From the NCBI GenBank assembly GCA_946403545.1, contig CAMJAG010000001.1, positions 872 through 64,871 on the forward strand: DNA of 64,000 nt, written 5' to 3'. The DNA is from an uncultured Bacillales bacterium (GTDB lineage: Bacteria; Bacillota_I; Bacilli_A; RFN20; CAG-826). How positions within the stretch are numbered: position 1 is the first letter of the stretch; each line of letters begins with the position of its first letter. The position numbers and the translations under genes were made by a program. Below are positions 1 through 64,000 of this stretch, one piece after another. The notes below the pieces were generated by a model that ran no database searches, had not been told where the DNA came from, and saw only the letters and a program-made list of their open reading frames with translations.

Positions 1-608
1 GGATTACCAAACTTATCTACACGGTTATAATCATAGAGTCTATAAGTAAGATTGGAGTTTTGTTGGATTTCAATTAATCTAACTCCTTTTCCAATCGCAT
101 GGATTGTTCCTGGATCAATAATAAAAGTATCTCCAGGTTTAACAGGGAAAAAGTTTAGATAATCTAAGATATTTCCGTTTTCTAAAGCTTGTTTAATTTC
201 TTCTTTAGAGCACTTTTTATTTAACCCAACATATAGTCCACTACCCTTATCAGCAGAGATAATATGCCACATCTCACTTTTGCCAAATGAGTTTTCATTT
301 TTTAAAGCATAATCATCACTTGGATGAACTTGTACAGAAAGGTTTTCTTTCGCGTCTATTAATTTGATTAATATAGGAAAGTATTTGAATCTATCTTGAA
401 TAGGTCCAACATCTTCTTTGCTGATAACATCCACTAAAAGTTTTCCTTTATCTTTTCCACTAGCGATAATAGATGAATCTACATCTCTAACAGATAGTTC
501 CCAACATTCACTAACTCTTTCTAAAGAAACGCCTTTATTGAATGCTTTAAAATATGTTCCACCCCAGATGTAATCTTTAACAGCTGGTGCAAGTTTAACT
601 AATTCCAT
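1..608 (-). CDS. manA: mannose-6-phosphate isomerase, class I (C-terminus cut by window edge)
   Basis: Not in the ORF track. My reverse-strand translation from the ATG at 606-608 reads MELVKLAPAVKDYIWGGTYF...SVQVHPSDDYA...LTYRLYDYNRVDKFGN. The frame stays open to position 1. The WGG, QVHP and YRLYDYNR motifs are typical of type I PMI. Confidence 0.8.
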   Translation of the reverse strand, partial: MELVKLAPAVKDYIWGGTYFKAFNKGVSLERVSECWELSVRDVDSSIIASGKDKGKLLVDVISKEDVGPIQDRFKYFPILIKLIDAKENLSVQVHPSDDYALKNENSFGKSEMWHIISADKGSGLYVGLNKKCSKEEIKQALENGNILDYLNFFPVKPGDTFIIDPGTIHAIGKGVRLIEIQQNSNLTYRLYDYNRVDKFGN

Positions 609-620
609 AAATTATTCTTT

Positions 621-2303
621 CTATTTAACGAATGAATTGAATAAGTCCTTTAATTCGTTAACTCTCTTTTCGCCATTAGCAAGAACATAAATTTTTAATT
701 TAGGTTCTGTTCCACTAGGTCTTACTGTAATTGTGGAGTTATCTTCAAAGAAAAACTTCACAACATCACTACTTGGTAAGTTAGTAGGTACTTCTTTGTC
801 TTTATAAGAAATAACACCCTTCTTATAATCTCCAATATGATCTACTCCCTTAATAGAAGCTACAACTTTAGGATCTCTAAACTTAAGCATTAAGTCTTTA
901 ATCTTTTGCATACCTTCTAAACCAGGGAATTCATATGTTAATAATGCAGTTTTGAAATCACCATATTTCTTATATAAGAAATTGAGTCTATCTAATAAAG
1001 TAATTCCTTGTAATTTGTAGTGGTTAGCGATTTCACACACTAGCATAACTGCATTAACTGCATCTTTATCTCTAATATCAGTATTTGTTAAGTAACCACA
1101 GGATTCTTCAAATCCTAATAAATAGTCACTAGTTTTACCTTCTCTTTCTAAGAAGAGAATTTGTTCACCAATATATTTAAATCCAGTTAAAACATCTCTA
1201 ACTTCTACACCGAAGTCTTTAGCCATAACATTTGCCATATCACTTGAAACAATTGTTTTAACTAAAACTGGTCTATCTGTTAATGTTCCATTTTCTTTTC
1301 TAGCATGATAAATAGCATCAAATAAAACGATACCAACTTCGTTACCAGTTAAGATATGTGGATTACCATTATCATTAACAACAACACCACATCTATCACT
1401 ATCAGGGTCAGTAGCGACTAAGATATCAGCGTTTTCCGCTAACATTTGTTCGATACCTAATTTAAGTGCTTCATGAATTTCAGGATTTGGATATGGACAT
1501 GTTGGGAAGTTACCATTTGGCCATTCTTGTTCTTTAACTACATGAACAGATTCAAATCCATCTTCCTTTAAGATTGTTGTAACGCATTTTCTACCAGCAC
1601 CATATAAAGGAGTATAAATCACATTTAAAACTCTCTTTTCGTTATAAATTGATTGCTTTTTAGTGCTTGCGATAAATGCGTTGAAACAATCATCTCCGAT
1701 AATGTTAATCATTCCTGCTTTGACGAGTTCATCAAAATTACCGACTTTAACATCAGCGAATGTATCTAGAGTATTAATTTCATTTAAAACAGCATCTGCT
1801 AATTCATTAGTGCATTGGCAACCATCATCACCATATGCTTTATAGCCGTTATAAATCTTTGGGTTATGGCTAGCTGTAACAACTACACCAGATTGGCATT
1901 TGAAATATCTAATAGCAAAGCTAATTGTTGGAGTAGGCATAAGTTCTGGATATAAATGAACTTTAATGCCATTAGCAGCGAGAGTTGCTGCTGTTTCTCT
2001 AGCGTATTCTTCACTATGATTACGAGAATCATATCCTACTGCTACTGAGCTATTTTTGTATTTTTTATTTAAATAATTAGCTAAACCTTGAGTGGCTTTT
2101 CTAATCATAAATCTATTCATTCTATTAGTGCCTAATTCCATGACACCACGAAGACCACCTGTACCAAAAGCTAAATCTTGGAAGAATCTATCTTCAATTG
2201 CTTTAGGATCATCCTTAATAGAAAGGAGTTCTTCTTTCTCTTGTTTGTTTAATAACGATGAGTTTAACCATTCGTTATATACTTTCATGAAATCTCTTGC
2301 CAT
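621..2303 (-). CDS. phosphohexomutase (phosphomannomutase/phosphoglucomutase)
   Basis: 560 aa. Active-site loop TASHNP, metal loop DPDSDR, sugar loop GFEESCG. SD AGGTGAGG lies upstream of the ATG. Confidence 0.85.
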   Translation of the reverse strand: MARDFMKVYNEWLNSSLLNKQEKEELLSIKDDPKAIEDRFFQDLAFGTGGLRGVMELGTNRMNRFMIRKATQGLANYLNKKYKNSSVAVGYDSRNHSEEYARETAATLAANGIKVHLYPELMPTPTISFAIRYFKCQSGVVVTASHNPKIYNGYKAYGDDGCQCTNELADAVLNEINTLDTFADVKVGNFDELVKAGMINIIGDDCFNAFIASTKKQSIYNEKRVLNVIYTPLYGAGRKCVTTILKEDGFESVHVVKEQEWPNGNFPTCPYPNPEIHEALKLGIEQMLAENADILVATDPDSDRCGVVVNDNGNPHILTGNEVGIVLFDAIYHARKENGTLTDRPVLVKTIVSSDMANVMAKDFGVEVRDVLTGFKYIGEQILFLEREGKTSDYLLGFEESCGYLTNTDIRDKDAVNAVMLVCEIANHYKLQGITLLDRLNFLYKKYGDFKTALLTYEFPGLEGMQKIKDLMLKFRDPKVVASIKGVDHIGDYKKGVISYKDKEVPTNLPSSDVVKFFFEDNSTITVRPSGTEPKLKIYVLANGEKRVNELKDLFNSFVK

Positions 2304-2340
2304 ATAAATTACCTCACCTATTCATTTTACTTGTTTTACA

Positions 2341-2381
2341 TGAAAAAAGGTATTCAACATTAATTAATGATTGAAAACCTT
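2341..2381 (-). terminator. intrinsic terminator after the ABC ATPase gene
   Basis: Minus-strand hairpin AAGGTTTTCAA...TTGAATACCTT (plus-strand arms 2347-2357 and 2371-2381, one mismatch) followed by a U-run. Confidence 0.5.
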
Positions 2382-2394
2382 TAATCAGATTATT

Positions 2395-4275
2395 CTATCT
2401 TCTAGTCAATTTGAATGCGTCCGCTGGGACATACATATCAAATTTTGGCATCTTGTAGACTGAGAAATTGTTATCTACTACGAATGAGGAGTAGTTAATA
2501 AATCCTTTGACTGCCACATAGACTAATAATTTATCTCCAAGAACGTCCTCATCATAAGCAAACACTCTAATTCTATTTTTTGGATTTTCCATCTCAGGAT
2601 TAACAAGTCCTGCTTTTTTAATCATCTTATTGGAGTAAATTGGCATTAATCTATCTTGATAGAAGTCAATATCGTATTCGCCATCTTCGTATCCTAAATC
2701 ATCATATACGAGAGTAGAACCACCTACTGTAACTTTTGTCTTGCCACCAGCGTTTTTAACCATTGCGATGCCATGATTAGCGAAGAGTTCTTCTCTAGAA
2801 TTGATTTTGTTATGGTCAAGGTTATAAAGTTTAATTCTTTGGTATGGAAGATATAAATCAACTTCTTTACCTAAGTTAACCTTTTCATCATTTCTCATCT
2901 TCATAGCGAAGTAACCTTCCACTCCTTTGAGTGAGAAATAGACTGCTTGATAATCTGTCTTTTGTTCAACAAACTCGAGTTTTGCAGTGATTTTGAGTGA
3001 ATTTGCTACTTCTTCTAATGAAATGTAATCAGGTTTAATTGCAAGATTGATGTCCGTGTTGAATGCTTCATCTAATAAATGAGAGACAAAGTCTGGATCT
3101 AAGACAACGGCTTGTTCACCAACATGAATTACGCCATCTTTAACCATTGCAGGAATTTCATCTTCTGCAGGGATACCCATGATTGCTTTATGAGTTTCGT
3201 AGTCAAATAAGTAAACATGTTCCATGTTGAATTCAACATTAACAGCTTCGTTAGAGTGAATCTTGGAATTAAATGGAATCTTAATGATGAATTGTTCTTT
3301 TCTATTTTCCATCTTGGTGTAAAGAATTGATTCATCACCTAAGTGTTCCACAACTTCAATGAAGGCGTTTAAGTTACCTTGGTTAGGAATAACATGTTCT
3401 GGTCTAATACCTAATAAGACTTTTTGACCGATATATTTCTTGTTTGCTAATTGTTTTGCTTTAACTTCTGGGAATGTTACTACCATGCCATCAACATCAT
3501 TAAGCTTTGCTTTAAGTGTTTTACCATCCATAAAGAGTTCGGCATCAACAATGTTCATTTGTGGAGAACCTAAGAATGTCGCAACGAAGAGGTTTGATGG
3601 ATCTTCAAATAATGTAATTGGAGTGTCAACTTGTTGGACAAATCCATCTTTCATAACGACAATTCTATTACCCATTGTCATAGCTTCTGTTTGGTCGTGT
3701 GTAACATAAATAAATGTTGTTTGGAGTTTATCATGTAACTTAGTAATTTCACTTCTCATCGCAACACGAAGTTTAGCGTCTAAGTTAGATAATGGTTCAT
3801 CAAGTAAGAAGACCTTTGGATCTCTAACAATTGTTCTACCTAAAGCAACACGTTGTCTTTGACCACCGGAAAGTGCTTTTGGTTTACGAGATAAAAGTTC
3901 TGAGATCTCTAAGATTTCTGCTGCGGCTTTAACTCTTTGATCAATTTCATCTTTAGGTACATGTCTAAGTTTTAAACCAAATGCCATATTTTCATAAACT
4001 GTCATATGTGGATATAAAGCATATGATTGGAAAACCATTGCAATATCCCTGTTTTTTGGTTCAACTTCGTTCATTAGTTCACCATCAATATAGAGTTGAC
4101 CAGCAGTAATTTCTTCTAGACCTGCAATCATTCTTAATGTAGTGGATTTACCACATCCAGAAGGACCGACGAAAACAACGAATTCTTTATCTTTAATTTC
4201 AAGATCGAAATCGCTAACTGCTCTTACTCCTCCATCGTAAACTTTAAATACGTGCTTAAGTGTTACATCTGCCAT
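2395..4275 (-). CDS. sugar ABC transporter ATP-binding protein (MsmK/MalK-like) with a roughly 260-aa C-terminal extension
   Basis: Walker A GPSGCGKST, signature LSGGQRQR, Walker B FLLDEPLS, H-loop VTHD. The usual MalK-type end (VYLFDYETHKAI) falls near aa 366, but the ORF runs to aa 626. Confidence 0.85.
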   Translation of the reverse strand: MADVTLKHVFKVYDGGVRAVSDFDLEIKDKEFVVFVGPSGCGKSTTLRMIAGLEEITAGQLYIDGELMNEVEPKNRDIAMVFQSYALYPHMTVYENMAFGLKLRHVPKDEIDQRVKAAAEILEISELLSRKPKALSGGQRQRVALGRTIVRDPKVFLLDEPLSNLDAKLRVAMRSEITKLHDKLQTTFIYVTHDQTEAMTMGNRIVVMKDGFVQQVDTPITLFEDPSNLFVATFLGSPQMNIVDAELFMDGKTLKAKLNDVDGMVVTFPEVKAKQLANKKYIGQKVLLGIRPEHVIPNQGNLNAFIEVVEHLGDESILYTKMENRKEQFIIKIPFNSKIHSNEAVNVEFNMEHVYLFDYETHKAIMGIPAEDEIPAMVKDGVIHVGEQAVVLDPDFVSHLLDEAFNTDINLAIKPDYISLEEVANSLKITAKLEFVEQKTDYQAVYFSLKGVEGYFAMKMRNDEKVNLGKEVDLYLPYQRIKLYNLDHNKINSREELFANHGIAMVKNAGGKTKVTVGGSTLVYDDLGYEDGEYDIDFYQDRLMPIYSNKMIKKAGLVNPEMENPKNRIRVFAYDEDVLGDKLLVYVAVKGFINYSSFVVDNNFSVYKMPKFDMYVPADAFKLTRR

Positions 4276-4278
4276 AAA

Positions 4279-5130
4279 TTAGGCCTCCTTGTTAACTTTA
4301 TATAGACCCTTACCGACCATGTCAGGGTAATATTCTTTGTTAATATATTTATCAAACATTTCGTGAGACATAAGTGTGTATAAAACTATAACCACACTAT
4401 TAGTGATAGCAAATAGGACAAGTCCTATTGCTAAAGTAAGATAATTGATACAACCGAGTCCCACGACTACACCAGTTGTAAGTAGGAAAGTTAATAATAC
4501 TTTCCAATTTAATAATCCTAAGAAACAGAATGCATTTTTAACTGTTACTCCATAGCCATTTGAATAATAGACATCTTGAGTAAAAGTTAGAGCATTAACT
4601 ATTCCTAAAGTAATGAAGAAGACGATAAGTGCACCAACACCAATGCCACACCATACAGGGGAAGTAGGAGAATAGATTAATAAATAACTTCCTCCAACAA
4701 TAAGACCAAATAGTGTCAGTCCAAATATTGCTCCATTCACTATTGCGTGTTTCCAGTTTTCTTTAATTCCAAAGAAGAAATCAATAGAGAATGTTGTGGA
4801 TTCTTGCCAAACTAGCTTCTTAACAGCGTAGAAACCGCCTGCTAATCCAAGGAATCCGATAATCATACATGGAAGCATAATAAGCATTGAATAGAAAACT
4901 AGAGAGAATAAATATTCAAACTTATCATTTGCCATTGCAGCAGCTTCTAAAAATCCAAAGTAGAATAGATCAACCGCTAACGGAATAAAGAACATAAATA
5001 CAAAGCAAGAAAGAGAGAATAAGGTCATCTTTCTGTGAGCAAGTAAATCAAAGAAGACTTCCTTTCTAGTAGTAGGAAGAGCACTTATTGCTTGAGAATC
5101 TGAAATTTGTTTTTCTTTTCTTTTAAACAT
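4279..5130 (-). CDS. polytopic membrane protein (possibly YesL/DUF624-like, sugar-ABC associated)
   Basis: 283 aa with at least six hydrophobic segments. Translationally coupled within the transporter operon. Confidence 0.4.
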   Translation of the reverse strand: MFKRKEKQISDSQAISALPTTRKEVFFDLLAHRKMTLFSLSCFVFMFFIPLAVDLFYFGFLEAAAMANDKFEYLFSLVFYSMLIMLPCMIIGFLGLAGGFYAVKKLVWQESTTFSIDFFFGIKENWKHAIVNGAIFGLTLFGLIVGGSYLLIYSPTSPVWCGIGVGALIVFFITLGIVNALTFTQDVYYSNGYGVTVKNAFCFLGLLNWKVLLTFLLTTGVVVGLGCINYLTLAIGLVLFAITNSVVIVLYTLMSHEMFDKYINKEYYPDMVGKGLYKVNKEA

Positions 5131-5725
5131 TGCTTGCCCAATCTTTTACTAAAGTAAGAGCGTTATCATGCTCTTTGATTTTATCTTTGGAGTACTCCCC
5201 AAGATTCTCACTAATTGCATTAAGAACCATATAACATTCTTCACCTGGAAGAGTCATATATTTGCTAACTTTTTCTTTATCAATCTTCACTCCATAATTA
5301 ACTCCTTTTTGAGAGTAAAAAGTACATGAAGAATAATAATTAGTTAAAGTTTCATCTAGTTCTAATCCAAAAGCAGAAATGTTAATGCTAGAAAGTTTAG
5401 TACTTGGAATAATTAACACATCAGCAGAGTTATATCCTGTTACAGATAACTTAGTGTCATAGTTGAAACTATTTGGCATTGAATCAATACAAGAGAATAG
5501 CTTTAAATCTTTTTGTTTGTATTTCTCCAACAAATCTTTTTCCAATGAATCTCTATTAGTAACTTCTCCTGATACAAACAATGTAAGAGTTTGGTATTTT
5601 GGAGTCTTGTTATTCAATCTAAAAATGAAATCCATTAAAAACACTGTTAGAATTGCGGAGATTATATAAAATGGCCAAGTATATTTGAAAACGGCCTTAA
5701 CTCTAGACTTTTTTAACTCATTCAT
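5123..5725 (-). CDS. hypothetical membrane-anchored protein
   Basis: 200 aa with a single N-terminal TM (WPFYIISAILTVFLMDFIF). Overlaps both neighbours by 4-8 nt. Confidence 0.45.
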   Translation of the reverse strand: MNELKKSRVKAVFKYTWPFYIISAILTVFLMDFIFRLNNKTPKYQTLTLFVSGEVTNRDSLEKDLLEKYKQKDLKLFSCIDSMPNSFNYDTKLSVTGYNSADVLIIPSTKLSSINISAFGLELDETLTNYYSSCTFYSQKGVNYGVKIDKEKVSKYMTLPGEECYMVLNAISENLGEYSKDKIKEHDNALTLVKDWASNV

Positions 5726-6210
5726 AGATGTTTCTCCGCCTTAATGAGAATACGTTGATAAGTCTCAATAGTGAGTTTATCTCCCATCTCGTAGTCTAGT
5801 TCGTTTGTGAAAGCAAATATTACTTTGTCTTGGCAATTAATACCAATGAAATATCTTACATATACTGGATAGACATAAAGTCCATTCATGTAGCACATTT
5901 CATCACTTTTCTTTAGAAATTCCACTTCTTCTACAGGTTTAAGTCCACTACTATATCCTTTAAAATATCTATATCTTTGATTAATATCGTTATAAACGTT
6001 CATAAAGAAGAAGATAGCAAACCAAACAAATAAAACAGTGATAACAATTGCAATAATAAGTGTTGGGTAATATGCTTTCTTAGAGAAAATTACTAATAAT
6101 ACATCTGCAATAAGAACGATAGCGAAGACGCAAGAGAATGCTAAAGAGCATCTAAGGAGGTTAGATTTTGCTAATTTATATTCAGAATTTACGTCTACGC
6201 TATATTTCAT
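5722..6210 (-). CDS. hypothetical membrane protein
   Basis: 162 aa with two TM segments. Operonic. Confidence 0.45.
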   Translation of the reverse strand: MKYSVDVNSEYKLAKSNLLRCSLAFSCVFAIVLIADVLLVIFSKKAYYPTLIIAIVITVLFVWFAIFFFMNVYNDINQRYRYFKGYSSGLKPVEEVEFLKKSDEMCYMNGLYVYPVYVRYFIGINCQDKVIFAFTNELDYEMGDKLTIETYQRILIKAEKHL

Positions 6211-6211
6211 A

Positions 6212-7513
6212 TTAATAATTTTCTAATCCTTCGAGGATTGATTGTTTGATGATGCCACCCCATACTACATATCCATAGTAAGAAAGATGTAATCCATCGG
6301 TTCTAAAATATGCAGCATTTGGTTCGCCATTTTCTTTGATTAATGCTTCGCCTGGATTAATAAGAGTTAACCAAGAAGCATTTGATTTTTGATATTGGAC
6401 AACATTTGCATTAACCGAGTTAATAACATCATAGTAGCCTTTATAACCAGGAATTAAGTTCATCATAATGTATTGAACTTTTGTATTTGGCATAGCTGCA
6501 TGAGTGTCATTTAAGAACTTTGATAAGTTATTCCAAATTGTGCCAGCATCTTGTTTGGAGTTAATTACGTTATTAATACCTACGTAATACACTACCATTT
6601 TTGGTTTATATGGGAATACTAATCTTTGATTTAAGCATTCATCCCATTCTTCAATTGTAGTACCACCAATACCATGATTATAACTTACTATTGGTGCTAA
6701 GTCTTCTTTAGAAGATGTCCAGAATTCAATTGATGAGCTACCAGCAAGCATTACATGATGACTTTCTTCTTCTAAAGCTTTGTTTTCATAGTTCTTTGCT
6801 TTAGTTTCGTAGTTAGAATTATTTACTCTATAGTCTTCTGAAGCATCTTTAACATTAATGACTTTGTTAGTGCCATTACAAGTAAGAGTAATCTTGTTAT
6901 CAGCGAATGTAGCTGTTAATGGTTTACTATTTTTAGCCTTATATTCCATAAGTGGTAAAACATTATCTTTGCTATCTTCAAGTTTTAAAAGCGCTGCTTT
7001 AGAAACTTTAATTTCATCGTTTGAAATCTTAAAGTTCATCACACTATCAACTTGATAATCAACTGAAGCAGATTCTTCTAATACTGTTGAAGGAGGTGTG
7101 TAAGGAGGTTCTGTAATTTCTTCAGCGCTTGCGACAGACCATTTAGCGTATAGTCTTGTGTCTTTAAGCACGACATCTGTAGTGAAATTCCATTCGTTTT
7201 TGCAACTCTCTTCCTTATACCAACCATCAAATTCATAGTTCTTTCTAGTTGGATCTTCTGGTTTTGTAATTTGATGTTCACCAGAGATTGTGACAGTTTT
7301 GTAAAGCAAATTATTGCCTTTACCTTTAGTGCCATTAGAAAGAGTGAATTCTTGTCTTAAATAGTTGTAATAGAAGTCAATACGATGTTCGATAGTACCT
7401 GGTTCTTCTCTAGAATCAGCACCCACTCTTACTAATGAATTATTAGCAAGACCTAGTGCCATAGAAGAAACCGCTAAACCCACAATACCTAAAATTTTAA
7501 TTTTGTTATACAT
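6212..7513 (-). CDS. secreted SGNH/GDSL-type esterase with a Listeria-Bacteroides-type repeat
   Basis: Has a signal peptide. Repeat YEFDGWYKEESCKNEWNFTTDVVLKDTRLYAKW. C-terminal SGNH blocks GSSSIEFW, GIGGTT, GINN and DGLHLS. Confidence 0.65.
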   Translation of the reverse strand: MYNKIKILGIVGLAVSSMALGLANNSLVRVGADSREEPGTIEHRIDFYYNYLRQEFTLSNGTKGKGNNLLYKTVTISGEHQITKPEDPTRKNYEFDGWYKEESCKNEWNFTTDVVLKDTRLYAKWSVASAEEITEPPYTPPSTVLEESASVDYQVDSVMNFKISNDEIKVSKAALLKLEDSKDNVLPLMEYKAKNSKPLTATFADNKITLTCNGTNKVINVKDASEDYRVNNSNYETKAKNYENKALEEESHHVMLAGSSSIEFWTSSKEDLAPIVSYNHGIGGTTIEEWDECLNQRLVFPYKPKMVVYYVGINNVINSKQDAGTIWNNLSKFLNDTHAAMPNTKVQYIMMNLIPGYKGYYDVINSVNANVVQYQKSNASWLTLINPGEALIKENGEPNAAYFRTDGLHLSYYGYVVWGGIIKQSILEGLENY

Positions 7514-8522
7514 GGCATTCCTCCTTTAAATATTTAAGAAGTTCATCTTCCTTAACAGTAGCAAGGCAAATTACTTTGTCTCCTGCTCCATAGTAGATGT
7601 ATAAAAGACCATCTTTATTAACTACTGCTGTTGGGAATACGCAACCATTGTAATAACCATTAGTTTCATATTCTTCTTCAGGTTCCATAAAGAAATCTTT
7701 TGTTCTAGCAATAATCTTTGTTGGATCATTTAAGTCAAGAAGGATAGCGCCTACTCTATAAGCATCATCTTTTGTAGCGACACCATGATAAAGCACTAAC
7801 CAACCATCTTTAGTTTTAATAGGTGGAGTTCCTGCACCGATTTTCTTATCTTCCCAATCAGTTTCGCCTTGCATTAATAAGGAGTAATTGTCCCAGTGGA
7901 GTAAGTCATCACTACTAGAAATCCAAATCGCAGGATTCTTATTAGGATAGCCTTCACCACATCTTTCCATAGCTCTAGAAAGCATATAGAACTTACCATT
8001 AATTGGTTCAGGGAATAAAATTACATCTCTATCATCGAAATGGCTATCGGTGATAGGTCCTAGTTTTTTCCAATGTCTTAAATCTTTTGAAATGGCTAAG
8101 TGAGTTAAGGTGTTGTTATAAACTAGAACCTTAGGACCGAATTCTGGTTGAAAACCGAAATATTCCTTATCTTCTCTCCAATATTGTCCTGGAGGGAATG
8201 GACGAGAAGCATAAGTGAGGTAGAAGTATTCCCCCATCTTAATTAATCTTGGGTCTTCACATCCACCTGCATCTAAGCCATTAGGATCACCACTTAATAA
8301 TGTAGAATCACTTTCTCTAACAAAGTTAATTCCATCTTTAGAAGTAGCTAAACCTAAATGGATTAAGTGAGTTTTGTCATTTCCTGCAGCACGATAAACC
8401 ATATAGAATTTATCTTCTTCAGGAACATAAACACAAGCTGGGTTAAGAACACAAAGTTCTTCCCATTGGTTCTTTGGGTTTGGTTTTAAAATTGGATTAT
8501 TTTTATATTTATTTAATTTCAT
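7506..8522 (-). CDS. GH130 beta-mannoside phosphorylase
   Basis: 338 aa. NPILKP...VLNPA, CEDPRL, DRDVILFPE, IGAGTPPI and LYHG, which are typical GH130 blocks. Confidence 0.8.
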   Translation of the reverse strand: MKLNKYKNNPILKPNPKNQWEELCVLNPACVYVPEEDKFYMVYRAAGNDKTHLIHLGLATSKDGINFVRESDSTLLSGDPNGLDAGGCEDPRLIKMGEYFYLTYASRPFPPGQYWREDKEYFGFQPEFGPKVLVYNNTLTHLAISKDLRHWKKLGPITDSHFDDRDVILFPEPINGKFYMLSRAMERCGEGYPNKNPAIWISSSDDLLHWDNYSLLMQGETDWEDKKIGAGTPPIKTKDGWLVLYHGVATKDDAYRVGAILLDLNDPTKIIARTKDFFMEPEEEYETNGYYNGCVFPTAVVNKDGLLYIYYGAGDKVICLATVKEDELLKYLKEECHV

Positions 8523-8534
8523 AATTTGATACCT

Positions 8535-11204
8535 CTAAAGAGCAGTTCTTGTGTTTGTTGTGTAACCGATATCTACTAAGAGTCTTAAGTTATCGACATA
8601 GATATCACTTGCTGTGTAATCGTTATTAACGATACCGAAGGACACTGATTCAATATTCTTTGCGTAGTTAGCGGAAATTGTCTTACTACTACCATTAACG
8701 TCCTTGAATAAAGAGAATCCTATTTCATAATGTGTCCAAACAGTTGGAAGATCGCCTAAAGTTACTCTCATCTTGAATAAAGTAGAACCACTTCTCCAGT
8801 TAAGATTGAGATAAACTGTAGCTTTACCATCACCTTTAATATCGATTGCAAAGCCTTTTGCAGTAACTGTATTTGCAAATTGCGTAATTCTACCATAAGA
8901 GACTGATTCATAACTCTTGTAGTGCATTCTTAAGGATTTAGCACCACCAACACTAGAAACATCATTCGCTAATGCCATCTCGTTATAGTCTCTTTCTGTT
9001 AAATAACTCCAATTATCAAAGATTTCATCACTATTTGCATAGCTTTCCATTGTTTCAAATGTAATTCTATTTGGATTATCAGTATCAGGTTTAATTGTGC
9101 CACTGATTTCTGTAACAGAAGTTTCTGTAGCATTTACAAAGTAAAGTTCATCTAGATAGACTGGGTTAGCAATAGCGTATGTTGGATGGTGATTACCTTG
9201 TTGATCATAGTAAAGGTATTTAAATCCAAGAGCCATGTGAACGATATGTTCACTACTAAGTGGTTTTGGTTCATCGAATAAGTCGGCTTCGTTATTTAGT
9301 TCAAAGTCAGAGAACTTAATTGTGTAGTTATGCCATTCTTTCTTAACCTTTGGAATAACATATCTATACCATTCACCTGAATCCATAGTGAGTTGAATTG
9401 TGAGTTCTGCAGCAATATCGTTTTCATCAAGATATGCAACTGCAGGATCATCAAACTTAACAGAAGCATCTTTTAACCAGATTTGGAATGCGTTCTTATT
9501 CTTAACTGCACTTGAATCCATATAGAGTTGGTAAACAGCCATTTCCATATCTGCTTTATAGTCAAATTCGCCACAATATGGATTTCTACTACCACCAGAT
9601 TTATGTGTATTATCGAGTTTCATAGCTTCGTCTTTATTGACTACACTTTGATCCCAATAATAGTAAAGTTGTGTATAAACATCGTAGTTATTGAAGTCTT
9701 CGATACAACCGTTTTCACTAACTACTCTTGTTCTTGAATCGACAATATCATCAATCTTAATAACTTCTAAATCTTTAATAGAAATAGAACCTGTGGAATA
9801 GTTATCTGCTAAACCAATGTTGAACTTTTGAATGAAGTAGAATTGTTTAGCACCATCACCAGTCATATAGTCTGTTCTTTGGAACGCTTTTAGTGGGATA
9901 ACTAATTCTTTATATTCATCTCTTCCAAAGTATGTGAAGGAGATCTTGAATTGCCATCTATCGTTATCTTCTTCTAAGATTCTGAAATAAAACATTGCAT
10001 TAGTAGCGGAGCCAGTGATTTTGACTTTCATTCTAACAGCGTCGCCTTGTACAAAGTACTTATAGACATTAACGTTTTGGAAACCATAGCCATTGAAACC
10101 ATTTGGATTTGTTTCAGCGTTTTTCGCTACGTATCCTAAAGTTAATTCAGTTCCATCTTCAGAAATAGTTTTATCGAAGTTGAAGTTTTCATAAGTCCAA
10201 TCTTTCATATCTGTACTTCTGAAATCCATCTTCTTCATAAACATATGTTCATAGTTTTCGTATTTAACCGCTTTGATATTGGAGAATAAGCAAATTCCAT
10301 CCCCAAATGTTCTTTCGAAAACTATTTCAAAATATCTAATATGTTCCCAGTCAAATCTTCTATTAAAGACGTTTCCACCAGCAGTTCTAAGTTCAAATTC
10401 ATCATATTTCATTAAGATAGTTTGTTTTGCGTTATTTGAAATTTGAACTTGTTTATGCCAATATTCACCATCATAGTCTAAAACACGAACTAGAACAGTT
10501 GCGTCATGACCTGAATAATAGAAATTGAAATAGAAACTATCTGTACCATAAAGTTCTCTATCTTCTGTCTTTGTAATAACAATCCAACCATCACTCTTAG
10601 CGATGCCTTGGCTTGTATGTTCTTTATCAAAAACAATTGCTAAAGAATCTTTACCATTACCAAAGAAGTTACTTCTATCAATAGAGATATTTGCATAACT
10701 TCCTTCTTTATGTAATACCCAGTCTTGTTCATCTTCAATTGTGATTGGGATTTCATCAATCTTAGCGGATTCATAGAAGAAATTTCTATCCGTTTTAGAT
10801 TTTTTAGTGTGATCTTTATTAACCGCAGTTACTCTCCAATAGTAAAGAATATCTTTCTTTGGAAGAACATAAGTTAAATCAAATTTGTTGTTACTTAAAT
10901 TAGATTCTCTAACATAAACTTCATCAGGATCATCTGATAAGAAGTTAAGTGTGCTAGCGATTTCTAATTGATAATAATCTGCATTTGGACAAGCTTCCCA
11001 AGTAAAGGAAAATCCTTCGCCTGTAGAGAAACCATTTTCAGGTCCAACAAGATTAAAGTCTGCAATTTCCCCTGTTTTTCTTGGGTGAACTGCACTGTGA
11101 GTTGGATATGAAGTGTTATCAATAGATACTGATTCACTAGGCTCAGCTCCACATCCAGTAAGCAATAAAGGTAAAAGTAAGAAGCCTAAAAATCTCTTTT
11201 TCAT
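8535..11204 (-). CDS. large surface lipoprotein with CBM-like beta-sandwich modules
   Basis: Lipobox LLTGC. 889 aa with no catalytic motif visible. Repeated pattern of FE/FN...W...G..SL..., as in carbohydrate-binding modules. Confidence 0.55.
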   Translation of the reverse strand: MKKRFLGFLLLPLLLTGCGAEPSESVSIDNTSYPTHSAVHPRKTGEIADFNLVGPENGFSTGEGFSFTWEACPNADYYQLEIASTLNFLSDDPDEVYVRESNLSNNKFDLTYVLPKKDILYYWRVTAVNKDHTKKSKTDRNFFYESAKIDEIPITIEDEQDWVLHKEGSYANISIDRSNFFGNGKDSLAIVFDKEHTSQGIAKSDGWIVITKTEDRELYGTDSFYFNFYYSGHDATVLVRVLDYDGEYWHKQVQISNNAKQTILMKYDEFELRTAGGNVFNRRFDWEHIRYFEIVFERTFGDGICLFSNIKAVKYENYEHMFMKKMDFRSTDMKDWTYENFNFDKTISEDGTELTLGYVAKNAETNPNGFNGYGFQNVNVYKYFVQGDAVRMKVKITGSATNAMFYFRILEEDNDRWQFKISFTYFGRDEYKELVIPLKAFQRTDYMTGDGAKQFYFIQKFNIGLADNYSTGSISIKDLEVIKIDDIVDSRTRVVSENGCIEDFNNYDVYTQLYYYWDQSVVNKDEAMKLDNTHKSGGSRNPYCGEFDYKADMEMAVYQLYMDSSAVKNKNAFQIWLKDASVKFDDPAVAYLDENDIAAELTIQLTMDSGEWYRYVIPKVKKEWHNYTIKFSDFELNNEADLFDEPKPLSSEHIVHMALGFKYLYYDQQGNHHPTYAIANPVYLDELYFVNATETSVTEISGTIKPDTDNPNRITFETMESYANSDEIFDNWSYLTERDYNEMALANDVSSVGGAKSLRMHYKSYESVSYGRITQFANTVTAKGFAIDIKGDGKATVYLNLNWRSGSTLFKMRVTLGDLPTVWTHYEIGFSLFKDVNGSSKTISANYAKNIESVSFGIVNNDYTASDIYVDNLRLLVDIGYTTNTRTAL

Positions 11205-11205
11205 A

Positions 11206-12753
11206 TTAAAGCTCCTTACTAGAGAGAATTACCATTGTAGAAGTTGGTACTTCGATTTCAATCTTATCGTTTAAGGATGCATCTAAGACCATATTTTCTC
11301 TCACGAAACCATCATCGCCGAGTTTTAATTCGTTTTCGTTATAAATGTAGACGTAGACTTTTCCAGAATCTTGGAATTCTTCTCCAATTCTAAACGTCTT
11401 AGTAACAGTGAACATGCTTCTATTAATAGCAACAACACCTGCATAAGAATTACTTGGTCCAATAATGCCCATACTTCTAAAGTCTTTTGAAATACTTGGA
11501 TCATTTAATCCAGAATCAATAACTTTAGAACCTGCTCGCATTAAGTTAGTTAATAAGACAGAGCTATGATACCAAGGTCTAAGTCTTTGTTTTGCAGCAC
11601 TATCACTTCCTAAAGAGGAGAACATACCCCAACCTTTAGATGTCATTGTGCCATCATCGTTATAAATAAAGTGCATACCATCATCAAAGTCCCAGTAAAC
11701 AACACTAGAAACTCCAGAGATAACACTTTGAAGTGTATAATCTGCCATTCTTAAGCCATATGAGAAGTTAGCAATAAATGCGTTAGAGTCAGTTGCGGCA
11801 TCTTTACCATCATATAAACCTGCTTCCCAGATGTGTGGCATTCTTGAAACACCTAATTCACTATCGATACCTTTGATCTTTGTGAAGACTTGTTTTGTTC
11901 TTGTGATTAAGTCTCCTGTATCAATAATGATGTTTGGACAATATAAGTGATATCCATAGTCACCTACTTTTGCTTTGAGTTCCTCACTGTTAGCGATACC
12001 AGAGAAGTATTCATCTGTACCTTCAAAACCAGTGGTGTCACCACCAACGATTTTGATGTAGTTAAATCCTCTAGCGTCTAATTCAGCGCGAACATTCTTA
12101 ACACCTTTAGACCATACTTCAAAAGTGTTTTTGAAGTTTTTACTTCTACCTTCAACACCTTTATAGTTAGGTTCGTTTGAATTAACGAAATATTTAATAC
12201 ATCTAATTCCTTGGAATTTGATGAGATATTCAAGCACATCAGCGGTCATTTTAGCCCATCTAGGATCACTTGTAACATCCCCAAACATGTTATATTCATC
12301 TTTTCCTAAACTACCAGGAACATTCCAACATCCAAACGCTACTGTTATGTTATGATCATCACAATATTTAAGGACATCTATTGTGTTGTTCATAAGTTTA
12401 TTTGAGAAGTTATATTCCCAAGTATCATCTGATTTGTCAGAGTTGTTTTTATCATCAAAATTGGTGATAAACCAGTCATAGTTAAGCATGCATCTAGATA
12501 CTTGAGGATTTAATCTGTCCATAATCTTTAATGAACGTTCCCAAGAACCAGATGAGAGTTTATCAGGGTCTTCATAAGTACCCCATTCAACACCTAAACC
12601 TTCGAAGTTATTCAAAACAATGTTTTCCTTTGTAAAGGTAACATCATCTAGATTTACTTCCTTAGATTTCACGTCGTTTTTTTGACAACCCATAATAGTG
12701 AAAAGACAAGAAGATAATATTCCAAAACTTAAAATTTTCTTTGTCTTTGTCAT
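11206..12753 (-). CDS. lipoprotein, clan GH-A (GH5/GH30-like) glycoside hydrolase
   Basis: Lipobox IMGC. Candidate acid/base in VNSNEPNY, HLY motif, candidate nucleophile in IWEAG. Confidence 0.5.
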   Translation of the reverse strand: MTKTKKILSFGILSSCLFTIMGCQKNDVKSKEVNLDDVTFTKENIVLNNFEGLGVEWGTYEDPDKLSSGSWERSLKIMDRLNPQVSRCMLNYDWFITNFDDKNNSDKSDDTWEYNFSNKLMNNTIDVLKYCDDHNITVAFGCWNVPGSLGKDEYNMFGDVTSDPRWAKMTADVLEYLIKFQGIRCIKYFVNSNEPNYKGVEGRSKNFKNTFEVWSKGVKNVRAELDARGFNYIKIVGGDTTGFEGTDEYFSGIANSEELKAKVGDYGYHLYCPNIIIDTGDLITRTKQVFTKIKGIDSELGVSRMPHIWEAGLYDGKDAATDSNAFIANFSYGLRMADYTLQSVISGVSSVVYWDFDDGMHFIYNDDGTMTSKGWGMFSSLGSDSAAKQRLRPWYHSSVLLTNLMRAGSKVIDSGLNDPSISKDFRSMGIIGPSNSYAGVVAINRSMFTVTKTFRIGEEFQDSGKVYVYIYNENELKLGDDGFVRENMVLDASLNDKIEIEVPTSTMVILSSKEL

Positions 12754-12757
12754 AAAA

Positions 12758-14383
12758 TTATTTTCCTAACTTTTCGTTAATTTCTGCTAAAATCTTTGTC
12801 CAATTTGTGTTATTGAATTTTGCTTTATAAGCATCAATTGTAGAGTATTGACCGAATGCATATTTCATAGCATCAACGTTAGCGTCTGCTAAGATTGATT
12901 CTGTTTTGTCATTCTTTGTCTTTGTGGACATCCAAGAAATATCGCTTGGTTCTTTAACCACTCTTAATTGATTTGCGGCTTTAACTGTCTTCATTTCTTC
13001 AATCCAAGCGTTATGAAGATTGAATGTTTCCATATCTGTGAATGGGTCATATGCTTTTGTGTCATTACCTAATGTAGCCATATATCTTAGATATTTACCA
13101 CCATTTGGTTTAGAACCATATTTACCATCTGAGCCTTTTTCCCAAGACATTGGATTGAGTTCGACTTTTCCATCGACCATGTTCCAGTCATATCCTTCGA
13201 TACCATAGATAGCAAACTTAGTGCCTTCATCAGAAAGTAAGTAATCAAGGATATCTAAGATTTTTTCCATCTTTGTATCAGAGATGTTGTAGTTAAATAA
13301 TGTAATTGAGAACCAGTTTTCAGTTCCTTCTAAAGCGAATTTACCATCCGGTCCTTTAACTTTAAGGAATGCAGTACCATCGTCTAAATTGACGTATTTG
13401 TTACTTGTTTTGAATTCTTTTCTTAAAGTTAAGTAGTTTGCAAGAGAGAAGTTATCGTATAAAATTGCTGCTCTACCTGCTAAATATTCTTTATTAGCTT
13501 TACCATCATCAAAGTTGAATTGGTCTTGTGAGTAGTAATGGCTACTAACGAATTCTTTAGCAACTTCTAAGCCAGCGATATAGCCATCAGATGTGAATGC
13601 GTTGATTGCTCTACCATTAGCGTCTTTTGTATAGCAGTGAGGAGCGTCTTTATAGAAGTTAGTAACAGAAGGGAATCCCCATCTTTCATCCACCATTGCG
13701 CATGCTTTATCAGTATTTGCAAAGTCTTTCTTTGTGATGTTTGTGGAAAATGCTGCTACTAATCTTTTGAATTCATCCCATGTGTACACGTCTCCTTCTT
13801 TATATACAGGTGTGTATCCAGCGGTATTCTTATTAGCTTCATCAATTGCTTTAGCCCAGTCTCTACGATAGACATAAGTGAAGTTTGAGAAGTCTTTTGT
13901 AGGATTAGAAATATCGTTAGCGATTGGAATACCATATAGTTTTCCATTAACTTTTAATGCATCAAGGTTAGAGATGTTATCTAACATGGATTTTAAGTTA
14001 GGCCATTTAGATAAGTTATCAGGAAGTGCCTTAAACATTAAATTATCAACCCACTTTTCATAAGTTGAGCCGAAGTTATACGCTTTTAAGTTGAATTGGA
14101 TTGTATCTGCTAAGTTATTACCATTGATAGATGTGTTAACTTCTTGATCCCAATCTGTGTAACTGTAGTTACTTGCTTCAATCTTTACGTTAAATTTCTC
14201 ATTAATCTTTTCTGTATAAACGTCTTCACCTTCCCAGTTATCGAAGTAGACGTTTTTTAGTTGTAAACGAAGACGACCTTCATTATCGTATTTATCTTCT
14301 CCGTTTTTTCCTCCACATGCAGTCATTCCTAATGTAAGGAACGCTACCATAGAACTTGCAAATATTAATTTAGTGTTTTTCAT
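12758..14383 (-). CDS. ABC transporter extracellular sugar-binding lipoprotein (LplA-like, large family 1 SBP)
   Basis: Lipobox MTAC. 541 aa. Lies directly upstream of the two permease genes. Confidence 0.75.
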   Translation of the reverse strand: MKNTKLIFASSMVAFLTLGMTACGGKNGEDKYDNEGRLRLQLKNVYFDNWEGEDVYTEKINEKFNVKIEASNYSYTDWDQEVNTSINGNNLADTIQFNLKAYNFGSTYEKWVDNLMFKALPDNLSKWPNLKSMLDNISNLDALKVNGKLYGIPIANDISNPTKDFSNFTYVYRRDWAKAIDEANKNTAGYTPVYKEGDVYTWDEFKRLVAAFSTNITKKDFANTDKACAMVDERWGFPSVTNFYKDAPHCYTKDANGRAINAFTSDGYIAGLEVAKEFVSSHYYSQDQFNFDDGKANKEYLAGRAAILYDNFSLANYLTLRKEFKTSNKYVNLDDGTAFLKVKGPDGKFALEGTENWFSITLFNYNISDTKMEKILDILDYLLSDEGTKFAIYGIEGYDWNMVDGKVELNPMSWEKGSDGKYGSKPNGGKYLRYMATLGNDTKAYDPFTDMETFNLHNAWIEEMKTVKAANQLRVVKEPSDISWMSTKTKNDKTESILADANVDAMKYAFGQYSTIDAYKAKFNNTNWTKILAEINEKLGK

Positions 14384-14400
14384 AAAATAACCTCCTTTTG

Positions 14401-15312
14401 TTATCCTTTAATAGCACCAACAACTATGCCTTTTACAAAGAATCTTTGTAAGAAAGGATAGAAACTCATCATAGGTACAATAGTGAAGAAGATACTCGCC
14501 ATTGTAAGACCTTCTGAATACCCTTCTCTTGCTTCAGGGTTTTCAATGTTCGATGAGACCTTTGCAATCATAGTTCGTAATACTTGTTGTAATGGCCATA
14601 TCTTTCTATTGTCTGGAATGAATAACATAGCGTTATACCATGAGTTCCAGTTACCAACAGCGAAGAATAAGCCAATTGTTGCTAGCATTGGAAGTGAGAG
14701 TGGTAAGAAGATCTTAACGAAGATGATAATGTCATTAGCACCATCAATCTTTGCGGATTCTTCCATTTCCACTGGTAAGCTAGCAAAATAGTTACGCATT
14801 AATAACATATTAAATGTATCAATTGCGCCAGGAATGATCATAACCCAAATAGTGTTCATCATTCCTAAATCCCTAATTAAGTAATAGTAAGGAATCATTC
14901 CACCACCAAAGAACATAGTGACAAGAATCATATTCATTACTAAGTTTTTACCTGTCCAGTTATGTCTTGATAAAGCATAGCCTGTAATAACGGTAAAGAA
15001 TAATTGATATAAGGTACCACCAATAAGAAGAATCATTGTGATACCAAAGCCACTCCATAAGTTCTTATCAGCGAAAACCTGTTTATAGCTAGATAAGTCT
15101 AATTGAGTAGGCCAGAGTAATAAGTCTGAATGTAAATATGCATCTTCAGTAGAAATAGAAATAACGAAAGCATTCCAGAATGGGAAGATAATTAATAATG
15201 CGTAAATACAAAGGATAACGCAGATAATTACATCTAAACCTTGAATCTTTCTATCTCTTGAAGAGCCTCTTGGTCTAAGAGGAAGACGCGCTAATTGTTG
15301 ATATTTTTTCAT
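14401..15312 (-). CDS. carbohydrate ABC transporter permease
   Basis: Six TM segments. EAA-type loop ESAKIDGANDIIIFVKIFLPLSLP. Confidence 0.85.
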   Translation of the reverse strand: MKKYQQLARLPLRPRGSSRDRKIQGLDVIICVILCIYALLIIFPFWNAFVISISTEDAYLHSDLLLWPTQLDLSSYKQVFADKNLWSGFGITMILLIGGTLYQLFFTVITGYALSRHNWTGKNLVMNMILVTMFFGGGMIPYYYLIRDLGMMNTIWVMIIPGAIDTFNMLLMRNYFASLPVEMEESAKIDGANDIIIFVKIFLPLSLPMLATIGLFFAVGNWNSWYNAMLFIPDNRKIWPLQQVLRTMIAKVSSNIENPEAREGYSEGLTMASIFFTIVPMMSFYPFLQRFFVKGIVVGAIKG

Positions 15313-15314
15313 AA

Positions 15315-16256
15315 TTAGATAATTCCCCTTTCACCACAAGCTTTAGCAATTCTATCGACAGTGATAACAAGTGCAAAACCAATTACTGATTTAAATAAAC
15401 CAATAGCGGTACCTACACCAGCGGAATCACTACCAACAATTGCATGATAATAAATATAAGTGTCAATAATATTGACATCTTCTCTAATAAGTGGGTTTCC
15501 TAAGTTAAGGATTTGGTCAAAACCAGCAGAAAGGACACCACCAACAGACATGATAAGTAGGAGAATCGCTGTTGGTTTGATTCCTGGCAAAGTAATGTGC
15601 CAAATCTTTTGTAAACGAGTCGCACCATCGATATCTGCGGCTTCGTATTGGTCTTGCGGGATACCCGCCATAGTGGCTAAGTAAATAATGCTTCCCCAGC
15701 CAGCTTCTTTCCAAATATCACTAGCGAAAACTAGTCCAAAGAAGAAGTTTTTATTCGCTAGGAAGTTCGTTCGGTCTCCTCCCATCGCCTTTATCAGCGA
15801 GTTAATCGCACCATTATATGCGAATAATGAGAAGACGAAACCTGAGACGACAACCCATGAAAGGAAGTGAGGGAAAGTAACGATTGTTTGAATTGTCTTC
15901 TTAGTCTTAATCATTCTTAATTCATTAAGTAATAAAGCAGTTGTAACTGCGCCTAAGAAACCAATAACAATCTTAACGGAACCAATGATGAGTGTATTTC
16001 TAAATGCTAACCAGAATTTTGGTTCTTCGAAGACTCTAACAAAGTTATCAAAGCCATTCCATGGCGAATTCCAAACACCTAACCTAGGTTTAAAGTCTTT
16101 AAATGCCATTAAGACACCATACATTGGAACATAACAGAAGATGATATAGAAAACGATGGCAGGCAAAATCATGAGGAGTAAATATTTACTTCTCCAGAAT
16201 TTGTTGCCGAATTTGACAAACACGTTATTTCTTCTTGAAATTGTCGTAAGTTCCAT
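15315..16256 (-). CDS. carbohydrate ABC transporter permease (LplB-like)
   Basis: EAA-type loop YEAADIDGATRLQKIWHITLPGIKP. Six TM segments. Confidence 0.85.
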   Translation of the reverse strand: MELTTISRRNNVFVKFGNKFWRSKYLLLMILPAIVFYIIFCYVPMYGVLMAFKDFKPRLGVWNSPWNGFDNFVRVFEEPKFWLAFRNTLIIGSVKIVIGFLGAVTTALLLNELRMIKTKKTIQTIVTFPHFLSWVVVSGFVFSLFAYNGAINSLIKAMGGDRTNFLANKNFFFGLVFASDIWKEAGWGSIIYLATMAGIPQDQYEAADIDGATRLQKIWHITLPGIKPTAILLLIMSVGGVLSAGFDQILNLGNPLIREDVNIIDTYIYYHAIVGSDSAGVGTAIGLFKSVIGFALVITVDRIAKACGERGII

Positions 16257-16261
16257 AAATC

Positions 16262-17245
16262 TTATCTTTCGTATTTAAGAATGTAATCGATGACTGTATC
16301 TATATCAGTGAATAATAATTCTGTAACTGTATCCGCCCCACCAGCGTAAATAGCAATTCTTCCTGTTTTAGCATCGGCTAAACATGAAACTGGGAACAAA
16401 ACATTTGGTACATATCCACTAGTTTCATAGATTTTTTCAGGAGCTAATAGGAAATTGCCACATCTATGAAGTACTTTACTTGGATCATCTCTATCTACGA
16501 TTGCAGCACCGATAGAATAGACAAGACCAGAGCAAGTTAAGTTAGCACCATGGAAGAATACTAACCAACCTAAGTCACATTCAATAGGAGTTGGTCCAGC
16601 ACCAATTTTAGTGCCACACCACCATTCCCATCCTTTTTCCATAACATGTCTATGATGTCCCCAATATTCCAAATCTTTAGAATAGCTAAGGAAGATATCA
16701 CCGAATAATGTATGTCCTGAGTCACTTGGACGTGAGAACATAGCGTATTCTCCATTAATCTTTCTTGGGAATAAGACACCATTTCTATTAAATGGAAGGA
16801 ATGGATTATCAATTAATTCGAAGTTTTTGAAATCTTTAGTTTTGCCAATACCTAATGTTGGTCCATGATTTGCAGTGCAGAAGACAATATAATATGTGCC
16901 TTCAATTTCTACTAAACGAGGGTCGTATGCATATTCTAATTTGACTGGATTTCCATTTTTATCCTTGAAGACGATTGGGTCAACTTCAAAGTCAAAATGA
17001 ATACCATCTTTAGAATGTCCAACAAAAAGGAATGGAATGCCATTTTTTGTGTCTGCTCTAAAAACACCAATGAATTCACCCTTATATGCCATGACTGCAC
17101 TGTTAAATACACGTGAAGCATTTGGGAATGGATTCATTTTAATAATAGGATTTTCAGAATATCTCCATATTGGACCATCGTATCCTTCAGGACGAGGTTG
17201 ATATGGCATGTTATTCAATTCATTTCCATAAATTTTGTGTTTCAT
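16262..17245 (-). CDS. GH130 beta-mannoside phosphorylase (second paralog)
   Basis: 327 aa. YDPRLV, NRNGVLFPRKI, KIGAGPTPI and FFHG blocks. Confidence 0.8.
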   Translation of the reverse strand: MKHKIYGNELNNMPYQPRPEGYDGPIWRYSENPIIKMNPFPNASRVFNSAVMAYKGEFIGVFRADTKNGIPFLFVGHSKDGIHFDFEVDPIVFKDKNGNPVKLEYAYDPRLVEIEGTYYIVFCTANHGPTLGIGKTKDFKNFELIDNPFLPFNRNGVLFPRKINGEYAMFSRPSDSGHTLFGDIFLSYSKDLEYWGHHRHVMEKGWEWWCGTKIGAGPTPIECDLGWLVFFHGANLTCSGLVYSIGAAIVDRDDPSKVLHRCGNFLLAPEKIYETSGYVPNVLFPVSCLADAKTGRIAIYAGGADTVTELLFTDIDTVIDYILKYER

Positions 17246-17255
17246 ATTTAACTAC

Positions 17256-18263
17256 CTACTTTACTATTTCTCTATTCGATTCTCTTTCAATAAAGTCACA
17301 ACGAATGACTATTTGAGAATACGCAATTTGATGTGATTTGATGGAATTTGCAATGTATTTTGCTACTTCTTCTCCAATTTCCTGTCTAGGAATATTGAAT
17401 GTTGATAGTTTAGGAGTTACAAATTCACCAGTCCTGATGTTATCGAATCCAATAACTGAAATATCATCAGGAACTTTTTTATTTAATCTATTAATTGTCT
17501 TAATAGCGTTTAACGCAATGATGTCATTAGCGCATACAATCGCAGTAATTGGATTATTATTTAAGGCATTTACAAGCATGTTTTCATCAGCGTAATCCTT
17601 TTTATCATTATTAAAAATAATGCTATAAGGAACTGCTTCATCTTTATGGGTTTCCATACAAGACATATATCCTTCGTGTCTTTCTCTGAAGGATGTACTA
17701 TGAGAGTCACTACCATAGAAAGCAATGTCTCTATGTCCTTGCCTAATTAGTCTTTGTGTAGCTAAATAAGCACTGTCGTAATTGGAGAATTTAAACTGTG
17801 TTGCTTCGGAATAGAATGTTTTAGGATCTACGACGACTGTTGGTTTATTCTTACTAATTACAACATCCATAATTGACTTAGGAGTAACATGCATAATGAT
17901 GTAAGCGCCACAAGAAGAGTCTTTAAGTTTTTTAAGAAGCGCATCATCAATCCTATCTTCTTCGAATACAAAATATTCCATGATGAGATTGTTTCTAGAA
18001 AGTGTGGAAGATATAGAGGTAATAATTGGTTGCCAGAAATCTTCTTTAAACAATATTCTTGATGAGCTAATCAAAAGAACATGGCTACTAGATACCTTAT
18101 AAGCTTTTAACTTAGAAGTGTCATAGCCTAACTCTGTAGCCTTCCTAATGATTTTCTCTCTAGTTTCATCAGAGACATTGTTTTTGCCTCCCAATGCTCT
18201 AGAAACCAAACCTTTAGTAACGTTACATTCTAATGCGATTTGTTCTAATGTCGTTTTTTTCAT
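17256..18263 (-). CDS. LacI-family transcriptional regulator
   Basis: N-terminal HTH TLEQIALECNVTKGLVSRAL followed by a periplasmic-binding-protein-like sugar-sensing core. Confidence 0.85.
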   Translation of the reverse strand: MKKTTLEQIALECNVTKGLVSRALGGKNNVSDETREKIIRKATELGYDTSKLKAYKVSSSHVLLISSSRILFKEDFWQPIITSISSTLSRNNLIMEYFVFEEDRIDDALLKKLKDSSCGAYIIMHVTPKSIMDVVISKNKPTVVVDPKTFYSEATQFKFSNYDSAYLATQRLIRQGHRDIAFYGSDSHSTSFRERHEGYMSCMETHKDEAVPYSIIFNNDKKDYADENMLVNALNNNPITAIVCANDIIALNAIKTINRLNKKVPDDISVIGFDNIRTGEFVTPKLSTFNIPRQEIGEEVAKYIANSIKSHQIAYSQIVIRCDFIERESNREIVK

Positions 18264-18304
18264 AATTTTTCTTTAATAATATTTAATAAAATAATACGAG
18301 TATA

Positions 18305-18327
18305 GGAGGGGTAATAAATACCCCTCC
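18305..18327 (-). terminator. intrinsic terminator after the 1062-aa lipoprotein gene
   Basis: Arms GGAGGGG (18305-18311) and CCCCTCC (18321-18327), with U-rich sequence downstream on the minus strand. Confidence 0.6.
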
Positions 18328-18354
18328 ATGAATGAGTGTATATATGTGCAAGGA

Positions 18355-21300
18355 TTACACGGATAATGTAGCAGTTAAAACTGTGTTAGCTGCGACATAA
18401 GCTGCGAGGTCACCAGTACATGAATTGACTGTCATTGTAAGTGTGTTACCACTACCTGGAGCCAATGTCATTTTAATAACACTTGCTGCGGATTGTAGTT
18501 TTGGAACATTAACTGTAACTTCGTTATTGAAGACGTTGTATGAACATTTAACTTCGCCACCTAATGCTGCGCATGAGAGATAGCAAGCACCGAGTTCATC
18601 AAATCTGATAGAAGCATCAACTGTACCACCAGCAATCTTACCATTGAAAGTTAAGCCTTTATATGGAGTGATTGCGGAGTAGATATTGTTGTCTTCGTTT
18701 AAGAACATCATGTCATCAACATAGAAGTATTCAGCTGAACCAGCACCACTCTTTGTTTGCGGAACGAATCCAACACCATAGTATGTCTTAGATGGGTCTA
18801 ATGTAACTGTAGCTCTTACCCAACCACTGTTTGCCTTAACAGTAATGTCGCTAGAGACACGTGCTGAACCGACGTTAGAGGATGTAATTGTTTGAGCTGT
18901 ATAGACTTGAGTTCTAAGAACCATATCATAATTTGTTGGGTTCTTAACATAGAATGAGAAGACGTTTGCTTTTGTATGAGCTTGAGCTGTTCCTTTAAAT
19001 AAGCCCCAAGTCATATATCTCATAGCGTTACTCTTGTTCCATTTGAGTTTGAGAGAGTTATTACCGCTATGGACATTTGCTGAACCTGTTTCAAGTGATA
19101 ATTGATCACCATTACCACCCATTAATGACCAGCCGTTGCCACCGATTGGGGAACCGCTACCACCTGAGTAGTAATCACAGTAATAAGCACCACGAGCACC
19201 AGAGATATTGGATTCATCTTTATTGCTTTGATAGTACATCTTACCACTTTCAGTATATGTTTCAGCGTTATCTAAGATATCAACCATTGTCATGTTAACG
19301 TTAGCTAAGATGTTAGAAATTGTACCTGTAGCGCTAACGTAAGTTAATGTCTTACCATCAGTGCTTAAGTTAGCAACGTATTTACCTGATGTAGCGAAAT
19401 CAAATGTAATCTTGTTACCAGAATAGCTATATGTACCTGCCACATCTTCCATTGAAGCTTGAGCAAAGTCGAATAAGCACTTGTTGTCTTTTTTGATTTC
19501 AATTGTTGCTGGGCATAAATTCATTGCTTTACCCATGAACATTTGACCAACTTCCACTAATTTGTCTGGTTCTGGTGGAACGAAGACTGCGTATGGATTT
19601 GCACCATAGACTTCAACGTCATCGATGTATAACCATGCTTCGTTTGCAGATAAGCTTGTGTTCTTTTCTGTGAAGATCATGTAGCCATAGTAAACGAGGT
19701 TTGGATTAAGATCGATTTCGAAATGTTTCCATTGACCGATAGCTGCTGTTTGTTCGAATGTTTGTGCTCTAACTTGTTGATCTCTTGTGCCGTTTGTTGG
19801 AGCACTTTGAGAATACATAGAGACTTTGAATGATTTAACTAAACCGTTTGTCTTAGCCCAGAAGGAGAGCTTGTTACCACGGAATGCTTGTTTTTCTGCT
19901 GTGCCATCGAATAAGCCCCATTGCATATATCTGAATGCGACTGATTTAGAGTGTTTTAAGCAAAGATAGTTGTTACCAGAGTGAGCGCCAGCTTTATCTT
20001 GTTTTAATTTAAGTTGTGAGCCATCGCCACCTAAGAGTGACCAACCACTTCCGCCCCAATCAGATGAAGCTGTTCCACCTGCGTAGTATTCGGAGTAGTA
20101 AGCACCACGGCAACCACTTCTATTGTTTTTATCTTTGTTGGATTGATAATATGCAGTGCCATCTTTATCGTAACTTTCGAAGTTATCAACGACTTGAACT
20201 GCATCAAGATCCATTTGACCAACTTCTTGTGCTAATTGACCTTCAGCACTGACGAATGTAACTTTTTGACCACCATTAGTGAAGTTACCAACGTATTTGA
20301 GTGTTGCGCCATTATCACTAGATGTGAATACTAATGAATCGTTATTAGCAACGACTTTACCAGGAACTTCGACTGGATCTTCTAAGTCAACAACCTTAGC
20401 TGTTGCAGCACCGTTAGCACCGATTTCGATTCTAACGATGTTACCAGTGGCTAACTTACCTGTGTAAACATTAGCAGCTTTATTAACTGTTGTTGTTTCT
20501 GCTCTTGCTTCTTTTAATGTAACGAAGCTGACAGAATCACAGAATGAAGCACATGGTTGACCACTTGTCTTATCGTCACCTTGTAAATAGAATTCGATTC
20601 TTGTTAAGTAGTTAACGATGTCATCTTGGTGAATACCTGTCCAACCAGCAACTGCTTTAATGGACTTGCCTGCTTCACCCCATAATGCCCAACCATCATC
20701 ATCTAGTGGAATTGTGTATTCTGCATATTCACTAGTTGTTGGTTTGAGTGTGTAAGTGAATGAAGGAGCTTGTAATTTACCTTCGATTTCAACTGAAGCG
20801 TGTAATAGGACTTTAACTGTCATGAAGCTTGGAGTCATGAGTCTGAATCTTAAAGCATTAACAGCGTTAGGGAATTCGCCACCATTGAAACGTTTAGCGA
20901 ACTTATAGCCAACGTTGTTTCCCCAAGAGTCAAATCTTAATGCCTTTTGGCCTTCAACTGACTTAACGCCTAATGAAACTGCTGCTTTAGTATCTTCTGT
21001 CCAGCCACCTTCATTCTTGTAGCCAAGTGCTACCCAACCAGCGTCTGTCATAGATGGAGAGTCAGCATAGTTTTCAAAGTCATCAACTACTACTAAGTCA
21101 TCATATGTAGTAAAGACTGCGTTGAATTGTGTGTCTGCTGTGATAGGAGTTTTAATATCTCTATCCCATTTTTTGAATCTGTAGAACTTAGATTCTTTAT
21201 CGCCTCTTCTTGTAGGTGTTTCACCTTCATAAACAGCGCATTGACCTTCTTCAACTTGGCTGATTTGAACTGGTAAACCATTGACTACGAATTGTACGAT

Positions 21301-21543
21301 GTATTTTTGCTTAGCTGGAGTATAAGATGGAGTTTCTTTACTCGATGAGGAAGTATTTCCGCCACCTTGTGAACTTGATGTTCCACCTTGAGAGCTAGAA
21401 CCACCTTGTTCTCTAGATGTTGGTTTTGGTCCCCAACCTTCGCCTGGATCAACACTAGGATTTAAAATTCCGTGACATGCGCCAAGCATTAATGCAGTTG
21501 CAAAAACGACCGGTAAAAAAGCGAATTTTCTCTTATTTCTCAT
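18355..21543 (-). CDS. giant surface lipoprotein built from three repeats of a CBM-like module plus a small beta unit
   Basis: The ORF-track start is 21570. I prefer the ATG at 21543 (MRNKRKF...), which is preceded by AAGGAAAGGA. Lipobox LGAC, then a Ser/Gly-rich linker. Shows internal triplication (see findings). Confidence 0.6.
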   Translation of the reverse strand: MRNKRKFAFLPVVFATALMLGACHGILNPSVDPGEGWGPKPTSREQGGSSSQGGTSSSQGGGNTSSSSKETPSYTPAKQKYIVQFVVNGLPVQISQVEEGQCAVYEGETPTRRGDKESKFYRFKKWDRDIKTPITADTQFNAVFTTYDDLVVVDDFENYADSPSMTDAGWVALGYKNEGGWTEDTKAAVSLGVKSVEGQKALRFDSWGNNVGYKFAKRFNGGEFPNAVNALRFRLMTPSFMTVKVLLHASVEIEGKLQAPSFTYTLKPTTSEYAEYTIPLDDDGWALWGEAGKSIKAVAGWTGIHQDDIVNYLTRIEFYLQGDDKTSGQPCASFCDSVSFVTLKEARAETTTVNKAANVYTGKLATGNIVRIEIGANGAATAKVVDLEDPVEVPGKVVANNDSLVFTSSDNGATLKYVGNFTNGGQKVTFVSAEGQLAQEVGQMDLDAVQVVDNFESYDKDGTAYYQSNKDKNNRSGCRGAYYSEYYAGGTASSDWGGSGWSLLGGDGSQLKLKQDKAGAHSGNNYLCLKHSKSVAFRYMQWGLFDGTAEKQAFRGNKLSFWAKTNGLVKSFKVSMYSQSAPTNGTRDQQVRAQTFEQTAAIGQWKHFEIDLNPNLVYYGYMIFTEKNTSLSANEAWLYIDDVEVYGANPYAVFVPPEPDKLVEVGQMFMGKAMNLCPATIEIKKDNKCLFDFAQASMEDVAGTYSYSGNKITFDFATSGKYVANLSTDGKTLTYVSATGTISNILANVNMTMVDILDNAETYTESGKMYYQSNKDESNISGARGAYYCDYYSGGSGSPIGGNGWSLMGGNGDQLSLETGSANVHSGNNSLKLKWNKSNAMRYMTWGLFKGTAQAHTKANVFSFYVKNPTNYDMVLRTQVYTAQTITSSNVGSARVSSDITVKANSGWVRATVTLDPSKTYYGVGFVPQTKSGAGSAEYFYVDDMMFLNEDNNIYSAITPYKGLTFNGKIAGGTVDASIRFDELGACYLSCAALGGEVKCSYNVFNNEVTVNVPKLQSAASVIKMTLAPGSGNTLTMTVNSCTGDLAAYVAANTVLTATLSV

Positions 21544-21662
21544 AAGAATTCCTTTCCTTGCATTATGCAATATGTAGAAAGAGTTGGACTCTTTAACGGA
21601 TTTATTATAGCCCGGAAATTAGTATATTTTATATATTAATTTAATAAACTTTACTAAAATTT

Positions 21663-21685
21663 TGTAAACATTTTAAAAAGTTTAC
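21663..21685. promoter_or_regulatory. inverted repeat TGTAAAC-N10-GTTTAC, candidate operator in the divergent promoter region
   Basis: GTAAAC (21664-21669) and GTTTAC (21680-21685) are reverse complements. The same hexamer recurs at 21798, 21818 and 21834. Confidence 0.3.
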
Positions 21686-21848
21686 GAAAACACTATTAAG
21701 TATATTCAAATATTTTTAATTTTAAATTTAGCGTGCGTTACGCGCAAAATTATTATTTATATATAAGGAATAAGAGTAGAGAATTTCAAAAATATTTGTT
21801 TACTAATTTTTATAAATGTTTACCAAAATAATGGTTTACAATATAAAC

Positions 21849-22763
21849 ATGAAAAAGTTTATTAAATATTTACTATTATCCCCGATGATGTTTTCAGTTA
21901 TCGGATGTGGAAATCAAACAAAATCAGAGGAAAAATCTATGGAACCAAAACCTGTTGATGTAGTAGTTATCTCTGGTCAATCTAACGCAGTAGGATGCAC
22001 GCACGCTAAATGTATTACAAGAAGTATAGGTGCTGAAGCTTACTCAACATATATGACTGGTTATAACGACATTAAGATTGCATATGATTGTTGGACGAAA
22101 GATGAAGGTCCAAGATTTTATTCTCAAAACAAATCTAAAGATGAAACATTTGTGAAAGTCATGTTAGGACAAGGAAATGGCCTTGGAACATTCGGTCCTG
22201 AAATTGGTATTGCAGAAGCATTACATGAAAAATACGCTGATAGATTGTTCTTAATAAAATATGCTTGTGGCGCTTCTAATCTAAAAGATGACTGGGCACA
22301 AAAGAATTCACCAATGTATCCTAGATTAATCGAATATGTTAAAAAACAAATGCAAAACTTAGTAAGTATGGGATATGTTCCTACTATTAAAGCATTCTGT
22401 TGGATGCAAGGTGAAGGTGATTCTTGGGATGGATATTATCAAGAATATAAAGATAATTTAAGTGGCTTTGCCGCTAATATTCGTGAAGATCTTAAAGAAT
22501 TATCAGGTAACAAAGATGTTCCATTTATCGATGCTGGTATTTCTAATTCAAAAGATTGGCAATACTATAGACAAGTAAATAACGCTAAACAAGAGTTTGC
22601 AGCAGAAAGCGAAAACAATATCTACATTGATACTATTGCTGCAGGAATGCACACTAACGTAGAACCATTTGACACTCCTGATACATGTCACTACGATACA
22701 GAAAGTGAAGTATTATTAGGTCACTTGTTCGCAGATGCATTCGAACCATTCTTAGCAAAGTAA
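21849..22763 (+). CDS. lipoprotein, SASA/DUF303-type carbohydrate (sialate/xylan-type) O-acetylesterase
   Basis: The ORF track starts at 21816. The ATG at 21849 gives MKKFIKYLLLSPMMFSVIGC with a lipobox. Motifs ISGQSNAVG, WMQGEGD and CHYD. Confidence 0.65.
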   Translation: MKKFIKYLLLSPMMFSVIGCGNQTKSEEKSMEPKPVDVVVISGQSNAVGCTHAKCITRSIGAEAYSTYMTGYNDIKIAYDCWTKDEGPRFYSQNKSKDETFVKVMLGQGNGLGTFGPEIGIAEALHEKYADRLFLIKYACGASNLKDDWAQKNSPMYPRLIEYVKKQMQNLVSMGYVPTIKAFCWMQGEGDSWDGYYQEYKDNLSGFAANIREDLKELSGNKDVPFIDAGISNSKDWQYYRQVNNAKQEFAAESENNIYIDTIAAGMHTNVEPFDTPDTCHYDTESEVLLGHLFADAFEPFLAK

Positions 22764-22770
22764 AAGAGGA

Positions 22771-23766
22771 TTAATCCTCTTTTTCTTTATCCATAATTTG
22801 ATTAATTACTTCAATTAATTCTTTTGCCATTATGTCATGTTTATCTACATAAGCATGATTGGATATTGCCGTATTGTCTCCATCAAATTTATGGATAAAT
22901 AGGTTTTTATATAATGGTTTTAGATATTCATATGTTGCCTCTATCATTGGGTAAACATCTTTTTCTTTTAAAGTGCCATACACCATTAAGATTTTTAGAT
23001 CAGGATTTTTGGATAGCTCACTATCGATAAGTTCCTTATAAGTCTTCTTAAAGATGTTTACACGATTTAAAGAGTCTTTAACTGCAACATATGAATAGTC
23101 GTTAGTGCCTAGGCTAACGATGAGTAGGTCTGCTTTTTTATCATCAACATAGTTGATATCAGAGCAAACTTTTACTTTATCTTTATAATTTATAATTCCT
23201 ATTTCTTTTGGATTTGTGTAATCAGAGAACACTAATCCCCATCCACTAGCGGAGAATATGTCATAGTCATAACCAAGTTCATATAATCCATGAAAGCAAA
23301 AATCTCTTATAGAATCGTTGACATGAATACTTGCGTCACCATCATGTGCTAAGATACCAAATCCTGCGATTGTGGAATCTCCATAAACTTTAACTTTGTA
23401 TTTATGGTTGAAGTCGTAATCTAATATCTCTCCATCAATATCTAGAGAAGAAATAACAAGAGCATTATCATTAGCTTCATTTGCTTTAAAAATATCTACA
23501 AAGTGTTCCTTATTATCATTAAAAGAATAATTAAATATAGGGTTTTTAACGAGGATTTTGGTTTTCTTGTCATAGTTTTTATCTAAGATTAAATAAATGT
23601 ATCCAGGAGCAGGAACTAGTTCTAATTTAATAGAAAAACTATTTCCTTTCATTTTGAAAGAAAGACCTGAGCCTCCGTTATAAAAGGTATAACTTCCATC
23701 ATTGATGGAATATCTACCAAATAATTTAAGTTTATTTAAACTATTGAGCATAGTTAGATTATACAC
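22771..23766 (-). CDS. SGNH hydrolase with N-terminal beta-sandwich (CE2-like acetyl esterase)
   Basis: A roughly 120-aa N-terminal domain, then VYGDSTIAG, SASGWG and LGTNDY blocks. Confidence 0.55.
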   Translation of the reverse strand: MYNLTMLNSLNKLKLFGRYSINDGSYTFYNGGSGLSFKMKGNSFSIKLELVPAPGYIYLILDKNYDKKTKILVKNPIFNYSFNDNKEHFVDIFKANEANDNALVISSLDIDGEILDYDFNHKYKVKVYGDSTIAGFGILAHDGDASIHVNDSIRDFCFHGLYELGYDYDIFSASGWGLVFSDYTNPKEIGIINYKDKVKVCSDINYVDDKKADLLIVSLGTNDYSYVAVKDSLNRVNIFKKTYKELIDSELSKNPDLKILMVYGTLKEKDVYPMIEATYEYLKPLYKNLFIHKFDGDNTAISNHAYVDKHDIMAKELIEVINQIMDKEKED

Positions 23767-25179
23767 TTATCTAAACATATGAGGATATCTTTCTAACATG
23801 TAATCCATGTCTTTATCCCCTCTACCACTTAAGTTAACTAAAATAGATCCACTCTTCATGTTTCTAGCACATTTAATTGCGTATGCCAAAGCATGACTTG
23901 ATTCAATAGCAGGAATAATACCTTCTAATCTAGATAGTAAGAAGAATGCTTCTGCGGCTTCATCATCAGTAATTGATTCGTATTTAACTCTACCAATTTC
24001 CTTTAGGAAAGCATGTTCCGGACCGACACCAGGATAATCAAGACCACTAGCAATACTATAAGCATCTCCAGCGGATCCATCAGGGTTTTGCAATACTAAT
24101 GAATTAAATCCATGTAAAACCATTTCTTTTCCAAGTGTCATAGTAGCACTGTTTTTACCTGGTTCTTTTCCTGTTCCCATAGCTTCAACGCCTACAATGT
24201 TAACCGGTTCTTCTAAGAAAGCTTCAAACATTCCAATAGCGTTACTACCACCACCAACGCATGCTGTTACGATATCAGGAAGTTCGCCCGTCATATCTAA
24301 AAATTGTTGTTTTGCTTCTCTACCGATGACTTCTTGGAAGTCTCTAACCATTAATGGATATGGATGAGGACCAACTGCACTACCAATCACATAGAAAGCG
24401 TTTTTATATTCTTTCATGTATGCTTCAAAAGCAGCATCAACTGCTTCTTTAAGTGTTCTTGTTCCAAACTTAACAGGAATAACATTAGCTCCTAAAACTT
24501 TAATTCTTGCAACATTTGGTGCTTGTTTTTCCATATCTACTTCACCCATATAAATGTCACATTCTAAACCAAAGTATGCTGCCGCCATTGCAACTGCAGA
24601 ACCATGACTTCCTGCGCCTGTTTCTGCGATAAGCTTTTTCTTACCTAAATACTTAGCAAGTAAAGCTTGACCCATTGCGTTATTAAGCTTATGAGCACCA
24701 CCATGGTTTAAATCCTCTCTCTTTAAATAGATTTGAACTCTACCTAAATAGTTAGATAAATTTTGGCAATGATAAATAGGAGTAGGTCTTCCTTGGTAGT
24801 TCTTTCTTATTTCTCTGAGTTCTGCGATAAACTTGCTAGATTTAGCAATTGTCTGATATCCATAATAGATTTCATCCATTGCCTTTTGTAAGTTTTTAGG
24901 TACGAAACTGCCTCCATAACGTCCAAAATATCCATCATCGGTTGGATACTTCTTTCTATAGTTTTTAAAATCAAATTCGATTCCTTTTAAAGGAGAATCT
25001 TCAAATAATCTTTGTCCTTTAACTCTTCTATCTAAAGGTTTATTTGCATTCTCAGGTATTAAATACCTATGTCCTTCTAAGATTGCTCCTTCAATGCGTC
25101 CTTCTTTGAGTAACGCTCTTACTCTTCTTTCATTAATGCCGAACTTTTCAGCGGCTTCTGTTACGGATATATATTTCAT
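23767..25179 (-). CDS. trpB: tryptophan synthase beta chain fused to an N-terminal helix-turn-helix domain
   Basis: aa 1-50 form the HTH ([26 protein letters not shown]). The rest is canonical TrpB ([14 protein letters not shown] with the PLP lysine, [16 protein letters not shown]). Confidence 0.85.
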
Positions 25180-25240
25180 ACCTTTTACTTCCTTTCGGTA
25201 TATTAGTCCTACCTATTATATAAAATATGAAATATAAAGA

Positions 25241-25261
25241 AAAGAAAAACCCTTCCGGGTT
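25241..25261 (-). terminator. intrinsic terminator after the alpha/beta hydrolase gene
   Basis: Short ACCC/GGGT hairpin (25249-25260) followed by a U-run on the minus strand. Confidence 0.4.
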
Positions 25262-26192
25262 ATTTCGTTTTAATGAATTCGTCTATTTGATCGAATATCT
25301 TTTCGTCCTGTTCCACTAGTCTGTCTAGTGATACATCTTTGAAGTAATCGATTCTTTGTTGTTTAGTTATAATCTTTTTCTTCTTAAGAAGATAATTATA
25401 TGTTCCAAAGACTTCATCCATATATTTAGTAGCAGCGTCAGTGTAGTTCGGATTATGTTTTCGACCCGTAACTTTCAAGCATGTAATATTTGGATTATTT
25501 AACTCTTCAACCTTTTCAAAAGAAGTAGAAATAGGCACCATTACATCATTATCTGAGTGGATAAAGAATAGCTTTTTGCTGGTGTTTTTGAGGAATTCTA
25601 AATTGTTTAAATCATAATATTCAGGAATTGTTTTCTTTTCATATTTAAGAATTCTACGAACAAAGAAGTTCTTCTTAAGCAAAGCTTTGATTTCTATCGG
25701 AATAGATAAAAAGCCAGATAAGATAACCGCTTGATCAATATCGTCTCTAATATGAATTAAGTTAAGAGCGGTATAGGCACCCATAGAATGTCCCACTAAC
25801 ACTATTGGTTGTTTAATCTTCAAAAGATCTAATAATTCCATAGTGTCTTTAGTAGGCATATTAACGCTTTCTAATCTTTCACCACCAGAATAATCACAAC
25901 CTGTATAGTCTAAAGTTAAGACTTTATATCCTCTTTTTGCCATTTGTTCTATTTCTGCTAGGTAGCAGCAATGTCCAGGTCCTAATCCATGTAAAAAGAG
26001 AATTAGTTTATCTTGGTTGTAGTTTTCATAGTAATAGTAAAAATAGCGGATATCCACTCCTCTTGAGTTGATGAAATGATATTCCTCTTGTTTCAGACCT
26101 TTAAAGTCGAAATGACTATGATAAGGAACCCCTATTTCTCTATCATAGCGGCATACAAATTTATTTCTATAAAGTGTAGATATTAATCCCAT
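25260..26192 (-). CDS. alpha/beta-fold hydrolase
   Basis: Nucleophile elbow GHSMGA. Oxyanion region LFLHGLG. Confidence 0.7.
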   Translation of the reverse strand: MGLISTLYRNKFVCRYDREIGVPYHSHFDFKGLKQEEYHFINSRGVDIRYFYYYYENYNQDKLILFLHGLGPGHCCYLAEIEQMAKRGYKVLTLDYTGCDYSGGERLESVNMPTKDTMELLDLLKIKQPIVLVGHSMGAYTALNLIHIRDDIDQAVILSGFLSIPIEIKALLKKNFFVRRILKYEKKTIPEYYDLNNLEFLKNTSKKLFFIHSDNDVMVPISTSFEKVEELNNPNITCLKVTGRKHNPNYTDAATKYMDEVFGTYNYLLKKKKIITKQQRIDYFKDVSLDRLVEQDEKIFDQIDEFIKTK

Positions 26193-26212
26193 ATTTGAAA
26201 TAATAACATCTA

Positions 26213-27805
26213 TTAGAATAAAGCCGAAATAATTTTAAACAATCCACAGATACTGCGTGGAATAAGTCTTAGTTTAAAGTTCTTATCAACCTTCTTAGAA
26301 ACACTAATCATTTCTTTGAAGTCATCACTGATTTGACTCATACACTTTACTTTGTAAAGAATTGTTCCACATTCAAAGTGATGGACAAGACTTCTAAAGT
26401 CAAAGTTAATAGTACCAACGAATGCTAATTCACCATCAGCAATTGCAGATTTCATATGGTTAAATCCAGGAGTGTATAAATAGATATTAACTCCAGCATC
26501 TAATAAATATCTGAAATTAGACTTTGCCAATAAATAAGCAAGTTTCTTATCTGGAATTCCTGGAACAATAAGATTTACTTCAACACCCCTTAAAGCAGCG
26601 TTCCGCAAAGCATCTATGAGTCCATATGTAGGAATTAGATAAGGAGTAGAAATATCCACTCTCTTCTTTGCGTAGTTAAGAATATTGATGTAATTTTGTT
26701 CACCAATAAGAGCGCTATCGATATCACCTGGAGAATCTCCAAATGGCATAACGAATCCATCATCATCGAATTCTTCATATTTGTGATTGAGATATTTATC
26801 AAAGTCAGTAGCTTTACCACTAGCTAACGAATAGTTCTCTAAGAAGATAGAAATTAAGTTATCAATTCCACTACCTTCGATTCTAACCATAGTGTCTTTC
26901 CAATAACCAAATCTCTTAATTTCATTAGCGTATTCATCTGCTAAGTTCATTCCGCCTGTATAACCAAATTGATGGTCAATAACCACTATCTTTCTGTGAT
27001 CTCTGTTATTGTACATACCTGAAAGAATAGGTCTAAATGGATGGAATTTGTAACATTTTATGCCATATTTACCAAGGATTTTAGGTGTTTTTGATGAGAT
27101 TGTGCCACCACAACCCATATCGTCATAAACGATTCTAATTTCAACACCTTCCTTAGCTTTATTAATTAATTCTTCTTTGATTAGGTTCCACCACTTACCA
27201 TCTGTAATGATGAAGAATTCCATAAAGATAAATTCTTTTGCTTTCTTAATGTCTTCATACATAGCAGGGAAAAATTCTTCACCTGACTTATAATAAGTAA
27301 CTCTATTATTAGTATGAACACTCAAGTTTGTAGTGTTTTTTAAATATCTAAAAGCACCTACGGATTGTTGTAAATCTTTTGAGATTTGTTTTTCTTCTTT
27401 TTTACTCTTTTCAAAATGAGGAGTAATTGCGTCTAAATATGCTTTAACAATTCTTTTATCTTTCTTTCTAAGACCATGATTACCAAAGATAAGGAACACT
27501 ATTGAGGTGAATAATGGAAGTAAGAGCATTCCAATAATCCAAGGAATCTTAAATTCTGGATCTTCTGCTTTATTAACAATTCTAAAGAAGATGAAGAACG
27601 CTATGAAGAAAATAATTAATCTACATAGTAAATAAACTAGGATAATTATTAATGCTGTATCTACACTTGGATTTGTTTTATCAATAATAAATAGAATGAT
27701 ATCATCTAAATAGAACTGCAAAACAATGAGTGCTGCAAACTCTATTAGTAGAATAAAAATAACTAACAAATAACCTGAAAGCAGGTTTCTAAAAAACTTT
27801 TTCAT
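26213..27805 (-). CDS. cls: cardiolipin synthase
   Basis: N-terminal TM segments. Two PLD HKD motifs (HRKIVVIDHQFGYTGGMN and HMKSAIADGELAFVGTINFD). Confidence 0.85.
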   Translation of the reverse strand: MKKFFRNLLSGYLLVIFILLIEFAALIVLQFYLDDIILFIIDKTNPSVDTALIIILVYLLCRLIIFFIAFFIFFRIVNKAEDPEFKIPWIIGMLLLPLFTSIVFLIFGNHGLRKKDKRIVKAYLDAITPHFEKSKKEEKQISKDLQQSVGAFRYLKNTTNLSVHTNNRVTYYKSGEEFFPAMYEDIKKAKEFIFMEFFIITDGKWWNLIKEELINKAKEGVEIRIVYDDMGCGGTISSKTPKILGKYGIKCYKFHPFRPILSGMYNNRDHRKIVVIDHQFGYTGGMNLADEYANEIKRFGYWKDTMVRIEGSGIDNLISIFLENYSLASGKATDFDKYLNHKYEEFDDDGFVMPFGDSPGDIDSALIGEQNYINILNYAKKRVDISTPYLIPTYGLIDALRNAALRGVEVNLIVPGIPDKKLAYLLAKSNFRYLLDAGVNIYLYTPGFNHMKSAIADGELAFVGTINFDFRSLVHHFECGTILYKVKCMSQISDDFKEMISVSKKVDKNFKLRLIPRSICGLFKIISALF

Positions 27806-27851
27806 ATTAATTCACCTTCATAGTTATTTTAGCATGTGTTTATTTATAAAC

Positions 27852-27889
27852 AAAAAGAAAAAATACCCCCACCACTGAGGTAGGGGTAT
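27852..27889 (-). terminator. intrinsic terminator after the flotillin gene
   Basis: Arms ATACCCC (27863-27869) and GGGGTAT (27883-27889), followed by a U-run on the minus strand. Confidence 0.65.
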
Positions 27890-27902
27890 CTAAGATAATC
27901 AA

Positions 27903-29393
27903 TTAGTCTTCGTCTTTCTTATCGTTTTTCTCTTTTACTTCTTTTAAGACCTTTGGGCCAAGATATCCAAGGAGGAGAGATTTTAGATCGATTCCAAGAG
28001 TTTTATTTAATCCAGCGAAGATTTGATCACCGTGTTGTTGAATTTCTTCTACGAGTTTTGTTTCATTACCAGAACCGTACATTGTAATTCCATCAATTTG
28101 AGATAATGCACTTGCGATTGGTTCTGCATATGCTCTTACTGTTTCTGGTAAGACACCAGAGTCGAGAATGAGTTTTAATGTAGCAGCGTCATTGAAGAGT
28201 TTCATAGCTTCTGCTTTTTCTTTTGTAGCTTTAGCTTCTGCGTTACCTTTTGCTTCAATACCAGCAGCTTCTGCTAAAGCAGCTTGTTTATTAGCTTCAG
28301 CTTCGAGTTTGACAGCTTCTGCTGCTTTTTCTCTAGCAATTCTTTGAGCTTCTGCTTCAACTTTGACTTTTTCAGCTTTTCTTTGAGCTTCAAGAAGTTC
28401 TGCTTCTGCAGCTTTTTGTCTTCTATAAAGAGTTGCTTCAGCTTCTTTTTCAGCAGCGTATTTTTCAGCATCTGCTTTCTTGTTAATTTCTGCTGTTAAT
28501 TTCTTTTCTGTAAGTTCAACTTCTTTATTTCCAAGTTCAACTTCTCTTTCTCTCTTAGAAATTTCAGCGTTAACTGTTGCAGTGTTGATTTCTTCTTGTC
28601 TCTTTTGTTCTTGAATCTTGTATGCTGCATCTGCGTCTGCTCTTGCAGTATCAGTTTTAATCTTTAATTCAGCTTCTTTTAATGCGTATTCAGTATTCTT
28701 TTCAACAATGATTGTCTTAGAATTGACTTCTGCTTCATTTGCTTCTTGAGCAGCTTTTGCTCTTGCAATACTTACATCTCTATCAGCGTTTGCTTTAGCA
28801 ATTGCAGCTTCTTTTGAGATTTGAGCGATGTTATCAATACCTAAGTTTTCAATAACATGATTGCCATCTGAGAAGTTTTGAATGTTGAAGTTAACTAATT
28901 CCAAACCTAATTTAGACATATCTGGAATAACATTTTCTTTAACAGCTTCTGCAACACCTTTTCTATCTTGTACTAATTGACGAATGCCAACTGTACCAAT
29001 AATTTCACGCATGTTACCTTCAAGAACTTGTTTGACTTGTTCAATTAAGTCAGCTTTATTCATTCCTAAAGTTGCTTCGAATGCTCTTTCTAGTAATGCT
29101 GGATCACTAGAGATTTTTAAGTTTGCGACACCATCAACATTGATGTTAATGAATTCGTTTGTTGGAATTGATTCACGTGTTTTAATGTCAACTTGGAAGA
29201 CTTTGAGGGATAATCTATCCTTTCTTTGCAAGAAAGGTAATTTCCATCCTGCTCTTCCTCTTAATATTTTTCTTTTGCCTAAACCAGAGATCATGACTGC
29301 TTCATCTGGTCCTGCTTTAGTGTATGAGCAGAGAATAAAGATAAGTAATAATACTGCTACAACTACACCAATTACAACGAATGCTACCCACAT
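27903..29393 (-). CDS. flotillin (SPFH domain, FloT/YuaG-like)
   Basis: TM anchor, SPFH core and a long Ala/Glu/Lys coiled coil. The ORF-track start is 29411. I prefer the ATG at 29393 (MWVAFVV...), which lies 8 nt after AAGGAGG. Confidence 0.8.
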   Translation of the reverse strand: MWVAFVVIGVVVAVLLLIFILCSYTKAGPDEAVMISGLGKRKILRGRAGWKLPFLQRKDRLSLKVFQVDIKTRESIPTNEFININVDGVANLKISSDPALLERAFEATLGMNKADLIEQVKQVLEGNMREIIGTVGIRQLVQDRKGVAEAVKENVIPDMSKLGLELVNFNIQNFSDGNHVIENLGIDNIAQISKEAAIAKANADRDVSIARAKAAQEANEAEVNSKTIIVEKNTEYALKEAELKIKTDTARADADAAYKIQEQKRQEEINTATVNAEISKREREVELGNKEVELTEKKLTAEINKKADAEKYAAEKEAEATLYRRQKAAEAELLEAQRKAEKVKVEAEAQRIAREKAAEAVKLEAEANKQAALAEAAGIEAKGNAEAKATKEKAEAMKLFNDAATLKLILDSGVLPETVRAYAEPIASALSQIDGITMYGSGNETKLVEEIQQHGDQIFAGLNKTLGIDLKSLLLGYLGPKVLKEVKEKNDKKDED

Positions 29394-29410
29394 AATACTG
29401 TCCTCCTTCA

Positions 29411-29776
29411 TTACTTATTAATGTGTATAGTTAGTATGTTCTCAGCATCATTCCAAGAAGTTGAGAACTTGACTGGCTTATCACTAAGCTCAATCTTTAA
29501 TGCTTCAGATATCTTTTTCATAAGTCCTGTTGAAGATATCCTTGCATATGTTTTTTTAACGGAGATTTGATAAATTGCGTATTCATCCAAGTCACCGCTT
29601 TGGACCTTTTCTTTCGTTAGTGGACGAATCACAACATTCTTATTAACATCTAATCCAACTTGTATTCTATATGCATACTCGAATGGAACAGACGCAATAG
29701 TATTCAATGTAATATTCGTATTATAGAAAGAAGCGGTACCAATTTTTTCTTCTGAACTAAACCATTGAATTTCCAT
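29411..29776 (-). CDS. hypothetical protein co-transcribed with flotillin
   Basis: 121 aa. Its stop overlaps the first in-frame ATG of the flotillin ORF (TAATG). No motif recognised. Confidence 0.5.
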   Translation of the reverse strand: MEIQWFSSEEKIGTASFYNTNITLNTIASVPFEYAYRIQVGLDVNKNVVIRPLTKEKVQSGDLDEYAIYQISVKKTYARISSTGLMKKISEALKIELSDKPVKFSTSWNDAENILTIHINK

Positions 29777-29942
29777 TTTTTCTACCTCCTAACATACATA
29801 TAATACAATCGAATTTTCATTAATTCAAGAAAATTCAAAAAAATTTTTACGTTTCCGAAATAGAACAAATAAATTCACATTATTGCGGTAGTTTTGGTTT
29901 GAATTACACACCTTAAAAATCATAACATTTTTTGAATATAGG

Positions 29943-29968
29943 AAAAAGAAAAAAGCCAACGAGTGGCT
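29943..29968 (-). terminator. intrinsic terminator after yoeB
   Basis: AGCCA (29954-29958) pairs with TGGCT (29964-29968), followed by a U-run on the minus strand. Confidence 0.55.
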
Positions 29969-29973
29969 ATTTC

Positions 29974-30231
29974 TTATTCATAATGGGTCCACATACGAAT
30001 TATAACTACTGTGTTTTCATCTTTTCTAACCTCATAAATCAGTCTGTGTTGGACATTGATTCTACGTGAATAGACATTTTCAAAACCTACTAGTTTTTCA
30101 TATGATGGTGGCGTTTCAAACGGATTTTTTGATAGAAGTTCGATTAAAGCTTTTACTTTCTCTATTAATTTAGGATATTGTTTTAGTTTTTCGTAATCTT
30201 TAAAACATTGTTTACTAAAAACTATTTCCAT
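29974..30231 (-). CDS. yoeB: type II toxin, YoeB/Txe family mRNA interferase
   Basis: 85 aa. RRINVQHRLIYEV...VVIIRMWTHYE at the C-terminus is typical of YoeB. Overlaps the antitoxin gene by 10 nt. Confidence 0.8.
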   Translation of the reverse strand: MEIVFSKQCFKDYEKLKQYPKLIEKVKALIELLSKNPFETPPSYEKLVGFENVYSRRINVQHRLIYEVRKDENTVVIIRMWTHYE

Positions 30232-30467
30232 GGAGGTTCTTTTGAAAAATCAGAAGTTGGAGTTTTAACAGCTTCCTCAATGTCTTCGTAAACACCTTTG
30301 ATACCCGCCAAATAGAGAGATTCAATTAAACTATTATATTCATCCGCACTGAGAAGAATAACACTACCTTCTTTTGTGCTGATATTAACTGTATCGTTAT
30401 ATCTAATGCACGAAGAAGCAAGCTTGTAAAGTTCATCTCTAGCTTTGCTAATATTTAAATTAATCAT
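30222..30467 (-). CDS. yefM: type II antitoxin, Phd/YefM family
   Basis: 81 aa. The N-terminus ISKARDELYKL...VILLSADEYNSLIESL is typical of YefM/Axe. Confidence 0.8.
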   Translation of the reverse strand: MINLNISKARDELYKLASSCIRYNDTVNISTKEGSVILLSADEYNSLIESLYLAGIKGVYEDIEEAVKTPTSDFSKEPPWK

Positions 30468-30494
30468 AGAATTCTCCTTTCGTTTATATTATAT

Positions 30495-30512
30495 CGTACG
30501 CAATTTCGTACG
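30495..30512. promoter_or_regulatory. candidate yefM-yoeB operator: two CGTACG palindromes 12 bp apart centre to centre
   Basis: CGTACG at 30495-30500 and 30507-30512, about 30 nt upstream of the antitoxin start. Confidence 0.45.
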
Positions 30513-30611
30513 TAAAGACTAAATCATTAAATAACTTAATAGTGTTGTTTTTTTCTTTTCTTTGTGTGATTATGGAGTTGTCTAAAAAACATAAATAAGG
30601 AGTTATTTATA

Positions 30612-31625
30612 ATGAAAAAAGGTTTAATTTTAACCACCACATTTGCTGCATTAGCATTAGTTTTAGCAGCGTGTGGTGAATCTGCATCAAAGCCTGCTGC
30701 TACATCTACTAAAGTAACAAGTGTTGCAACAAGCAAAGAATCTACACCTCAAAAGAGTGTTACAGTTACTTCTATCGCTTTAGGTAATGAAGGAAACAAA
30801 GCTTACATTACAGTTAGAGGTACACAAGAAAACTACACCGCTGAAGAATTCAAATGGGCGTGGGGTTTAATGGATCAAAATGGTACATTTGATGATGGTA
30901 AAGAAACTCCATCTAATGATGACTACAAGCCATTAACATTCAATGCTGCTAATAATCAATTCACAGCAAAATATTGTTTAACTGATATCACTACTTTAGT
31001 AGCAGGTAAACTTTATCGTATCTATGGTGGTACACCAGAATCATATGGAGATATCCAATTTGAATCTAACCAATTTGGTGCTCATGATGAAACTAGAAAC
31101 TACTACCTAAGGCAAGATCAAAACAATGCATTAACATTTGATAACATTCAACCAATTACTTACACAAAAGCAACAGTTGTTGAAGTTACTGCTCAAAATG
31201 CTCCTACAGGCGTAACACAAATGGGTGCATATGTTAAATTCGGTGGAGCAAATTCAAAGAATTTAACAATGGAAACAATTAATGGATGGCATGATGCAGG
31301 TCATATCGCAGGTAACTTCCAAAGAGTTATTGGTGGTGAATACTTATTACACGCTCATGTAGACACTGAAAGATTCTGGGCAATCGAAGGTAACGAAGTT
31401 TATTTCTACCTCTATGTTGGATTTATCGTTGAAGGCGAAGGTTGGATGACACACTTTGATGTCGTCAGTGGCAACGAAAGTGCTGGCTTGAATTTAGACG
31501 CTACAATCAATGGCGTTAGCTACACAGTTAATGGTGAAACATATCAAGTATTCGCAGATTCAAGTAAGTCTGGTGAAGAAAACTATTGGGGTTGTTTAGG
31601 CGTTAAACGCGTAGCAGCTGCATAG
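30612..31625 (+). CDS. lipoprotein, function unknown
   Basis: SD AAGGAG, lipobox LAAC, Thr/Ser-rich linker. 337 aa. Confidence 0.65.
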   Translation: MKKGLILTTTFAALALVLAACGESASKPAATSTKVTSVATSKESTPQKSVTVTSIALGNEGNKAYITVRGTQENYTAEEFKWAWGLMDQNGTFDDGKETPSNDDYKPLTFNAANNQFTAKYCLTDITTLVAGKLYRIYGGTPESYGDIQFESNQFGAHDETRNYYLRQDQNNALTFDNIQPITYTKATVVEVTAQNAPTGVTQMGAYVKFGGANSKNLTMETINGWHDAGHIAGNFQRVIGGEYLLHAHVDTERFWAIEGNEVYFYLYVGFIVEGEGWMTHFDVVSGNESAGLNLDATINGVSYTVNGETYQVFADSSKSGEENYWGCLGVKRVAAA

Positions 31626-31643
31626 TTGTTTACTCAAGAAAAC

Positions 31644-31675
31644 GAAGGCCATTTATTGGTCTTCTTTTCTTTTTG
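31644..31675 (+). terminator. intrinsic terminator after the lipoprotein gene
   Basis: 8-bp stem (31644-31651 with 31657-31664, one G-U pair) followed by TTTTCTTTTT. Confidence 0.6.
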
Positions 31676-31701
31676 CAAAACAAAAGGCCTAAAACGGCCT
31701 T
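31672..31701 (-). terminator. intrinsic terminator after tRNA-Ala
   Basis: AAGGCC (31684-31689) pairs with GGCCTT (31696-31701). A U-run follows on the minus strand. Confidence 0.5.
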
Positions 31702-31714
31702 AAGAAATATTTTT

Positions 31715-31790
31715 TGGTGGATCCGACGAGGATCGAACTCGCTACCTCATCGTTGCGAACGATGCGCTCTCCCAGATGAGCTACGGACCC
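31715..31790 (-). tRNA. tRNA-Ala, anticodon CGC, with encoded CCA
   Basis: Hand-folded 76-nt cloverleaf. Acceptor GGGTCCG/CGGATCC contains the G3:U70 Ala identity pair. Anticodon stem CATCG/CGATG with loop TTCGCAA. T-loop TTCGATC. 3' end ACCA. Confidence 0.9.
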
Positions 31791-31865
31791 ATTTATTTAG
31801 CAAATGTATTATAGACATTTTCTATAAAGAAAACCATCCAAGATTTTATTGGATGGCTTTTTCTT

Positions 31866-33113
31866 TTAGTCGTGTGGATTCGAATTAGGTTTATCAATAC
31901 CTTGAGCTTTCTTAAGCTCTGCTTTTCTTTCGTACATCAGTCTATCCGCACGAATGAATAAGTGAGTAATTGAGTTATCTTTATATTTCAAGAAATCTGC
32001 CATACCTGCAGCAATAACAGGTCCACCATTAACGACATTTTTATCAATAATATCATTGAATTTCCTTATTAAAACCTCTCTATTTGTGAAATCTTCACCT
32101 TCAAGAATTACTGCAAATTCGTCTCCACCTACTCTATAAATATCACTATATTTATAGATTCCTTTGATGATTGTAACAGCGGATTTGATATATTCATCAC
32201 CTTTATCATGGCCATAAGTATCATTTATAGTCTTAAGATCATTTAAGTCAAAAACAACTAAACTGAATTCTCTTTGATTTCCATATCCAATTCTTGCATC
32301 AAACATAGTTTCAATTTCAATATAAGCGTGCTTACTTTTAACTCCTGTTAGTGGATCAGTCATCGCTAATAATTGAGCGTATTCTAATTCTTCTCGGTGT
32401 TTTTTATCTGCTGCAATTAGTGATTCAAGTTCTCTTCTATAACTCTTCTTTCCTGCTTCAAGAACGAATGTATGTAATAGACATGTACCTGCTAGGAAGG
32501 CTAAAGAGTATAGAGGCTGCAATGGATAGAAGTATTGGAAGATAGTTAATATTGTTAAAGCGCTAGAACATAAAGCAATTGCTAAATATCTAGGTTTTCT
32601 TTCGTCTTCATGGTTTTTTATCATGAAGTAGAAAGTATATAAAGCAGTTCCTAAGAAAATAAACGCTTGAACAATAAGTGATATATTTCTGCCCATATCT
32701 GTTTGATATGCAACTGCATCATCAAAGTGGAAGAAAATAGGCACAATTAAGTTAATGACTAAAAGTATTAAATGAGCGGTCAAGAACATCCAACTGAATA
32801 TCACTAATAAATTAGTGAAATGGTTCTTCTCTTTTAGATATTCAACTATATATCTTGCCCACATAAATACAGTTAAGCCCATAGCAACAAAGTAGACATA
32901 TGTATCAATGTATAAGGCTATCTTTAAATGGTTCATGTTTAAAATGCCCCATATACCATCGGTTAAGTAATATAAAAGAGTGCTGAGTAAAAAGAGTCTG
33001 TATATATTTCTAGCAGGGATTAAATCTTTTTGCCCTGATGGTTTCATGAATACATCAATATTAACAATGATAGTTACGAAAAAAGCAATTATACCCGCCA
33101 TTGAATATGCCAT
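31866..33113 (-). CDS. membrane-bound diguanylate cyclase (GGDEF)
   Basis: About six N-terminal TM segments. C-terminal GGDEF domain with an intact RVGGDEF active site. The position of the RxxD I-site reads KYSD. Confidence 0.8.
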   Translation of the reverse strand: MAYSMAGIIAFFVTIIVNIDVFMKPSGQKDLIPARNIYRLFLLSTLLYYLTDGIWGILNMNHLKIALYIDTYVYFVAMGLTVFMWARYIVEYLKEKNHFTNLLVIFSWMFLTAHLILLVINLIVPIFFHFDDAVAYQTDMGRNISLIVQAFIFLGTALYTFYFMIKNHEDERKPRYLAIALCSSALTILTIFQYFYPLQPLYSLAFLAGTCLLHTFVLEAGKKSYRRELESLIAADKKHREELEYAQLLAMTDPLTGVKSKHAYIEIETMFDARIGYGNQREFSLVVFDLNDLKTINDTYGHDKGDEYIKSAVTIIKGIYKYSDIYRVGGDEFAVILEGEDFTNREVLIRKFNDIIDKNVVNGGPVIAAGMADFLKYKDNSITHLFIRADRLMYERKAELKKAQGIDKPNSNPHD

Positions 33114-33289
33114 ATAATCACTTAACTCCTTTCTTGTTCAAAATCTCCTAGTTTTAACAACTTAAATAATAAGTAATGTCGATTTAAAGAAACACTAAAA
33201 CAAAGACTATAAACACTTTGATAAAGCAATTCTTATATATATTCTTCTATGTAATTAGTATAAACCATATGCACGCATATTAAAGGAAA

Positions 33290-33330
33290 AATAAGAAAAA
33301 TTACTCCCTAATTGCATATTTGAGGAGTAA
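33290..33330 (-). terminator. intrinsic terminator after the MazG-like gene
   Basis: TTACTCC (33301-33307) pairs with GGAGTAA (33324-33330). A U-run follows on the minus strand. Confidence 0.5.
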
Positions 33331-33358
33331 TTTTACTTAGTTATACTATATATCTTAA

Positions 33359-33682
33359 TTACTTAAGTTTTGTGTATTTATCGGACTTTCCTTTAGATTT
33401 GCTTACTGGATATTTAGCCTCATTTTGATCCATCTTAGCATTTATAATTTCATCTTCATCAAGGTTTAATTTATCTAAAAGGTTTTGACAATAAGTTAAA
33501 ACATCCGCTAACTCTTCTTTGACTTCATTGATGTCAAAGTTTTCTTCATCCCATTGAAAACATTCTAATAATTCATTAGCTTCAATAGAGATAGATTTAG
33601 CTAGATTAGCAGGACTATGGAACTTGTCCCAATCTCTATCTTCTGTAAATTTTCTAATCCTATCTTTTGTTTCTTGTTTCAT
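33359..33682 (-). CDS. MazG-like nucleotide pyrophosphohydrolase
   Basis: 107 aa. All-alpha NTP-PPase pattern: RDWDKFHSP.NLAKSISIEANELLE...EELADVLTY. Confidence 0.7.
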   Translation of the reverse strand: MKQETKDRIRKFTEDRDWDKFHSPANLAKSISIEANELLECFQWDEENFDINEVKEELADVLTYCQNLLDKLNLDEDEIINAKMDQNEAKYPVSKSKGKSDKYTKLK

Positions 33683-33685
33683 AAT

Positions 33686-34234
33686 TCATCTTTCAATTTC
33701 GTAAATATCTTCAATTTCTCCTACAAACATATAAGAGAATTGATTAGGAGCGTTATAAACAGCATCTGCTACTGATTTATCTAAGAAATTATCTCTTTGT
33801 ATTTGCTGTTTATAAAGCACTTTACATACGATTACATATTTTCCTTCTTCAAATGTTACATCGTTATCATTCAATTCCAAAATATGTAATCCGGATTTTT
33901 CTATTTTATCAGGTACATCGTTAGCGGAAACTGTACCCAAATACATTAATTCTTTTTGATGTCCTTCAAAGAAGGTCATAGTGAATCTACCTGCTTTATC
34001 AATAATAGGTAATGTATGTCTTATTGGTCTAATGTATATAGTCATAGTTTTCTTTTTCCATACATTACCAAAAGCACCCCAAGCACATGTTAATGTACCT
34101 ATTTCGTTATCCGCTTTCGCAGTGCATAAGAAAGGAGTCTCTCTTTGCATCGCTACAACAGGATCTATAAGTTTAGATATATCCTTAGGGTCAATTCTAT
34201 TTAGTTTCATATTAGGATTCGTGAGTTTCCCCAA
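33686..34234 (-). CDS. flavin reductase-like (FMN-binding split-barrel) protein
   Basis: Pattern CAWGAFGNVW...TIYIRP...RFTMTFF...GTVSANDVPDKIEKSGL resembles flavin reductase-like domains. The ORF-track start at 34234 is a TTG. An ATG at 34210 is the alternative start. Confidence 0.5.
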   Translation of the reverse strand: MGKLTNPNMKLNRIDPKDISKLIDPVVAMQRETPFLCTAKADNEIGTLTCAWGAFGNVWKKKTMTIYIRPIRHTLPIIDKAGRFTMTFFEGHQKELMYLGTVSANDVPDKIEKSGLHILELNDNDVTFEEGKYVIVCKVLYKQQIQRDNFLDKSVADAVYNAPNQFSYMFVGEIEDIYEIER

Positions 34235-34964
34235 TTCTCTTTGATGGGTTTTTCATTATCTTTTTGGCAGTGATTACTTCTTTTTCTTTCTTAAGTTCAT
34301 TAATAAAGTAATCGAGAATTAATGGGTTTACGTTGTATGGGAAGTAAACCACTACTGTCATTTGTTTATCTCCAATTTGAGAGATATCAATATTCCTCAT
34401 ATTTAAAGAATTACGATCACAAACCTCTTTAATTTTTTCTAAAGCTGGATAGTCTTTTTGAACTTCCACGACTACATGAGGAGCGTGAGTATCAACAGTA
34501 ACAATGATTCTATTTCTAATAAAGACTAATAATAACGTAATTAATGTAGCGATAACTGCTTCTAATACAAATCCTGCACCAACTGCCAAACCAACGCCTG
34601 CACAAATCCATAAGGTAGTAGCGGTACTTAAACCCTTAACTGTAAATTTATCTTTGATAATAACGCCAGCGCCTAAGAAACCAATACCGGTAATAGTACC
34701 AGCAGCGATACGAGAAATATCATAATTTCCGCCAGGAACTGCAAGTTTTATTCCCCAGAGAGAAATAATCATAAATATTGAACATCCAATAGATAGTAAA
34801 GCGTGAGTACGCATACCAGCATTCTCACCTTTTCTATACCTTTCAAGTCCTATAAGAGCACTTAAAACTCCAGAAATTAGTAAGGCTATGGTAATAAAAA
34901 TTAAGATGCCCCAACCATCAAACTTCTCTGTTAATGATAAAAACCACTTATCTACGATATTCAT
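34212..34964 (-). CDS. mgtC: MgtC/SapB family membrane protein
   Basis: LIGLERYRKGENAGMRTHALLSIG plus four or five TM segments and a C-terminal ACT-like domain. Confidence 0.75.
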   Translation of the reverse strand: MNIVDKWFLSLTEKFDGWGILIFITIALLISGVLSALIGLERYRKGENAGMRTHALLSIGCSIFMIISLWGIKLAVPGGNYDISRIAAGTITGIGFLGAGVIIKDKFTVKGLSTATTLWICAGVGLAVGAGFVLEAVIATLITLLLVFIRNRIIVTVDTHAPHVVVEVQKDYPALEKIKEVCDRNSLNMRNIDISQIGDKQMTVVVYFPYNVNPLILDYFINELKKEKEVITAKKIMKNPSKRIGETHES

Positions 34965-35068
34965 ATGTAATGCCTCTTTATTACGTAATATAAAATTATC
35001 ATATTTTTAACATTTATAGATATAACTTTATTGGTTATTAAAAGAAAAACCATGCAAATCCTGCACGG

Positions 35069-36172
35069 TTATTCATTATCTTCATTGTTTTGGCTTTTCT
35101 TTTCTTGTTCAATTTCTTGTCTGATTATGTATTTTTGTTCTTGTCTTTTATTTCCTACAAAGACAGTATTTTGAAGCACTTTTGCAAATGCATAATGACA
35201 AACCATTAAGTTAACTACATAGATTGGAATAAATAAGAATATGAAAAGAACTGTATTTAGTTCCGCTAATTGGTTGAAGAATTGGAATTCTGGTCTTCCC
35301 CAAACAAGTTCTCCCGTTCTCATAAGTGCGATTAATATAAATGGCAAGATAAGAAGAACTGGGTAATACCATTTTTTAAAAGCTTTAGATGTAATTGAAA
35401 GAATTATAAAAACGATAAATGAAGCAAATACTGATCCCATCAAGAACCAGTTAATAATTTGTTTATCTGTTCCTGGATTAGCAATGAACATCAAGCAAGC
35501 GATTGGTAACCAAGCAACTGCTTCAAAGTATGAAATCATCATTGTTCTACTTCTTTTAATGTATTCTAATTCAAATAATTTTTCTTTATTAATAAAGTTT
35601 TCGAAGAAAAGCTTTTCTTGGACAGTATCGTCTTCTCTCATTCTGCTTAAATTAGAAAGGCACTTTAAATGTGTTGAAGTTGCAAAAGCAAGAAGAACTA
35701 AGAATATTGCAATGCTTGCAAGAGGCATATACAAGAATGTGTATCCCATTATTCCAAAAGATTCGGAATCATATACAAAAACCACGTTAAAATAGGCCCA
35801 AACCGCAATTCCTATTTCATATAAAAGGAATAAACCCGTGAAAATATAGACAATAATCATCGATTTCATAAATTGATGATATTCTTGCAAGAAGTGTGTT
35901 TTGATAAAGTAAAATATTTGACCTGCTACGCAAATCATTGCGATAACAAAAGCCACTATTCTTACTGGATGCTCGAATCCAATACCTAGAACTGAGAAAA
36001 TTAATGTAACAAAAAATGATAAGCCGTAAATATTAAAAATGCTGGTAACAAAACTCTTTCTAAGCTTTTGATTTTTAATACTTTGAATTTTATCTATATT
36101 AACATAGATGTTTTTGTTATCATTATCAGGAACAATCATATAATTTCTCTCTCTTTGGCAAAAATTATACAT
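35069..36172 (-). CDS. hypothetical polytopic membrane protein
   Basis: 367 aa with about nine hydrophobic segments and a charged C-terminal tail. Confidence 0.5.
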   Translation of the reverse strand: MYNFCQRERNYMIVPDNDNKNIYVNIDKIQSIKNQKLRKSFVTSIFNIYGLSFFVTLIFSVLGIGFEHPVRIVAFVIAMICVAGQIFYFIKTHFLQEYHQFMKSMIIVYIFTGLFLLYEIGIAVWAYFNVVFVYDSESFGIMGYTFLYMPLASIAIFLVLLAFATSTHLKCLSNLSRMREDDTVQEKLFFENFINKEKLFELEYIKRSRTMMISYFEAVAWLPIACLMFIANPGTDKQIINWFLMGSVFASFIVFIILSITSKAFKKWYYPVLLILPFILIALMRTGELVWGRPEFQFFNQLAELNTVLFIFLFIPIYVVNLMVCHYAFAKVLQNTVFVGNKRQEQKYIIRQEIEQEKKSQNNEDNE

Positions 36173-36204
36173 AAAAATACATAAATATACAAATATTATT
36201 TTTA

Positions 36205-36231
36205 CAAATTAAAACCATGCTCCCAGCATGG
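36205..36231 (-). terminator. intrinsic terminator
   Basis: CCATGCT (36215-36221) pairs with AGCATGG (36225-36231). A U-run follows on the minus strand. Confidence 0.55.
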
Positions 36232-36240
36232 TCAATTTTA

Positions 36241-36630
36241 TTAAATTTCAACAGGTGCTTTAGTAAAGCTATATCTAGTTGCTTTAACATCTGTTAATTT
36301 GAATGTTACAAATCTTCCATCTCCTGCTTCATACAATCCTTTAGGACCTGTTTCATCATCAAGCATAGCTTGTTGAAGTTCTTTTCTATCATCCTCAACT
36401 AATGTAGCGGTTACTCGTAACCAATCAAAGTCAGGATACATGCCACAGAGTTCTACTTTTGGATTTGCTTTTACTTGTTTATAGAATTCTTTAAAGTTTC
36501 CTGAACAAATATAAGCTTCTCCTTCATATTCTAGGATGCTTCCAAAAGGTCTAACTCTTGGTTGATCTCCATCAATAGTAGAGATGTAGAACACTTTAAC
36601 TTGTTTTAATTCACTTACTAGTTTGTTCAT
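36241..36630 (-). CDS. pyridoxamine 5'-phosphate oxidase-family (general stress protein 26-like) protein
   Basis: FYISTIDGDQPRVRPFG pattern. I prefer the ATG at 36630 (MNKLVSEL), which lies 8 nt after GGAGG. The ORF-track start is 36645. Confidence 0.6.
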   Translation of the reverse strand: MNKLVSELKQVKVFYISTIDGDQPRVRPFGSILEYEGEAYICSGNFKEFYKQVKANPKVELCGMYPDFDWLRVTATLVEDDRKELQQAMLDDETGPKGLYEAGDGRFVTFKLTDVKATRYSFTKAPVEI

Positions 36631-36631
36631 A

Positions 36632-38314
36632 TTAGTTGCCTCCATGAACTGCGTCCACTGCTGCTACAATTTTTGCATCATCGTAGAAGTCATCATATTC
36701 CACTTTATAATCTGGGTCTAAACCATCCTCAATCGGAAGATATAAGTTCTTTCCGTTTTCCTTTTTAACATATCTTAATGTCATAGTAGATGAGATGGTT
36801 AATGCTGTTCCGTCCGCTAAAACGGTAGGCATAACAGCGCACATTCCACCACCAGATTGTTTGCCAATAATCTTTGCAATTCCTTGCTCTTTTACAATAG
36901 AAACCGCTAAATTTGCTGCAGAGAATGTATTTTCTCCCGCTAATATTGTCCAAGTGTAATCGTTATAAGCATCACCTTCATATTTGCCATCTTCATCAGT
37001 GTCAATTAAGAATCCTGCTCTTTCATAAGTGTTATTTAAAGTATTGTAAATAGAATAGAAAACATCATCATCTGTCATAAAGCCTAAGAATCTAATTAAG
37101 GCGGCAAGATTACCACCACCATTAAGTGATAAGTCTACAACAATATCTTTAACTTCATCATGGGCTTTAATTCTAGTCATGCAATATTGCATCAATTTAT
37201 ATGTATCATATTGCCATGCTGAAGCACTATTGAGTTGATCTTTAGTGCCTGTAACAAAGCTATCAAATGTAATAATTGCAGTATCTCCAGAGAATCTTAC
37301 AGGATTTCTTTCAGGATTAATTTCTGCAATATTTCTTTTAGCAGTTAAATCATTTTTTAAATTGAAGTATGTATTCCACTTTGTTCCTCTTCTAGCTAAC
37401 GGAACGGTTGTGGAATCATCTCTATCCATATAATAAGTTCCAAAATCCACTCTTGAGTGGAGATCGTTTAATGTTTTAAATACAAAGTCAGTTATTCCTC
37501 TATAGTTATTTGCACCAACAGGAGATGTAATTAACGCTTTTGTGTTTGCGTCAATATAATCAATAGCCTTTGTATATCCTTTAATTTCTTTTAGACCATA
37601 GAAATAATCTAATAAGAATGCTAATGAACTCAAAGTAGCGTTACTAACATCTTCAGGAATCTCAGTTCCACACATAGGAGTGGTAAGTTTAATTAAAGTC
37701 GTTGCTTGAGCATCGCTTACTTCTCCAAACGCTCCATAAAGTTTATCTCCATTAAAGAAAACATTGTAATAATTTTGACTACAGAAAAGTATATTAGCGA
37801 TCACTAAAGGCAGTAAAACCTTATTATTTTCATATTTAATATCAAATCCATAATCACTTAATTTAAAGTTAAGTTGTCTAATTTGAGAAGCGTCAGATTC
37901 ATCTTTATTTTGTTTAAAATTAGCACTATAGTCAGTGGATAAAGATGTCATTGCAATTATGTTAAAGAATTGGCTATCTCCACGAATAACATCATTTTCC
38001 CAATCAATCTCAATAGCGCCATAGATTAAGAATGACATCATCATCTTCTTTTCATTAATATCTTTTTTAATACTAATATAATCAGAAATTAAATATCCTC
38101 TTAAATCTTTAACAAACTTTGCAATATCTACATAAGGAACATTACCTCCATCAGGAAAGAATAATTTCATCCTCTTTGTAGTTATTTGAAAATCAGGTGA
38201 AAGATTTTGAAAATAATATGTCTTTGCATTTTTGTCTAATAATGAACATCCAGTAGCCGCTAGACAAGACGCTACTAGAGGTAATAATGTAAATAATTTA
38301 ATTCTCTTTTTCAT
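36632..38314 (-). CDS. lipoprotein, S41-family (tail-specific-like) peptidase
   Basis: Lipobox ATGC. S41 blocks VVDLSLNGGGN, TFSAANLA and GKQSGGG. Confidence 0.65.
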   Translation of the reverse strand: MKKRIKLFTLLPLVASCLAATGCSLLDKNAKTYYFQNLSPDFQITTKRMKLFFPDGGNVPYVDIAKFVKDLRGYLISDYISIKKDINEKKMMMSFLIYGAIEIDWENDVIRGDSQFFNIIAMTSLSTDYSANFKQNKDESDASQIRQLNFKLSDYGFDIKYENNKVLLPLVIANILFCSQNYYNVFFNGDKLYGAFGEVSDAQATTLIKLTTPMCGTEIPEDVSNATLSSLAFLLDYFYGLKEIKGYTKAIDYIDANTKALITSPVGANNYRGITDFVFKTLNDLHSRVDFGTYYMDRDDSTTVPLARRGTKWNTYFNLKNDLTAKRNIAEINPERNPVRFSGDTAIITFDSFVTGTKDQLNSASAWQYDTYKLMQYCMTRIKAHDEVKDIVVDLSLNGGGNLAALIRFLGFMTDDDVFYSIYNTLNNTYERAGFLIDTDEDGKYEGDAYNDYTWTILAGENTFSAANLAVSIVKEQGIAKIIGKQSGGGMCAVMPTVLADGTALTISSTMTLRYVKKENGKNLYLPIEDGLDPDYKVEYDDFYDDAKIVAAVDAVHGGN

Positions 38315-38408
38315 ATTGAAATTATTATACGATATCTGTATTTATTTATAAATAAGTAAGAGGACAAATCATGTCCTCACACTACTTATTGACATATATA
38401 TAAAATGA

Positions 38409-38965
38409 AAGAGCATTGGAACCCAGTGAAGTCATCTTGCTGATGGCTGGGGCCCAACCAAAAGAGAAGGATATTCGGGATACTGAATATCTAACAAGAC
38501 CTGTTTATCAGGTATTCCGGGATTAAAATACCGCTTTGGTTGGTGGCGCATAATGCTCTTCGATGTAAGTAGACACCCGAGTAGGCACTACAAGAGGCTC
38601 TGTAGCAATACATCCCACGATAAGATGTTAGTCTGAGAAACTAATATCTACGTTCTCAAAGAAAGTGTTTGGCTTGATGGTAAGCAATTACCTATAACTA
38701 CTTTGGTGGGCACTAGTAGGAGAATGCCAGCGAGTTTTGGATCTACGACAAGATAAAAAATATAGCTGAAGCTCTCTGAAAGTTGGAAGATGATGTAACT
38801 CTTCCCATGGTACGGTAGCAATACCCATTCCAGAAGTATTAGGGTCGCTCCCTCTTACTCAGCCTGGCGTGCATGTGTACGAAAAACAAATTAGAGTAAG
38901 TTATGTATGGCGAAGGTCATCAATGTACAAAAAAGGTGGATTCTTATGACTCCACCATTTTTATT
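38409..38965 (+). ncRNA. candidate large structured ncRNA (class unassigned; ROOL/GOLLD/OLE-scale)
   Basis: 684-nt gap with no ORF of 60 aa or more. Hand-counted G+C is 38-48% per 60-nt line, against about 22% in the adjacent gene. There are many nested helices, including 38409-38417/38552-38560 and 38454-38462/38535-38543. Several G-U pairs work only on the plus strand. It ends in a strong plus-strand terminator. The 5' end and the strand are inferred. Confidence 0.5.
38931..38965 (+). repeat. 35-nt direct repeat, copy 1 (terminator hairpin GGTGGA...TCCACC plus a T-run)
   Basis: AAAAGGTGGATTCTTATGACTCCACCATTTTTATT. Matches copy 2 at 33 of 35 positions. Confidence 0.85.
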
Positions 38966-38998
38966 TGTAGTATGAATGACACATGATAAAATGAATTC
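38965..38998 (+). promoter_or_regulatory. candidate promoter for a leaderless tandem-TIR mRNA
   Basis: TTGTAG (38965-38970), then 16 nt, then TGaTAAAAT with its -10 at 38987-38992, then 6 nt, then the ATG at 38999. No SD is present. Confidence 0.35.
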
Positions 38999-39829
38999 AT
39001 GAATAATGAAACAAATAAAAATGAATTAGAGAATGAGAAAGTTTATATTTTCATTTCGCATTCTCATAAAGATATAGAAAAAGTAAGAAAAATTAGAAAT
39101 TATTTAGAGAGTCTTGATTGTGAACCAATTCTTTTCTTTTTAAAAAGCAAAGATGATGAAGATGAGATAATTCAACTTATCAAAGACGAGATTGATGCTA
39201 GAGTTTGGTTTATTTATTGTAGATCTATAAATGCATCTAAATCTAAATGGGTTAATGATGAAGTAACATATGTTGAGCAAACAGGTAAAAACAACATAGT
39301 TATAGATATCGATGGATGCCTAGATGAAAATGGAGAATTAAAAAATAGCGTTAAAAATAAACTTAATGTCATTATTAACGGATTTAGAAACTTACAACAA
39401 TTGTATATTTCTTATTCACACAAAGACTCTGTTGAAGTTCTTCGTATTGTCCAGTTTTTAAAAAGATATGGTGTTGATTTGTTTTATGATGACATGACAC
39501 ATTTTGGATCAGATTGGAAACATTCTATTCATAATCAAATTGTTAAATCGCCATATTTTCTGGTTTTTTTAAGCAAACAATCCATTAATTCACATTTCAT
39601 TTATGATGAAATAAAGCTAGCACAATACTTTAATAAAGAAATAATTCCCGTAATTCTTTATAACAATATTAACGATTATTATTCAGTCATTGAATCAGAT
39701 GTTTTCCAAAAGAATTTTGCATACTTTTTAGTCTGTGAATTCGATACTTCTAGTGATGTTCAATTCAAAGTGTCCTCATTTAGACTGCTAAACACATTAT
39801 TAGAGCATTTCTTTACGGATTTTGAATAA
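38999..39829 (+). CDS. tandem double-TIR domain protein
   Basis: Two TIR-like units: VYIFISHSHKD...SKWVNDEV and LYISYSHKDS...SHFIYDEI. Each keeps the conserved Glu position. Confidence 0.7.
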   Translation: MNNETNKNELENEKVYIFISHSHKDIEKVRKIRNYLESLDCEPILFFLKSKDDEDEIIQLIKDEIDARVWFIYCRSINASKSKWVNDEVTYVEQTGKNNIVIDIDGCLDENGELKNSVKNKLNVIINGFRNLQQLYISYSHKDSVEVLRIVQFLKRYGVDLFYDDMTHFGSDWKHSIHNQIVKSPYFLVFLSKQSINSHFIYDEIKLAQYFNKEIIPVILYNNINDYYSVIESDVFQKNFAYFLVCEFDTSSDVQFKVSSFRLLNTLLEHFFTDFE

Positions 39830-39832
39830 AAG

Positions 39833-39867
39833 AAAAGGTGGATTCTCATGAGTCCACCATTTTTATT
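39833..39867. repeat. 35-nt direct repeat, copy 2 (bidirectional terminator between convergent genes)
   Basis: AAAAGGTGGATTCTCATGAGTCCACCATTTTTATT. 9-bp stem with an A-run before it and a T-run after it. Confidence 0.85.
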
Positions 39868-41083
39868 ATGTTCGAGTAACTGAGAGGCTAACACTCCAAA
39901 CATAATAGAACATACTTGATGCATTCGCCGTAGGATGGTTTAGATTTAGCATAGCTTCTTCTATAAATAATGCATCTGATTTAGGTACTTTAATTGAGAA
40001 ACTATCCAAATCCGCACCATTGTTACTTTCTAAATGTATCGGGGTTTTATATTGGTTATTGAGTATAAACGACCCATTGATCCAATTACATAACAGCAAT
40101 AATTTTCTACCATAGTTATAGATATTAATCGTATATGTAATGTATTCAGTTGAAGATTCTGCGATCCATTCTTTTAAGTTAAATGGAAGTTTGTACTTCA
40201 ATGATGCATTTGAGGAATAAGTGCTATTTATGGTTGCACTGTTATCTTCAAATGTACTTGTTACACGTAGGCCTGCATAACTCTTATTAAGATTTATATA
40301 TTTATATTCTTCTAATAATGCTTCAGTTCCTAAATAAAGTTTCATTGAAATAGGACTTATTTTTGCAGGTGCAGTTGAGATACAACCTTTTGGTCTAGAA
40401 ACAGTGAATTTAATTCCTTTTAATATCTCTTCTTTATCTAATTTGTACATTCTATTGAAGACTGTGTAGTCATCATTTGAACGGAAGGTTCCACTATCAA
40501 TTAAAGATATTGCAGTATCTAACCTATAATCAACCCAATTAAATGTGTTAATTCCTACTACACCTTCTTCTTTTTCATAGTGGCTGAATTTTATAGTCAA
40601 ATAACCAACTGATTCAGTGTGTTGGAGATAGTATTGATAGTCTTCACTAAGCTTTAATTCATATGATTTTGACTTATTAGAACAAGAGATGTCTACACTA
40701 GGAAAATTGAAGTCTATAATCTGAGCTTCATTAGTGTCCAAATAGTTTGCGTAAATGTTTTCTGGAAGTTCCACATTGTCATAAATTGCTTTGCCAGAGC
40801 GATCCACTAATTTCTTTGAATTTAAGTTTGGCTTTTCGAAACAACCCATAAAGAGTTTGTCCTTCTTCTCTGTAGGTTGATATTCGAAAGTATTTATGTA
40901 TTGTATGGTATTTACTTCACCATCGTTTGCAATAACATTAACTTCCTTCCATGGAATTGGTTGTGGCTTATAATCCTCATCTAAAATCGGACAATTTGTT
41001 TCCCCTTTCATAGAAAAGGAACATGCACTGATAGATAATAACGAGACTGCTGTTATGAGTATTAAGCTAATTTTTCTTTTCAT
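39866..41083 (-). CDS. lipoprotein, function unknown
   Basis: The ORF-track start at 41101 is a TTG inside the SD. The ATG at 41083 (MKRKISLIL...SISAC lipobox) lies 9 nt after GGAGG. Confidence 0.55.
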   Translation of the reverse strand: MKRKISLILITAVSLLSISACSFSMKGETNCPILDEDYKPQPIPWKEVNVIANDGEVNTIQYINTFEYQPTEKKDKLFMGCFEKPNLNSKKLVDRSGKAIYDNVELPENIYANYLDTNEAQIIDFNFPSVDISCSNKSKSYELKLSEDYQYYLQHTESVGYLTIKFSHYEKEEGVVGINTFNWVDYRLDTAISLIDSGTFRSNDDYTVFNRMYKLDKEEILKGIKFTVSRPKGCISTAPAKISPISMKLYLGTEALLEEYKYINLNKSYAGLRVTSTFEDNSATINSTYSSNASLKYKLPFNLKEWIAESSTEYITYTINIYNYGRKLLLLCNWINGSFILNNQYKTPIHLESNNGADLDSFSIKVPKSDALFIEEAMLNLNHPTANASSMFYYVWSVSLSVTRT

Positions 41084-41124
41084 AATTGAGATCCTCCTCA
41101 ATTACAAAATATCACGAAAATAGG

Positions 41125-41370
41125 TTAAATACAATATCTATAGAATAAAAAGAAAGACACCCCGTCAAGGATGTCTATTGCGGATACCTCGAAGATATCA
41201 GCGAAAGTATTGACTGTATCAAGATTCACTGTTCCTTCGTTTTCAATTCTGCGTAAGTTTCTTACTGAATATCCAACGCGGTCTGCTAGCTCTTCTTGAG
41301 TCCAGTTTCTACTTTTTCTTAGGTTCTTGATGGATGTACCAATCAAGCGTGAATCAATTAATGTTCTCAT
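41125..41370 (-). CDS. XRE-family helix-turn-helix transcriptional regulator
   Basis: NLRKSRNWTQEELADRVGYSVRNLRRIENEG. I prefer the ATG at 41370, which lies 8 nt after GGGAGG. The ORF-track start is 41433. Confidence 0.75.
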   Translation of the reverse strand: MRTLIDSRLIGTSIKNLRKSRNWTQEELADRVGYSVRNLRRIENEGTVNLDTVNTFADIFEVSAIDILDGVSFFLFYRYCI

Positions 41371-41455
41371 AACTACTACCTCCCAAATTGATCTGCTACC
41401 TATATTGACAGGTTTTCCTGAGTTTTGATTCACTAAGTAGTTTATGAGCGTATAT

Positions 41456-41484
41456 ACTTTAAATTATCCTACGATTGTTGTCAA
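41456..41484 (-). promoter_or_regulatory. candidate sigma-70-type promoter of the XRE gene
   Basis: On the minus strand: TTGACA (41479-41484), a 17-nt spacer, then TAAAGT (41456-41461). Confidence 0.4.
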
Positions 41485-41486
41485 CA

Positions 41487-41738
41487 CTAATTGTCAGAAA
41501 TTGATTCTGCAAGTTCTAATATTTGTACAAATGTTAAAGATTGAAGGTGTAGATACGCTTGAACAACAGCCAACTTATATTCAGTTCTATCTGTTGACCT
41601 AATAGCAATATCTCTAAACCTTCTAAATTCTACTCTTGTTTCTTGCTCTGTATCACTAAGGCATGTCATTACCATTTTATTAGTTGCTTCTAAAGTAAGT
41701 TGCCTCAAATATTTTTTCTTAGCCTCAACATCAACCAT
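41487..41738 (-). CDS. hypothetical small protein downstream of the TIR-methyltransferase gene
   Basis: 83 aa, predicted helical. Starts 8 nt after the upstream stop. Confidence 0.45.
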   Translation of the reverse strand: MVDVEAKKKYLRQLTLEATNKMVMTCLSDTEQETRVEFRRFRDIAIRSTDRTEYKLAVVQAYLHLQSLTFVQILELAESISDN

Positions 41739-41746
41739 ATAAATAC

Positions 41747-43099
41747 CTATTTCTTAAATCCTACACAAACAAAGCGGTTAACTGCGTACCAAAAATCATT
41801 TCTAGAGAAACGATATTGGAGTTGCGTTAACAAATCTTCCATTTCATTGAACTCTGCTTTAGTTTGCTCATTTTCGTTTGCGATTAATTGAGCTTTAAAA
41901 TAATTCAATCTATAAGCAAAGCTTACTTTATAAAGACCTAATTTCTCTTCATAAGACATATGAGATGTTTCTGTAACAGTGCAATGCATTTTAACTTTGT
42001 TAAATCCTTCATGGACTAACCAAGAATAAAGTTTTCTACCATTGTTTCTATCAGACATTCCTTCAAGAGAATAAGATTTCTTTAAGACTTTTTCTATAAG
42101 CTCATCATCTCCATAAGAAATCTTACTGCCATCATCACTACCTCTAACAATAATCATTCCGCCTTTATTCATAAGAGCCTTTAAATTCTCTAATGCTTTT
42201 TCAGGATTTGTTAGATGATGGAGGACTAAGAAACAAGAAACAACATCAAAGCCTTTAATGCCCTTTTGCTTCATTATTCCCTGCATTTCCTCCATAAATG
42301 TTGGACTTTCAATATTTAATTGATAGAAAGAGAACTTACTATTTTTATTATTTTTATTTGCTTGTTCAATAGCACTTTCACTAATATCGATTCCCACTAC
42401 TTTAGTGTATTTTGCTTTTCTAAAAGCTTGTCTAGTTACATATCCTTGAGCGCAACCAACATCTAGAACTGTGTAATTGTTTTTGTCTAAATACATGTCT
42501 AAAATGCGTTGGTTTTCATCATCATATCTAGATCCTTGGCTTTTTAATCTTTCTGATTCATTAGTGAAATCAAATTCATAAATAGACCATCTTCCTTTGT
42601 AATCAATGCAATCTTTTGGTCTTGGTCTAGAAACTAAAAACCTATTAAACAATCTCTTTTGATAATCATTTACATCAAAAACATCACCAATTGGTTCACT
42701 ATGACAATCTCTAATTGCGTCAATTTCCTTTGGTAACTTTTTTGGATAATTAACTTTATCTAAGAATAAAACTAGAATATTTAATCCTTCAGTTTTTAAA
42801 GCGGTTTCTATTTCTTGTCTAACCCAGTCATCTTTTTTAAATATTCTCTTAGAAAATGTATCTGGAGTTACAAGAAGAATAAAGTCTTTGGAATTATGGA
42901 TTGCATTAGTTAACTGAGGTGGAAACATACCACCTTGAATTGATACCTTATCAAAGAAACTTAGATAACCATTATCCATCAAATTTCTATATAAAAGATA
43001 CGTTGGATATAATCCATCACTTCTTCTATATGAAATGAAAACATCATATATAAAATCTTTTCTCTTAATTTGAGTGTTTTTATTAATTTCTTCAGGCAT
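41747..43099 (-). CDS. TIR domain fused to a class I SAM-dependent methyltransferase
   Basis: N-terminal TIR (DVFISYRRSDG...DDWVRQEIE). Central methyltransferase motif I VLDVGCAQG, then FDVVSCFLVLHHL and MIIVRGSDDG. SD AGAGGA. Confidence 0.7.
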   Translation of the reverse strand: MPEEINKNTQIKRKDFIYDVFISYRRSDGLYPTYLLYRNLMDNGYLSFFDKVSIQGGMFPPQLTNAIHNSKDFILLVTPDTFSKRIFKKDDWVRQEIETALKTEGLNILVLFLDKVNYPKKLPKEIDAIRDCHSEPIGDVFDVNDYQKRLFNRFLVSRPRPKDCIDYKGRWSIYEFDFTNESERLKSQGSRYDDENQRILDMYLDKNNYTVLDVGCAQGYVTRQAFRKAKYTKVVGIDISESAIEQANKNNKNSKFSFYQLNIESPTFMEEMQGIMKQKGIKGFDVVSCFLVLHHLTNPEKALENLKALMNKGGMIIVRGSDDGSKISYGDDELIEKVLKKSYSLEGMSDRNNGRKLYSWLVHEGFNKVKMHCTVTETSHMSYEEKLGLYKVSFAYRLNYFKAQLIANENEQTKAEFNEMEDLLTQLQYRFSRNDFWYAVNRFVCVGFKK

Positions 43100-43198
43100 A
43101 TTCAGTCCTCTTATTTATTAATTTTATAATAAAATAAAGAAAAATACTTTAATATGATAATATAAGAGTGAAGTATATTTACGTGAGGTATTAAACAT

Positions 43199-45580
43199 AT
43201 GTATCCTGAATTACTTGCTATTTTCATTATTACTGGAGTTGTTGAACTCGTTTTAATAGGTGTATTTTTTTATAACCTAATCAGATATAGATATCTTGGT
43301 AATAAATATTTTTACGTAACTGTAAGTGTATTAGTTCTTTTGATGTATTCAACATTCGTCAATAGATCATCAGATCTTTCTATTTCTATGTTTGGAAACA
43401 TAGTGTTTGACACTATTGCGGCAGCAGTAGGTAAAGTTGATACTGAAAAGATTTCTTGGCTGTTTTTACCGGGCGAATGGAATAAATGGCTAGTAATTTT
43501 CTACTTTATCGCCTCATATACAACATTCGCATTCTTATCCATCACAGTTATTCTTAACTTTGCAAAACTCTTCTTAAATGCATTTATTTTCTATAAAAGA
43601 CGAATTATAAATGGAGCAAATGTGTACTATTTGTTCACAGATTCTAGAAATGAAACAGTAATTCCTTTAGCCACTAAACTATTAGATGAAACAAAAGGTC
43701 GTAAAAACTCAGTTAAAGTTTTCGTTTCTAGAGCATCTTTAAAAACTCAAGAAGGTAATGAATTTAGAGATATGTTAGTGGGCTTAGGCATTCCTGTTCA
43801 AGCTGAAAAATTCTCATACAGGATGGCTAGAAAGATCTTTAATTCTAGATACTTCAAACTACATCTTTTTGATAAGCAACAATCGTTTATTTACTTACTT
43901 TTCTCAAATGACGAAACCACTACAAAAGTGGCAACTGATTTCAAAACAGCGATTCAAAAGAATCGTAAGTTTAAAAAAATTAACGACTTTGTAACTCTTT
44001 TAAAGGAAACAAAAGACAAAGATAAATTAGAGAAATTAAAAGAGAACTTTAATGAGAAAGAATATGATTTATTACAAAAAATCCAAATCTTTGTCACTTA
44101 TCAAGAAACAGATTTAGATATTCTCCATAACTTCTCTGGAGAGACATTGCATATCATGAATACTCTTTCTAAGTACGACATGATTGCTTCTAGATTTGTA
44201 TTTGATAATCCAATCTCTCAATTAGTGGACTTAAACAACATCAAACTTAAAGAAGACAATAAACATTTAAATGTTACACTCCTTGGTTTTGGTGTTATTG
44301 ATAGAGCAATATTTGAAAGAATGACATTCTCTTATCAACTTTATGGAGATAATATTAACAAAGTTAATTACCATGTTTTAGATAGAGATGCTGATTCTTT
44401 AATTAAACCTTATGTAAACGAATATACAGATAGAAATAACAGTGTTTATCTATACTCTATCGACTCCGCTTTCGATGGAGAAGATTTAAGACACTACGAA
44501 ACAATTGATAGATATATCTCATCATTGCAAAACGATCCAAACCGTTTCCAAGATGATGGTTTTGAAATCTTTGTTATTTCAGTCATAAACTCAAATAACG
44601 ATTTAAATATCGCGCTTAACTTAAGAAGAGCTATCTTAAAATACTTCAATGATAGATGTGAACAAGTTGTTATTTACGTCAGAGTTGCAGAAAGACTCAT
44701 TGGAGAACAATTCAGAGGTTCAAATCTTTCATACACATACGAAACTCTCTCTCATATTCACGAAGTAAAAGACTTCAATAAGAAATCTGATGTAGAGAAA
44801 GAAGCATACTTCAACTCATTCAAGGACGAGGAAGAAAGAAAAGCAGCAGAGAAAAGATTAATTAAAGATTTAAAAGCACCTATCATTCTCTTTGGTAATG
44901 ATGCAATTATGTCCACATATCTTGCTAGAGAACATAAATACTTCATGGGATTCGCTGAAAACGCTTGGAAATCCTACCAATTAGAACAAGCTTATAACAA
45001 TTATTCTGAAACTCAACTTGATAGATTATGGTTAAGACAAAATAAACAAGAAGTTAAAAATAACACTGATTATGTTCTTTCACTTAGAACAAAGCTAAAC
45101 TTATTTGGCTACAAACTAAATCTAAATAAACAAGAAAACCAATACTTAATGGTTCCTGGTGATGATGTTTCAATTCTTACTTCAGGTGAAAATGAAGAAA
45201 CATTCCTTGAAAGAACAAAACTTAAAGATGAAACTGGTGATGTTGCAAAAGTTCTTAAGATTGCTGATATGGAACATAACCGCTGGTTACAATCCAATAA
45301 CCAAAGATTTAGATATTTATCTAAAGATTACACAAAGGTCGAGGATCAAGAACTATTTGGAGTGAATAAATACACCAATGAAAAAGAAATCACAAGGAAA
45401 TATAACGACAATACACAACACATTTGTATGGTCACTAATGAGGGATTAAGAGACTTCTACAATTATGTTGGAAAGAAAAATCCTGAATATAAAGATGTCG
45501 CTTTAAAACTTGTGTACACAAACGATATTGTTCAGTTAAGAACGATAATCAAAAATGGAACAGAACAAAAGAATAAATAA
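43199..45580 (+). CDS. large membrane protein with Rossmann-like (GxGxxD) segment and weak C-terminal RyR-like signature
   Basis: Four or five N-terminal TM segments. VTLLGFGVIDRAI. C-terminal IADMEHNRWLQSN. SD GAGG. Confidence 0.5.
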   Translation: MYPELLAIFIITGVVELVLIGVFFYNLIRYRYLGNKYFYVTVSVLVLLMYSTFVNRSSDLSISMFGNIVFDTIAAAVGKVDTEKISWLFLPGEWNKWLVIFYFIASYTTFAFLSITVILNFAKLFLNAFIFYKRRIINGANVYYLFTDSRNETVIPLATKLLDETKGRKNSVKVFVSRASLKTQEGNEFRDMLVGLGIPVQAEKFSYRMARKIFNSRYFKLHLFDKQQSFIYLLFSNDETTTKVATDFKTAIQKNRKFKKINDFVTLLKETKDKDKLEKLKENFNEKEYDLLQKIQIFVTYQETDLDILHNFSGETLHIMNTLSKYDMIASRFVFDNPISQLVDLNNIKLKEDNKHLNVTLLGFGVIDRAIFERMTFSYQLYGDNINKVNYHVLDRDADSLIKPYVNEYTDRNNSVYLYSIDSAFDGEDLRHYETIDRYISSLQNDPNRFQDDGFEIFVISVINSNNDLNIALNLRRAILKYFNDRCEQVVIYVRVAERLIGEQFRGSNLSYTYETLSHIHEVKDFNKKSDVEKEAYFNSFKDEEERKAAEKRLIKDLKAPIILFGNDAIMSTYLAREHKYFMGFAENAWKSYQLEQAYNNYSETQLDRLWLRQNKQEVKNNTDYVLSLRTKLNLFGYKLNLNKQENQYLMVPGDDVSILTSGENEETFLERTKLKDETGDVAKVLKIADMEHNRWLQSNNQRFRYLSKDYTKVEDQELFGVNKYTNEKEITRKYNDNTQHICMVTNEGLRDFYNYVGKKNPEYKDVALKLVYTNDIVQLRTIIKNGTEQKNK

Positions 45581-45588
45581 CCTATGAA

Positions 45589-45614
45589 AAGCCATAGAAC
45601 TGGCTTTTCTTTTT
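45589..45614 (+). terminator. intrinsic terminator after the 793-aa gene
   Basis: AAGCCA (45589-45594) pairs with TGGCTT (45601-45606), followed by TTCTTTTT. Confidence 0.6.
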
Positions 45615-45632
45615 ACTTTACACTACAAATAC

Positions 45633-45645
45633 ACGCATAATGCGT
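45633..45645. promoter_or_regulatory. perfect palindrome ACGCAT-A-ATGCGT abutting a TATAAT box (candidate operator)
   Basis: Palindrome at 45633-45645. TATAAT at 45648-45653. The operon starts at 45695. Confidence 0.3.
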
Positions 45646-45694
45646 TATATAATGGATTTGTAGAAATACAAATATAGCAATGGAGAATTAGATT

Positions 45695-46618
45695 ATGATT
45701 ACAGAAATTCATAAGAATTATTCTGCTTTTCGAGAAATGTTGTTAGCCACAACTGCTTTAAGCAACCGTTCTAGTAAGAAATATGATGACGATTGCAAAG
45801 CAATCATTGATTTCATCGGAGAAGCATATGGTCTAGAAAAAGACCTCGTAGAATATTGTAAAAAGGTCATTTTAGATGAACTAGTTACAATATCTACTGA
45901 CCAAGATATCCGCGCTTTCGTAAATTCACATACCGCTGACAGTGAATTAGAAGAATTAGACTCTTTATTAAGCGCTAAATGTGATGTTATTGGAGTTATT
46001 AGAAACTTTGGAGAAGTTAGAAGTCCTCAATTAAGTGAGACTTGGTTTGACTATAGTCATAGCAATCCATATTATCCAGAAATTAGATATCAACAATTAT
46101 CTATCGCTGCTTCCACAGGTAATGTAGTAGCAAATAAGATCGTTGGTATTCTTTCTGTTTTAGGTATTGGATGCGAAGCTACTAGAGAAAAGGTTCTTTC
46201 TGGAGTTTATAGACTTAGACAATGCGCTATTTGGGGAGACATTTCTTCTCTAATTATGATTAGACAAGTTTATAGAATCTTAGAAATGAAAGAACAAGTA
46301 AAACTCTATGATGAATTAGTGTCATTAGTACCTTTCATGAAAGAAGGAAGAACAGTAATTCCTCAAAGAATTGCAGAGAAAATCTCTAGAGAAGCAATAG
46401 AAACATTCGCAATTATCTGTTCTATTAAACAAGACATTATCTTAAATCAACATAAGTTCTACATAGATTATTCATTCGTTGAAGTTATGTTACTTAAAGA
46501 AGTTGATTACTATGATAAACTCCACTTCATTAATAAATATGACGCTCAAGAGTGGAAAGAAGTTACTAACTCATCATTTAATCCAAATAAGAAGATTGGA
46601 TTTAAGATTGGAGAATAG
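45695..46618 (+). CDS. helical repeat protein (Sel1/TPR-like?)
   Basis: 307 aa. The segment AASTGNVVANKIVGILSVLGIGCEATREKVLSGVYRLRQCAIWGD resembles Sel1-like repeats. SD GGAG. Confidence 0.35.
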   Translation: MITEIHKNYSAFREMLLATTALSNRSSKKYDDDCKAIIDFIGEAYGLEKDLVEYCKKVILDELVTISTDQDIRAFVNSHTADSELEELDSLLSAKCDVIGVIRNFGEVRSPQLSETWFDYSHSNPYYPEIRYQQLSIAASTGNVVANKIVGILSVLGIGCEATREKVLSGVYRLRQCAIWGDISSLIMIRQVYRILEMKEQVKLYDELVSLVPFMKEGRTVIPQRIAEKISREAIETFAIICSIKQDIILNQHKFYIDYSFVEVMLLKEVDYYDKLHFINKYDAQEWKEVTNSSFNPNKKIGFKIGE

Positions 46619-46621
46619 ATT

Positions 46622-48586
46622 ATGAAAAGAAGACCATATTCTGAACAAGTATCTCAAAAATACATTGATCAAAATCTTGAAAACACTCAAATAATGTCCT
46701 TCCTTGAATATAAAGGTAAAGGCTACGCTAAATACTTATTTGATGATTTAGCAAAAACTGATATCAAAGGATTCCCATTCTCTAGTGATTTTGTATCTTC
46801 TAAAGGGAAATCATATTCCTTTATTGATTTTGAAAATCTAAGTGATAAAGAAAAAGCGGATTGTAAACTTAGATTCTTCTATTTACCTAATTATCATGAG
46901 TTATATATCGGTACTACTGGTTCTGGTAAAACTACAGGATGTATTGAACCACAAATCAGAGCGATATCCACTCAAAAGAATAAAGCTAACTTATTTATTA
47001 CTGACCCTAAAGGTGAGTTATTTGAACATAATGGTAAATACTTAAAAGACCAAGGTTATAACGTATTTGTTCTTAACTTTAGAAACTTAGGTAGAACTCA
47101 TACATGGAATCCACTTAAAGAAATGTATGAAAAACAAATGGAATCTCTCACTATTGGAAAGAATAGTAAGAAATGTAATTGTCCAGTAGATAAGTCACTA
47201 GCGTTAATGTCTGAAAAGAGTAAATATCAAGGCACATATATTGCTTATAAACACATGGCATTTGCAACACAAGAAGACTTTGATAAATACGTGAATATTG
47301 AAACTTATTTAAATAAATCCAAAGTTTCTTCATTAGTTAACCAATTATGTGACTGTATCTTTAGTGAAGATAAATCCACTACAGATAGAACTTGGAGTGA
47401 TGGTGCTAGAGGATTATTCCATGGTATTTTATTGTCCATGTTAGAAGAAGCTGTTTTACCAGGAAGTAAGTTTAGCGAACAACATATGACATTAAAGACA
47501 GTTAACGATATCTTCAATTTAATTAGAGAAGGTAGCGAAACTCGCGATTCATATGGAGATCACTACACTAACGAAGAAATGCATGAGAAGATGGTAGACT
47601 TCTTGCATGGTAAATCATCTATTTGTATGAGCAAGTTAAATAATATTATTAAGACTGCTCAAACAACGAGAAAAGGGTTTTTATCAACATTCTTATCCAC
47701 TACTGAAAAATGGATGCAAGGTCACATCTATCAATTGACAAGTCATACATCTATTTCTCTAGAAGATAATGAACATCCTTGGGCGGTATTTGTATCCACT
47801 AGAGACTATGATAAATCAGATAATGTTATCGCTGGTTTATTCATTGACTGGGTATATAGACAATCTCTACAAGCTGTTGAAGAGAAACGTAAACTCGGTT
47901 TAGAACCTAGACCAATTCACTTCTTATTAGATGAATTCGCTAACATTCCAAGAATCCCTGACTTTGATAATAAGATTGCTACTGCTAGAAGTAGAAATAT
48001 GTGGTTCCACTTATTCGTTCAATCTTATGATCAATTAGATTTAATCTATGGAGAAGAAACAGCCTCTATTATCGTAGATAACTGTAACCAACAAACATTC
48101 TTAGGTTCTCAATCTCAAGAAACTAAAGAAAGATTCTCTAGAGAATGTGGTAAAAAGACTGTTACATCCTTAGAAGGTGTTATTCATGGTGAAGTTAACG
48201 ATGTTGTAGAAATCCCAGTTGTGCCTATCACAAGTCTAGATCAAATCAAACCTGGTGAAATGTACACTAAACGTATTTATTCTCCAATATTAAGATGTAG
48301 CTTTATCAGAAGCTATCAATGCGCTCAACAAGGTATCTTTAAAAACTTCTGGAATAATAAAGCGGAAGAAGAACTTATTCCACTTAACTATGTTATTCCT
48401 GATGATTTAGAACATTCTTATTTACCAGTATTAAGCGCTATTGAAGTAAGAAGATTATGTCCACCTAGACCAAGAAATCCTCGTAGTAGAGTTCAATACG
48501 AAGATGAAGACATGGAAGCAGAAGATCCTGAAGACTTTGAAGACTTCTTACATGAAGTTCAACTTAAGATGAAAGGAAAGAAGTAG
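46622..48586 (+). CDS. soluble VirD4/TraG/TraD-family (type IV coupling protein-like) P-loop ATPase
   Basis: Walker A GTTGSGKTTG. FITDPKGE. Walker B-like HFLLDEFANIP. Also FHLFVQSYDQL. No N-terminal TM segments. Acidic C-terminal tail. Confidence 0.7.
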   Translation: MKRRPYSEQVSQKYIDQNLENTQIMSFLEYKGKGYAKYLFDDLAKTDIKGFPFSSDFVSSKGKSYSFIDFENLSDKEKADCKLRFFYLPNYHELYIGTTGSGKTTGCIEPQIRAISTQKNKANLFITDPKGELFEHNGKYLKDQGYNVFVLNFRNLGRTHTWNPLKEMYEKQMESLTIGKNSKKCNCPVDKSLALMSEKSKYQGTYIAYKHMAFATQEDFDKYVNIETYLNKSKVSSLVNQLCDCIFSEDKSTTDRTWSDGARGLFHGILLSMLEEAVLPGSKFSEQHMTLKTVNDIFNLIREGSETRDSYGDHYTNEEMHEKMVDFLHGKSSICMSKLNNIIKTAQTTRKGFLSTFLSTTEKWMQGHIYQLTSHTSISLEDNEHPWAVFVSTRDYDKSDNVIAGLFIDWVYRQSLQAVEEKRKLGLEPRPIHFLLDEFANIPRIPDFDNKIATARSRNMWFHLFVQSYDQLDLIYGEETASIIVDNCNQQTFLGSQSQETKERFSRECGKKTVTSLEGVIHGEVNDVVEIPVVPITSLDQIKPGEMYTKRIYSPILRCSFIRSYQCAQQGIFKNFWNNKAEEELIPLNYVIPDDLEHSYLPVLSAIEVRRLCPPRPRNPRSRVQYEDEDMEAEDPEDFEDFLHEVQLKMKGKK

Positions 48587-48587
48587 T

Positions 48588-49133
48588 ATGGCTAACGATA
48601 ATTTTGAAGAATTATATAAACAAGGAATTATAGTCATCACTACTGGTATAGAAGATATGGATGTTACTAGTAACATCATCTTATCTCTTCTTAATTGGAA
48701 CAGAATTGATCCAAAGAAAGAATTACAACTCTATATCTCTTCAGTATCTGGAGACTACCTAAATGTCCTTTCTATTTATGACGCTATCCAATCAATTAGT
48801 AATCCAATTTCAGGATATTGTATTGGTTTAGTTGGTAGTTGCGCTGCACTACTTTTAGCGGCGTGTAACAAAGGTAAACGCTACATTTTAGAGCATAGTC
48901 AAATTGCTTTAAGAGAGATTTCTGGCATTATTCCTGGTGGAAGTAAACAACAAACAGAAATCGAAATTCTCGCAAACGAATTAGCGTCTCAAAGAGAAAC
49001 ATTTGAATCTCTTCTTTCAAAACATACAGGTCAATCCGTTGAAGAAATACACCACCTTTGCTATGAAAACACTTATTTAACTCCTGAAGAAGCTATTAAA
49101 AAAGGCTTCGTAGATAAGATTGTGAGGAAATAA
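48588..49133 (+). CDS. ClpP-like (S14) subunit, predicted catalytically inactive
   Basis: Aligns by eye with ClpP. Ser is kept (GLVGSCAA), but His is replaced (IALREI versus IHQP) and Asp is replaced (YENTYL versus ERDRFL). Confidence 0.6.
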   Translation: MANDNFEELYKQGIIVITTGIEDMDVTSNIILSLLNWNRIDPKKELQLYISSVSGDYLNVLSIYDAIQSISNPISGYCIGLVGSCAALLLAACNKGKRYILEHSQIALREISGIIPGGSKQQTEIEILANELASQRETFESLLSKHTGQSVEEIHHLCYENTYLTPEEAIKKGFVDKIVRK

Positions 49134-49135
49134 TT

Positions 49136-49648
49136 ATGGATAACAGAATTATTACTTTAAATGGTGAAATCAACGAAGGAAGCGCGATGAAAGTTATTCT
49201 TTCATTACTTCAAATGGATGCTGAAAATAGAAAACAACCAATATATCTATATATCAACTCTCCTGGTGGAAATATTGTTCATGGATTAGCAATATATGAT
49301 GTTATGAATAACATATCCGCTCCGGTATATACAGTATGTAATGGCATGGCAGCATCGATGGGTAGTTTCTTACTCTCTTGTGGTGCTAAAGGACATAGAT
49401 ATTGTTTAAAACACTCTCGTATTCTTATCCATCAACCACTTGTCTATAACAACTATGGAAGAATGATTGAAGAAAGCGAAGCTCAACAAATCGCCGCTAA
49501 TTTAAGAAAAGATAGAGATAAATTAGAACAAATCATGGCAGACAATTCTGGTAAAGACATTAAAGTCTTCCATAAGGATTGTGAAAGAGACCATTGGATG
49601 AGCGCTCAAGAAGCTCTAGACTATGGTCTAATAGATAAGATTATCTAA
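49136..49648 (+). CDS. ClpP-like (S14) serine protease subunit, catalytic triad intact, N-terminal axial region missing
   Basis: YINSPGG, GMAASMG (Ser), ILIHQP (His) and CERDHWMSAQEA (Asp). It starts at the position equivalent to RVIFLTG of canonical ClpP. Confidence 0.7.
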   Translation: MDNRIITLNGEINEGSAMKVILSLLQMDAENRKQPIYLYINSPGGNIVHGLAIYDVMNNISAPVYTVCNGMAASMGSFLLSCGAKGHRYCLKHSRILIHQPLVYNNYGRMIEESEAQQIAANLRKDRDKLEQIMADNSGKDIKVFHKDCERDHWMSAQEALDYGLIDKII

Positions 49649-49650
49649 GA

Positions 49651-49680
49651 AAAGAGGAAGTCCTAGACTTCCTTTTATTT
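49651..49680. terminator. bidirectional terminator shared by the convergent operons
   Basis: GGAAGTC (49656-49662) pairs with GACTTCC (49666-49672), flanked by an A-run and a T-run. Confidence 0.65.
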
Positions 49681-50433
49681 CACTCTATTAAGTATTAACT
49701 CAAGTGTTTCTTGGTTATTTGCAACCACTAATGAATCGCTACCAAATTCGTATTCTTTTTTATTGATGGTTTTATAAACCATTCCAGCTTCTTTTATCAA
49801 TAAAAGACCTGGTGCTATATCCCATATGTAATTGTAGTAGCAGATATATGCTTGTGCTTTTGATGTGGCTAATGTAGTAAAGTCTACACAAGCCGCTCCT
49901 AAAAGTCTCGTTTTAAGGAAATTCCCTTGTAAATCCTTCATTAATTCAAATTGTTTATCAAATGAAATGGTTTTGTTATCTTTATAAAAATCACTAGATA
50001 ATAAAACTCCATCTTCATGTTTAATATCTTTATTTACTTTAATAGGTTTTCCATTAAGGAAAGCTCCACCATCTTTCTTAGCAAGATATAACTCATCCTT
50101 ATATGGCAAATAGATTATTGATAACACTACTTCTTTCCTTTGGAAAACCGCTAGTTGAATACCACAAAGTTCTATGCCCATTGAATAGTTACAAGTGCCA
50201 TCAAGTGGATCGATAACAAAGGTTAGTTCATCTGTTAGTGGTTCGTTTTTACTTTCTTCTGCGATTATTTTTGCTTGAGGGAATTCTTTTTTAATAGCGT
50301 TAACAAAATAATCATTAAGTTCTAAATCCGCTTCTGAGAGTAAGTCATTAATAGATTTATGTTTAATTGATTTATGTTGCTTAAAGAATATGTCTTTTGA
50401 AGATAAAACTAGTTGTTTTAAATACTCTTCCAT
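49675..50433 (-). CDS. inositol monophosphatase / CysQ-family phosphatase
   Basis: Motifs IDPLDGTCNY and WDIAPG. Starts 4 nt after the TIR-STAND stop. Confidence 0.75.
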   Translation of the reverse strand: MEEYLKQLVLSSKDIFFKQHKSIKHKSINDLLSEADLELNDYFVNAIKKEFPQAKIIAEESKNEPLTDELTFVIDPLDGTCNYSMGIELCGIQLAVFQRKEVVLSIIYLPYKDELYLAKKDGGAFLNGKPIKVNKDIKHEDGVLLSSDFYKDNKTISFDKQFELMKDLQGNFLKTRLLGAACVDFTTLATSKAQAYICYYNYIWDIAPGLLLIKEAGMVYKTINKKEYEFGSDSLVVANNQETLELILNRVK

Positions 50434-50437
50434 GCGA

Positions 50438-53284
50438 TTATCCCTTCAAATCTCTAATAAATTTCTCAACATGTTTAATCCATGTTAATACTGATTCATT
50501 TTGTAAGTATTCGTATTTTCTTGTTACTTTTTGTGCTTCGCAAATCAAATTATATAAAGCTTGTGCTTCAGTTAATTCGATTGGAATATTTAGTTTTTCC
50601 GCAATTTCAATTGCTTCAGAACAAGGAGCTTCCGCTTTTGCAAGTAAGGAAGTATCTCCATTATAGTTTACTAAATAGTAAAGAGAAGTTAAGAAATAGA
50701 TTTGACCTTGGTCATATAAATCTTTATTCTCTTTAGCACATTTCATTGCTTCTTCTTTTAATTCCATGATCCTTGCTTCATTGCCACGATTAACAATTTC
50801 ATAGAACATAGATGTATATAAGAATCTTGTGTAATATCTATCATGTTGGTTATATAAGACATAGATTGCTTCCGCTTTATTAAGTTTATCTTTAGCTTTA
50901 GCTAAATCCATATGCCATATACATGCATCAGCGTATACACGATAGTCTTCCGCTAAGAAGAGGTGATCTCCAATTTGAGTGCCATCTTCCATTTCTTCTT
51001 TAACTCTTTTATCAAGAAGCGCGACAGCATTATCTGCTGCTTTATAGCAGTTTTCTAAATCAAGCCTTCTACAATAAACTTTTGATAAAGTTAAGTTAAT
51101 CAAAGATTCTTCGTATAAATCGCCTGCTTCTTTAGCGTCTTTGATCGCACCATCACTCATTCCTATGAGTTCGTCGAATAGCACCATCTTGCGATAAACA
51201 AGCATTGCCATTCTTTCAAATTCACTACGAATTTCTATGTCTAATTCGCCTAAATCATGTTCTTTGATGAATTCTTTAATGTCATTAAATGCTTCAGTAA
51301 ATGATAAGGAAATATAGTGGAATTGAATAACTCCCATATCATAGTTCACATCATCACTTGGATCTCTATTCTTTAAGAACTTACCAAATCCTGCTTCTTT
51401 AAGTTTGATAAATAAGCCAGCGTTATAGATTGCTTGTCTATATTTGATAAAGATTTTTGTAAAACATTCAGACTGATAGATTTCAAACGCTTCATAATCA
51501 TCATCCTTATAGATGTAATTGATGTTATCAATGTATTCAAATAATCCTTCATAAAGAGTGTAAAGTTTTGATTTAATACACACTCTTAAAAAGTCAAAAT
51601 TCTTTAATAGTTTACAAAGTTTTTCTGTCTTTTTAAGTGCTTTTAAGGCTTTTTGATAGTCTAAGATGACATAAGGATTGTTCTTCCATTCACCTAATTC
51701 AATTTGCTTTTCAATATATTCAAGCAAGATCTTATAACCATCTCTTCTAGAGACACAATATTTTGCAGGACATTCGTTAGATTCACTTAACCAGTCTAAA
51801 ATTGATTTATGTCTACTCTTAAGAGTGCCATCTTCAATAATTACAAAGTAATTAGATACTATATCGATATTCTTTCTAATTTCAGATTCTGATAGACCTG
51901 TTGCATCCGCTAAAAACTCCACTGTTGGAGGAACGCTTGTAGCGAGTAATAAAGATATAATCTTTCTAATATCTTCATAATCATCTGGTGCTTTAGGGAA
52001 AATTCTATCAAACCAGATTAAGTAGTATGAATAAATTCCGTCAGGGAATTCTCTAACGTTATCTAAAGAGTATTCACCACTCTTAATTAGACTAACAATA
52101 CTCTTAGCATATAAGAATGATCCATGTGTTTTTCCAAGCAAAATCCTCAGTGTTTCTGCATCGAATTTATAATTTGAGAGTGCTTGGTCATAATACTTTT
52201 TAATATCCGCAACGTTTTCTTCATTGTTTTCTAACATGCTGAAAACGTGACAACTTGAGAAGTAACTAACAACATTCTTTTGAGGTCTAGTTGAACATAA
52301 AATCTTTAACCAAGAAGGTAAAGTGTTTTGATAAGTCACTATCATCTCAGCAATTTCATTTTTATTATCCAAAACTGCTTCATCTAATGCATCGATAACA
52401 ATTATTTGAGGGTTCTTAAAAGTAACTTTGTTACCTACTTCAATAAAGAACAACTCAAATAATCTTTTAGCGTCTAAATTATCTATATTTGCTTCTCTAG
52501 TTAAAATCTTTTTAATTTCGAGATTATAATCTTCGTTACGACCAGCGATTTGTGCTGCTAAGTTTTTAATAATACTTCTAGCGTCAGTCTTAGTTCTATT
52601 ACCAAAGCTACAGAAATGGATACCTGCAACATTGTTATGGAAATTAATAGTTAACATAGCGCACATTGCAGTCTTTCCAATACCTGGAGCAGCTTGTAAT
52701 AAATAGATTGGTAAACTATCTGGTTTATTAATCCATTTTTCTACATCCGCGAAGAAAGAATCTCTACCAACAAAGTTGAGTGTATGATGAGTAATTTCAA
52801 AAGCGTCAATAGCTTGGACTTCTTTAGAAATATCAAAACCAGTATCGAAGTAGCCTACTTCTTCTTCGTTTCTAACGATCTTTAGTAATCTTTGATAGCA
52901 ACTTTCGTATACATCTTCAATGATTGAATTATCCGCTGCGACAGCGTTTTTAATCATGATTCTTTGTAAACGAACAATTGAAAGAGGAACATAAGAGTCA
53001 TCTAACATGATAGGAACAATTGTTTTCTTATATTCCACTGCTCTAGCGAGTTCATTTAAACAATATCCGTCTAGAGAAACAGACTTTTTAGATACAAAGA
53101 AAACAAAATGACTACATCTTTGAATCGCGTTATCAATTTTAGTTTCCCAATCACCTTGATATAGATAGTCCTTATCAAGGAAGACTTCATAAACTTCTTC
53201 TTTGCGTAAATCAGTAACAACTTTATTGACTACGTTTTCTAAAGTTTGATGTCCATAGGATATGAAAATAACTTGTTTATCCAT
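50438..53284 (-). CDS. TIR - STAND P-loop NTPase - TPR-like repeat protein (Avs/bNACHT-like architecture)
   Basis: TIR (VIFISYGHQ...GYCLNELA). Walker A APGIGKTA. Walker B IIVIDALDEA. The C-terminal roughly 400 aa is a helical repeat region. Confidence 0.75.
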   Translation of the reverse strand: MDKQVIFISYGHQTLENVVNKVVTDLRKEEVYEVFLDKDYLYQGDWETKIDNAIQRCSHFVFFVSKKSVSLDGYCLNELARAVEYKKTIVPIMLDDSYVPLSIVRLQRIMIKNAVAADNSIIEDVYESCYQRLLKIVRNEEEVGYFDTGFDISKEVQAIDAFEITHHTLNFVGRDSFFADVEKWINKPDSLPIYLLQAAPGIGKTAMCAMLTINFHNNVAGIHFCSFGNRTKTDARSIIKNLAAQIAGRNEDYNLEIKKILTREANIDNLDAKRLFELFFIEVGNKVTFKNPQIIVIDALDEAVLDNKNEIAEMIVTYQNTLPSWLKILCSTRPQKNVVSYFSSCHVFSMLENNEENVADIKKYYDQALSNYKFDAETLRILLGKTHGSFLYAKSIVSLIKSGEYSLDNVREFPDGIYSYYLIWFDRIFPKAPDDYEDIRKIISLLLATSVPPTVEFLADATGLSESEIRKNIDIVSNYFVIIEDGTLKSRHKSILDWLSESNECPAKYCVSRRDGYKILLEYIEKQIELGEWKNNPYVILDYQKALKALKKTEKLCKLLKNFDFLRVCIKSKLYTLYEGLFEYIDNINYIYKDDDYEAFEIYQSECFTKIFIKYRQAIYNAGLFIKLKEAGFGKFLKNRDPSDDVNYDMGVIQFHYISLSFTEAFNDIKEFIKEHDLGELDIEIRSEFERMAMLVYRKMVLFDELIGMSDGAIKDAKEAGDLYEESLINLTLSKVYCRRLDLENCYKAADNAVALLDKRVKEEMEDGTQIGDHLFLAEDYRVYADACIWHMDLAKAKDKLNKAEAIYVLYNQHDRYYTRFLYTSMFYEIVNRGNEARIMELKEEAMKCAKENKDLYDQGQIYFLTSLYYLVNYNGDTSLLAKAEAPCSEAIEIAEKLNIPIELTEAQALYNLICEAQKVTRKYEYLQNESVLTWIKHVEKFIRDLKG

Positions 53285-53966
53285 GTACTTTTTCCTCTAA
53301 AGCAATGTTATAACCCGCTTTCTTGCCTTCATTTAATGTTTCTTCATTTGCTAAATGCATAAGAGTAATTTTCTTTCTCTCTTCCATATTGAAGGCGTTA
53401 TTTAATACTGAAATATGAGTATGTATCATCGCATTAAGAGAAGTTGTAACTTCATGATACATTTCATCTATTTTTCCTGATTTAAGTTCTCTAACTGCTC
53501 TATCAAGTAGTTCAGATGTATCTCCTGAATAGTAGAAATTAATTTCTTTAGAATATACAAAATATGCATAACTACCAGGAATATGTGGAACTTCAACAGG
53601 TTCCACTTTTAAATCTTTGATTAAAGAGTAGTCATTATATATTTCAAAATCAAAATCTAAACCAGTTAATTGGAGTAGTTTTTTAAGATTATCTTTTAAA
53701 GGATAGAAGACTTTTACCGTCTTTTTTGAGAAGAAATGAATCCAATATAAGAATGGTTCAAGGCTTCCAATATGATCACTATGAAGATGGGTAATTAAAA
53801 CAACAATTTCATCAACATCATCTAAAAGATGAAGTGCTAAAATCTTGTCACAAATTTTCTCGCCCATATCAAAAATATACAATTTGCCATTTTGTTTAAA
53901 ATAAGCACAATTGTTATTTGTGAAATAGTTAAAAGCGGCTCCTACACCTAAAAATTTTAAATACAT
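53277..53966 (-). CDS. metallo-beta-lactamase-fold hydrolase
   Basis: HxHxDH motif as ITHLHSDHIG. Overlaps the TIR-STAND start by 8 nt. Confidence 0.75.
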   Translation of the reverse strand: MYLKFLGVGAAFNYFTNNNCAYFKQNGKLYIFDMGEKICDKILALHLLDDVDEIVVLITHLHSDHIGSLEPFLYWIHFFSKKTVKVFYPLKDNLKKLLQLTGLDFDFEIYNDYSLIKDLKVEPVEVPHIPGSYAYFVYSKEINFYYSGDTSELLDRAVRELKSGKIDEMYHEVTTSLNAMIHTHISVLNNAFNMEERKKITLMHLANEETLNEGKKAGYNIALEEKVHG

Positions 53967-53968
53967 AA

Positions 53969-54226
53969 TTATTTAATTATCTTATAGCCTTCTTTAAGAA
54001 TACATTTAATCGTAGCAAGAGCGGTATTCCTATCATATTCTTTTTCTTCTTCAGGAAGTTCATCATAAGGCACTAAACAAGGAGTTTGTTTTTTAGTGTC
54101 ATTTCTTTCTGGACCATAGGTCCATCCATCTTTGATTCTTCCTTCCATCCAAGTTATATGGACTTGTTCCGCTATTATTTCGATAAGTTGTTTTATATCT
54201 TCAGTGATAACAATATCTTTTTCCAT
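53969..54226 (-). CDS. stand-alone RyR (ryanodine-receptor repeat) domain protein
   Basis: AEQVHITWMEGRIKDGWTYGPERNDTKKQTPCLVPYDELPEEEKEYDR closely follows the bacterial RyR-domain consensus. Confidence 0.7.
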   Translation of the reverse strand: MEKDIVITEDIKQLIEIIAEQVHITWMEGRIKDGWTYGPERNDTKKQTPCLVPYDELPEEEKEYDRNTALATIKCILKEGYKIIK

Positions 54227-54228
54227 AA

Positions 54229-54666
54229 TTATTCGTCTTCTAGTATTTTTTGAAATAAGCTGTATTCATCTCTAGTTATTGTATCATCACTAGCAGTTAG
54301 AGCGATACCATATAAAACAACAGCAGTTTTAGTATCTTCATCAAATTCTTCTTTGATATTATTTACCATTGCTTTAACAAAAGCTTCTTTATCTCCAAAT
54401 TGAGTAGCATGGAAGAATTCTCTATAAGAAACATCTAATCCTGTTGCTTCTTTAAAGAATCCATATTCCTTAACAGCGCAATCTTTATCAGCAGAAACGT
54501 ACATTCTAGTTAAGTTAATAACAATATTAGCGATTCTATCTTTGTGATAATCTTGTTTTCTAAGATTACGATAAAGTCTTTCTAAAGCTTGTCTACCTAA
54601 CTTTGCTCTTTCAGCATCTTCTAAATTAACAACTTCATGCATGACTCGTTCTACTTCTTTATTCAT
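54229..54666 (-). CDS. TerB-like domain protein (paralog 2)
   Basis: Two half-motifs, YVSADKDCAVKEYGFF and LTASDDTITRDEYSLF, resemble TerB. Confidence 0.5.
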   Translation of the reverse strand: MNKEVERVMHEVVNLEDAERAKLGRQALERLYRNLRKQDYHKDRIANIVINLTRMYVSADKDCAVKEYGFFKEATGLDVSYREFFHATQFGDKEAFVKAMVNNIKEEFDEDTKTAVVLYGIALTASDDTITRDEYSLFQKILEDE

Positions 54667-54681
54667 AATATGTTCTTCCTA

Positions 54682-54903
54682 TTATTTTTTACTTTTTAGA
54701 TTACAAGCATTTGGGAAATTAATTTCCCACGCTGCTGCTCTTGCTATTTGAAGTAATTTATATTTCTTATCTTCATCAGTTATCTCTTTGATAACTTCTT
54801 TAGTATTTGGATTTAACAAAAATATTTTGGATTCTTTAACTCCAAATACTGAATCTCTTACTTCGTATAAGTGTCTTCCGTTACGAAATTGAAATGGTTT
54901 CAT
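54682..54903 (-). CDS. hypothetical small protein
   Basis: 73 aa. Its start overlaps the upstream stop (TAATG). Confidence 0.45.
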   Translation of the reverse strand: MKPFQFRNGRHLYEVRDSVFGVKESKIFLLNPNTKEVIKEITDEDKKYKLLQIARAAAWEINFPNACNLKSKK

Positions 54904-55331
54904 TATGCAAGCAATTTGTCGATTAAATCTTGTTCTGCAACTGTTAATGTGTGGTCACTTGCTAAGAAAGTAACTGCAAATAAGACCATACTTGTTCTTG
55001 TTTTGTTATCTGCTTTTTTCATTAAGTTAGCAAATTCATTAACATAATCATCATCTAAGCCACCATTGGTCATGTCATAGAATGTATCTGTATCCATATC
55101 AATACCAGTGACTGCTCTAAAGAAAGAATATTCTGCTCCACTACATTTGCCATCAGCAGAAACTAAAATTCTAACTAAGTGAATAATTAAGTTAGTAATT
55201 TCATCCTTATTACAACCGAGTTCTTTTAAACCTCCGATAAAGTCGTTTAAAGCATGTGCAGCAATATTAACTTTTTCTTGTGGTTCTTCGTTTAAAATGT
55301 TTTGGCACATTTTTCTTAATTCAGCATCCAT
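54903..55331 (-). CDS. TerB-like domain protein (paralog 1)
   Basis: LVSADGKCSGAEYSFF and FLASDHTLTVAEQDLI. I prefer the ATG at 55331 (MDAELRK), which lies 7 nt after GGGAGGA. The ORF-track start is 55349. Confidence 0.5.
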   Translation of the reverse strand: MDAELRKMCQNILNEEPQEKVNIAAHALNDFIGGLKELGCNKDEITNLIIHLVRILVSADGKCSGAEYSFFRAVTGIDMDTDTFYDMTNGGLDDDYVNEFANLMKKADNKTRTSMVLFAVTFLASDHTLTVAEQDLIDKLLA

Positions 55332-55427
55332 ATGAAATCCTCCCATCATTAATGAAAGACTTCAAACATATAGTTTTTGTCCATTCAATTACATATAAAT
55401 ATCTGTCTAAATTTATTTTATCATTTT

Positions 55428-55463
55428 TAAAGAACAAAAAGAACACGTTTTTAACGTGCTCTT
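55428..55463 (-). terminator. intrinsic terminator after cysK
   Basis: On the minus strand AAGAGCACG pairs with CGTGTTCTT (plus-strand arms 55439-55447 and 55455-55463, one G-U pair), followed by TTTGTTCTTT. Confidence 0.55.
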
Positions 55464-55513
55464 GTGGTGGGTTTATAGTCTCTAAATAGCCAGGGGGACT
55501 ACTTATTGCTTAA

Positions 55514-56443
55514 TTAATCTTGAAACATTGCAGTAGATAAGTATCTTTCACCAGTATCTGGGAATAAAACAACGATAGTTTTACCTGCATTTTCTTCTCT
55601 TTGCGCTAATGTGATAGCAGCTTTTAAAGCTGCACCTGAAGAAATACCAATTAATAATCCTTCTACTCTAGCGGATTCTCTACCCATTTCAAATGCATCT
55701 TCATTTGCGATAGGAAGGATTTCATCATAGATCTTTGTATCTAATGTATCAGGTACGAAACCTGCTCCGATACCTTGGATCTTATGAGGACCTGGAGTAC
55801 CTTTGGAAAGAACTGGAGAAGTTTCTGGTTCAACCGCTACTACTTTGATAGAAGGTTTCTTTTCTTTTAAGTATTTACCTGTACCTGAAATAGTGCCACC
55901 GGTACCAACACCTGCAACAAAATAATCTAAATTACCTTCTAAATCATTAAAGATTTCTGGTCCTGTTGTTAAGTAGTGAGCTTTAGGATTAGCAAAGTTA
56001 GTGAATTGAGAAGGAATAAAAGCATTAGGAATTTCTTTTGCTAATTCTTCTGCTTTTGCAATAGCACCTTTCATACCTTTGCTACCTTCAGTTAACACTA
56101 ATTCAGCGCCATAAGCTTTTAATAAGTTTCTTCTTTCAATAGACATTGTTTCTGGCATTGTAAGAATAATCTTCATACCAAATGATGCTGCAACCATGCT
56201 TAATCCAATACCAGTATTACCACTTGTAGGTTCTACTAATACTGTATCTTTATTAATTAATCCTTTATCAAAAGCATCTAAAATCATTGCTCTAGCAATT
56301 CTATCTTTAACACTACCTGCAGGGTTAAAAGATTCAACTTTTGCAATGATTTTTGCTTTTAAATTGTACTTTTTCTCAATGTTTTTAAGTTCCACTAATG
56401 GAGTGTTTCCAATTGTGTCCACTATTCTTTCATAGACTTTCAT
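55514..56443 (-). CDS. cysK: cysteine synthase A (O-acetylserine sulfhydrylase)
   Basis: 309 aa. PLP lysine in NPAGSVKDR. Also TSGNTGIGL and GTGGTISG. Confidence 0.9.
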
Positions 56444-56532
56444 AATTCTACCTCGTTTTTACTAATCCTATATGTTTAATAGGTTTACAATATAATAGCA
56501 CTGTGTTATACTTATGTCAACGAGGATGAATT

Positions 56533-56940
56533 ATGAAATTATCAAGTAAAAGTATTACCGCAATTAAAATGTTTATAGATCTAGGAGAACATTATGAAGA
56601 AGGATATATCTCACTTGTGGATATATCTAATAGAAAAGAAATATCTAAAAAGTTCCTAGAACAAATAGTGCCTTTATATAAAAAAGCAAAATTATTAGAT
56701 TGTAATAGAGGAAATAAAGGTGGATATAGGTTAGCAAAACCTGCTATTAAAATTACATTAAAAGATATCCTTTATATCTCTGAAACTAATCTTATTAATG
56801 ATGAGAAAGATAAATCTATTGTTATAAACAATATCATTGAAGGATTAGATACCACTATTGATAACTATCTAAGCTCAATCACTCTTGAATCATTAGTGGA
56901 TCAACAAAAAGAAAGCTACACTACTGATTATTTTATTTAA
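56533..56940 (+). CDS. Rrf2-family transcriptional regulator (CymR-like, divergent from cysK)
   Basis: N-terminal winged helix with the MKLSSKSITAIKMFIDL... pattern. SD GAGGA. Confidence 0.7.
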   Translation: MKLSSKSITAIKMFIDLGEHYEEGYISLVDISNRKEISKKFLEQIVPLYKKAKLLDCNRGNKGGYRLAKPAIKITLKDILYISETNLINDEKDKSIVINNIIEGLDTTIDNYLSSITLESLVDQQKESYTTDYFI

Positions 56941-57011
56941 TAAATTTTATTTTTATTAATTTAAATGTTCCTTTATAATCTATAAATAAATAGGTTAGGA
57001 GGAACTTTTTT

Positions 57012-59132
57012 ATGAAGACTAAACATTTATCAATTTTAGGAATATTACTAATTACTTTATCAATTGGAGCATGTAACAAAACTCCATCAAATAGCAATGT
57101 TAGTAGCAGTGATACACCTGTATCTTCATTTGAAAGTACTCATAATGTTTCCTCTGATAATCCTGGAGGAGGCACTCCTAAAAGAAAATATGGTAAATAC
57201 ACTATTAAAGATGAAGTAGAAGATATTAGTGATTTACAAGGTTCTCCTTGGTTAAATACTTCTATTGAAGGAATAATGAACAAGATTGAACAACCATCTA
57301 TTAAAGATGATTTCTTTGCTAATGTTAACTATGACTATTTAAGTCAATATACTCTTCCACAAGGAACTAAGGTTCATGGAGGTAAACTCTATGAATCTAG
57401 TGATTTAGTGGATCAAAGAAAAGTAAATATGCACTTCGATGATAATGATCCTCGCCTTAATACATTGTTTGGGATAATTTCATCAGGGGATTTAGATGCT
57501 GTTAGTGCTGGTTTGAATAGCATCATGAATATGTCTCATGAAGATCTTCTTAAAGCTTTTAGTAACGACTACTTATTTAAAGGTTTGCATAAATTAGCTA
57601 CAATTTATCGTTATCCCGGTGATCAATATCCATTAATTGATATTCAATTTTTAAGCAGTTATCTAACTCTCCCATATCTTGCATATCTAAATTTATATGG
57701 ACAACAAAGGGATTTTTATGGCGCTATTGATGGAATGCAACTATTTATGACAGGTGGACTTATGCTTTATCCTAGAAGAGACTATTTTGATGATTTAAAA
57801 GCTGCCATCGCATCATCTGTTAATGTAAGTTGGCAACCTACATTATATGAAGTTAAGGGTCTTCCAAAACTCTATACAAATCTTCTAGATTTAACAAGCA
57901 CACTCAAAAGTTTGGGTTTTAAAGATGATGATTACATTTATTGCACAGATGGAATTTTAGCATTCTTAAACGAGTTCTGTTCTGGTGTACTTCATGATCC
58001 TGATAAATTAAGAGGATATCTTTTAGATACATACACTCTAAATAATATGTATTTCCTTGGAGCGATTACCCTATATAGTTGGATTGAAGATCCTGAATGT
58101 GCCAATTATGCTCCATTCATTTTTGAAAGTATGAAAAAAGAAGGAATGGATTTTCAAGACTTAACTTATGCAATTATCGAAGAGTTATTTCCTGAAATAG
58201 TTAATAGAACATATATTGATAAATATGTCACCGCTTCTAGTAAAACAAGAGTCACTAACATTGTAGAAGATGTAATATCCACTTATAGTGAGATGTTAAA
58301 TAATTGTGATTGGATCTCCTCTCAAACAAAACAAAGAGCAGTTCAAAAAATCAATGAGATGACCTATACCGTTTTTTATAATGATGAAGAATTAGAAGTC
58401 GCTCCAATCGAATTTGAAAATATCGAAAATCTTTCAATCATGGATGCTTATAGTCAATATCAAACTTATTTCATGGATGGAATCATCGCTGGTGCGTTCA
58501 CTAACAGTGAGATATTCCAACAATTTAGACCATACACAGTTAACGCTGTTTATCAAAACGCGAATAATAGTTTCTATATTTGCCATGGAATTTTCTCTTC
58601 ATTCATAGACGAACCAAATTTAACAGATGAAGAGTTATATGGCTCTGTTGGTTTTGTTATTGGACATGAAATCTCTCATGCTTTCGATAATACAGGTAGT
58701 CAATATTGGCAAGGTAAATATCTCAACTGGTGGACAGATGAAGACAGAACTACTTTCAATACTAAAGTCGAAAACCTCATTAGCTACATAAATACAAACG
58801 TTAGAACATTAAAAGATGCTACTATTCATGGGGAAAATCTTGCTGGTGAAGTTATCGCAGATATGGGTAGTATGAGAGTATTACTTAAAATGATTGAATC
58901 AAAAGATGCAAGTTTTGATATGGATAAATTCTTTAAAGCGTATGCAAGATGGTGGTCTGTTATTTACTCTAACGAAGAAGCTCATAGACGTAATGAAATT
59001 GATGTTCACGCTGCTAGCTTTATTAGAGTTAACTTAACATTAGCGCAATTCGATGAATTCAAAACCTTCTACAACATTACTGGTAGAGATAATATGTATA
59101 TCGATGAAGAAGATGTTATCGCTATTTGGTAA
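57012..59132 (+). CDS. pepO: M13-family zinc metalloendopeptidase lipoprotein (PepO-like)
   Basis: Lipobox IGAC. Zinc motif VIGHEISHAF. Also GENLAGEVIADMG. Confidence 0.8.
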   Translation: MKTKHLSILGILLITLSIGACNKTPSNSNVSSSDTPVSSFESTHNVSSDNPGGGTPKRKYGKYTIKDEVEDISDLQGSPWLNTSIEGIMNKIEQPSIKDDFFANVNYDYLSQYTLPQGTKVHGGKLYESSDLVDQRKVNMHFDDNDPRLNTLFGIISSGDLDAVSAGLNSIMNMSHEDLLKAFSNDYLFKGLHKLATIYRYPGDQYPLIDIQFLSSYLTLPYLAYLNLYGQQRDFYGAIDGMQLFMTGGLMLYPRRDYFDDLKAAIASSVNVSWQPTLYEVKGLPKLYTNLLDLTSTLKSLGFKDDDYIYCTDGILAFLNEFCSGVLHDPDKLRGYLLDTYTLNNMYFLGAITLYSWIEDPECANYAPFIFESMKKEGMDFQDLTYAIIEELFPEIVNRTYIDKYVTASSKTRVTNIVEDVISTYSEMLNNCDWISSQTKQRAVQKINEMTYTVFYNDEELEVAPIEFENIENLSIMDAYSQYQTYFMDGIIAGAFTNSEIFQQFRPYTVNAVYQNANNSFYICHGIFSSFIDEPNLTDEELYGSVGFVIGHEISHAFDNTGSQYWQGKYLNWWTDEDRTTFNTKVENLISYINTNVRTLKDATIHGENLAGEVIADMGSMRVLLKMIESKDASFDMDKFFKAYARWWSVIYSNEEAHRRNEIDVHAASFIRVNLTLAQFDEFKTFYNITGRDNMYIDEEDVIAIW

Positions 59133-59140
59133 TTCTATTC

Positions 59141-59176
59141 TTGATAATTACTTCATTTCATCGTTATAATTTTGTC
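59141..59176 (+). promoter_or_regulatory. candidate promoter giving a leaderless mRNA for the next lipoprotein gene
   Basis: TTGATA (59141-59146), then 18 nt, then TATAAT (59165-59170), then 6 nt, then the ATG at 59177. No SD. Confidence 0.45.
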
Positions 59177-59794
59177 ATGAAAAACAAACTATTTATAATT
59201 CCACTATTATCATTAGTGACCTTAACTGCTTGTGGTGACACCATGAGTTTTAAACCTAAAATGCCAAAGTATTACTATGGTGTTTTAGAAGTTCTGAACA
59301 GTAGAAGCGAAACAACTACTTATTATTCCGTTAGTAGCCCTATCACTCCTATTGACGGCAAAGAATACGATGCAGTTTATACATGCTGTGTTAATGTTAA
59401 AAATGTTGGAACTCAACTAGAAAGCAGAACAAAAACAGAAGCTCTTTATGTTTGGTCAAAACAATCAAAAGCGTATAGAAGTTATTATTACGATTATTCA
59501 GTTGCGACATGGAAATATTCAGTAGACGTAGATTCAATTGATGATGAATTTGTGACCCAAGCTCTTAGAAGCAAAAAATTCCATCCAAAGAAAAGCGATG
59601 TAACCACATCTAAGGATTATTATGAATTCGTTGAAGATGTAGATGGAGTATCAACATCTATAAGAGTTTCTAAAGATCAATACCATTTATGTATGTATGA
59701 AGCAACGACCGGATACAATTCTCCTAAAGTATTATCTATTGACTATTCTGGAGACTTCTACGGAATTCCATATACTGATTACATGGAGATTTAA
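59177..59794 (+). CDS. lipoprotein, function unknown
   Basis: The ORF track starts at 59126. The ATG at 59177 gives MKNKLFIIPLLSLVTLTAC with a lipobox. Confidence 0.6.
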   Translation: MKNKLFIIPLLSLVTLTACGDTMSFKPKMPKYYYGVLEVLNSRSETTTYYSVSSPITPIDGKEYDAVYTCCVNVKNVGTQLESRTKTEALYVWSKQSKAYRSYYYDYSVATWKYSVDVDSIDDEFVTQALRSKKFHPKKSDVTTSKDYYEFVEDVDGVSTSIRVSKDQYHLCMYEATTGYNSPKVLSIDYSGDFYGIPYTDYMEI

Positions 59795-59795
59795 A

Positions 59796-59826
59796 AAAAT
59801 AACCACTGATAAATCAGTGGTTTTTA
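59796..59826. terminator. bidirectional terminator
   Basis: ACCACTGA (59802-59809) pairs with TCAGTGGT (59814-59821), flanked by an A-run and a T-run. Confidence 0.65.
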
Positions 59827-60240
59827 TTATGCATTTTCTACGTGTTTAAGTAATATTTCATCTAAATCAGGGAACGCTGTTTTAGGAATGATAATATGTC
59901 CTTTATCAGAAACGAAACAATGTTCGCTTTCACCAGTTAACACTACTTGATTATCTTTATTTTTCATCGTGTAGTTAAATATCAGTTTAATACCCGTAAA
60001 TTCTTTGATAGATACTTCGATAGATATCTCTTCACCAAAGTATGTTGGTTTTCTATATCTAACGTTGACTCCTATGACAGGAGAGATAACCCCTCTCTTC
60101 TCTAAGGTTGAATAATCTAATCCGATGCTCTCTAAAAAACTGATACGAGATTCTTCCATCCATCTAATATAGTTAGAGTGATGCACTATTCCCATTTTAT
60201 CAGTTTCGTAGTATTGAACTTTGTGATTATATAAATGCAT
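59827..60240 (-). CDS. acyl-CoA thioesterase, hotdog fold (YbgC/4HBT-like)
   Basis: VQYYETDKMGIVHHSNYIRWMEESR is typical of this family. Confidence 0.75.
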   Translation of the reverse strand: MHLYNHKVQYYETDKMGIVHHSNYIRWMEESRISFLESIGLDYSTLEKRGVISPVIGVNVRYRKPTYFGEEISIEVSIKEFTGIKLIFNYTMKNKDNQVVLTGESEHCFVSDKGHIIIPKTAFPDLDEILLKHVENA

Positions 60241-60315
60241 AAACTTTGTCTCCGGAAAAAGACCTTTTGTATTATATGATAAAAATCTAATGATTAATAG
60301 AGAAAATTTTATTTT

Positions 60316-60648
60316 TTATAAATTATCGTTATCTATGTGTTCCATAGTCTCGTAGAAGTCATCTTCATCTTCCTCATCTTCTTCTGATTGAGGTGAGTAT
60401 TTTCTTTTTGGTTTTCTTCTAGTATTAGACTTAGTGTCATATCTTTCTTTAACAAATTGTCTAAGGATATCAAGAGGGAACACTAGTATTCCAATAAATA
60501 GAATTCCTAATCCAATAAAGAATAAATACTTATTAAGAAAATCTATATTTGTATTAGCAAGATAAATAAATAGCCATGCGAAACATGTCATTATTCCTAA
60601 CGCTATTAAACTAACTGCAATAAATTTTCTAAACTTGTACCTACCCAT
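60316..60648 (-). CDS. small membrane protein with an acidic C-terminal tail
   Basis: 110 aa with two TM segments. Tail SEEDEEDEDDF. Confidence 0.45.
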   Translation of the reverse strand: MGRYKFRKFIAVSLIALGIMTCFAWLFIYLANTNIDFLNKYLFFIGLGILFIGILVFPLDILRQFVKERYDTKSNTRRKPKRKYSPQSEEDEEDEDDFYETMEHIDNDNL

Positions 60649-60729
60649 ATAATGTTTTAATTGTAGATTAAACTACAATAATAAACAAGAAGAGATGACT
60701 AATACTGAATTAATTATCTAGAAAACCCT

Positions 60730-60778
60730 GCAAAAACAAAGGATTAGGTTTTTCAATTGCCTAATCCTTGTGCTTTTT
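60730..60778 (-). terminator. intrinsic terminator after the DUF2130-like gene
   Basis: 9-bp stem AGGATTAGG (60740-60748) with CCTAATCCT (60760-60768). U-runs are present on both strands. Confidence 0.65.
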
Positions 60779-60797
60779 TGGTTATTTCACGAAATAA

Positions 60798-62021
60798 CTA
60801 TTTCTTATTTTTCTTAACCTCATCAAACTTCTCTTTCATAGTAGGATTACCATAGGTAAGTTTTCTGATAGTTAAGTCTTGTAGCTTGTCGTTAGCGAGT
60901 CTTAAGTTATTATCTGCGCCTAAGAGATTTTCTTTGATCTTTAAGAGTTTCTTAATTGTGTTATCGATCTCTTCAATAGCAGTGTTGAACTTATTACTTG
61001 CTTGATTGTAGTTGTACATAAACTTATTTTGGAAATCAGTAAGTTTATCTTCAAATGTAGTAATATCAATGTTTTGTTCTTTGATGACTTGTAATTCGTT
61101 TTTATAATTAGCAGCGTTCTTAGCAGCGTTATAAAGTAAACCGATAATTGCCATAAAGCTTTGAGGTCTTACCACAAACATCTTTGGGAATTTATGTGAC
61201 ACATCCACTATTCCAGCGTTATATAAGTCACTGTCTGGTTCTAAAGTAGAAACTAAGACTGCATATTCACAACCTTTCTTATTTCTATCTTCATCAAGTT
61301 TCTTAAAGAAGTCTTCGTTTTTATGTTTAGTAGCAGTTTCATCTGCTTCGTTTTTCATTTCAAACATAATGGAAATGAATTCCACTCCTTGATCAGTGAA
61401 ATCTCTAAAGATAAAGTCTCCTTTAGTGCCTTCATTAACTTCATTATCCTTTTCAAAGTAAGCATTTGGATAACAAACATTTCTATACATTTCAAAGGAG
61501 TTTTTACAATGTTGTTCTAAAGTTTCACCAAGCATTTTAGTGGATGATTTAGTCTTTAAATCCCTGTAAAACTCAATTGTTTCATCTTTCATCTTAATTT
61601 CAGCAGCGTGTTGATTCTTAAGATTTTGTTCTTTAATTTTATATTCGTTTTCTTTGGAATTAAGTTCACCTTTAAGCTCTACGATTTGGAGGTCTTTTTT
61701 ACTAACAGCTTCTTCCACTGCATGTTTTGTTTCATTCTTAGCAGCGTTTAATTCACCTTGTAATTTAGCGAGTTCAACTTCTTTTTGGCTCTTTAAAGAT
61801 TGAAGCTCACTATTAAGTTTATTAATCTTATCTTCAAGTTCTTTTTGACCTTCTTGCTTTGCAAGTTTAAGTTCTAATTCTTTTTGTCTTTTAGCTTCTT
61901 CAAGTCTTCTATTTAATTCTTTATTAAATTCATCATCTTTAATTTGAGATAGTAATTCTTTATAGACATTTTCATCTACAGTAAATACTTCTCCACATTT
62001 AGGACATGTAACTTTTGCCAT
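60798..62021 (-). CDS. DUF2130-like protein (N-terminal zinc ribbon, long coiled coil, C-terminal nuclease-like core)
   Basis: [20 protein letters not shown], then Lys/Glu-rich coiled coil, then GDFIFRD...FEMKNE. Confidence 0.6.
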
Positions 62022-62109
62022 ATATTAATCCTCCTTTTAAATAAGGTAACAGTATGTTTTTGTTTGTAATATTATTATACATTTTCCCGCTTAGTTTTTT
62101 AATTCTTTT

Positions 62110-62157
62110 CTAAAAGAAAACAACCCATTGTTAGACTAAATCTAATTCATGGGTTGT
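62110..62157 (-). terminator. intrinsic terminator after the amidase-like gene
   Basis: ACAACCCA (62120-62127) pairs with TGGGTTGT (62150-62157). A U-run follows on the minus strand. Confidence 0.55.
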
Positions 62158-62178
62158 TTTAATTAAATTACGACTTTA

Positions 62179-64000
62179 TTAGAGATCTAAAGTAACTGTG
62201 TTCCAAGTAAGAGTTCCACCATTGAGACCTTCTTGTTTGTCTTTTAAATTCTTAGCCCAGCTAATGTATCTCTTACCATCAATTTTATAACTGATGCCAA
62301 CAGCTGGATTGTTACCATTTACTTGAACATCAATGAACATACCTTCATAAGCGCTTAAGTATCTAGTTGTGCAAATTCCATTTAAACCTGTCCATGTTTT
62401 TGCGTTATTTTCTGTTGTCATTTTGTTTGTAAACGCGATTTGCTTTGAAACACCTTCGATATTGTGAATGTCAAGTCTCCACTTATTTCCTTGCTTACTA
62501 GATAAGCAGAATCTAATGTGTCTTGCGTTATTTGTAACTGTTGTAGGGTTTATGTCAAGAAGATTGTTATCTTTATCGTAATGCCATTTATAAATAGTGA
62601 AGTTTCCGTTACTATCACCCATACTTCTTACACCAAACCATGAACCGTAATAAGCAGCATTAGTGAATTTAACTTCCATTGGTTCACCAGAATATGTAGC
62701 AATATAATCAGCAGTTGCTCTTCTGAAATTCCATCTATTCAAATCGCTTTCAGGTACTAAGTTTGTAATCGCTCTTACATTCCAATATGCTGGACGGCTT
62801 AATTGAATTGTATATGTTTCATTACCATTTGGAGCAATCATGACATGTGTTCTATTTAAGAAAACAGCATAGTTATATTGATCAGGCCATGTATTAGGAC
62901 CCAAAACTCTGTTAACAATTGTGCAATAAGCTGTGTTGTTTTTGACATGATAAACATGCCAGCTTCTTACTAATTGTTCAAGATTTTGTTCATCATGAGA
63001 TTGTCTAACAGCAACTGTCACAAATGAATTAGCAGGAACTTTAACATGTTTGAATTGTACTTCTCGGAAGTGTGAAGCAATTGCTGAGAAGCCACATAAT
63101 TGTGGATAATATGCTGCAATAATGTCTTCATTAGTATTATTGTGGATTTCCATATTATAGTAACTGCCTTCTTTTGATCCAGCTTCTACTGTTAAATATT
63201 CTGTATAGTAATGGTTAGGTTGGACTTGTAAATCACCAACATAATCACCATTTGCAATCATATGTCCAATAACATTTCCACGTGCTACGCCATCTCCAGC
63301 AAAGTAATCACTTGAATAGCAATTAAATCTTCTACAAATATTTACACCTGCATGATAATAAGCAGCAAACACTAATTGTGTACAGTACCAAGTAGAATTG
63401 TTTTCACCCCAAACAGGTCCTTGATAGTCATCAAGTATTTTAAGTGTGTATGGTTTGCCTACTTGAGACACCATGAAACGTACAGCATTTATTCTTTCTG
63501 ATTGACTTGCATAAATTACTCTTAAGACTTTTGTACCAAAACGTAAAATTCTTTCATCATCTAAAACACCAAATCTTACGCCACTAGCGACTGCTTCAAC
63601 AGTTTCAATAAAGTTGAAATATTCGCTGTTTCCATTGGAATTAACAACTCTACCACATTTAAGTGTTTGGACAATCATACCCATATGAGTTACAGCGTTT
63701 ACCATATCCCATGTTTGAACGGTTTGCAAATTTGGACAATCTTCGGTTGTGAGTCCTGATATTGGGTCCCAGACCAAATCGCCAATTTGTAAATAATCAT
63801 AATAGTATTCGAAATTGTTTTCACTAGGATCAAGACTATTAGGATTTCCATAGTAAACTGGTTTTCTAGGTCCATGATTGTTTATATGGTTGTTTGCATC
63901 ATAAGTAGTGTCATAGAAATCAAAATCTCTTATGCTTGATTGCTCTGTTGCCCAATTCTTATCGTTGTTTGAATACCATGATGGTTTTGGTGTATAGCCA
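62179..64000 (-). CDS. permuted papain-like (YiiX/C92-type) amidase-like domain fused to a large beta-rich C-terminal region (N-terminus outside window)
   Basis: The ORF-track start at 63777 is a TTG. My translation shows the frame stays open to 64000. GDLVWD...THMGMIV...WYCTQLVFAAY resembles the YiiX/YebB family pattern. Confidence 0.55.
   Translation of the reverse strand, partial: GYTPKPSWYSNNDKNWATEQSSIRDFDFYDTTYDANNHINNHGPRKPVYYGNPNSLDPSENNFEYYYDYLQIGDLVWDPISGLTTEDCPNLQTVQTWDMVNAVTHMGMIVQTLKCGRVVNSNGNSEYFNFIETVEAVASGVRFGVLDDERILRFGTKVLRVIYASQSERINAVRFMVSQVGKPYTLKILDDYQGPVWGENNSTWYCTQLVFAAYYHAGVNICRRFNCYSSDYFAGDGVARGNVIGHMIANGDYVGDLQVQPNHYYTEYLTVEAGSKEGSYYNMEIHNNTNEDIIAAYYPQLCGFSAIASHFREVQFKHVKVPANSFVTVAVRQSHDEQNLEQLVRSWHVYHVKNNTAYCTIVNRVLGPNTWPDQYNYAVFLNRTHVMIAPNGNETYTIQLSRPAYWNVRAITNLVPESDLNRWNFRRATADYIATYSGEPMEVKFTNAAYYGSWFGVRSMGDSNGNFTIYKWHYDKDNNLLDINPTTVTNNARHIRFCLSSKQGNKWRLDIHNIEGVSKQIAFTNKMTTENNAKTWTGLNGICTTRYLSAYEGMFIDVQVNGNNPAVGISYKIDGKRYISWAKNLKDKQEGLNGGTLTWNTVTLDL

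Follow-up and report, generated by a model that had tools for sequence, protein, structure and literature searches.

The two-TIR protein is a 276-residue protein encoded in the window, which is the whole 64,000-nucleotide stretch of DNA analyzed here. It consists of two different TIR folds, of which the N-terminal one is the invariant core of a family that is sizeable yet unstudied, and the C-terminal one evolves fast. With moderate confidence, we regard the protein as a stand-alone TIR-TIR enzyme of the anti-phage or anti-mobile-element repertoire, most likely a single-gene NAD+ consumer of the abortive-infection type.

TIR domains are NAD+-cleaving modules common to bacterial, plant and animal immunity. 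To our knowledge, they are active only when TIRs assemble with one another, and as a rule a separate sensor domain or partner drives this assembly. A widespread family of two different TIRs and nothing else would be a minimal TIR system, and it would set, within one chain, a TIR that is frozen by selection against one that evolves quickly. The family might serve as a model for how one TIR gates another, for whether the TIR fold can be a pathogen-sensing surface, and for the range of ADPR products that a ThsB-like domain forms when no ThsA is present. The defense catalogue of gut and rumen anaerobes, which current defense-finding tools cover poorly, would also gain a single-gene system.

Two different TIR folds in one chain

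Both units of the protein are bona fide TIR folds. The whole protein matches the Pfam TIR_2 profile in two stretches (93.2 bits, E=2.1e-26; cut-off 28) and the ThsB_TIR profile at 40.4 bits. When the halves are scored alone, the N half (aa 1-131) reaches 39.7 bits with TIR_2 (cut-off 28) and 30.0 bits with ThsB_TIR (cut-off 21.2), and the C half (aa 128-276) reaches 57.7 bits with TIR_2 (cut-off 28) and 23.3 bits with TIR (cut-off 21.3). A reading made from the sequence alone had described two TIR units and had proposed a profile search as a check; each half by itself passes the curated Pfam cut-offs, and the open reading frame lies exactly where that reading placed it (Table 1).

An AlphaFold2 model of the protein is confident (pLDDT 89.4, pTM 0.79). 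It has the alternating beta-alpha arrangement of a flavodoxin-like fold and superposes on solved TIR domains. The sequence-only reading had suggested that a covalent tandem might pre-form one head-to-tail interface, which would be of the BE type; the pTM value, taken by itself, indicates that the N and C domains probably have a defined arrangement in the predicted structure. Pfam delimits the domains as aa 17-105 and 136-222, and the predicted secondary structure runs from a strand at 15-20 through a helix at 116-131 in the N domain, and from a strand at 135-138 through a helix at 253-273 in the C domain. The limits proposed from sequence alone, 15-110 and 135-235, agree with both, but the C domain continues as far as about aa 273. 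A recent internal duplication was rejected, since the two halves share only 23% identity and are of different TIR subtypes. Across the family, the linker between the two TIRs is only about 20% identical.

A glutamate is catalytic in the TIR domains of SARM1 (E642) and AbTir (E208), and a residue at this position had been noted in both halves. This is confirmed by alignment. E88 lines up with the W..E-motif Glu of the ThsB-type TIR 8btn_B, of 9m0n_A and of TLR2. For E204 of the C half, the counterparts are the Glu in the 'W.hKEL' motif of TIR-1/SARM1 and the equivalent Glu in AbTIR and Cat1. W84 and E88 lie inside a predicted helix (83-95), as do F200 and E204 (199-210). As judged from these alignments, both halves carry the motif of enzymatic TIRs, which comprises a Glu at the start of helix C and an aromatic residue at -4.

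Conservation differs sharply between the two halves; single residues were counted over 163 family members. In the N-TIR, whose best profile scores are with ThsB profiles, mean pairwise identity is 58%; E88 occurs in 163/163 members, W84 in 156/163, and there is essentially no variation in the W-x3-E motif or in the strand-B/BB-loop segment 'EPILFFLKS'. The C-TIR is of the canonical, SARM1/Cat1/AbTir-like type, and its mean pairwise identity is 26%. It diverges quickly and keeps little beyond its own Asp and Glu: E204 is found in 144/163 members (88%; lost in about 12%), and the aromatic residue at -4 in 99/163. Most strain-level substitutions also fall in the C half. The two TIRs are not equivalent units, a point that the sequence-only reading had missed: the N-TIR is truncated, ThsB-like and extremely conserved, and the C-TIR is canonical and fast-evolving.

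Table 1. Positions of the two-TIR gene, its parts and selected neighboring features in the window
Feature	Position	Strand	Remarks
ROOL RNA gene, directly upstream of the two-TIR gene	38398..38938	+	Rfam RF03087, 187.6 bits vs gathering 99.1; model 1-574/574
Terminator-like hairpin, copy 1	38931..38965	+	At ROOL end, 33 nt before ATG; -13.9 kcal/mol, z -3.2
Two-TIR protein, coding sequence	38999..39829	+	276 aa, ATG to TAA, stop codon included (ORF list and sequence)
N-terminal TIR (aa 15-110)	39041..39328	+	Short, ThsB-like, four-strand; hyper-conserved in family
E88 codon	39260..39262	+	Catalytic-position Glu of N-TIR; W84-x3-E88 motif
Connecting helix (aa 116-131) between the TIR folds	39344..39391	+	AlphaFold2 helix; strand 135-138 follows three residues on
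C-terminal TIR (aa 135-273)	39401..39817	+	Canonical, five-strand; evolves fast
E204 codon	39608..39610	+	Catalytic-position Glu of C-TIR; F200-x3-E204
Terminator-like hairpin, copy 2	39833..39867	+	4 nt after stop, between convergent genes; -17.2 kcal/mol, z -4.7
TIR-SAM-methyltransferase fusion	41747..43099	-	Second TIR protein of island; Methyltransf_31 79.7 bits, TIR_2 39.1 bits
TIR-STAND (NPHP3_N P-loop) NTPase, 948 aa	50438..53284	-	Third TIR protein of island; NPHP3_N 78.9 bits, TIR_2 57.8 bits

The family and its genomic neighborhoods

The two-TIR family consists of hundreds of proteins of roughly 250-275 aa, mostly from gut and rumen Bacillota. A word-indexed search found 87 relatives and an exhaustive search found 721 representatives at E<=1e-30, with most of the top matches of the latter covering the whole profile in one stretch. 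The nearest relatives occur in rumen 'Bacilli bacterium' metagenome-assembled genomes, and one entry (P0222), which is carried on a 74-kb NCBI/ENA contig, is identical to the window protein. In a 357-aa subfamily, the N-TIR is kept at about 141 bits, and the profile search reveals only a degenerate C-TIR remnant of about 18 bits; the idea that these relatives carry a swappable non-TIR C-terminal module was therefore rejected. One relative is a Macro-TIR-TIR fusion, and the relative P0195 has a DUF4062 domain besides its two TIRs. NCBIfam has no model for the two-TIR protein. The searchable literature contains no biochemical or phenotypic test of any family member, and on tandem or two TIR domains it offers only the eukaryotic TirE of Dictyostelium and unrelated uses. 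No full-length relatives were found in 50,697 phage records, 72,556 plasmids or IMG/VR, and we accordingly rejected an origin, or an anti-defense function, in phages or plasmids.

No recurrent partner gene accompanies the family: of the 67 related loci, at most 4 share any one cluster of neighbors. SIR2, SLOG and Macro are absent from the most frequent Pfam families of 108 immediate (±1) neighbors, and the commonest family among these is TIR_2, with only 5/108 proteins. Likewise, profile scans and solved-structure searches found no SIR2, SLOG or Macro domain in the window among ORFs of at least 90 aa, all of which were covered except three inside or overlapping longer genes. The earlier statement that no effector adjoins the gene thus stands, in that neither the window nor the 67 related loci have a ThsA-like or other recurrent effector beside it. 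In 14/72 loci (about 20% as a raw count), as in the window, further TIR proteins are encoded within 10 kb, and the remaining ~80% have none. Some relatives are found in islands with AbiEii, Abi_2, AAA_21/RloB, Fic and TIR-NLR-type proteins, and many related loci are not recognizable as defense islands.

The two-TIR gene stands alone among housekeeping genes in two loci, L080 and L081. The sequence-only reading had left a choice between a self-contained NADase and a signal generator, and the solitary gene of L081 favors, as far as gene context can indicate, a self-contained protein across the family at large. A different arrangement occurs in L002, L074 and L075, where the gene is part of a larger co-directional cluster with gaps of ~17-150 nt. 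The order is Cupin-NUDIX and HD genes, the two-TIR gene, a TerB-like pair, a 316/319-aa gene, a VirD4-like ATPase gene and two ClpP genes. In L096, the co-residents of the window island are found within 10 kb of the two-TIR gene, and L047 has part of the set, namely the VirD4-like ATPase and a TIR-methyltransferase, together with a NUDIX-GNAT gene. NUDIX genes adjoin the two-TIR gene in L002/L075 and L047. The relatives that share these co-residents (L002/L074/L075, L096 and L047) are 40-50% identical to the window protein. The close relatives in L077-L081 have none of them nearby.

The island and the ROOL RNA in the window

The earlier description of a gene with no effector nearby is true, but it is incomplete, because the surrounding island contains two more TIR proteins and several other genes. 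Homologues of the TIR-methyltransferase lie no more than four genes from the two-TIR gene in L001 and L047, and a homologue of the TIR-STAND NTPase is found three genes upstream of it in L002. Other members of the island are MBL/Apyc1-like, RyR and TerB-like proteins, and a VirD4-like ATPase with two ClpP paralogues. The co-residents shared with the clusters of L002, L074 and L075 lie within 3.4-16 kb of the two-TIR gene, and the island's set of proteins, with the further TIR proteins, adjoins relatives in L002/L074/L075 and L096. The presence of these genes keeps the option of a signal generator for the island tenable in this lineage. Searches of the window detected no ADPR-type signal reader (SLOG, Macro, SAVED, STING or CARF fused to an effector) and no CD-NTase or pyrimidine cyclase. 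The VirD4-like gene is of a kind that conjugative elements carry. The window yielded no relaxase, VirB4 or integrase, and the island is thus not demonstrably a mobile element.

A full-length ROOL RNA gene ends 60 nt before the ATG of the two-TIR gene, and no consensus promoter was detected between them. The gene is bracketed by two terminator-like hairpins that form a 35-nt direct repeat with 94% identity. Just two copies of this repeat exist in the 64 kb, where none are expected by chance, and it is absent from all 81 loci of relatives; on these grounds we rejected the hairpin as a general repeat. Rfam models did not detect ROOL RNAs in the loci of the 17 closest relatives, and nhmmer with the window ROOL sequence detected nothing in 72 loci. 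A scan of metagenome and viral collections for conserved ROOL motifs yielded 14 loci, only one of which (L093) contains a true ROOL RNA, with a tRNA alongside and no TIR protein. ROOL RNAs have been published as occurring near tRNAs and in prophages (PMC5737381). A conserved link between ROOL RNAs and TIR proteins was therefore rejected. The absence of ROOL RNAs beside relatives implies that the adjacency is lineage-specific, and it is explicable as two cargo items that landed in one island.

Possible functions and comparison with known systems

In the single-gene NAD+ consumer that we favor, the N-TIR would be the indispensable domain, which cleaves NAD+ or makes an ADPR signal. Because a TIR NADase site is composite and arises where neighboring TIRs meet, the variable C-TIR and its tail may be the partner that completes or gates the active site. 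The C-TIR might also provide a rapidly evolving surface that recognizes a phage component. Activation would then cause self-association through TIR-TIR contacts, depletion of NAD+ and an arrest of phage growth. These putative roles, with the N-TIR as the catalytic core and the C-TIR as sensor or gate, are suggested by conservation alone, and the retention of E204 in most members means that the C-TIR may be equally catalytic. The Macro-TIR-TIR relative and the adjoining NUDIX genes would be in keeping with ADP-ribose chemistry. The Abi-type islands, the nearby TIR proteins and the absence from phage, plasmid and viral collections count for a role in defense. The co-directional packing in L002, L074 and L075, in turn, fits a multi-component system at least as well.

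Perhaps the protein is a ThsB-like signal generator and not a killer, converting NAD+ into an ADPR-derived messenger that is read by effectors encoded elsewhere. We consider this possible, if somewhat unlikely. The readers might, just as tentatively, be the TIR-STAND NTPase, the VirD4-like ATPase with its two ClpP paralogues, the TerB-like, the RyR or a 793/991-aa protein, and NUDIX, HD, MBL and inositol-monophosphatase-like enzymes could conceivably act as the off-switch. The ThsB-like character of the N-TIR agrees with such a role, as do the three co-directional clusters and the recurrence of their genes in the window, in L096 and partly in L047, and there is a known precedent in Thoeris loci, whose sensors can be several divergent TIR proteins (10.1101/2021.01.06.425286). 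However, the association occurs in a minority of loci, in a different gene order each time and without a fixed operon; most relatives, including the close ones in L077-L081, are without these genes nearby; and no known domain that reads ADPR signals was found in the window. Unlikely in our estimation is that the TIR-TIR protein belongs, in this lineage, to a large and as yet undescribed conflict system of many genes, whose components occur in shuffled order beside the relatives that are 40-50% identical. Its parts could be the Cupin-NUDIX, HD, TIR-TIR and two TerB-like proteins, a 307-319-aa protein, the VirD4-like ATPase, two ClpP proteins, a 793-991-aa protein, RyR and the TIR-STAND NTPase. 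The TIR-TIR protein might then make an NAD-derived signal, with the ATPase and protease carrying out the response and the NUDIX, HD and MBL enzymes resetting it. A bolder variant, in which the protein is linked to the adjacent ROOL RNA, is less likely.

The protein could instead be a non-killing regulator or adaptor that hetero-oligomerizes, by TIR-TIR contacts, with the TIR-STAND and TIR-methyltransferase proteins of such islands, or that hydrolyzes or sequesters TIR-made signals to set a threshold or to serve a mobile island by countering defense. We think this quite unlikely. The clustering of TIR genes in some loci and in the window, the rank of TIR_2 among immediate neighbors and the VirD4-like gene are consistent with it, and a cADPR hydrolase with a TIR fold is reported from animals (PMC13455253). 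However, the W-x3-E motif, invariant in the N-TIR of the 163 members, argues for an enzyme with a standard TIR site, and about four-fifths of the loci lack any further TIR protein within 10 kb. Furthermore, the phage, plasmid and viral collections searched, in which one would expect anti-defense genes, contain no member of the family, and the window lacks a detected relaxase, VirB4 or integrase. Very improbable is a functional coupling to the upstream ROOL RNA, for example by read-through of the weaker first hairpin, with the protein acting together with or inside a ROOL assembly. The short distance from ROOL to the ATG, the unique pair of hairpins and the apparent lack of an intervening promoter are suggestive of such a coupling, and a TIR-like NADase has been reported in the RNA-containing vault particle of eukaryotes (10.64898/2026.05.01.722283). 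Against it are the absence of ROOL RNAs beside relatives and the one true ROOL locus with a tRNA and no TIR protein.

Among known systems, PADLOC recovers only ThsB-type and weak candidate matches for the two-TIR protein. Several of its ThsB models match, the best at 1e-14, and the ThsB_TIR score exceeds its cut-off, so the protein qualifies as a ThsB-type TIR protein. Its N-TIR resembles ThsB (Pfam PF08937; 6LHY, 8BTN chain B). In contrast to Thoeris, the ThsA effector (SIR2-SLOG or Macro-TM) adjoins neither the window gene nor its relatives, and canonical Thoeris was rejected for want of an adjacent ThsA-like effector. A further difference from ThsB is that the chain continues into another TIR, of the canonical type; where a Thoeris locus has several TIRs, each is the product of its own gene. 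The CBASS/Pycsar TIR effector profile (CAP12/PCTIR_TIR, PF10137) scores 16.4 bits, which is below its cut-off of 24.7. The 282-position profile of PDC-S66, which PADLOC lists as a candidate single-gene system, matches weakly in two stretches that fall in both halves (E=3.2e-8, 31.4 bits), and two neighbors of relatives match it as well. No published characterization of PDC-S66 was found in the literature, and the match is a lead, not a classification.

Canonical NAD+-cleaving TIRs, such as SARM1/TIR-1, AbTir, Cat1 and the TIR-APAZ protein of SPARTA, are driven by non-TIR sensors (ARM/SAM, CARF, Argonaute). In the two-TIR protein, by contrast, the sole other domain is a TIR, and of the two halves it is the canonical C-TIR that is less conserved. 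SpbK of Bacillus subtilis ICEBs1 is a single-gene TIR NADase that acts by abortive infection (PMC12847820), but similarity to it is marginal: the PADLOC spbK model matches at E=1.6e-5 over aa 5-40 (36 residues), well short of full-length SpbK. Moreover, SpbK combines one TIR with a non-TIR region, whereas the second module of the two-TIR protein is a TIR.

The best reading of the single-gene design is as a presumed analogue of SpbK, Swarozyc and Evangelion, three single-gene systems whose TIR or TIR-like NADases join a conserved core to a diversified region and deplete NAD+ in abortive infection (PMC12847820; 10.64898/2026.05.01.722283; 10.64898/2026.06.25.731849). The DUF4062 domain (PF13271) of Swarozyc and Evangelion scores 19.9 bits on aa 17-72 of the two-TIR protein, below the cut-off of 24.7, and the N-TIR accordingly belongs to the TIR_2/ThsB_TIR group. 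These TIR-like NADases nevertheless share a like design, with a conserved N-terminal core that bears the catalytic Glu and a diversified C-terminal region that is needed for activation, and they too have a patchy distribution, with genes partly in defense islands. They differ in their auxiliary region, which in the two-TIR protein is itself a TIR fold.

Two dissimilar TIR domains in one protein

The TIR-TIR gene is an open reading frame running from ATG to TAA, and its product had been described from sequence alone as having two TIR-like units, each retaining the Glu used by NAD+-cleaving TIRs. Both parts of this description hold. The whole protein reaches 93.2 bits (E=2.1e-26, cut-off 28) with the Pfam TIR_2 model, which matches it in two distinct stretches, and 40.4 bits with ThsB_TIR. 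Scanned alone, each half passes the curated Pfam cut-offs, the N half (aa 1-131) for TIR_2 (39.7 bits) and ThsB_TIR (30.0 bits), and the C half (aa 128-276) for TIR_2 (57.7 bits) and TIR (23.3 bits); neither half failed as a TIR fold. The conserved residues occur as W84-x3-E88 in the N-terminal TIR (N-TIR) and F200-x3-E204 in the C-terminal TIR (C-TIR). E88 aligns with the Glu of the 'W.WE' motif in the ThsB-type TIR 8btn_B, and E204 with the Glu of the TIR-1 'W.hKEL' motif and the corresponding Glu of AbTIR and Cat1. In SARM1 (E642) and AbTir (E208), this Glu is the catalytic residue, and the aromatic residue four positions before it lines the NAD+ pocket.

The two halves are only 23% identical and are different kinds of TIR. 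The family profile reaches canonical NAD+-cleaving TIRs through the C half only, with matches to Cat1 (3.4e-11), C. elegans TIR-1 (7.5e-9), AbTIR (8e-8) and then SARM1. The N half is a ThsB-type TIR: searched alone, it finds 8btn_B at 1.7e-5, followed by weak matches only, and PADLOC ThsB models match chiefly this half (best 1e-14). In the AF2 model, the N domain is predicted to be a short TIR with four strands and the C domain to have the full five, and the high pTM of the model indicates a fixed arrangement of the predicted domains.

The protein belongs to a large family. Of the 87 relatives recovered by a word-indexed search, almost every one is 250-290 aa long and has both PF13676 and PF08937, and the closest non-self relatives are 51-53% identical. 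When 1.84 billion representatives were searched exhaustively with the profile, 721 proteins reached E<=1e-30; the best 150 of these are mostly 245-275 aa long and align to the complete two-domain profile in a single stretch. Variant architectures include triple-TIR, Macro-TIR-TIR, DUF4062-TIR-TIR, TIR-TIR-WD40 and TIR-TIR-Sel1 proteins. The profile also matches giant proteins of 1,400-2,300 aa (P0088-P0092 and similar), each carrying five to seven TIR stretches; these arrays may be eukaryotic. A scan with one genome per species gave 72 loci, almost all from gut or rumen MAGs of Bacillota (Clostridia, Christensenellaceae, Oscillospiraceae, Bacilli, Erysipelotrichales and Anaeroplasma), plus a few Bacteroidales and one Methanobrevibacter bin; this patchy distribution suggests horizontal spread. 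No full-length relatives were found in phage (50,697 records), plasmid (72,556) or IMG/VR collections. None of the NCBIfam models names the protein, and a literature search found no paper describing a bacterial stand-alone TIR-TIR protein, the sole 'tandem TIR' case found being Dictyostelium TirE.

Conservation is sharply asymmetric between the two TIRs. Mean pairwise identity in a 41-sequence alignment is 58% for N-TIR, 20% for the linker, 26% for C-TIR and 18% for the C-terminal tail, and all 21 invariant alignment columns lie in N-TIR. Among 163 aligned members, F18, D25, E37, L48, E64, I65, R68, F71 and E88 are present in every one, S20, H21, R33, P43, S76 and S82 in 162, and W84 in 156. 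The only standouts in C-TIR are D143 and E204 (144/163 each), A208 (141/163) and S138 (137/163); position 200 is aromatic in 99 members. A 357-aa subfamily keeps N-TIR (~141 bits) with C-TIR reduced to an 18-20-bit remnant, and seven of the nine sites that differ among three sister-strain variants fall in the C half. From this asymmetry, we infer that N-TIR is the indispensable core and probably catalytic, and that C-TIR, presumably competent for catalysis in most members, evolves as sensing or regulatory regions of defence proteins do.

The ROOL-proximal island

The TIR-TIR gene is found at the margin of a block (~38.4-55.4 kb) that has ordinary genes on either side: those for an S41 peptidase and a PNPOx-like protein border it at one end, and that for a cysteine-synthase-type PALP enzyme at the other. 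From the left, the block begins with a ROOL RNA, the TIR-TIR gene, a lipoprotein and an HTH regulator. After a TIR-methyltransferase fusion come a 793-aa protein without Pfam or NCBIfam match, a 307-aa protein, a VirD4-like ATPase (CD1115-type, 240 bits, under the NCBIfam cut-off of 250) and two adjacent ClpP paralogues. Two candidate nucleotide-signal-degrading enzymes, an inositol-monophosphatase-family protein and an MBL-fold protein, flank a TIR-STAND NTPase gene, and a RyR-domain protein and two TerB-like proteins complete the right end. No gene for a relaxase, VirB4 or an integrase turned up, and GC content is unremarkable. The first 30 kb of the window carry a mannan-utilisation operon and housekeeping genes. 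At 29974-30467 (-), 81-aa and 85-aa genes with overlapping stop and start codons resemble, by eye, a YefM/Phd-type antitoxin and a YoeB/ParE-type toxin.

Features of the island around the TIR-TIR gene (window positions)
Feature	Position	Strand	Details
ROOL RNA, full-length	38398-38938	+	Rfam RF03087, 187.6 bits; gathering score 99.1
Terminator-like hairpin, upstream copy	38931-38965	+	At ROOL end; -13.9 kcal/mol, weaker stem
TIR-TIR gene	38999-39829	+	276 aa
Terminator-like hairpin, downstream copy	39833-39867	+	Just after TIR-TIR stop codon; -17.2 kcal/mol
TIR-SAM-methyltransferase fusion	41747-43099	-	450 aa; N-terminal TIR and class I SAM-dependent methyltransferase
Inositol-monophosphatase-family protein	49675-50433	-	Flanks TIR-STAND NTPase gene
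MBL-fold protein	53277-53966	-	Resembles anti-Pycsar nuclease Apyc1 (46 bits, below cut-off 50); flanks TIR-STAND gene

The ROOL RNA ends 60 nt before the TIR-TIR ATG, in a chromosomal conflict island with no adjoining tRNA and no obvious prophage. A 35-nt hairpin (AAAAGGTGGATTCTyATGAsTCCACCATTTTTATT) occurs in exactly two near-identical copies in the 64 kb and in none of 81 related loci. Because the copies bracket the TIR-TIR gene, they suggest that this gene was inserted or recombined, cassette-like, at the ROOL terminator together with a copy of that terminator. The gene may be partly expressed by read-through from ROOL. No Shine-Dalgarno-like sequence was seen by eye before the ATG (38983-38998, +). 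An extended -10-like sequence, TGATAAAAT, was noted by eye just 7 nt upstream of the ATG, and the transcript could on this account be leaderless; a promoter scan listed nothing here.

Neighbourhoods of relatives and possible mechanisms

All ORFs of the 72 loci were clustered, and neighbours were taken as genes within four of the TIR-TIR gene. No neighbour family occurs within this distance in more than four of 67 loci. Among 108 immediate neighbours, TIR_2 proteins are the commonest Pfam family (five), followed by TPR repeats and methyltransferases. SIR2, SLOG or Macro effectors do not recur among them, and the scanned window ORFs of at least 90 aa contain none either. Therefore, the proposal that no cognate effector lies nearby is true of the scanned window ORFs and extends to the whole family. 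Further TIR proteins lie within 10 kb at 14 of the 72 loci, as in the window. Contexts are of three broad kinds: clear defence islands (AAA_21/RloB, Fic and Abi_2 in L073; AbiEii, DUF6577 and a 617-aa TIR protein in L076/L096; a TIR-NB-ARC-TPR protein directly downstream in L001), the edge of a serine-recombinase element (L077-79), and housekeeping surroundings, either between chromate-transporter genes and greA (L081) or among starch-utilisation genes (L080).

Several loci whose relatives are 40-50% identical share a gene set with the window (43199-55349 in the window, 5747-20656 in L002, 18266-20801 in L096, 4334-6782 in L047, and also L074 and L075). The set comprises the VirD4-like ATPase, the ClpP pair, a 307-319-aa protein, a 793-991-aa protein without Pfam or NCBIfam match, two TerB-like proteins, the RyR-domain protein and the TIR-STAND NTPase, joined in relatives by Cupin-NUDIX and HD proteins. 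In L002, L074 and L075, the TIR-TIR gene is co-directional with, tightly packed against and 3' of the Cupin-NUDIX and HD genes, and is followed by the TerB-like pair, a 316/319-aa gene, the VirD4-like gene and two ClpP genes. L096 has the ClpP pair, RyR and VirD4-like genes within 10 kb, and L047 has VirD4-like, TIR-methyltransferase and NUDIX-GNAT genes. In L001 (Bacilli) and L047 (Clostridia), the TIR-TIR gene has a TIR-methyltransferase homologue no more than four genes away. Gene order is shuffled from locus to locus and most relatives lack the set; we therefore read these genes as frequent co-residents of one type of conflict island, which is not proof of one machine. The set itself, which contains no relaxase or VirB4, may be a previously undescribed system of several genes for defence or conflict and not a conjugation apparatus.

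The best-supported reading, which we hold with moderate confidence, is a single-gene TIR NADase of abortive-infection type. Its basis is the pair of TIR folds in a single chain, the fixed N-TIR motif of catalytic type, the mostly retained C-TIR motif, the lack of an obligatory partner gene and the chromosomal or island location; a Macro fusion and NUDIX neighbours in the family point to ADP-ribose chemistry. A ThsB-like signal generator serving unlinked or island effectors is kept alive for the window's lineage by the co-resident gene set, but seems rather unlikely given that the order of these genes varies each time and most relatives are without them. We consider it improbable that the protein acts without killing, as an adaptor, a regulator or a signal hydrolase. 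A functional link with the ROOL RNA is very improbable, because relatives do not keep this adjacency: scans of 17 of their loci found no ROOL.

Composite active sites of TIR enzymes arise between adjacent TIRs and are gated by the BB loop. If the NADase reading is correct, such a site would form between neighbouring TIRs, with the BB loop again as gate; the invariant N-TIR segment 'EPILFFLKS' comprises strand B and the start of this loop. The variable C-TIR would provide both the partner surface and a surface that recognises a phage product, and once activated the TIRs would form higher-order assemblies and NAD+ would be lost. The sequence-only reading proposed that joining the two TIRs covalently would pre-form one head-to-tail interface, which is a reasonable idea.

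Comparison with known systems

Membership in known systems was rejected for Thoeris (no ThsA present), for the DUF4062 systems Swarozyc and Evangelion (score under cut-off), for SpbK (marginal local match only), and for CBASS/Pycsar effectors (score under cut-off and no cyclase present). The nearest catalogued entry is the PADLOC candidate PDC-S66, to which the match is weak and which is itself only a candidate. The size and simplicity of the family, and the question of a 'TIR gated by TIR', make it a good experimental target. SpbK combines a conserved TIR core with a diversified region and depletes NAD+ in abortive infection (PMC12847820), and Swarozyc (10.64898/2026.05.01.722283) and Evangelion (10.64898/2026.06.25.731849) do likewise with a TIR-like core. 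These three are published precedents for the design proposed here from sequence, and we propose that the TIR-TIR protein resembles such single-gene TIR NADase systems in its working. Familiar TIR chemistry would be housed in a minimal architecture that is undescribed so far, and its two TIRs would show a notable division of labour.

Follow-up and report, generated by a model that had tools for sequence, protein, structure and literature searches.

What does a protein do that carries a TIR domain in front of a methyltransferase-like module, and does it act alone or together with its neighbors? The question is posed by a 450-aa protein encoded on the minus strand (41747..43099) of the window, the whole 64,000-nucleotide stretch of DNA that was analyzed. 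The window has a GC content of about 31% and is read with genetic code 11; the relatives come from gut metagenomes.

A TIR domain joined to a methyltransferase fold

The coding sequence, taken from the ORF list and supported by Pfam, by homologues and by an AF2 model, starts with an ATG that has a Shine-Dalgarno sequence (AGAGGA) 6 nt upstream. A sequence-only reading of this locus had described the product as an N-terminal TIR domain followed by a methyltransferase core, and profile searches bear out both halves. Pfam TIR_2 matches residues 20-126 (E 1.2e-9; 39.1 bits, cut-off 28), TIR (PF01582; 22.7 bits, cut-off 21.3) and ThsB_TIR (23.3 bits, cut-off 21.2) match as well, and Methyltransf_31, _12, _23, _11 and _25 match residues ~197-345 with E-values from 2e-22 to 2e-14. 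The motifs singled out in that reading are located at residues 19-29 (DVFISYRRSDG), 90-98 (DDWVRQEIE), 211-219 (VLDVGCAQG), 284-296 (FDVVSCFLVLHHL) and 315-324 (MIIVRGSDDG). The two-domain fusion is genuine: more than 180 homologues, ranging from 98% to about 26% identity, have the same layout, which excludes an assembly artifact.

The TIR domain covers residues ~18-155 (42635..43048, minus strand), as delimited by a phmmer search against the PDB and by the AF2 model, in which strands (residues 18-23, 47-49, 70-77 and 107-113) alternate with helices (26-42, 61-68 and 92-102). Residues 19-130 match the TIR domain of SARM1 (E 1.7e-11), and Trp92 and Glu96 align with W638 and E642 of that protein (DWVrqEI versus DWVHKEI). 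From established knowledge of SARM1 we take E642 to be the catalytic glutamate. Its counterpart, encoded by the codon at 42812..42814 (minus strand), is retained in 189 of the 190 TIR-type family members. The domain therefore keeps the putative catalytic residue, and NAD+ cleavage is predicted from sequence.

The C-terminal half, a methyltransferase-like module of residues ~169-450 (41750..42595, minus strand; delimited by a module HMM covering 169-449, by Foldseek and by the conservation table), is a class I methyltransferase by both profile match and predicted fold. The AF2 model of the complete protein (pLDDT 90.1, pTM 0.81) has 3mgg as its top structural match in the PDB (Foldseek, E 1.7e-16, TM-score on the target 0.76), and the best 50 of about 1000 PDB matches at E<=0.001 are all methyltransferases of the small-molecule or peptide type. 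The module consists of an N-terminal helix (with Y174, E181, R184 and Q188), a Rossmann core with the SAM motifs, and a C-terminal cap with the motifs RGSDDGS (319-325), SDRxNGRK (349-356), SF(A/S)YR (393-397) and FWY (436-438), of which RGSDDGS, SDRxNGRK and FWY are specific to this family.

Conservation was assessed across 249 complete members. In the SAM-binding motif I (VLDVGCAQG, 42443..42469, minus strand) D213 and G215 are invariant and G219 is nearly so; D238, the acidic residue that ends strand 2, is near-invariant in all N-terminal classes, and the same degree of conservation is found for D285 and for the family-specific residues R319, D322, D323, R351, R355 and R397. All-pairs identity is 0.43 for the module versus 0.35 for the TIR domain. 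The signature residues of the module are conserved to an equal degree in every N-terminal class (conservation table), which suggests that all classes have a ligand or an activity in common, and not a rapidly evolving recognition of proteins. The conserved residues outside the SAM site could equally belong to an active methyltransferase that turns over a specific substrate, not to a passive sensor.

The nearest solved relatives of the module are 3mgg from Methanosarcina mazei (profile match E 9.7e-18) and BC_2162, and the function of neither is known. Methyltransferases of these types have the fold and the SAM motifs in common with the family, as do the small-molecule and peptide methyltransferases JHAMT, LahSB, BamL, RebM, TleD and PMT (Foldseek E-values from 1e-16 to 1e-11 for 3mgg and this group). 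3mgg also has a degenerate form of the motif after strand 5 (IEGDHGS versus RGSDDGS) and a GRxxY helix. However, Y174, E181, R184, Q188, R319, D322, D323, R351, R355, R397 and FWY are not features of the 3mgg-type or small-molecule enzymes, and neither are N-terminal effector domains.

A constant module with exchangeable N-termini

We found 253 homologues of the 450-aa protein; a look-up of its exact sequence gave no record. About 400 clusters at 50% identity match the fusion at E<=1e-30, so that the protein is not the lineage-specific singleton that had been entertained as a possibility. The hosts are mostly gut Clostridia and Coriobacteriia, and also include Bacillales, Actinomycetota, Bacteroidales and one archaeon. 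Across phyla the family occurs patchily, in a pattern that looks like horizontal transfer. Among 2.9 million viral contigs only two true family members were present, near-identical to each other, so that the family is host-encoded.

What varies on the constant module is the N-terminus: at least two TIR groups that BLAST separates, a DUF4062-like domain, a HEPN-like domain with an Rx4H motif, transmembrane helices, or nothing. In the 150 best 50%-identity cluster representatives we count about 86 TIR domains, about 19 HEPN-like domains (assigned from sub-threshold matches plus the Rx4H motif), 11 sets of hydrophobic helices (assigned as transmembrane from hydropathy alone) and about 26 members with no added domain, a census skewed to TIR forms because the search profile kept the TIR columns. 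TIR is by far the commonest partner. In the 18 HEPN-like sequences compared, R122 and H127 of the Rx4H motif and E42 are invariant. These members gave 15 matches to five HEPN-named families, all below curated cut-offs (best E 3.7e-4); seven of the 18 have a sub-threshold match to HEPN_RiboL-PSP, and the others match HEPN_Apea, Swt1 or HEPN. A profile search of the HEPN-like alignment against the PDB returned nothing but a spurious match to a designed protein. TIR, HEPN and transmembrane domains are the effectors that CBASS, Pycsar, Thoeris and Avs proteins typically use.

One standalone module (L069) is translationally coupled to an NB-ARC-TPR STAND gene. By eye, the N-terminus of that STAND protein resembles the DUF4062-like domain.

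Genomic context

The window holds three TIR proteins within 15 kb, and the fusion gene sits in a variable segment alongside a ThsB-like double TIR (38999-39829) and a TIR-STAND protein (50438-53284), both recognized by profile matches. At the same position, related islands have other cargo: either radical-SAM genes with a protein of 1509 aa whose only match, a faint one, is to ATPase_2, or Mbeg1-like and ATP-grasp genes. Across 65 genome loci we find no conserved neighbor of the fusion gene; many loci seem monocistronic, with flanking genes that are convergent or distant. The 150 non-redundant neighbor proteins from about 57 loci are mostly housekeeping, with a handful of PADLOC matches (dGTPase twice, UzuA, AbiEi, QatD, LmuA and an RT-protease). 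The support from defense islands looks strong in the window and weak elsewhere, and its weakness outside the window counts against a role in immunity. A 793-aa membrane protein was considered as a partner and rejected: it belongs to a different conserved module that is found without the TIR-methyltransferase in L076 and L078. Its AF2 model (pLDDT 79) has no significant match in the PDB, the best being a faint resemblance to Slo/RCK-type channels (E ~2e-3).

An 83-aa ORF (41487..41738, minus strand) starts 8 nt past the stop of the fusion gene, exactly where the sequence-only reading had placed it. The ORF is a real gene, but one that is lineage-specific and not a conserved partner. A 94% identical copy occurs in L070, and in L071-L073 an 81-aa gene in the same position, overlapping the fusion by 4 nt, encodes a protein with 37% identity (blastp E ~1e-19, tblastn 6e-16). 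The idea of a two-gene unit finds no support in this distribution: homologues are confined to the same chromosomal island and occur in two of six close sub-lineages, the ~60 wider loci have none, and the ORF is absent from L001-L003, L074, L081/L082 and L083. A widespread family was also sought; the whole-database search gave the 94% copy alone, and Pfam, PADLOC and NCBIfam gave no match. An 82-aa protein in L078, on the opposite strand and with no TIR-methyltransferase nearby, matches the 81-aa homologue (E 0.01) but not the 83-aa protein of the window, and may be a distant relative.

Downstream lies an 81-aa XRE-family HTH regulator (41125..41370, minus strand; HTH_3 E 4.8e-11). The suggestion that it has its own TTGACA promoter agrees with a sigma-70-like sequence, TTGACA-17-TAAAGT, directly past the stop of the 83-aa ORF (41456..41484, minus strand; 10/12 in a consensus scan, a pattern match only). 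The same kind of scan gave, likewise as a pattern match only, a terminator-like hairpin with a T-run at the 3' end of the gene (41155..41176, minus strand). The true start is likely the ATG at 41370, visible behind a GGGAGG Shine-Dalgarno sequence, and the gene is also called as 81 aa in the 98%-identical contig L070. A very similar XRE gene lies directly 3' of a 60%-identical fusion homologue in L074, and an XRE or other HTH gene follows the fusion in three of six close sub-lineages (window/L070, L074 and L001). A search for an operator common to the XRE promoter and the region upstream of the fusion gene yielded no convincing repeat.

A possible one-gene immune protein

The reading that we put forward, with a probability somewhat short of even, is that of a single-chain protein of the abortive-infection type, in which the SAM-binding module senses or regulates and the TIR domain depletes NAD+. 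We favor it because both halves are intact (the Trp and Glu of the TIR domain; SAM motif I, D238, D285 and the family residues of the module); because effectors are swapped on a constant module and match the standard immune set; because there is no conserved neighbor and many loci appear monocistronic; because the window gene adjoins other TIR genes in a variable segment; and because the distribution is patchy and the family is nearly absent from viral contigs. The C-terminal module would be the constant sensing or regulatory part, binding SAM, and its family-specific pocket of conserved Arg, Asp and Lys would accommodate a further ligand or substrate, probably a small anionic molecule. The SARM1-like TIR at the N-terminus would be the effector. 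On a trigger the module may change state or oligomerize and so bring TIR domains together, and the assembled domains would cleave NAD+, with the infected cell being arrested or killed. Candidate triggers are a lower level of SAM or a higher level of SAH, as phage SAM lyases might cause, or a phage-derived metabolite that is bound or methylated. The 83-aa ORF and the XRE gene would be local accessories outside this core.

The sequence-only reading had offered three roles for the methyltransferase, and that of a sensor fits best, since the module also occurs with HEPN-like, transmembrane or DUF4062-like N-termini or with none, a variety left unexplained by any role bound to the chemistry of the TIR domain. 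A more specific version is that a methyltransferase fold was recruited as the sensor of a metabolite guard. The TIR, HEPN or transmembrane effector would be silent while SAM is bound, and would act once the SAM pool collapses under phage attack (by a SAM lyase or by inhibition of MetK) or once a small molecule made by the phage is bound or methylated. In a variant of this version the TIR forms would also methylate nicotinamide or ADPR, so that NAD+ reconstitution by the phage cannot undo the depletion. We regard the metabolite guard as a speculation with a small chance of being right.

Alternative explanations

The prevalence of TIR among the partners, with at least two TIR groups and a DUF4062-like domain fused to the module, would also suit a coupled enzymology in which the methyltransferase takes a substrate or product of the TIR domain as its own substrate. 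Methylated nicotinamide or ADP-ribose might block NAD+ resynthesis, including reconstitution by phages, or a methylated ADPR-derived signal might be made. Many of the structural neighbors act on carboxylate or phosphate substrates (JHAMT, LahSB, phosphoethanolamine MT), Tam appears in sequence searches, and a nucleotide-like anion as substrate would suit the conserved Arg and Lys residues; an ADP-ribosylglycohydrolase gene lies 2-5 kb away in two unrelated contexts (L074, L079), and in two contexts a phosphoesterase gene overlaps the 3' end of the fusion (Y_phosphatase3 in L001, Metallophos in L079). However, the module occurs unchanged, invariant residues included, on HEPN-like or transmembrane N-termini or alone, none of which yields NAD+-derived products, and no gene for a cognate receptor or effector of such a signal is conserved nearby. 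The earlier suggestion that the module modifies a TIR product is weakened by these forms without a TIR domain, and we consider the coupled scheme unlikely. The protein might instead be a non-immune enzyme or regulator, a small-molecule methyltransferase of housekeeping type whose N-terminus serves localization, oligomerization or metabolic control, for example by linking NAD+ and SAM pools. This would accord with the high, enzyme-like conservation of the module, with the absence of an effector domain from about one sixth of the representatives, and with the neighbors in the wider family, most of which have housekeeping functions (tRNA synthetases, transporters, sugar epimerases, NAD synthase). 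But the SARM1-like TIR with its retained Glu and the Rx4H HEPN-like domain are toxic effector modules, the patchy pattern looks horizontally transferred, and the window gene has further TIR immune genes around it, in a segment whose content differs from one related island to the next. A non-immune role is therefore rather improbable.

Tight spacing (the 8-nt gap here, the 4-nt overlap in L071-L073), the similarity still detectable between the small proteins, and the recurrence of an HTH gene downstream in half of the close sub-lineages could mean that in this lineage two or three genes form an obligate system, with the 83-aa protein as antitoxin, immunity protein or trigger adaptor, and/or the XRE protein as controller. 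Against this, the small ORF is missing from most of the close and all of the wider loci, has no recognizable domain and a single close copy in the database, and the two promoter regions have no operator-like repeat in common, so that we give this arrangement a low probability. Still less credible, and largely refuted, is a restriction-modification-like or MADS-like scheme in which the methyltransferase gives host DNA or RNA a self mark and invaders without it are attacked by the TIR domain. The top PADLOC match of the C-terminal half is mad2 (E 1.9e-16), the XRE protein weakly matches mad1, and a T4CP-like gene at 46622-48586 matches mad8 (E 2.2e-10). However, the mad2 match is generic and limited to the Rossmann core (residues 191-320), the matches are isolated (the mad8 match lies 3.5 kb off on the other strand, and there is one to mad3), and the operon is absent. 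MADS is an operon with an N6 DNA methyltransferase in which MAD6-8 are mandatory (bioRxiv 10.1101/2023.03.30.534895), and neither MAD6 nor MAD7 was found among the window ORFs. Neither a DPPY/NPPY or PCQ motif nor a target-recognition domain is present in the 450 residues, and the best 50 Foldseek matches in the PDB are small-molecule or peptide methyltransferases; the option of a nucleic-acid-modifying module, also raised from the sequence, thus finds no support.

Comparison with known systems

We found no description of the family in PADLOC-DB v2.0.0 (2023), NCBIfam (June 2026) or the searchable literature. In the literature searched, no fusion of a methyltransferase with a TIR or HEPN domain is described either, in line with the earlier remark that no characterized TIR system is known to have the fusion. 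The family is real, widespread and apparently undescribed. Among its closest parallels are SARM1 and the bacterial TIR effector fusions TIR-SAVED (Cap12 of CBASS), PycTIR of Pycsar and TIR-STING, with which it has the DVFISYRR strand-A motif and the W...E segment in common. As in TIR-SAVED, PycTIR and TIR-STING, the N-terminal TIR is followed by a C-terminal domain for ligand binding or regulation, and relatives of that domain bear transmembrane or nuclease-type effectors instead. Here, however, the place of a SAVED, cNMP-binding, STING or ARM domain is taken by a class I SAM-methyltransferase fold; the PADLOC match to SAVED-TIR spans the TIR only (E 4.4e-7), and no cyclase or other signal-generating gene is conserved near the fusion.

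Like the ThsB proteins of Thoeris (types I-XI), the window protein is a TIR protein in a region with other TIR genes, and ThsB and ThcB4 profiles match weakly over its TIR domain. Membership in Thoeris was rejected, as there is no ThsA among the 49 window ORFs and no conserved effector neighbor across the 65 loci (PADLOC 2023 is without the effectors of Thoeris types III-XI); unlike ThsB, the family joins its TIR to a large enzyme-like module. A December 2025 survey of TIR signaling mentions no methyltransferase (bioRxiv 10.64898/2025.12.03.692087). With Avs and the bacterial NLR-like STAND proteins the family has in common a menu of TIR, DUF4062-like, HEPN-like and transmembrane N-termini on a constant C-terminal part; this part, however, is a methyltransferase fold of ~280 aa and not an NTPase with a repeat sensor, and it is highly conserved rather than diversifying. 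Mad2 and the restriction-modification methyltransferases have the Rossmann SAM-binding core in common with the family, which lacks their N6-adenine catalytic motif, the TRD and the MAD6-8 operon.

Implications

Phages attack the SAM pool with SAM lyases and thereby escape restriction-modification and BREX. If the single-chain immune reading is true, the family would form a large one-gene immune group (hundreds of clusters at 50% identity, frequent in Clostridia and Collinsella of the human and animal gut), and its sensing part would be an enzyme fold without an earlier link to TIR or HEPN effectors. The module would be a new input domain for bacterial TIR immunity and would offer a handle on whether cells guard their SAM pool. 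The metabolite guard, if true, would represent a new type of immunity by a single gene, in which one-carbon or SAM metabolism is monitored. Should the family be non-immune, the conserved joining of a SARM1-like NADase and a SAM-dependent enzyme would still connect NAD+ with SAM metabolism in an unexplored way.

Domains of the TIR-methyltransferase protein

The fusion gene (41747..43099, minus strand) is a 450-aa ORF with its own Shine-Dalgarno sequence, AGAGGA, and the TIR and methyltransferase motifs that the sequence-only reading had quoted from it are all found where that reading placed them. TIR_2 (Pfam) matches residues 20-126 above threshold (E 1.2e-9), and the PDB sequence nearest to this N-terminal domain is the TIR domain of SARM1 (E 1.7e-11). 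W92 and E96 of the fusion protein align with SARM1 W638 and E642 (established SARM1 numbering), E642 being the catalytic glutamate. Residues ~197-345 match five generic class I methyltransferase families in Pfam (E 2e-22 to 2e-14), which, together with the fold match described below, bears out the proposed methyltransferase identity of the C-terminal half.

The AlphaFold2 model, for which 64 homologues were used, is confident (pLDDT 90.1, pTM 0.81) and contains a TIR domain (~18-155), then a methyltransferase domain capped by helices and strands (181-450); its sole low-confidence stretch is a short linker at residues 174-178 (pLDDT below 50). The best Foldseek match in the PDB is 3mgg, a methyltransferase from Methanosarcina mazei (E 1.7e-16, TM 0.76), followed by LahSB, BC_2162, TleD, JHAMT, RebM, phosphoethanolamine N-methyltransferases and TmtA/GtmA. 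The matches named are small-molecule or peptide methyltransferases throughout, with no DNA methyltransferase among them. Both halves of the protein are intact, the TIR domain being SARM1-like and the methyltransferase fold a SAM-binding one of the small-molecule type.

Distribution and conserved residues

In a word-indexed search across 5.8 billion proteins, the fusion protein had 253 matches, with identities from 98% down to ~28%, nearly all of them 430-470 aa long and carrying both TIR_2 and methyltransferase domains. When 1.84 billion proteins, each representing a 50%-identity cluster, were searched exhaustively by HMMER with a profile that kept the TIR columns, 404 matched at E<=1e-30, and the number rose to 4078 at E<=1e-10. 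The fusion is thus not the lineage-specific singleton that the sequence-only reading had allowed for. Among genomes representing one per GTDB species, 65 family loci were confirmed, most of them in gut Clostridia (Christensenellaceae, Oscillospiraceae, Lachnospiraceae) and Coriobacteriia (Collinsella), the remainder in Bacillales (Evansella, Anaerobacillus, Paenibacillus), Micrococcales, Bacteroidales, an Akkermansia bin and an ANME-1 archaeon; no relative in this collection is more than 41% identical to the fusion protein of the window, and a look-up of its exact sequence gave no record. The family is host-encoded: among 2.9 million viral contigs, true members occur on only two, which are near-identical (L084/L085, IMG/VR).

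The catalytic glutamate is kept in 189 of 190 TIR-type members. In the C-terminal half, the SAM-binding positions L212, D213, G215, C216, G219, D238, D/N262 and D285 are near-invariant, as are the family-specific residues Y174, E181, R184, Q188, R319, S321, D322, D323, G324, D350, R351, G354, R355, K356, F394, R397, F436, W437 and Y438. All-pairs identity is 0.43 for the methyltransferase-like module versus 0.35 for the TIR domain. The invariant charged residues of the module suggest that its ligand is small and conserved, and not a phage protein that evolves rapidly. A profile of the standalone module, i.e., of members without an effector-type N-terminus, matches 3mgg at E 9.7e-18; the alignment shows that 3mgg shares the motif after strand 5 in degenerate form (IEGDHGS versus RGSDDGS in the family), and the nearest solved relatives of the module are without assigned function. 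The S-x-Y motif containing Y174 is almost invariant across all classes, the transmembrane-fused and standalone members among them; placed by the model in the low-confidence linker, Y174 could serve as a lid or as a pseudo-substrate.

One constant module, several N-terminal forms

Many relatives are 450-500 aa long, yet match the fusion protein over residues ~170-450 only. Reading their sequences, together with a census of 261 members, distinguished several N-terminal forms. The TIR domains fall into at least two BLAST-separable groups: the larger (180 members) unites sequences of the SARM1-like "DVFISYRR" type with others of an "ISFKNTD" type, and the smaller (12 members) has a "YVFLSYSH" motif, its identity confirmed by TIR_2 and ThsB_TIR matches. 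Another form is a helical domain of ~170 aa with an invariant R-x4-H and an invariant N-terminal Glu, which we provisionally call HEPN-like from its profile matches, all below the curated cut-offs: HEPN_RiboL-PSP in 7 of 18 (best E 3.7e-4), HEPN_Apea (3), HEPN_Swt1 (3), HEPN (1) and HEPN_Cthe2314 (1). A further form, 70-105 aa with one or two strongly hydrophobic helices, is provisionally assigned as transmembrane. The members on the viral contigs (L084/L085 5329-6720) have an N-terminal domain ('YRIFIASPSDVPEER...') recognized by eye, without a profile, and provisionally assigned as DUF4062-like. At another locus (L069), where a standalone module is translationally coupled to the gene for an NB-ARC-TPR STAND protein, the latter starts with a similar domain. 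In some members, of ~260-300 aa, the N-terminal domain is absent.

The 150 best 50%-identity representatives divide into ~86 TIR, 19 HEPN-like, 11 transmembrane, 26 with no or a short N-terminus and 7 partial sequences, the TIR share probably being inflated because the search profile retained TIR columns. The signature residues of the module are equally kept across all N-terminal classes. The module is the constant part of the family, and the effector-type N-termini are interchangeable.

Gene neighbors of the family

All-against-all clustering of four genes on each side of the 65 loci revealed no gene family common to the loci beyond close synteny, and the family has no conserved partner gene. 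At many loci the downstream genes are convergent or separated by long gaps, which suggests that many family genes are monocistronic. Tightly coupled neighbors are mixed: bacterial PH-domain proteins, an NB-ARC-TPR STAND protein, a RimK-like ATP-grasp protein, and pentapeptide and radical-SAM genes. Two unrelated contexts have a phosphoesterase gene overlapping a family gene at its 3' end: Y_phosphatase3 (L001 7286-8074) follows a 60% identical TIR-methyltransferase homologue, and Metallophos (L079 6876-7466) a standalone module.

The sequence-only reading had correctly described an 83-aa ORF (41487..41738, minus strand) starting 8 nt past the stop of the fusion gene, and proposed that the two form a unit. 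Six sub-lineages make up the close clade (52-98% identity). The fusion gene is followed by the 83-aa ORF and an XRE gene in the window and its 98%-identical contig L070; preceded by an 885-aa membrane gene and followed by an 81-aa ORF in L071-L073; followed by the overlapping Y_phosphatase3 and an HTH gene in L001-L003 and by an XRE gene in L074; and alone in L081/L082 and in L083. The 83-aa ORF is thus missing from the last four arrangements, and the two-gene unit is not supported. Its product is 37% identical to the 81-aa protein (E ~1e-19 in blastp, 6e-16 in tblastn); beyond this homologue and the 94%-identical copy in L070 no relatives were detectable, and Pfam, PADLOC and NCBIfam gave no domain match. 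The gene is therefore real, but lineage-specific. An 82-aa ORF (L078 8444-8692, minus strand) adjoins an 816-aa membrane gene in an island without a TIR-methyltransferase. It has the C-terminal "SLSYEEILE" motif in common with the 81- and 83-aa ORFs, and matches the 81-aa protein at E 0.01 and the 83-aa protein not at all; if it is homologous, the small ORF would be part of the island and not of the TIR-methyltransferase. The downstream XRE gene does have a match to the promoter ascribed to it, TTGACA-17-TAAAGT, directly past the 83-aa stop; its start is most likely the ATG at 41370, preceded by GGGAGG, and a hairpin with a T-run (41176..41155) closes it.

Other genes in the window

The fusion gene sits between an XRE-lipoprotein-double-TIR block and a membrane-protein/ATPase/ClpP-like module. 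The former, missing as a whole from the related island L072, contains a ThsB-like double-TIR protein of 276 aa (38999-39829, plus strand; TIR_2 E 2e-26, several ThsB models with E down to 1e-14) and an adjoining 411-aa lipoprotein (39866-41101, minus strand). ThsA, a component of Thoeris, is absent from the window, nor is another recognized effector found near the double-TIR gene.

The second block (43199-49648, plus strand) is conserved, being also present in L071, L075, L076 and L078. It encodes a membrane protein of 730-885 aa, with transmembrane helices at the N-terminus, two Rossmann-like domains and an "EHNRW" helix at the C-terminus; a 307-aa protein; a VirD4/TraG-like ATPase that also matches PADLOC mad8 (E 2e-10), and two ClpP-like proteins; its relatives add a ~90-aa RyR-domain protein and a ~150-aa protein, a pair absent from the window. 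In L071 the membrane gene is co-directional with the fusion gene, with two bases between them. L076 and L078 carry the block without a TIR-methyltransferase, with other cargo in its position, and the 793-aa membrane gene of the window is therefore no dedicated partner. The AlphaFold2 model of its product (pLDDT 79) has no significant PDB match. No other T4SS genes were seen beside the ATPase block, which variable cargo adjoins; instead of being left over from conjugation, the block may itself represent a conflict system that has not been described.

A third TIR gene, 7 kb from the fusion gene and also present in the related island L075, encodes a 948-aa TIR, STAND NTPase (NPHP3_N) and wHTH protein (50438-53284, minus strand). 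Its 5' end overlaps the gene for a 229-aa MBL-fold protein (the pair spans 50438-53966), which scores below threshold against anti-Pycsar Apyc1 (46 bits, cut-off 50). Elsewhere in the window a protein with a PLD domain, which matches DrmC models of PADLOC (E down to 6e-12), adjoins an SPFH/flotillin-like protein (26213-29411, minus strand), and a PADLOC scan of all window ORFs also gave a mad3 match (E 2e-29) and a second mad8 match. The only tRNA gene of the window, tRNA-Ala(CGC) (31715-31790, minus strand), may mark the edge of the variable region with the GGDEF, MgtC, S41 peptidase and TIR genes.

Relation to known systems and possible function

The family is undescribed as far as PADLOC (2023), NCBIfam (June 2026) and the searchable literature reach. 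No NCBIfam model comes near its cut-off for the fusion protein, a December 2025 systematic survey of bacterial TIR signaling systems nowhere mentions methyltransferases (bioRxiv 10.64898/2025.12.03.692087), and such a fusion is not described in the HEPN superfamily survey or the survey of NAD+/ADPr conflict systems. PADLOC matches are at the domain level only, with mad2 covering the Rossmann core and the SAVED-TIR and ThsB models covering the TIR domain. The gene falls outside the definition of MADS (bioRxiv 10.1101/2023.03.30.534895), and a role akin to restriction-modification or MADS is very unlikely.

We tentatively favor, at somewhat under even chances, a model in which the module senses or regulates, and the TIR domain depletes NAD+, within a single-chain protein of the abortive-infection type. 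The module would be the sensing or regulatory unit, or an enzyme that processes the trigger; the trigger, mere candidates for which are SAM/SAH status and an anionic metabolite derived from phage, would induce assembly, and NAD+ depletion by the TIR domain would follow. Coupled chemistry of the TIR and methyltransferase domains is an unlikely alternative, for which there are weak hints: the standalone module P0102 has as its neighbors a zinc-ribbon protein and a Metallophos gene that overlaps it, with an ADP-ribosylglycohydrolase gene (L079 8567-9499) 1.7 kb away, and in L074 another ADP-ribosylglycohydrolase gene (13821-14663) lies at a distance of 4.5 kb from the fusion gene. That the family is instead a non-immune enzyme or regulator seems distinctly unlikely. 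In favor of this reading, the 150 non-redundant neighbors of the wider family are mostly housekeeping genes with few defense-model matches, and defense-island evidence is local to the window. An obligate multi-gene unit in the lineage of the window is improbable, given the sub-lineages that lack the small ORF. Under the favored model of a sensing module and a TIR effector in one chain, the family would belong in kind to the effector-plus-sensor immune proteins, and what is new is the type of sensor or enzyme module.

Follow-up and report, generated by a model that had tools for sequence, protein, structure and literature searches.

The window analysed here, a 64,000-nt stretch of DNA from an uncultured Bacillales bacterium (GCA_946403545.1, CAMJAG010000001.1:872-64871), carries a set of four plus-strand genes at 45695–49648. 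In order, these encode a Sel1-like all-alpha protein (A307), a VirD4/TraG-type ATPase lacking transmembrane (TM) segments, a triad-dead ClpP and a triad-intact ClpP; 3, 1 and 2 nt lie between successive genes, which are preceded by GGAG-type Shine-Dalgarno sequences. All four ORFs lie where the preliminary description had placed them. The features of the locus are as follows:

43199–45580, plus strand: up793, a 793-aa membrane protein with N-terminal TM helices and tandem RCK/KTN-type domains; accessory
45586–45609, plus strand: terminator-like hairpin 3′ of up793 (9-bp stem with 4 GC pairs, followed by TTTTTACTTT)
45612–45641, plus strand: putative promoter-like site 5′ of the four-gene operon (TTTACT-18-CATAAT, 9/12 matches, by consensus match only)
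45695–46618, plus strand: A307, an all-alpha partner with Sel1-like central repeats, always directly 5′ of the ATPase; core component
46622–48586, plus strand: TM-less VirD4/TraG-type (coupling-protein-like) P-loop ATPase, 654 aa, assigned by Pfam; core component
48588–49133, plus strand: ClpR-like, catalytically dead ClpP paralogue, 181 aa (CLP_protease, 1.4e-39)
49136–49648, plus strand: ClpP-like paralogue with intact triad, cut to the core, 170 aa (CLP_protease, 1.8e-58)
49655–49673, no strand assigned: bidirectional terminator-like hairpin (AGGAAGTCCTAGACTTCCT, with A/T runs on either side), common to a convergent minus-strand operon
53969–54226, minus strand: standalone RyR-domain protein (Pfam RyR, 3.3e-26); probable accessory
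54229–54666, minus strand: TerB-like small protein (weak: Pfam TerB, E 0.0025, below cutoff); probable accessory
54903–55349, minus strand: second TerB-like paralogue of family f11, clustering with 54229–54666 and with no Pfam match of its own

The two terminators proposed earlier are found as terminator-like hairpins, with shifted coordinates: the upstream hairpin and its T-run lie at 45586–45609 instead of 45589–45614, parting up793 from the four-gene operon, and the downstream one, which has a T-run on either side, spans 49655–49673 instead of 49651–49680. Seven terminator-like sites occur in the window, against 1.9 ± 1.6 in shuffled sequences. No island signature is found in the GC content.

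The ATPase is matched in Pfam by T4SS-DNA_transf (1.6e-37), TraG-D_C (8.1e-28) and TrwB_AAD_bind (5.3e-20), in agreement with the coupling-protein motifs previously read from it (GTTGSGKTTG, FITDPKGE and LLDEFANIP), all of which are present. The reported lack of N-terminal TM segments also holds: the maximum 19-residue Kyte-Doolittle value is 1.03, and no TM segment is found. The tail described as acidic does contain 12 D/E among its last 45 residues, but its extreme end (KMKGKK) is basic. In 16 homologues the Walker A and Walker B residues do not vary. Conservation in the family extends over the nucleotide-binding domain, whereas the all-alpha segments at 181–240 and 301–340 and both termini are variable. 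Some ~90 aa at the N-terminus and ~140 aa at the C-terminus form regions specific to the family. The protein reaches no NCBIfam coupling-protein cutoff, its best score being 240.4 bits to NF045973 of the CD1115 family, whose cutoff is 250, with all other models far under theirs.

A307 resembles Sel1 repeats at the profile and structural levels, as had been suggested, but the Pfam Sel1 repeat model gives no match at E ≤ 0.01. It diverges fast, with 32–56% identity. Relatives are found in at least 460 species-level genomes, and 80 genomic loci were compared, 77 of which could be evaluated for the core pair and 38 of which are complete. The Sel1-like gene and the ATPase occur together in 74 of the 77 and are the invariant core of the cassette, conserved across gut and rumen Firmicutes. 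The four-gene unit originally claimed thus gives way to this two-gene core, since the ClpP pair is an accessory present in about a third of loci (12 of the 38 complete ones); for the same reason, the ATPase does not need ClpP. An equal number of complete loci (12/38) hold a bare core pair without any recognisable output module. Some genomes contain several cassette copies, and in two loci (L098 and L002) tandem, diversified core pairs accompany one common ClpR/ClpP module. The window represents a Bacilli-type version, up793 / A307-ATPase-ClpR-ClpP / RyR, TerB-like, and the cassette is kept in Bacilli lineages with small genomes.

A VirD4-type ATPase raises the question of conjugation. The locus could be a decayed integrative conjugative element (ICE), or a mobilisable island that has retained nothing but its coupling protein and with it exploits the type IV secretion system of a helper; among curated families, the conjugative VirD4-like CD1115 family comes nearest (240 bits against 250), and the best plasmid relatives of the ATPase are annotated as conjugative coupling proteins. 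These plasmid proteins share at most 28% identity with it, however, and over the core only. As previously claimed, neither relaxase or VirB4 domains nor ClpX, ClpA or ClpC domains are found among the ~37 window ORFs scanned (the remaining ORFs are all shorter than 340 aa), and the 80 loci show no recurrent relaxase, VirB4, integrase or other conjugation family. Full-length relatives of the ATPase, covering at least 80% of the protein, are absent from 72,556 plasmids and from phage records. The preliminary description had named permanent residence in conjugation modules as the mark of an ICE remnant, and the family is never embedded in such modules. Even between distant relatives, the specific N- and C-terminal regions of the ATPase and its A307 partner are retained, which points to purifying selection on a distinct function. 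An ICE remnant is largely refuted by the missing relaxase, VirB4 and integrase genes in the 80 loci and the window ORFs scanned and by the lack of full-length plasmid or phage relatives of this chromosomal cassette, and a decayed ICE or mobilisable island seems highly improbable.

The active/inactive ClpP pair is confirmed, CLP_protease matching both proteins. The 170-aa protein has an intact triad (Ser74/His99/Asp152), while the 181-aa ClpR-like protein keeps its Ser but has His replaced by Arg and Asp by Asn, so that it reads S-R-N. The same division is found elsewhere: Ser-His-Asp is read in all 26 triad-intact copies, and the triads of all 20 dead-partner copies from other loci are degenerate. 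Both paralogues lack the N-terminal axial loop, here and across loci. Alignment of the ClpR-like protein with B. subtilis ClpP begins at residue ~16 of the latter, so that helix A is retained; the active protein aligns only from residue ~26–28 of solved ClpPs, without axial loop or helix A, and the paired triad-intact copies begin 2–7 residues ahead of that point. Neither paralogue reaches an NCBIfam ClpP cutoff (best model 198.5 bits against 249; TIGR00493, 180 against 308.6). The IGF/LGF pocket of E. coli ClpP is taken here to consist of Y60, Y62, F82, I90, M92, F112, L114 and L189. On that assumed reference and residue list, Y62, F112, L114 and L189 are kept in the cassette ClpPs, while Y60 is replaced by S/T/Q/K and F82 by H/Y/N/S/T. 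The loss of axial loops and the apparently remodelled pocket would fit ClpPs that do not use ClpX or ClpC.

A survey of other genomes, of the kind the preliminary description had proposed, bears out the linkage of ATPase and ClpP: the pair is retained in 12 of 12 loci of the window's own clade, through rearrangements and at ATPase identities of just 45–64%, and in 9 of 9 loci of one Christensenellales clade. The VirD4-like hexamer might, as first proposed, dock on a heteromeric ClpR/ClpP barrel and thread polypeptides into it in place of ClpX, ClpA or ClpC, with A307 as substrate adaptor, which would constitute a new class of ATP-dependent protease. The 1–3 nt gaps, the 12/12 linkage, the single ClpR/ClpP module common to two diversified core pairs in L098 and the absence of AAA+ Clp genes from the scanned window ORFs are in keeping with such docking, as are the missing axial loops and Y60/F82 changes, which would make canonical AAA+ docking unlikely. 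Coupling proteins also handle protein substrates. On the other hand, ClpP is not nearby in two thirds of the ATPase family, and in the Christensenellales clade ClpR-ClpP is co-transcribed with another accessory gene, F3, divergently from the ATPase. Neither diagnostic residues nor an IGF-like loop, which could serve as a docking signature, set the ClpP-linked ATPases apart, and the acidic/aromatic ATPase tail occurs whether or not ClpP is linked. A gate-less ClpP may, moreover, do without any unfoldase. Judged from these sequence features, a docked protease is a minority possibility that we consider unlikely.

The dead/active pair is also seen without the ATPase within 3–7 kb (L091–L097), a further point against docking. 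In these loci it adjoins restriction-modification genes (an EcoRI-like methylase and a GmrSD_N-HNH nuclease), and its position relative to the core varies elsewhere, so ClpR/ClpP could be an independent small module that adjoins the ATPase cassette merely through a common integration hotspot or lineage synteny. Such a coincidence appears improbable given the 12/12 and 9/9 clade retention at 45–64% ATPase identity, the short intergenic gaps in the window and the placement of the pair between F4 and F3 within single A307-ATPase-F4-ClpR-ClpP-F3 operons in L051 and L011. The solo cases, furthermore, represent no more than two or three groups of sequences, closely related to one another.

The other recurrent accessories are RCK-type membrane proteins, a small protein (F5), and RyR and TerB-like genes, and these modules recur at differing positions and orientations. 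In up793, tandem RCK/KTN-type Rossmann domains follow the TM domain, as in RCK-gated K+ channels, and the C-terminus is a divergent 'EHNRW' domain. The Pfam TrkA_N threshold is not reached, and no TVGYG-type selectivity filter is found, residues 1–140 of the translation containing no GYG or GFG motif. The GxGxxG motif (as GFGYTG) is kept in the F3 sequences examined. F3 has a clear C-terminal RyR-like domain and F4 a marginal one, while up793 is connected to this domain only transitively; the standalone RyR profile matches the F3 C-terminal domain (hhalign, 96.4%). The standalone RyR gene adjoins the cassette in L001, L004, L005, L006, L008, L098 and L101, in varying arrangements, and family f11 (TerB-like) recurs with it in L001, L004, L005 and L008, with a 143-aa gene at the same position in L101. 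The upstream RCK-type membrane protein and the RyR and TerB-like genes, all of which co-vary with the cassette, had been missed in the preliminary description.

Evidence for a role in conflict comes partly from the neighbourhood. The cassette is flanked by three TIR proteins in the window, including a TIR-STAND protein, and likewise by TIR proteins in L098, L051 and L008; in the window, the RyR and TerB-like genes belong to one transcription unit with a TIR-STAND gene. Further signs of conflict are the tandem, diversified core pairs with their common ClpR/ClpP module, the several copies in some genomes and the restriction-modification genes beside the solo ClpR/ClpP pair. The defence-island context noted earlier is nevertheless local: the window is TIR-rich, but the nearest neighbours in the 38 complete loci are mostly housekeeping or metabolic genes, with no defence family among their 25 most recurrent neighbour families, and in L099, one of the loci with a bare core pair, it sits between ligA/pcrA and recO/era. 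Such bare pairs and the lack of a GC island signature also speak against conflict. PADLOC-DB v2 gives no match for A307, either ClpP, F3, F4, F5, RyR or the TerB-like proteins, only a weak mad8 match for the ATPase (E 2.2e-10, 38.5 bits) and a chance-level Csm3 match for up793 (E 0.0082), and it detects no known anti-phage system in a system-consistent arrangement.

The many loci among core genes without mobile or defence neighbours, the unremarkable GC content and the retention of the cassette in small-genome Bacilli would suit a housekeeping or physiological module. RCK-type domains are regulators of cation flux, and such a module might serve membrane-associated ion homeostasis, stress signalling or protein quality control, or act as a minimal translocation device in which RCK-type proteins anchor the ATPase. 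The proposal that pIP501 TraJ is held at the membrane by a small TM protein distinct from it (PMC12857230) offers a precedent for a coupling protein without an anchor of its own. A physiological role sits poorly with the patchy accessory content and shifting genomic position of the cassette, the diversified paralogues found in tandem, the presence of more than one copy in some genomes, the rapid divergence of A307 (32–56% identity), the recurrence of TIR proteins near several loci and the lack of a K+ selectivity filter in up793. We give it some weight, while doubting it.

In many gut Firmicutes, then, a motor of the type that moves DNA in conjugation has been repurposed and is encoded, next to a helical partner, in a cassette on the chromosome; this cassette is modular, so far undescribed and probably conflict-related. 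As read from sequence, and with a confidence slightly short of even, we tentatively favour a non-conjugative system in which a soluble, coupling-protein-like hexameric ATPase and its Sel1-like helical partner drive interchangeable accessories in response to a trigger, the role being most likely anti-phage or anti-mobile-element defence. A macromolecular trigger would be recognised by the Sel1-like protein together with two parts of the ATPase, its variable all-alpha domain and its acidic/aromatic C-terminal tail, perhaps much as coupling proteins and their adaptors bind effector proteins or complexes of relaxase and DNA. On binding or hydrolysing ATP, the ATPase ring could then drive output through the accessory modules. 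One output may be proteolysis in the ClpR/ClpP chamber, a heteromeric peptidase without an axial gate; another may be a change in membrane ion permeability via the RCK-type proteins.

The combination of ATPase, helical partner, gate-less active/dead ClpP and channel-like proteins was found in no system so far described; its parts have recognisable relatives. The eight-gene MADS operon is approached only through the weak mad8 likeness of the ATPase: MADS models have no PADLOC match in the six neighbouring genes scanned, and Pfam finds no methyltransferase domain in the cassette genes. Sir2-HerA and DUF4297-HerA defence systems likewise place an FtsK/HerA-superfamily ring ATPase beside a potentially toxic effector in a cassette on the chromosome. 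They differ in using a HerA ATPase, whereas that of the cassette is of VirD4 type, with no match to HerA, Sir2 or DUF4297 models in Pfam or PADLOC scans; the cassette effectors would be ClpR/ClpP and RCK-type proteins, and there is an additional Sel1-like partner.

Type IV coupling proteins (VirD4/TrwB/TraD/TraG, including CD1115-type proteins and pIP501 TraJ) share the P-loop domain, the all-alpha insertion and the TraG-D_C region with the cassette ATPase, whose acidic/aromatic C-terminal tail recalls the TraM-binding tail of TraD. Coupling proteins have conjugation partners, whereas the cassette ATPase has no relaxase, VirB4 or channel genes nearby, and it differs further by its family-specific termini and obligate Sel1-like partner. 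They also have an N-terminal TM anchor, which the cassette ATPase lacks, although exceptions may exist (pIP501 TraJ, PMC12857230).

In the ClpP/ClpR heteromers of cyanobacteria and plastids and in bacterial ClpP1P2, dead and active paralogues are likewise adjacent, and their order is fixed in the cassette. The cassette subunits differ in lacking axial loops, in their Y60/F82 replacements and in the missing helix A of the active one. No AAA+ gene is nearby; the pair is linked instead to a RecA-fold ATPase of the FtsK/HerA/VirD4 superfamily. Finally, up793 shares with RCK-gated channels and regulators (MthK, GsuK, KtrA/TrkA and CASTOR) the succession of TM helices and tandem RCK/KTN-type domains, to which some of the RCK-type proteins of the cassette add a C-terminal RyR-like domain, and all of them a genomic tie to the ATPase cassette.

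The four plus-strand genes first described are open reading frames with exactly the boundaries then reported. Gaps of 3, 1 and 2 nt separate them, and a GGAG-type motif stands ahead of each start.

Features of the four-gene operon and its flanks
45586-45609, hairpin with a T-run, after the upstream gene
45612-45641, promoter-like site
45695-46618, plus strand, A307, a Sel1-like helical protein of 307 aa
46622-48586, plus strand, coupling-protein-like ATPase of 654 aa
48588-49133, plus strand, ClpR, a triad-dead ClpP-like protein of 181 aa
49136-49648, plus strand, triad-intact ClpP-like protein of 170 aa
49655-49673, hairpin with T-runs on both sides

The hairpins agree with the flanking terminators of the preliminary description, the downstream one being bidirectional, and terminator-like sites in the operon stretch number 7 vs 1.9 ± 1.6 in shuffled sequence. 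Pfam assigned T4SS-DNA_transf (1.6e-37), TraG-D_C and TrwB_AAD_bind to the ATPase, and CLP_protease to the 181-aa (1.4e-39) and 170-aa (1.8e-58) proteins. The ATPase contains no hydrophobic segment (maximum 19-residue Kyte-Doolittle value 1.03), as expected of the soluble VirD4/TraG-like protein that had been proposed. Gene order, spacing, hairpins, domain matches and hydropathy therefore confirm the original observation, and the finding is both real and larger than was described.

Relatives of the ATPase number in the thousands. The closest (approximately 120) are 590-700 aa long, cover at least 85-90% of the query and share 43-99% identity with it, and a scan of one genome per species found relatives in at least 460 species. 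The best 80 loci from these are almost all from gut or rumen Firmicutes MAGs, comprising Bacilli, Erysipelotrichaceae, Acholeplasmatales, Christensenellales and other Clostridia; the family thus reaches poorly studied lineages (RF39-like Bacilli, Christensenellales). In tblastn comparisons, the position immediately upstream of the ATPase could be read in 77 loci and is taken by A307 in 74 of them, but ClpP genes occur in only 25/80 (both paralogues in 20, one only in 5). Of the four-gene unit originally proposed, it is thus the A307-ATPase pairing that holds across the family: the unit that stays constant pairs a Sel1-like protein with a coupling-protein-like ATPase no longer tied to conjugation. 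Among 38 complete loci, with at least 6 kb on each side, A307 is present in 35, ClpP in 12, a membrane protein of the F3, F4 or up793 families in 17, and the small accessory protein F5 in 8; 26 carry some accessory and 12 the bare core pair only. A second tandemly duplicated cassette, with the order ATPase-ClpR-ClpP-A307-ATPase, was found in a Candidatus Enteromonas MAG (L002, 1-5627).

A decayed ICE remnant, with homologues of the ATPase always lying inside conjugation modules, is essentially excluded. Neither relaxase, VirB4 nor integrase families recur in the 80 loci, and no conjugation genes were found among the window ORFs scanned, in line with the earlier statement for the 64 kb; the first 25 kb of the window are devoted to carbohydrate metabolism. 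Other recurrent neighbours of the cassette include holB, an rsmI-type methylase, TrmO and ABC transporters, and the 25 most recurrent Pfam families among the 127 nearest non-system neighbours are all housekeeping or metabolic. In one locus (L099), a bare pair sits between ligA/pcrA and recO/era/dnaB. Full-length relatives of the ATPase were found in 0/72,556 plasmids and 0/50,697 phage records. The best plasmid match was 28% identical over residues 79-516, in conjugative Bacillus plasmids, while viral contigs and phage records yielded only distant coupling proteins (24-35% identity). A viral fold search gave no significant match, and neither did a PDB sequence search with the ATPase at 1e-3. 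Among curated families, the ATPase comes closest to the CD1115 VirD4-like one, falling just short of its cutoff (240 vs 250 bits). A possible precedent for a coupling protein without its own membrane anchor comes from pIP501, in which anchoring of TraJ by the small TM protein TraI has been proposed (PMC12857230).

A307 has no Sel1 match by Pfam. Its family profile retrieved approximately 76 full-length clusters from 1.84 billion representative proteins, and residues ~130-200 also matched many long multi-repeat proteins; all five that were checked are Sel1-repeat proteins by Pfam. The term "Sel1-like" is thus correct at the profile level for about two central repeat units, but the remainder of A307 is a family-specific helical fold. 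A match of its C-terminus to Tis1_ImmP (20.6 bits vs a cutoff of 27) was treated as noise; Tis1 is an immunity protein against a T6SS (p)ppApp-synthetase toxin.

Alignment to solved ClpPs bears out the active/inactive pair of the preliminary description. The 170-aa protein aligns only from about residue 26-28 of canonical ClpP onwards, with Ser74/His99/Asp152 intact, and the 181-aa protein begins at about residue 16 and has Ser/Arg/Asn at the triad positions. With these starting points, both lack the N-terminal axial loop, and the active protein also helix A. In related loci, the triad is intact in 26/26 active copies, and those that are paired start 2-7 residues ahead of the residue 26-28 alignment point. 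Their partners have degenerate triads in 20/20 cases (GGS, ASG, NRG, SRN and others) and retain a further 11-14 residues, and the dead copy precedes the active one without exception. Judged from these alignments, the gate-less dead/active pair is a fixed design across related loci. Docking-pocket positions were read against E. coli ClpP (193 residues, the length of PDB entry 1tyf). In this numbering, Y62, F112, L114 and L189 remain hydrophobic, Y60 has given way to S/T in the majority of active copies and to Q/K in the dead ones, and F82 is for the most part H/Y/N in the active copies and S/T in their dead partners. Both window proteins fall under every cutoff of the NCBIfam ClpP models. Removal of the ClpP axial loop opens the pore and weakens coupling to ClpX/ClpA; given the missing loops, it is improbable that the window proteins serve as ordinary subunits of ClpXP or ClpCP. 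They appear to represent a conserved family of ClpP/ClpR pairs with no axial gate and an altered canonical AAA+ docking pocket, and how a gate-less ClpP chamber is controlled is a question for protease biology.

The ClpR/ClpP pair is present in 12/12 members of the window's clade on the ATPase tree, within which ATPase identity is only 45-64% and the pair may follow the core, precede it or lie between duplicated cores. One Christensenellales clade likewise carries it in 9/9 members, as a ClpR-ClpP-F3 operon divergent from A307-ATPase. A single pair is common to two diversified tandem A307-ATPase pairs in locus L098. The clade-wide presence and this sharing support functional coupling of ClpR/ClpP to the core pair within those clades. 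Outside them, the pair is sporadic on the tree, and approximately two-thirds of ATPase family members have no ClpP nearby. A dead-paralogue profile built from a narrower alignment further recovered seven metagenome contigs, falling into two or three related groups, that carry the dead/active pair with neither ATPase nor A307 within 3-7 kb; an EcoRI-like methylase and a GmrSD_N-HNH nuclease adjoin these pairs. No diagnostic ClpP-specific columns or IGF-like loop were found in ClpP-linked ATPases, and an acidic/aromatic C-terminal tail (..DDFDF, ..WGVFDD) is family-wide, whatever the presence of ClpP. The optional ClpP, the solo pairs, and the family-wide tail with no docking signature argue against an obligatory ATPase-ClpP partnership. 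It was suggested initially that the VirD4-type ATPase directly replaces the AAA+ unfoldase for ClpR/ClpP. The clade-wide linkage and the unusual ClpPs speak for such a replacement, which is a live but rather unlikely sub-hypothesis, weakened by the pair being optional and separable and by the ATPase carrying no docking signature.

The solo pairs (L091-L097, e.g., L092, 1241-6226) may be a separate small system with the same protease module. Their EcoRI-like enzyme is an adenine methylase, and downstream of the pair is a conserved single-pass membrane protein of ~250 aa with an acidic alanine-rich linker. In two Acutalibacteraceae loci (L075, 6460-7044; L078, 134-724), a single full-length ClpP (194-196 aa, triad intact) rather than the truncated pair immediately precedes A307 in the same orientation; it could be a chance housekeeping clpP or an ancestral state of the linkage.

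Clustering of all neighbourhood ORFs yielded four recurrent families, and a standalone RyR-domain protein and a TerB-like protein also recur near the core pair.

Recurrent accessory families
F3, membrane protein, ~850-1100 aa, 17 loci
F4, membrane protein, ~725 aa, 13 loci
F5, small accessory protein, ~165 aa or a 330-aa duplicated form, 12 loci
up793 family, the window's upstream RCK-type membrane protein, 793 aa, 6 loci

Operons such as those of L051 (A307-ATPase-F4-ClpR-ClpP-F3-x-F5) and L011 indicate that the core pair, ClpR/ClpP, F3, F4, F5 and the other recurrent families belong together. The C-terminal domain of F3 is RyR-like (hhalign 96.4% with the standalone RyR family, and a Pfam RyR match below threshold), and that of F4 is marginal (hhalign 43%). 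For up793 itself, the RyR-like call is not significant by hhalign and derives solely from its relationship to F4 and F3; nor can a GYG-type selectivity filter be seen in this protein. One lineage has the RyR domain fused to F3, and the Bacilli lineage encodes it as a separate gene beside the cassette (the window, L001, L004, L005, L006, L008, L098 and L101), which is fusion-type evidence that RyR works with these membrane proteins. Co-occurrence of ClpP and RCK proteins in complete loci was not significant (Fisher p = 0.087). RyR, TerB-like, F5, ClpR/ClpP and the RCK-type membrane proteins, up793 included, are accessory modules. F5 has no match in Pfam, NCBIfam or PADLOC; it adjoins A307 at L059 (5972-6973), L051 (16442-16918) and L022 (6417-6926), and a tandem duplication may account for its ~330-aa form in Stercoripulliclostridium-type loci.

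Three TIR proteins flank the window cassette: a TIR-methyltransferase, a double-TIR protein and a TIR-STAND protein.

Neighbours of the window cassette
38999-39829, plus strand, double-TIR protein, ThsB-like, upstream of the cassette
39866-41101, minus strand, 411-aa protein with no Pfam match, upstream of the cassette
41747-43099, minus strand, TIR-SAM-methyltransferase fusion, upstream of the cassette
49675-50433, minus strand, inositol-monophosphatase-family protein
50438-53284, minus strand, TIR-STAND/NPHP3_N-TPR protein
53277-53966, minus strand, MBL-fold protein, sub-threshold Apyc1-like match
53969-54226, minus strand, RyR protein
54229-54666, minus strand, TerB-like protein

The last five form one tight operon (49675-54666; spacings 2, 2, -8 and 4 nt in the order of transcription) convergent with the ClpP operon. 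At the sister loci L001, L005 and L101, RyR and TerB-like genes alone occupy that position, so the MBL, TIR-STAND and IMPase genes appear to have been inserted into the operon or to extend it. TIR proteins also flank the cassette in L098, L051 and L008. In L098 (6304-21902; Logan SRR19415671), a 408-aa protein follows the tandem pairs and their shared ClpR/ClpP, with a TIR-like 254-aa protein, an F3-like 907-aa protein and RyR on the opposite strand; beyond these come a vWA protein and a Ser/Thr kinase. P0094, the third ATPase paralogue, may lie on this contig too, outside that range (30,995 bp is listed for both). Elsewhere in the window (26213-29411, minus strand), a cardiolipin-synthase-type PLD (26213-27805) adjoins an SPFH/flotillin-like gene (27903-29411), both apparently unrelated to the cassette.

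A role in conflict is favoured by these TIR neighbours, by the tandem arrangement of diversified core pairs and their multiple copies in some genomes, by the modular accessories, by ATPase variability concentrated in the all-alpha, substrate-binding-type domain, and by the shared operon of RyR, TerB-like and TIR-STAND genes. Counted against it are the failure of PADLOC to recognise the cassette apart from a weak mad8 match, the unremarkable GC content of the region, the one-third of loci that have no recognisable output module, and the housekeeping neighbourhoods. The defence-island context noted at the outset accordingly applies to the window with its TIR proteins, but not to the family at large. 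That the cassette itself serves a housekeeping role, as its neighbourhoods and plain GC content might suggest, seems rather unlikely against the points listed for conflict.

Our best reading, tentative and at slightly less than even odds, is of a modular, probably conflict-related cassette, in which the ATPase and A307 would act as receptor and motor, and ClpR/ClpP, the RCK-type membrane proteins and other accessory modules as outputs. A more specific version is decidedly doubtful: a RecA-fold VirD4-type hexamer would take the place of an AAA+ unfoldase, dock on gate-less ClpR/ClpP and pass it captured substrates (perhaps phage proteins, or the pilot proteins of invading DNA), with A307 selecting them and RCK/RyR ion flux as a second output. 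If true, ATP-dependent proteases would gain a new class, and the cassette would be an immune system that arose from conjugation machinery. The cassette family is large, compact and sharply bounded, and hence directly testable.

Literature searches on VirD4/TraG, ClpP, RyR, TerB, and defence and conflict themes found no description of this gene combination. Menshen is unrelated: NsnB belongs to the ABC ATPases, and a T4SS-DNA_transf domain is confined to three variants of NsnA. The link to MADS is limited to the weak mad8 match, and the MADS paper gives no domain call for mad8. As an immune system, the cassette would add a new sensor type, a coupling-protein-like receptor, and two new effector types, the ClpR/ClpP peptidase and the RCK/RyR membrane protein. 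Should the ATPase prove to be the partner of ClpP, it would be the first non-AAA+ motor known for that protease. Conjugative coupling proteins have so far been seen as dedicated parts of type IV secretion, and here one would have been repurposed for a non-conjugative chromosomal role.
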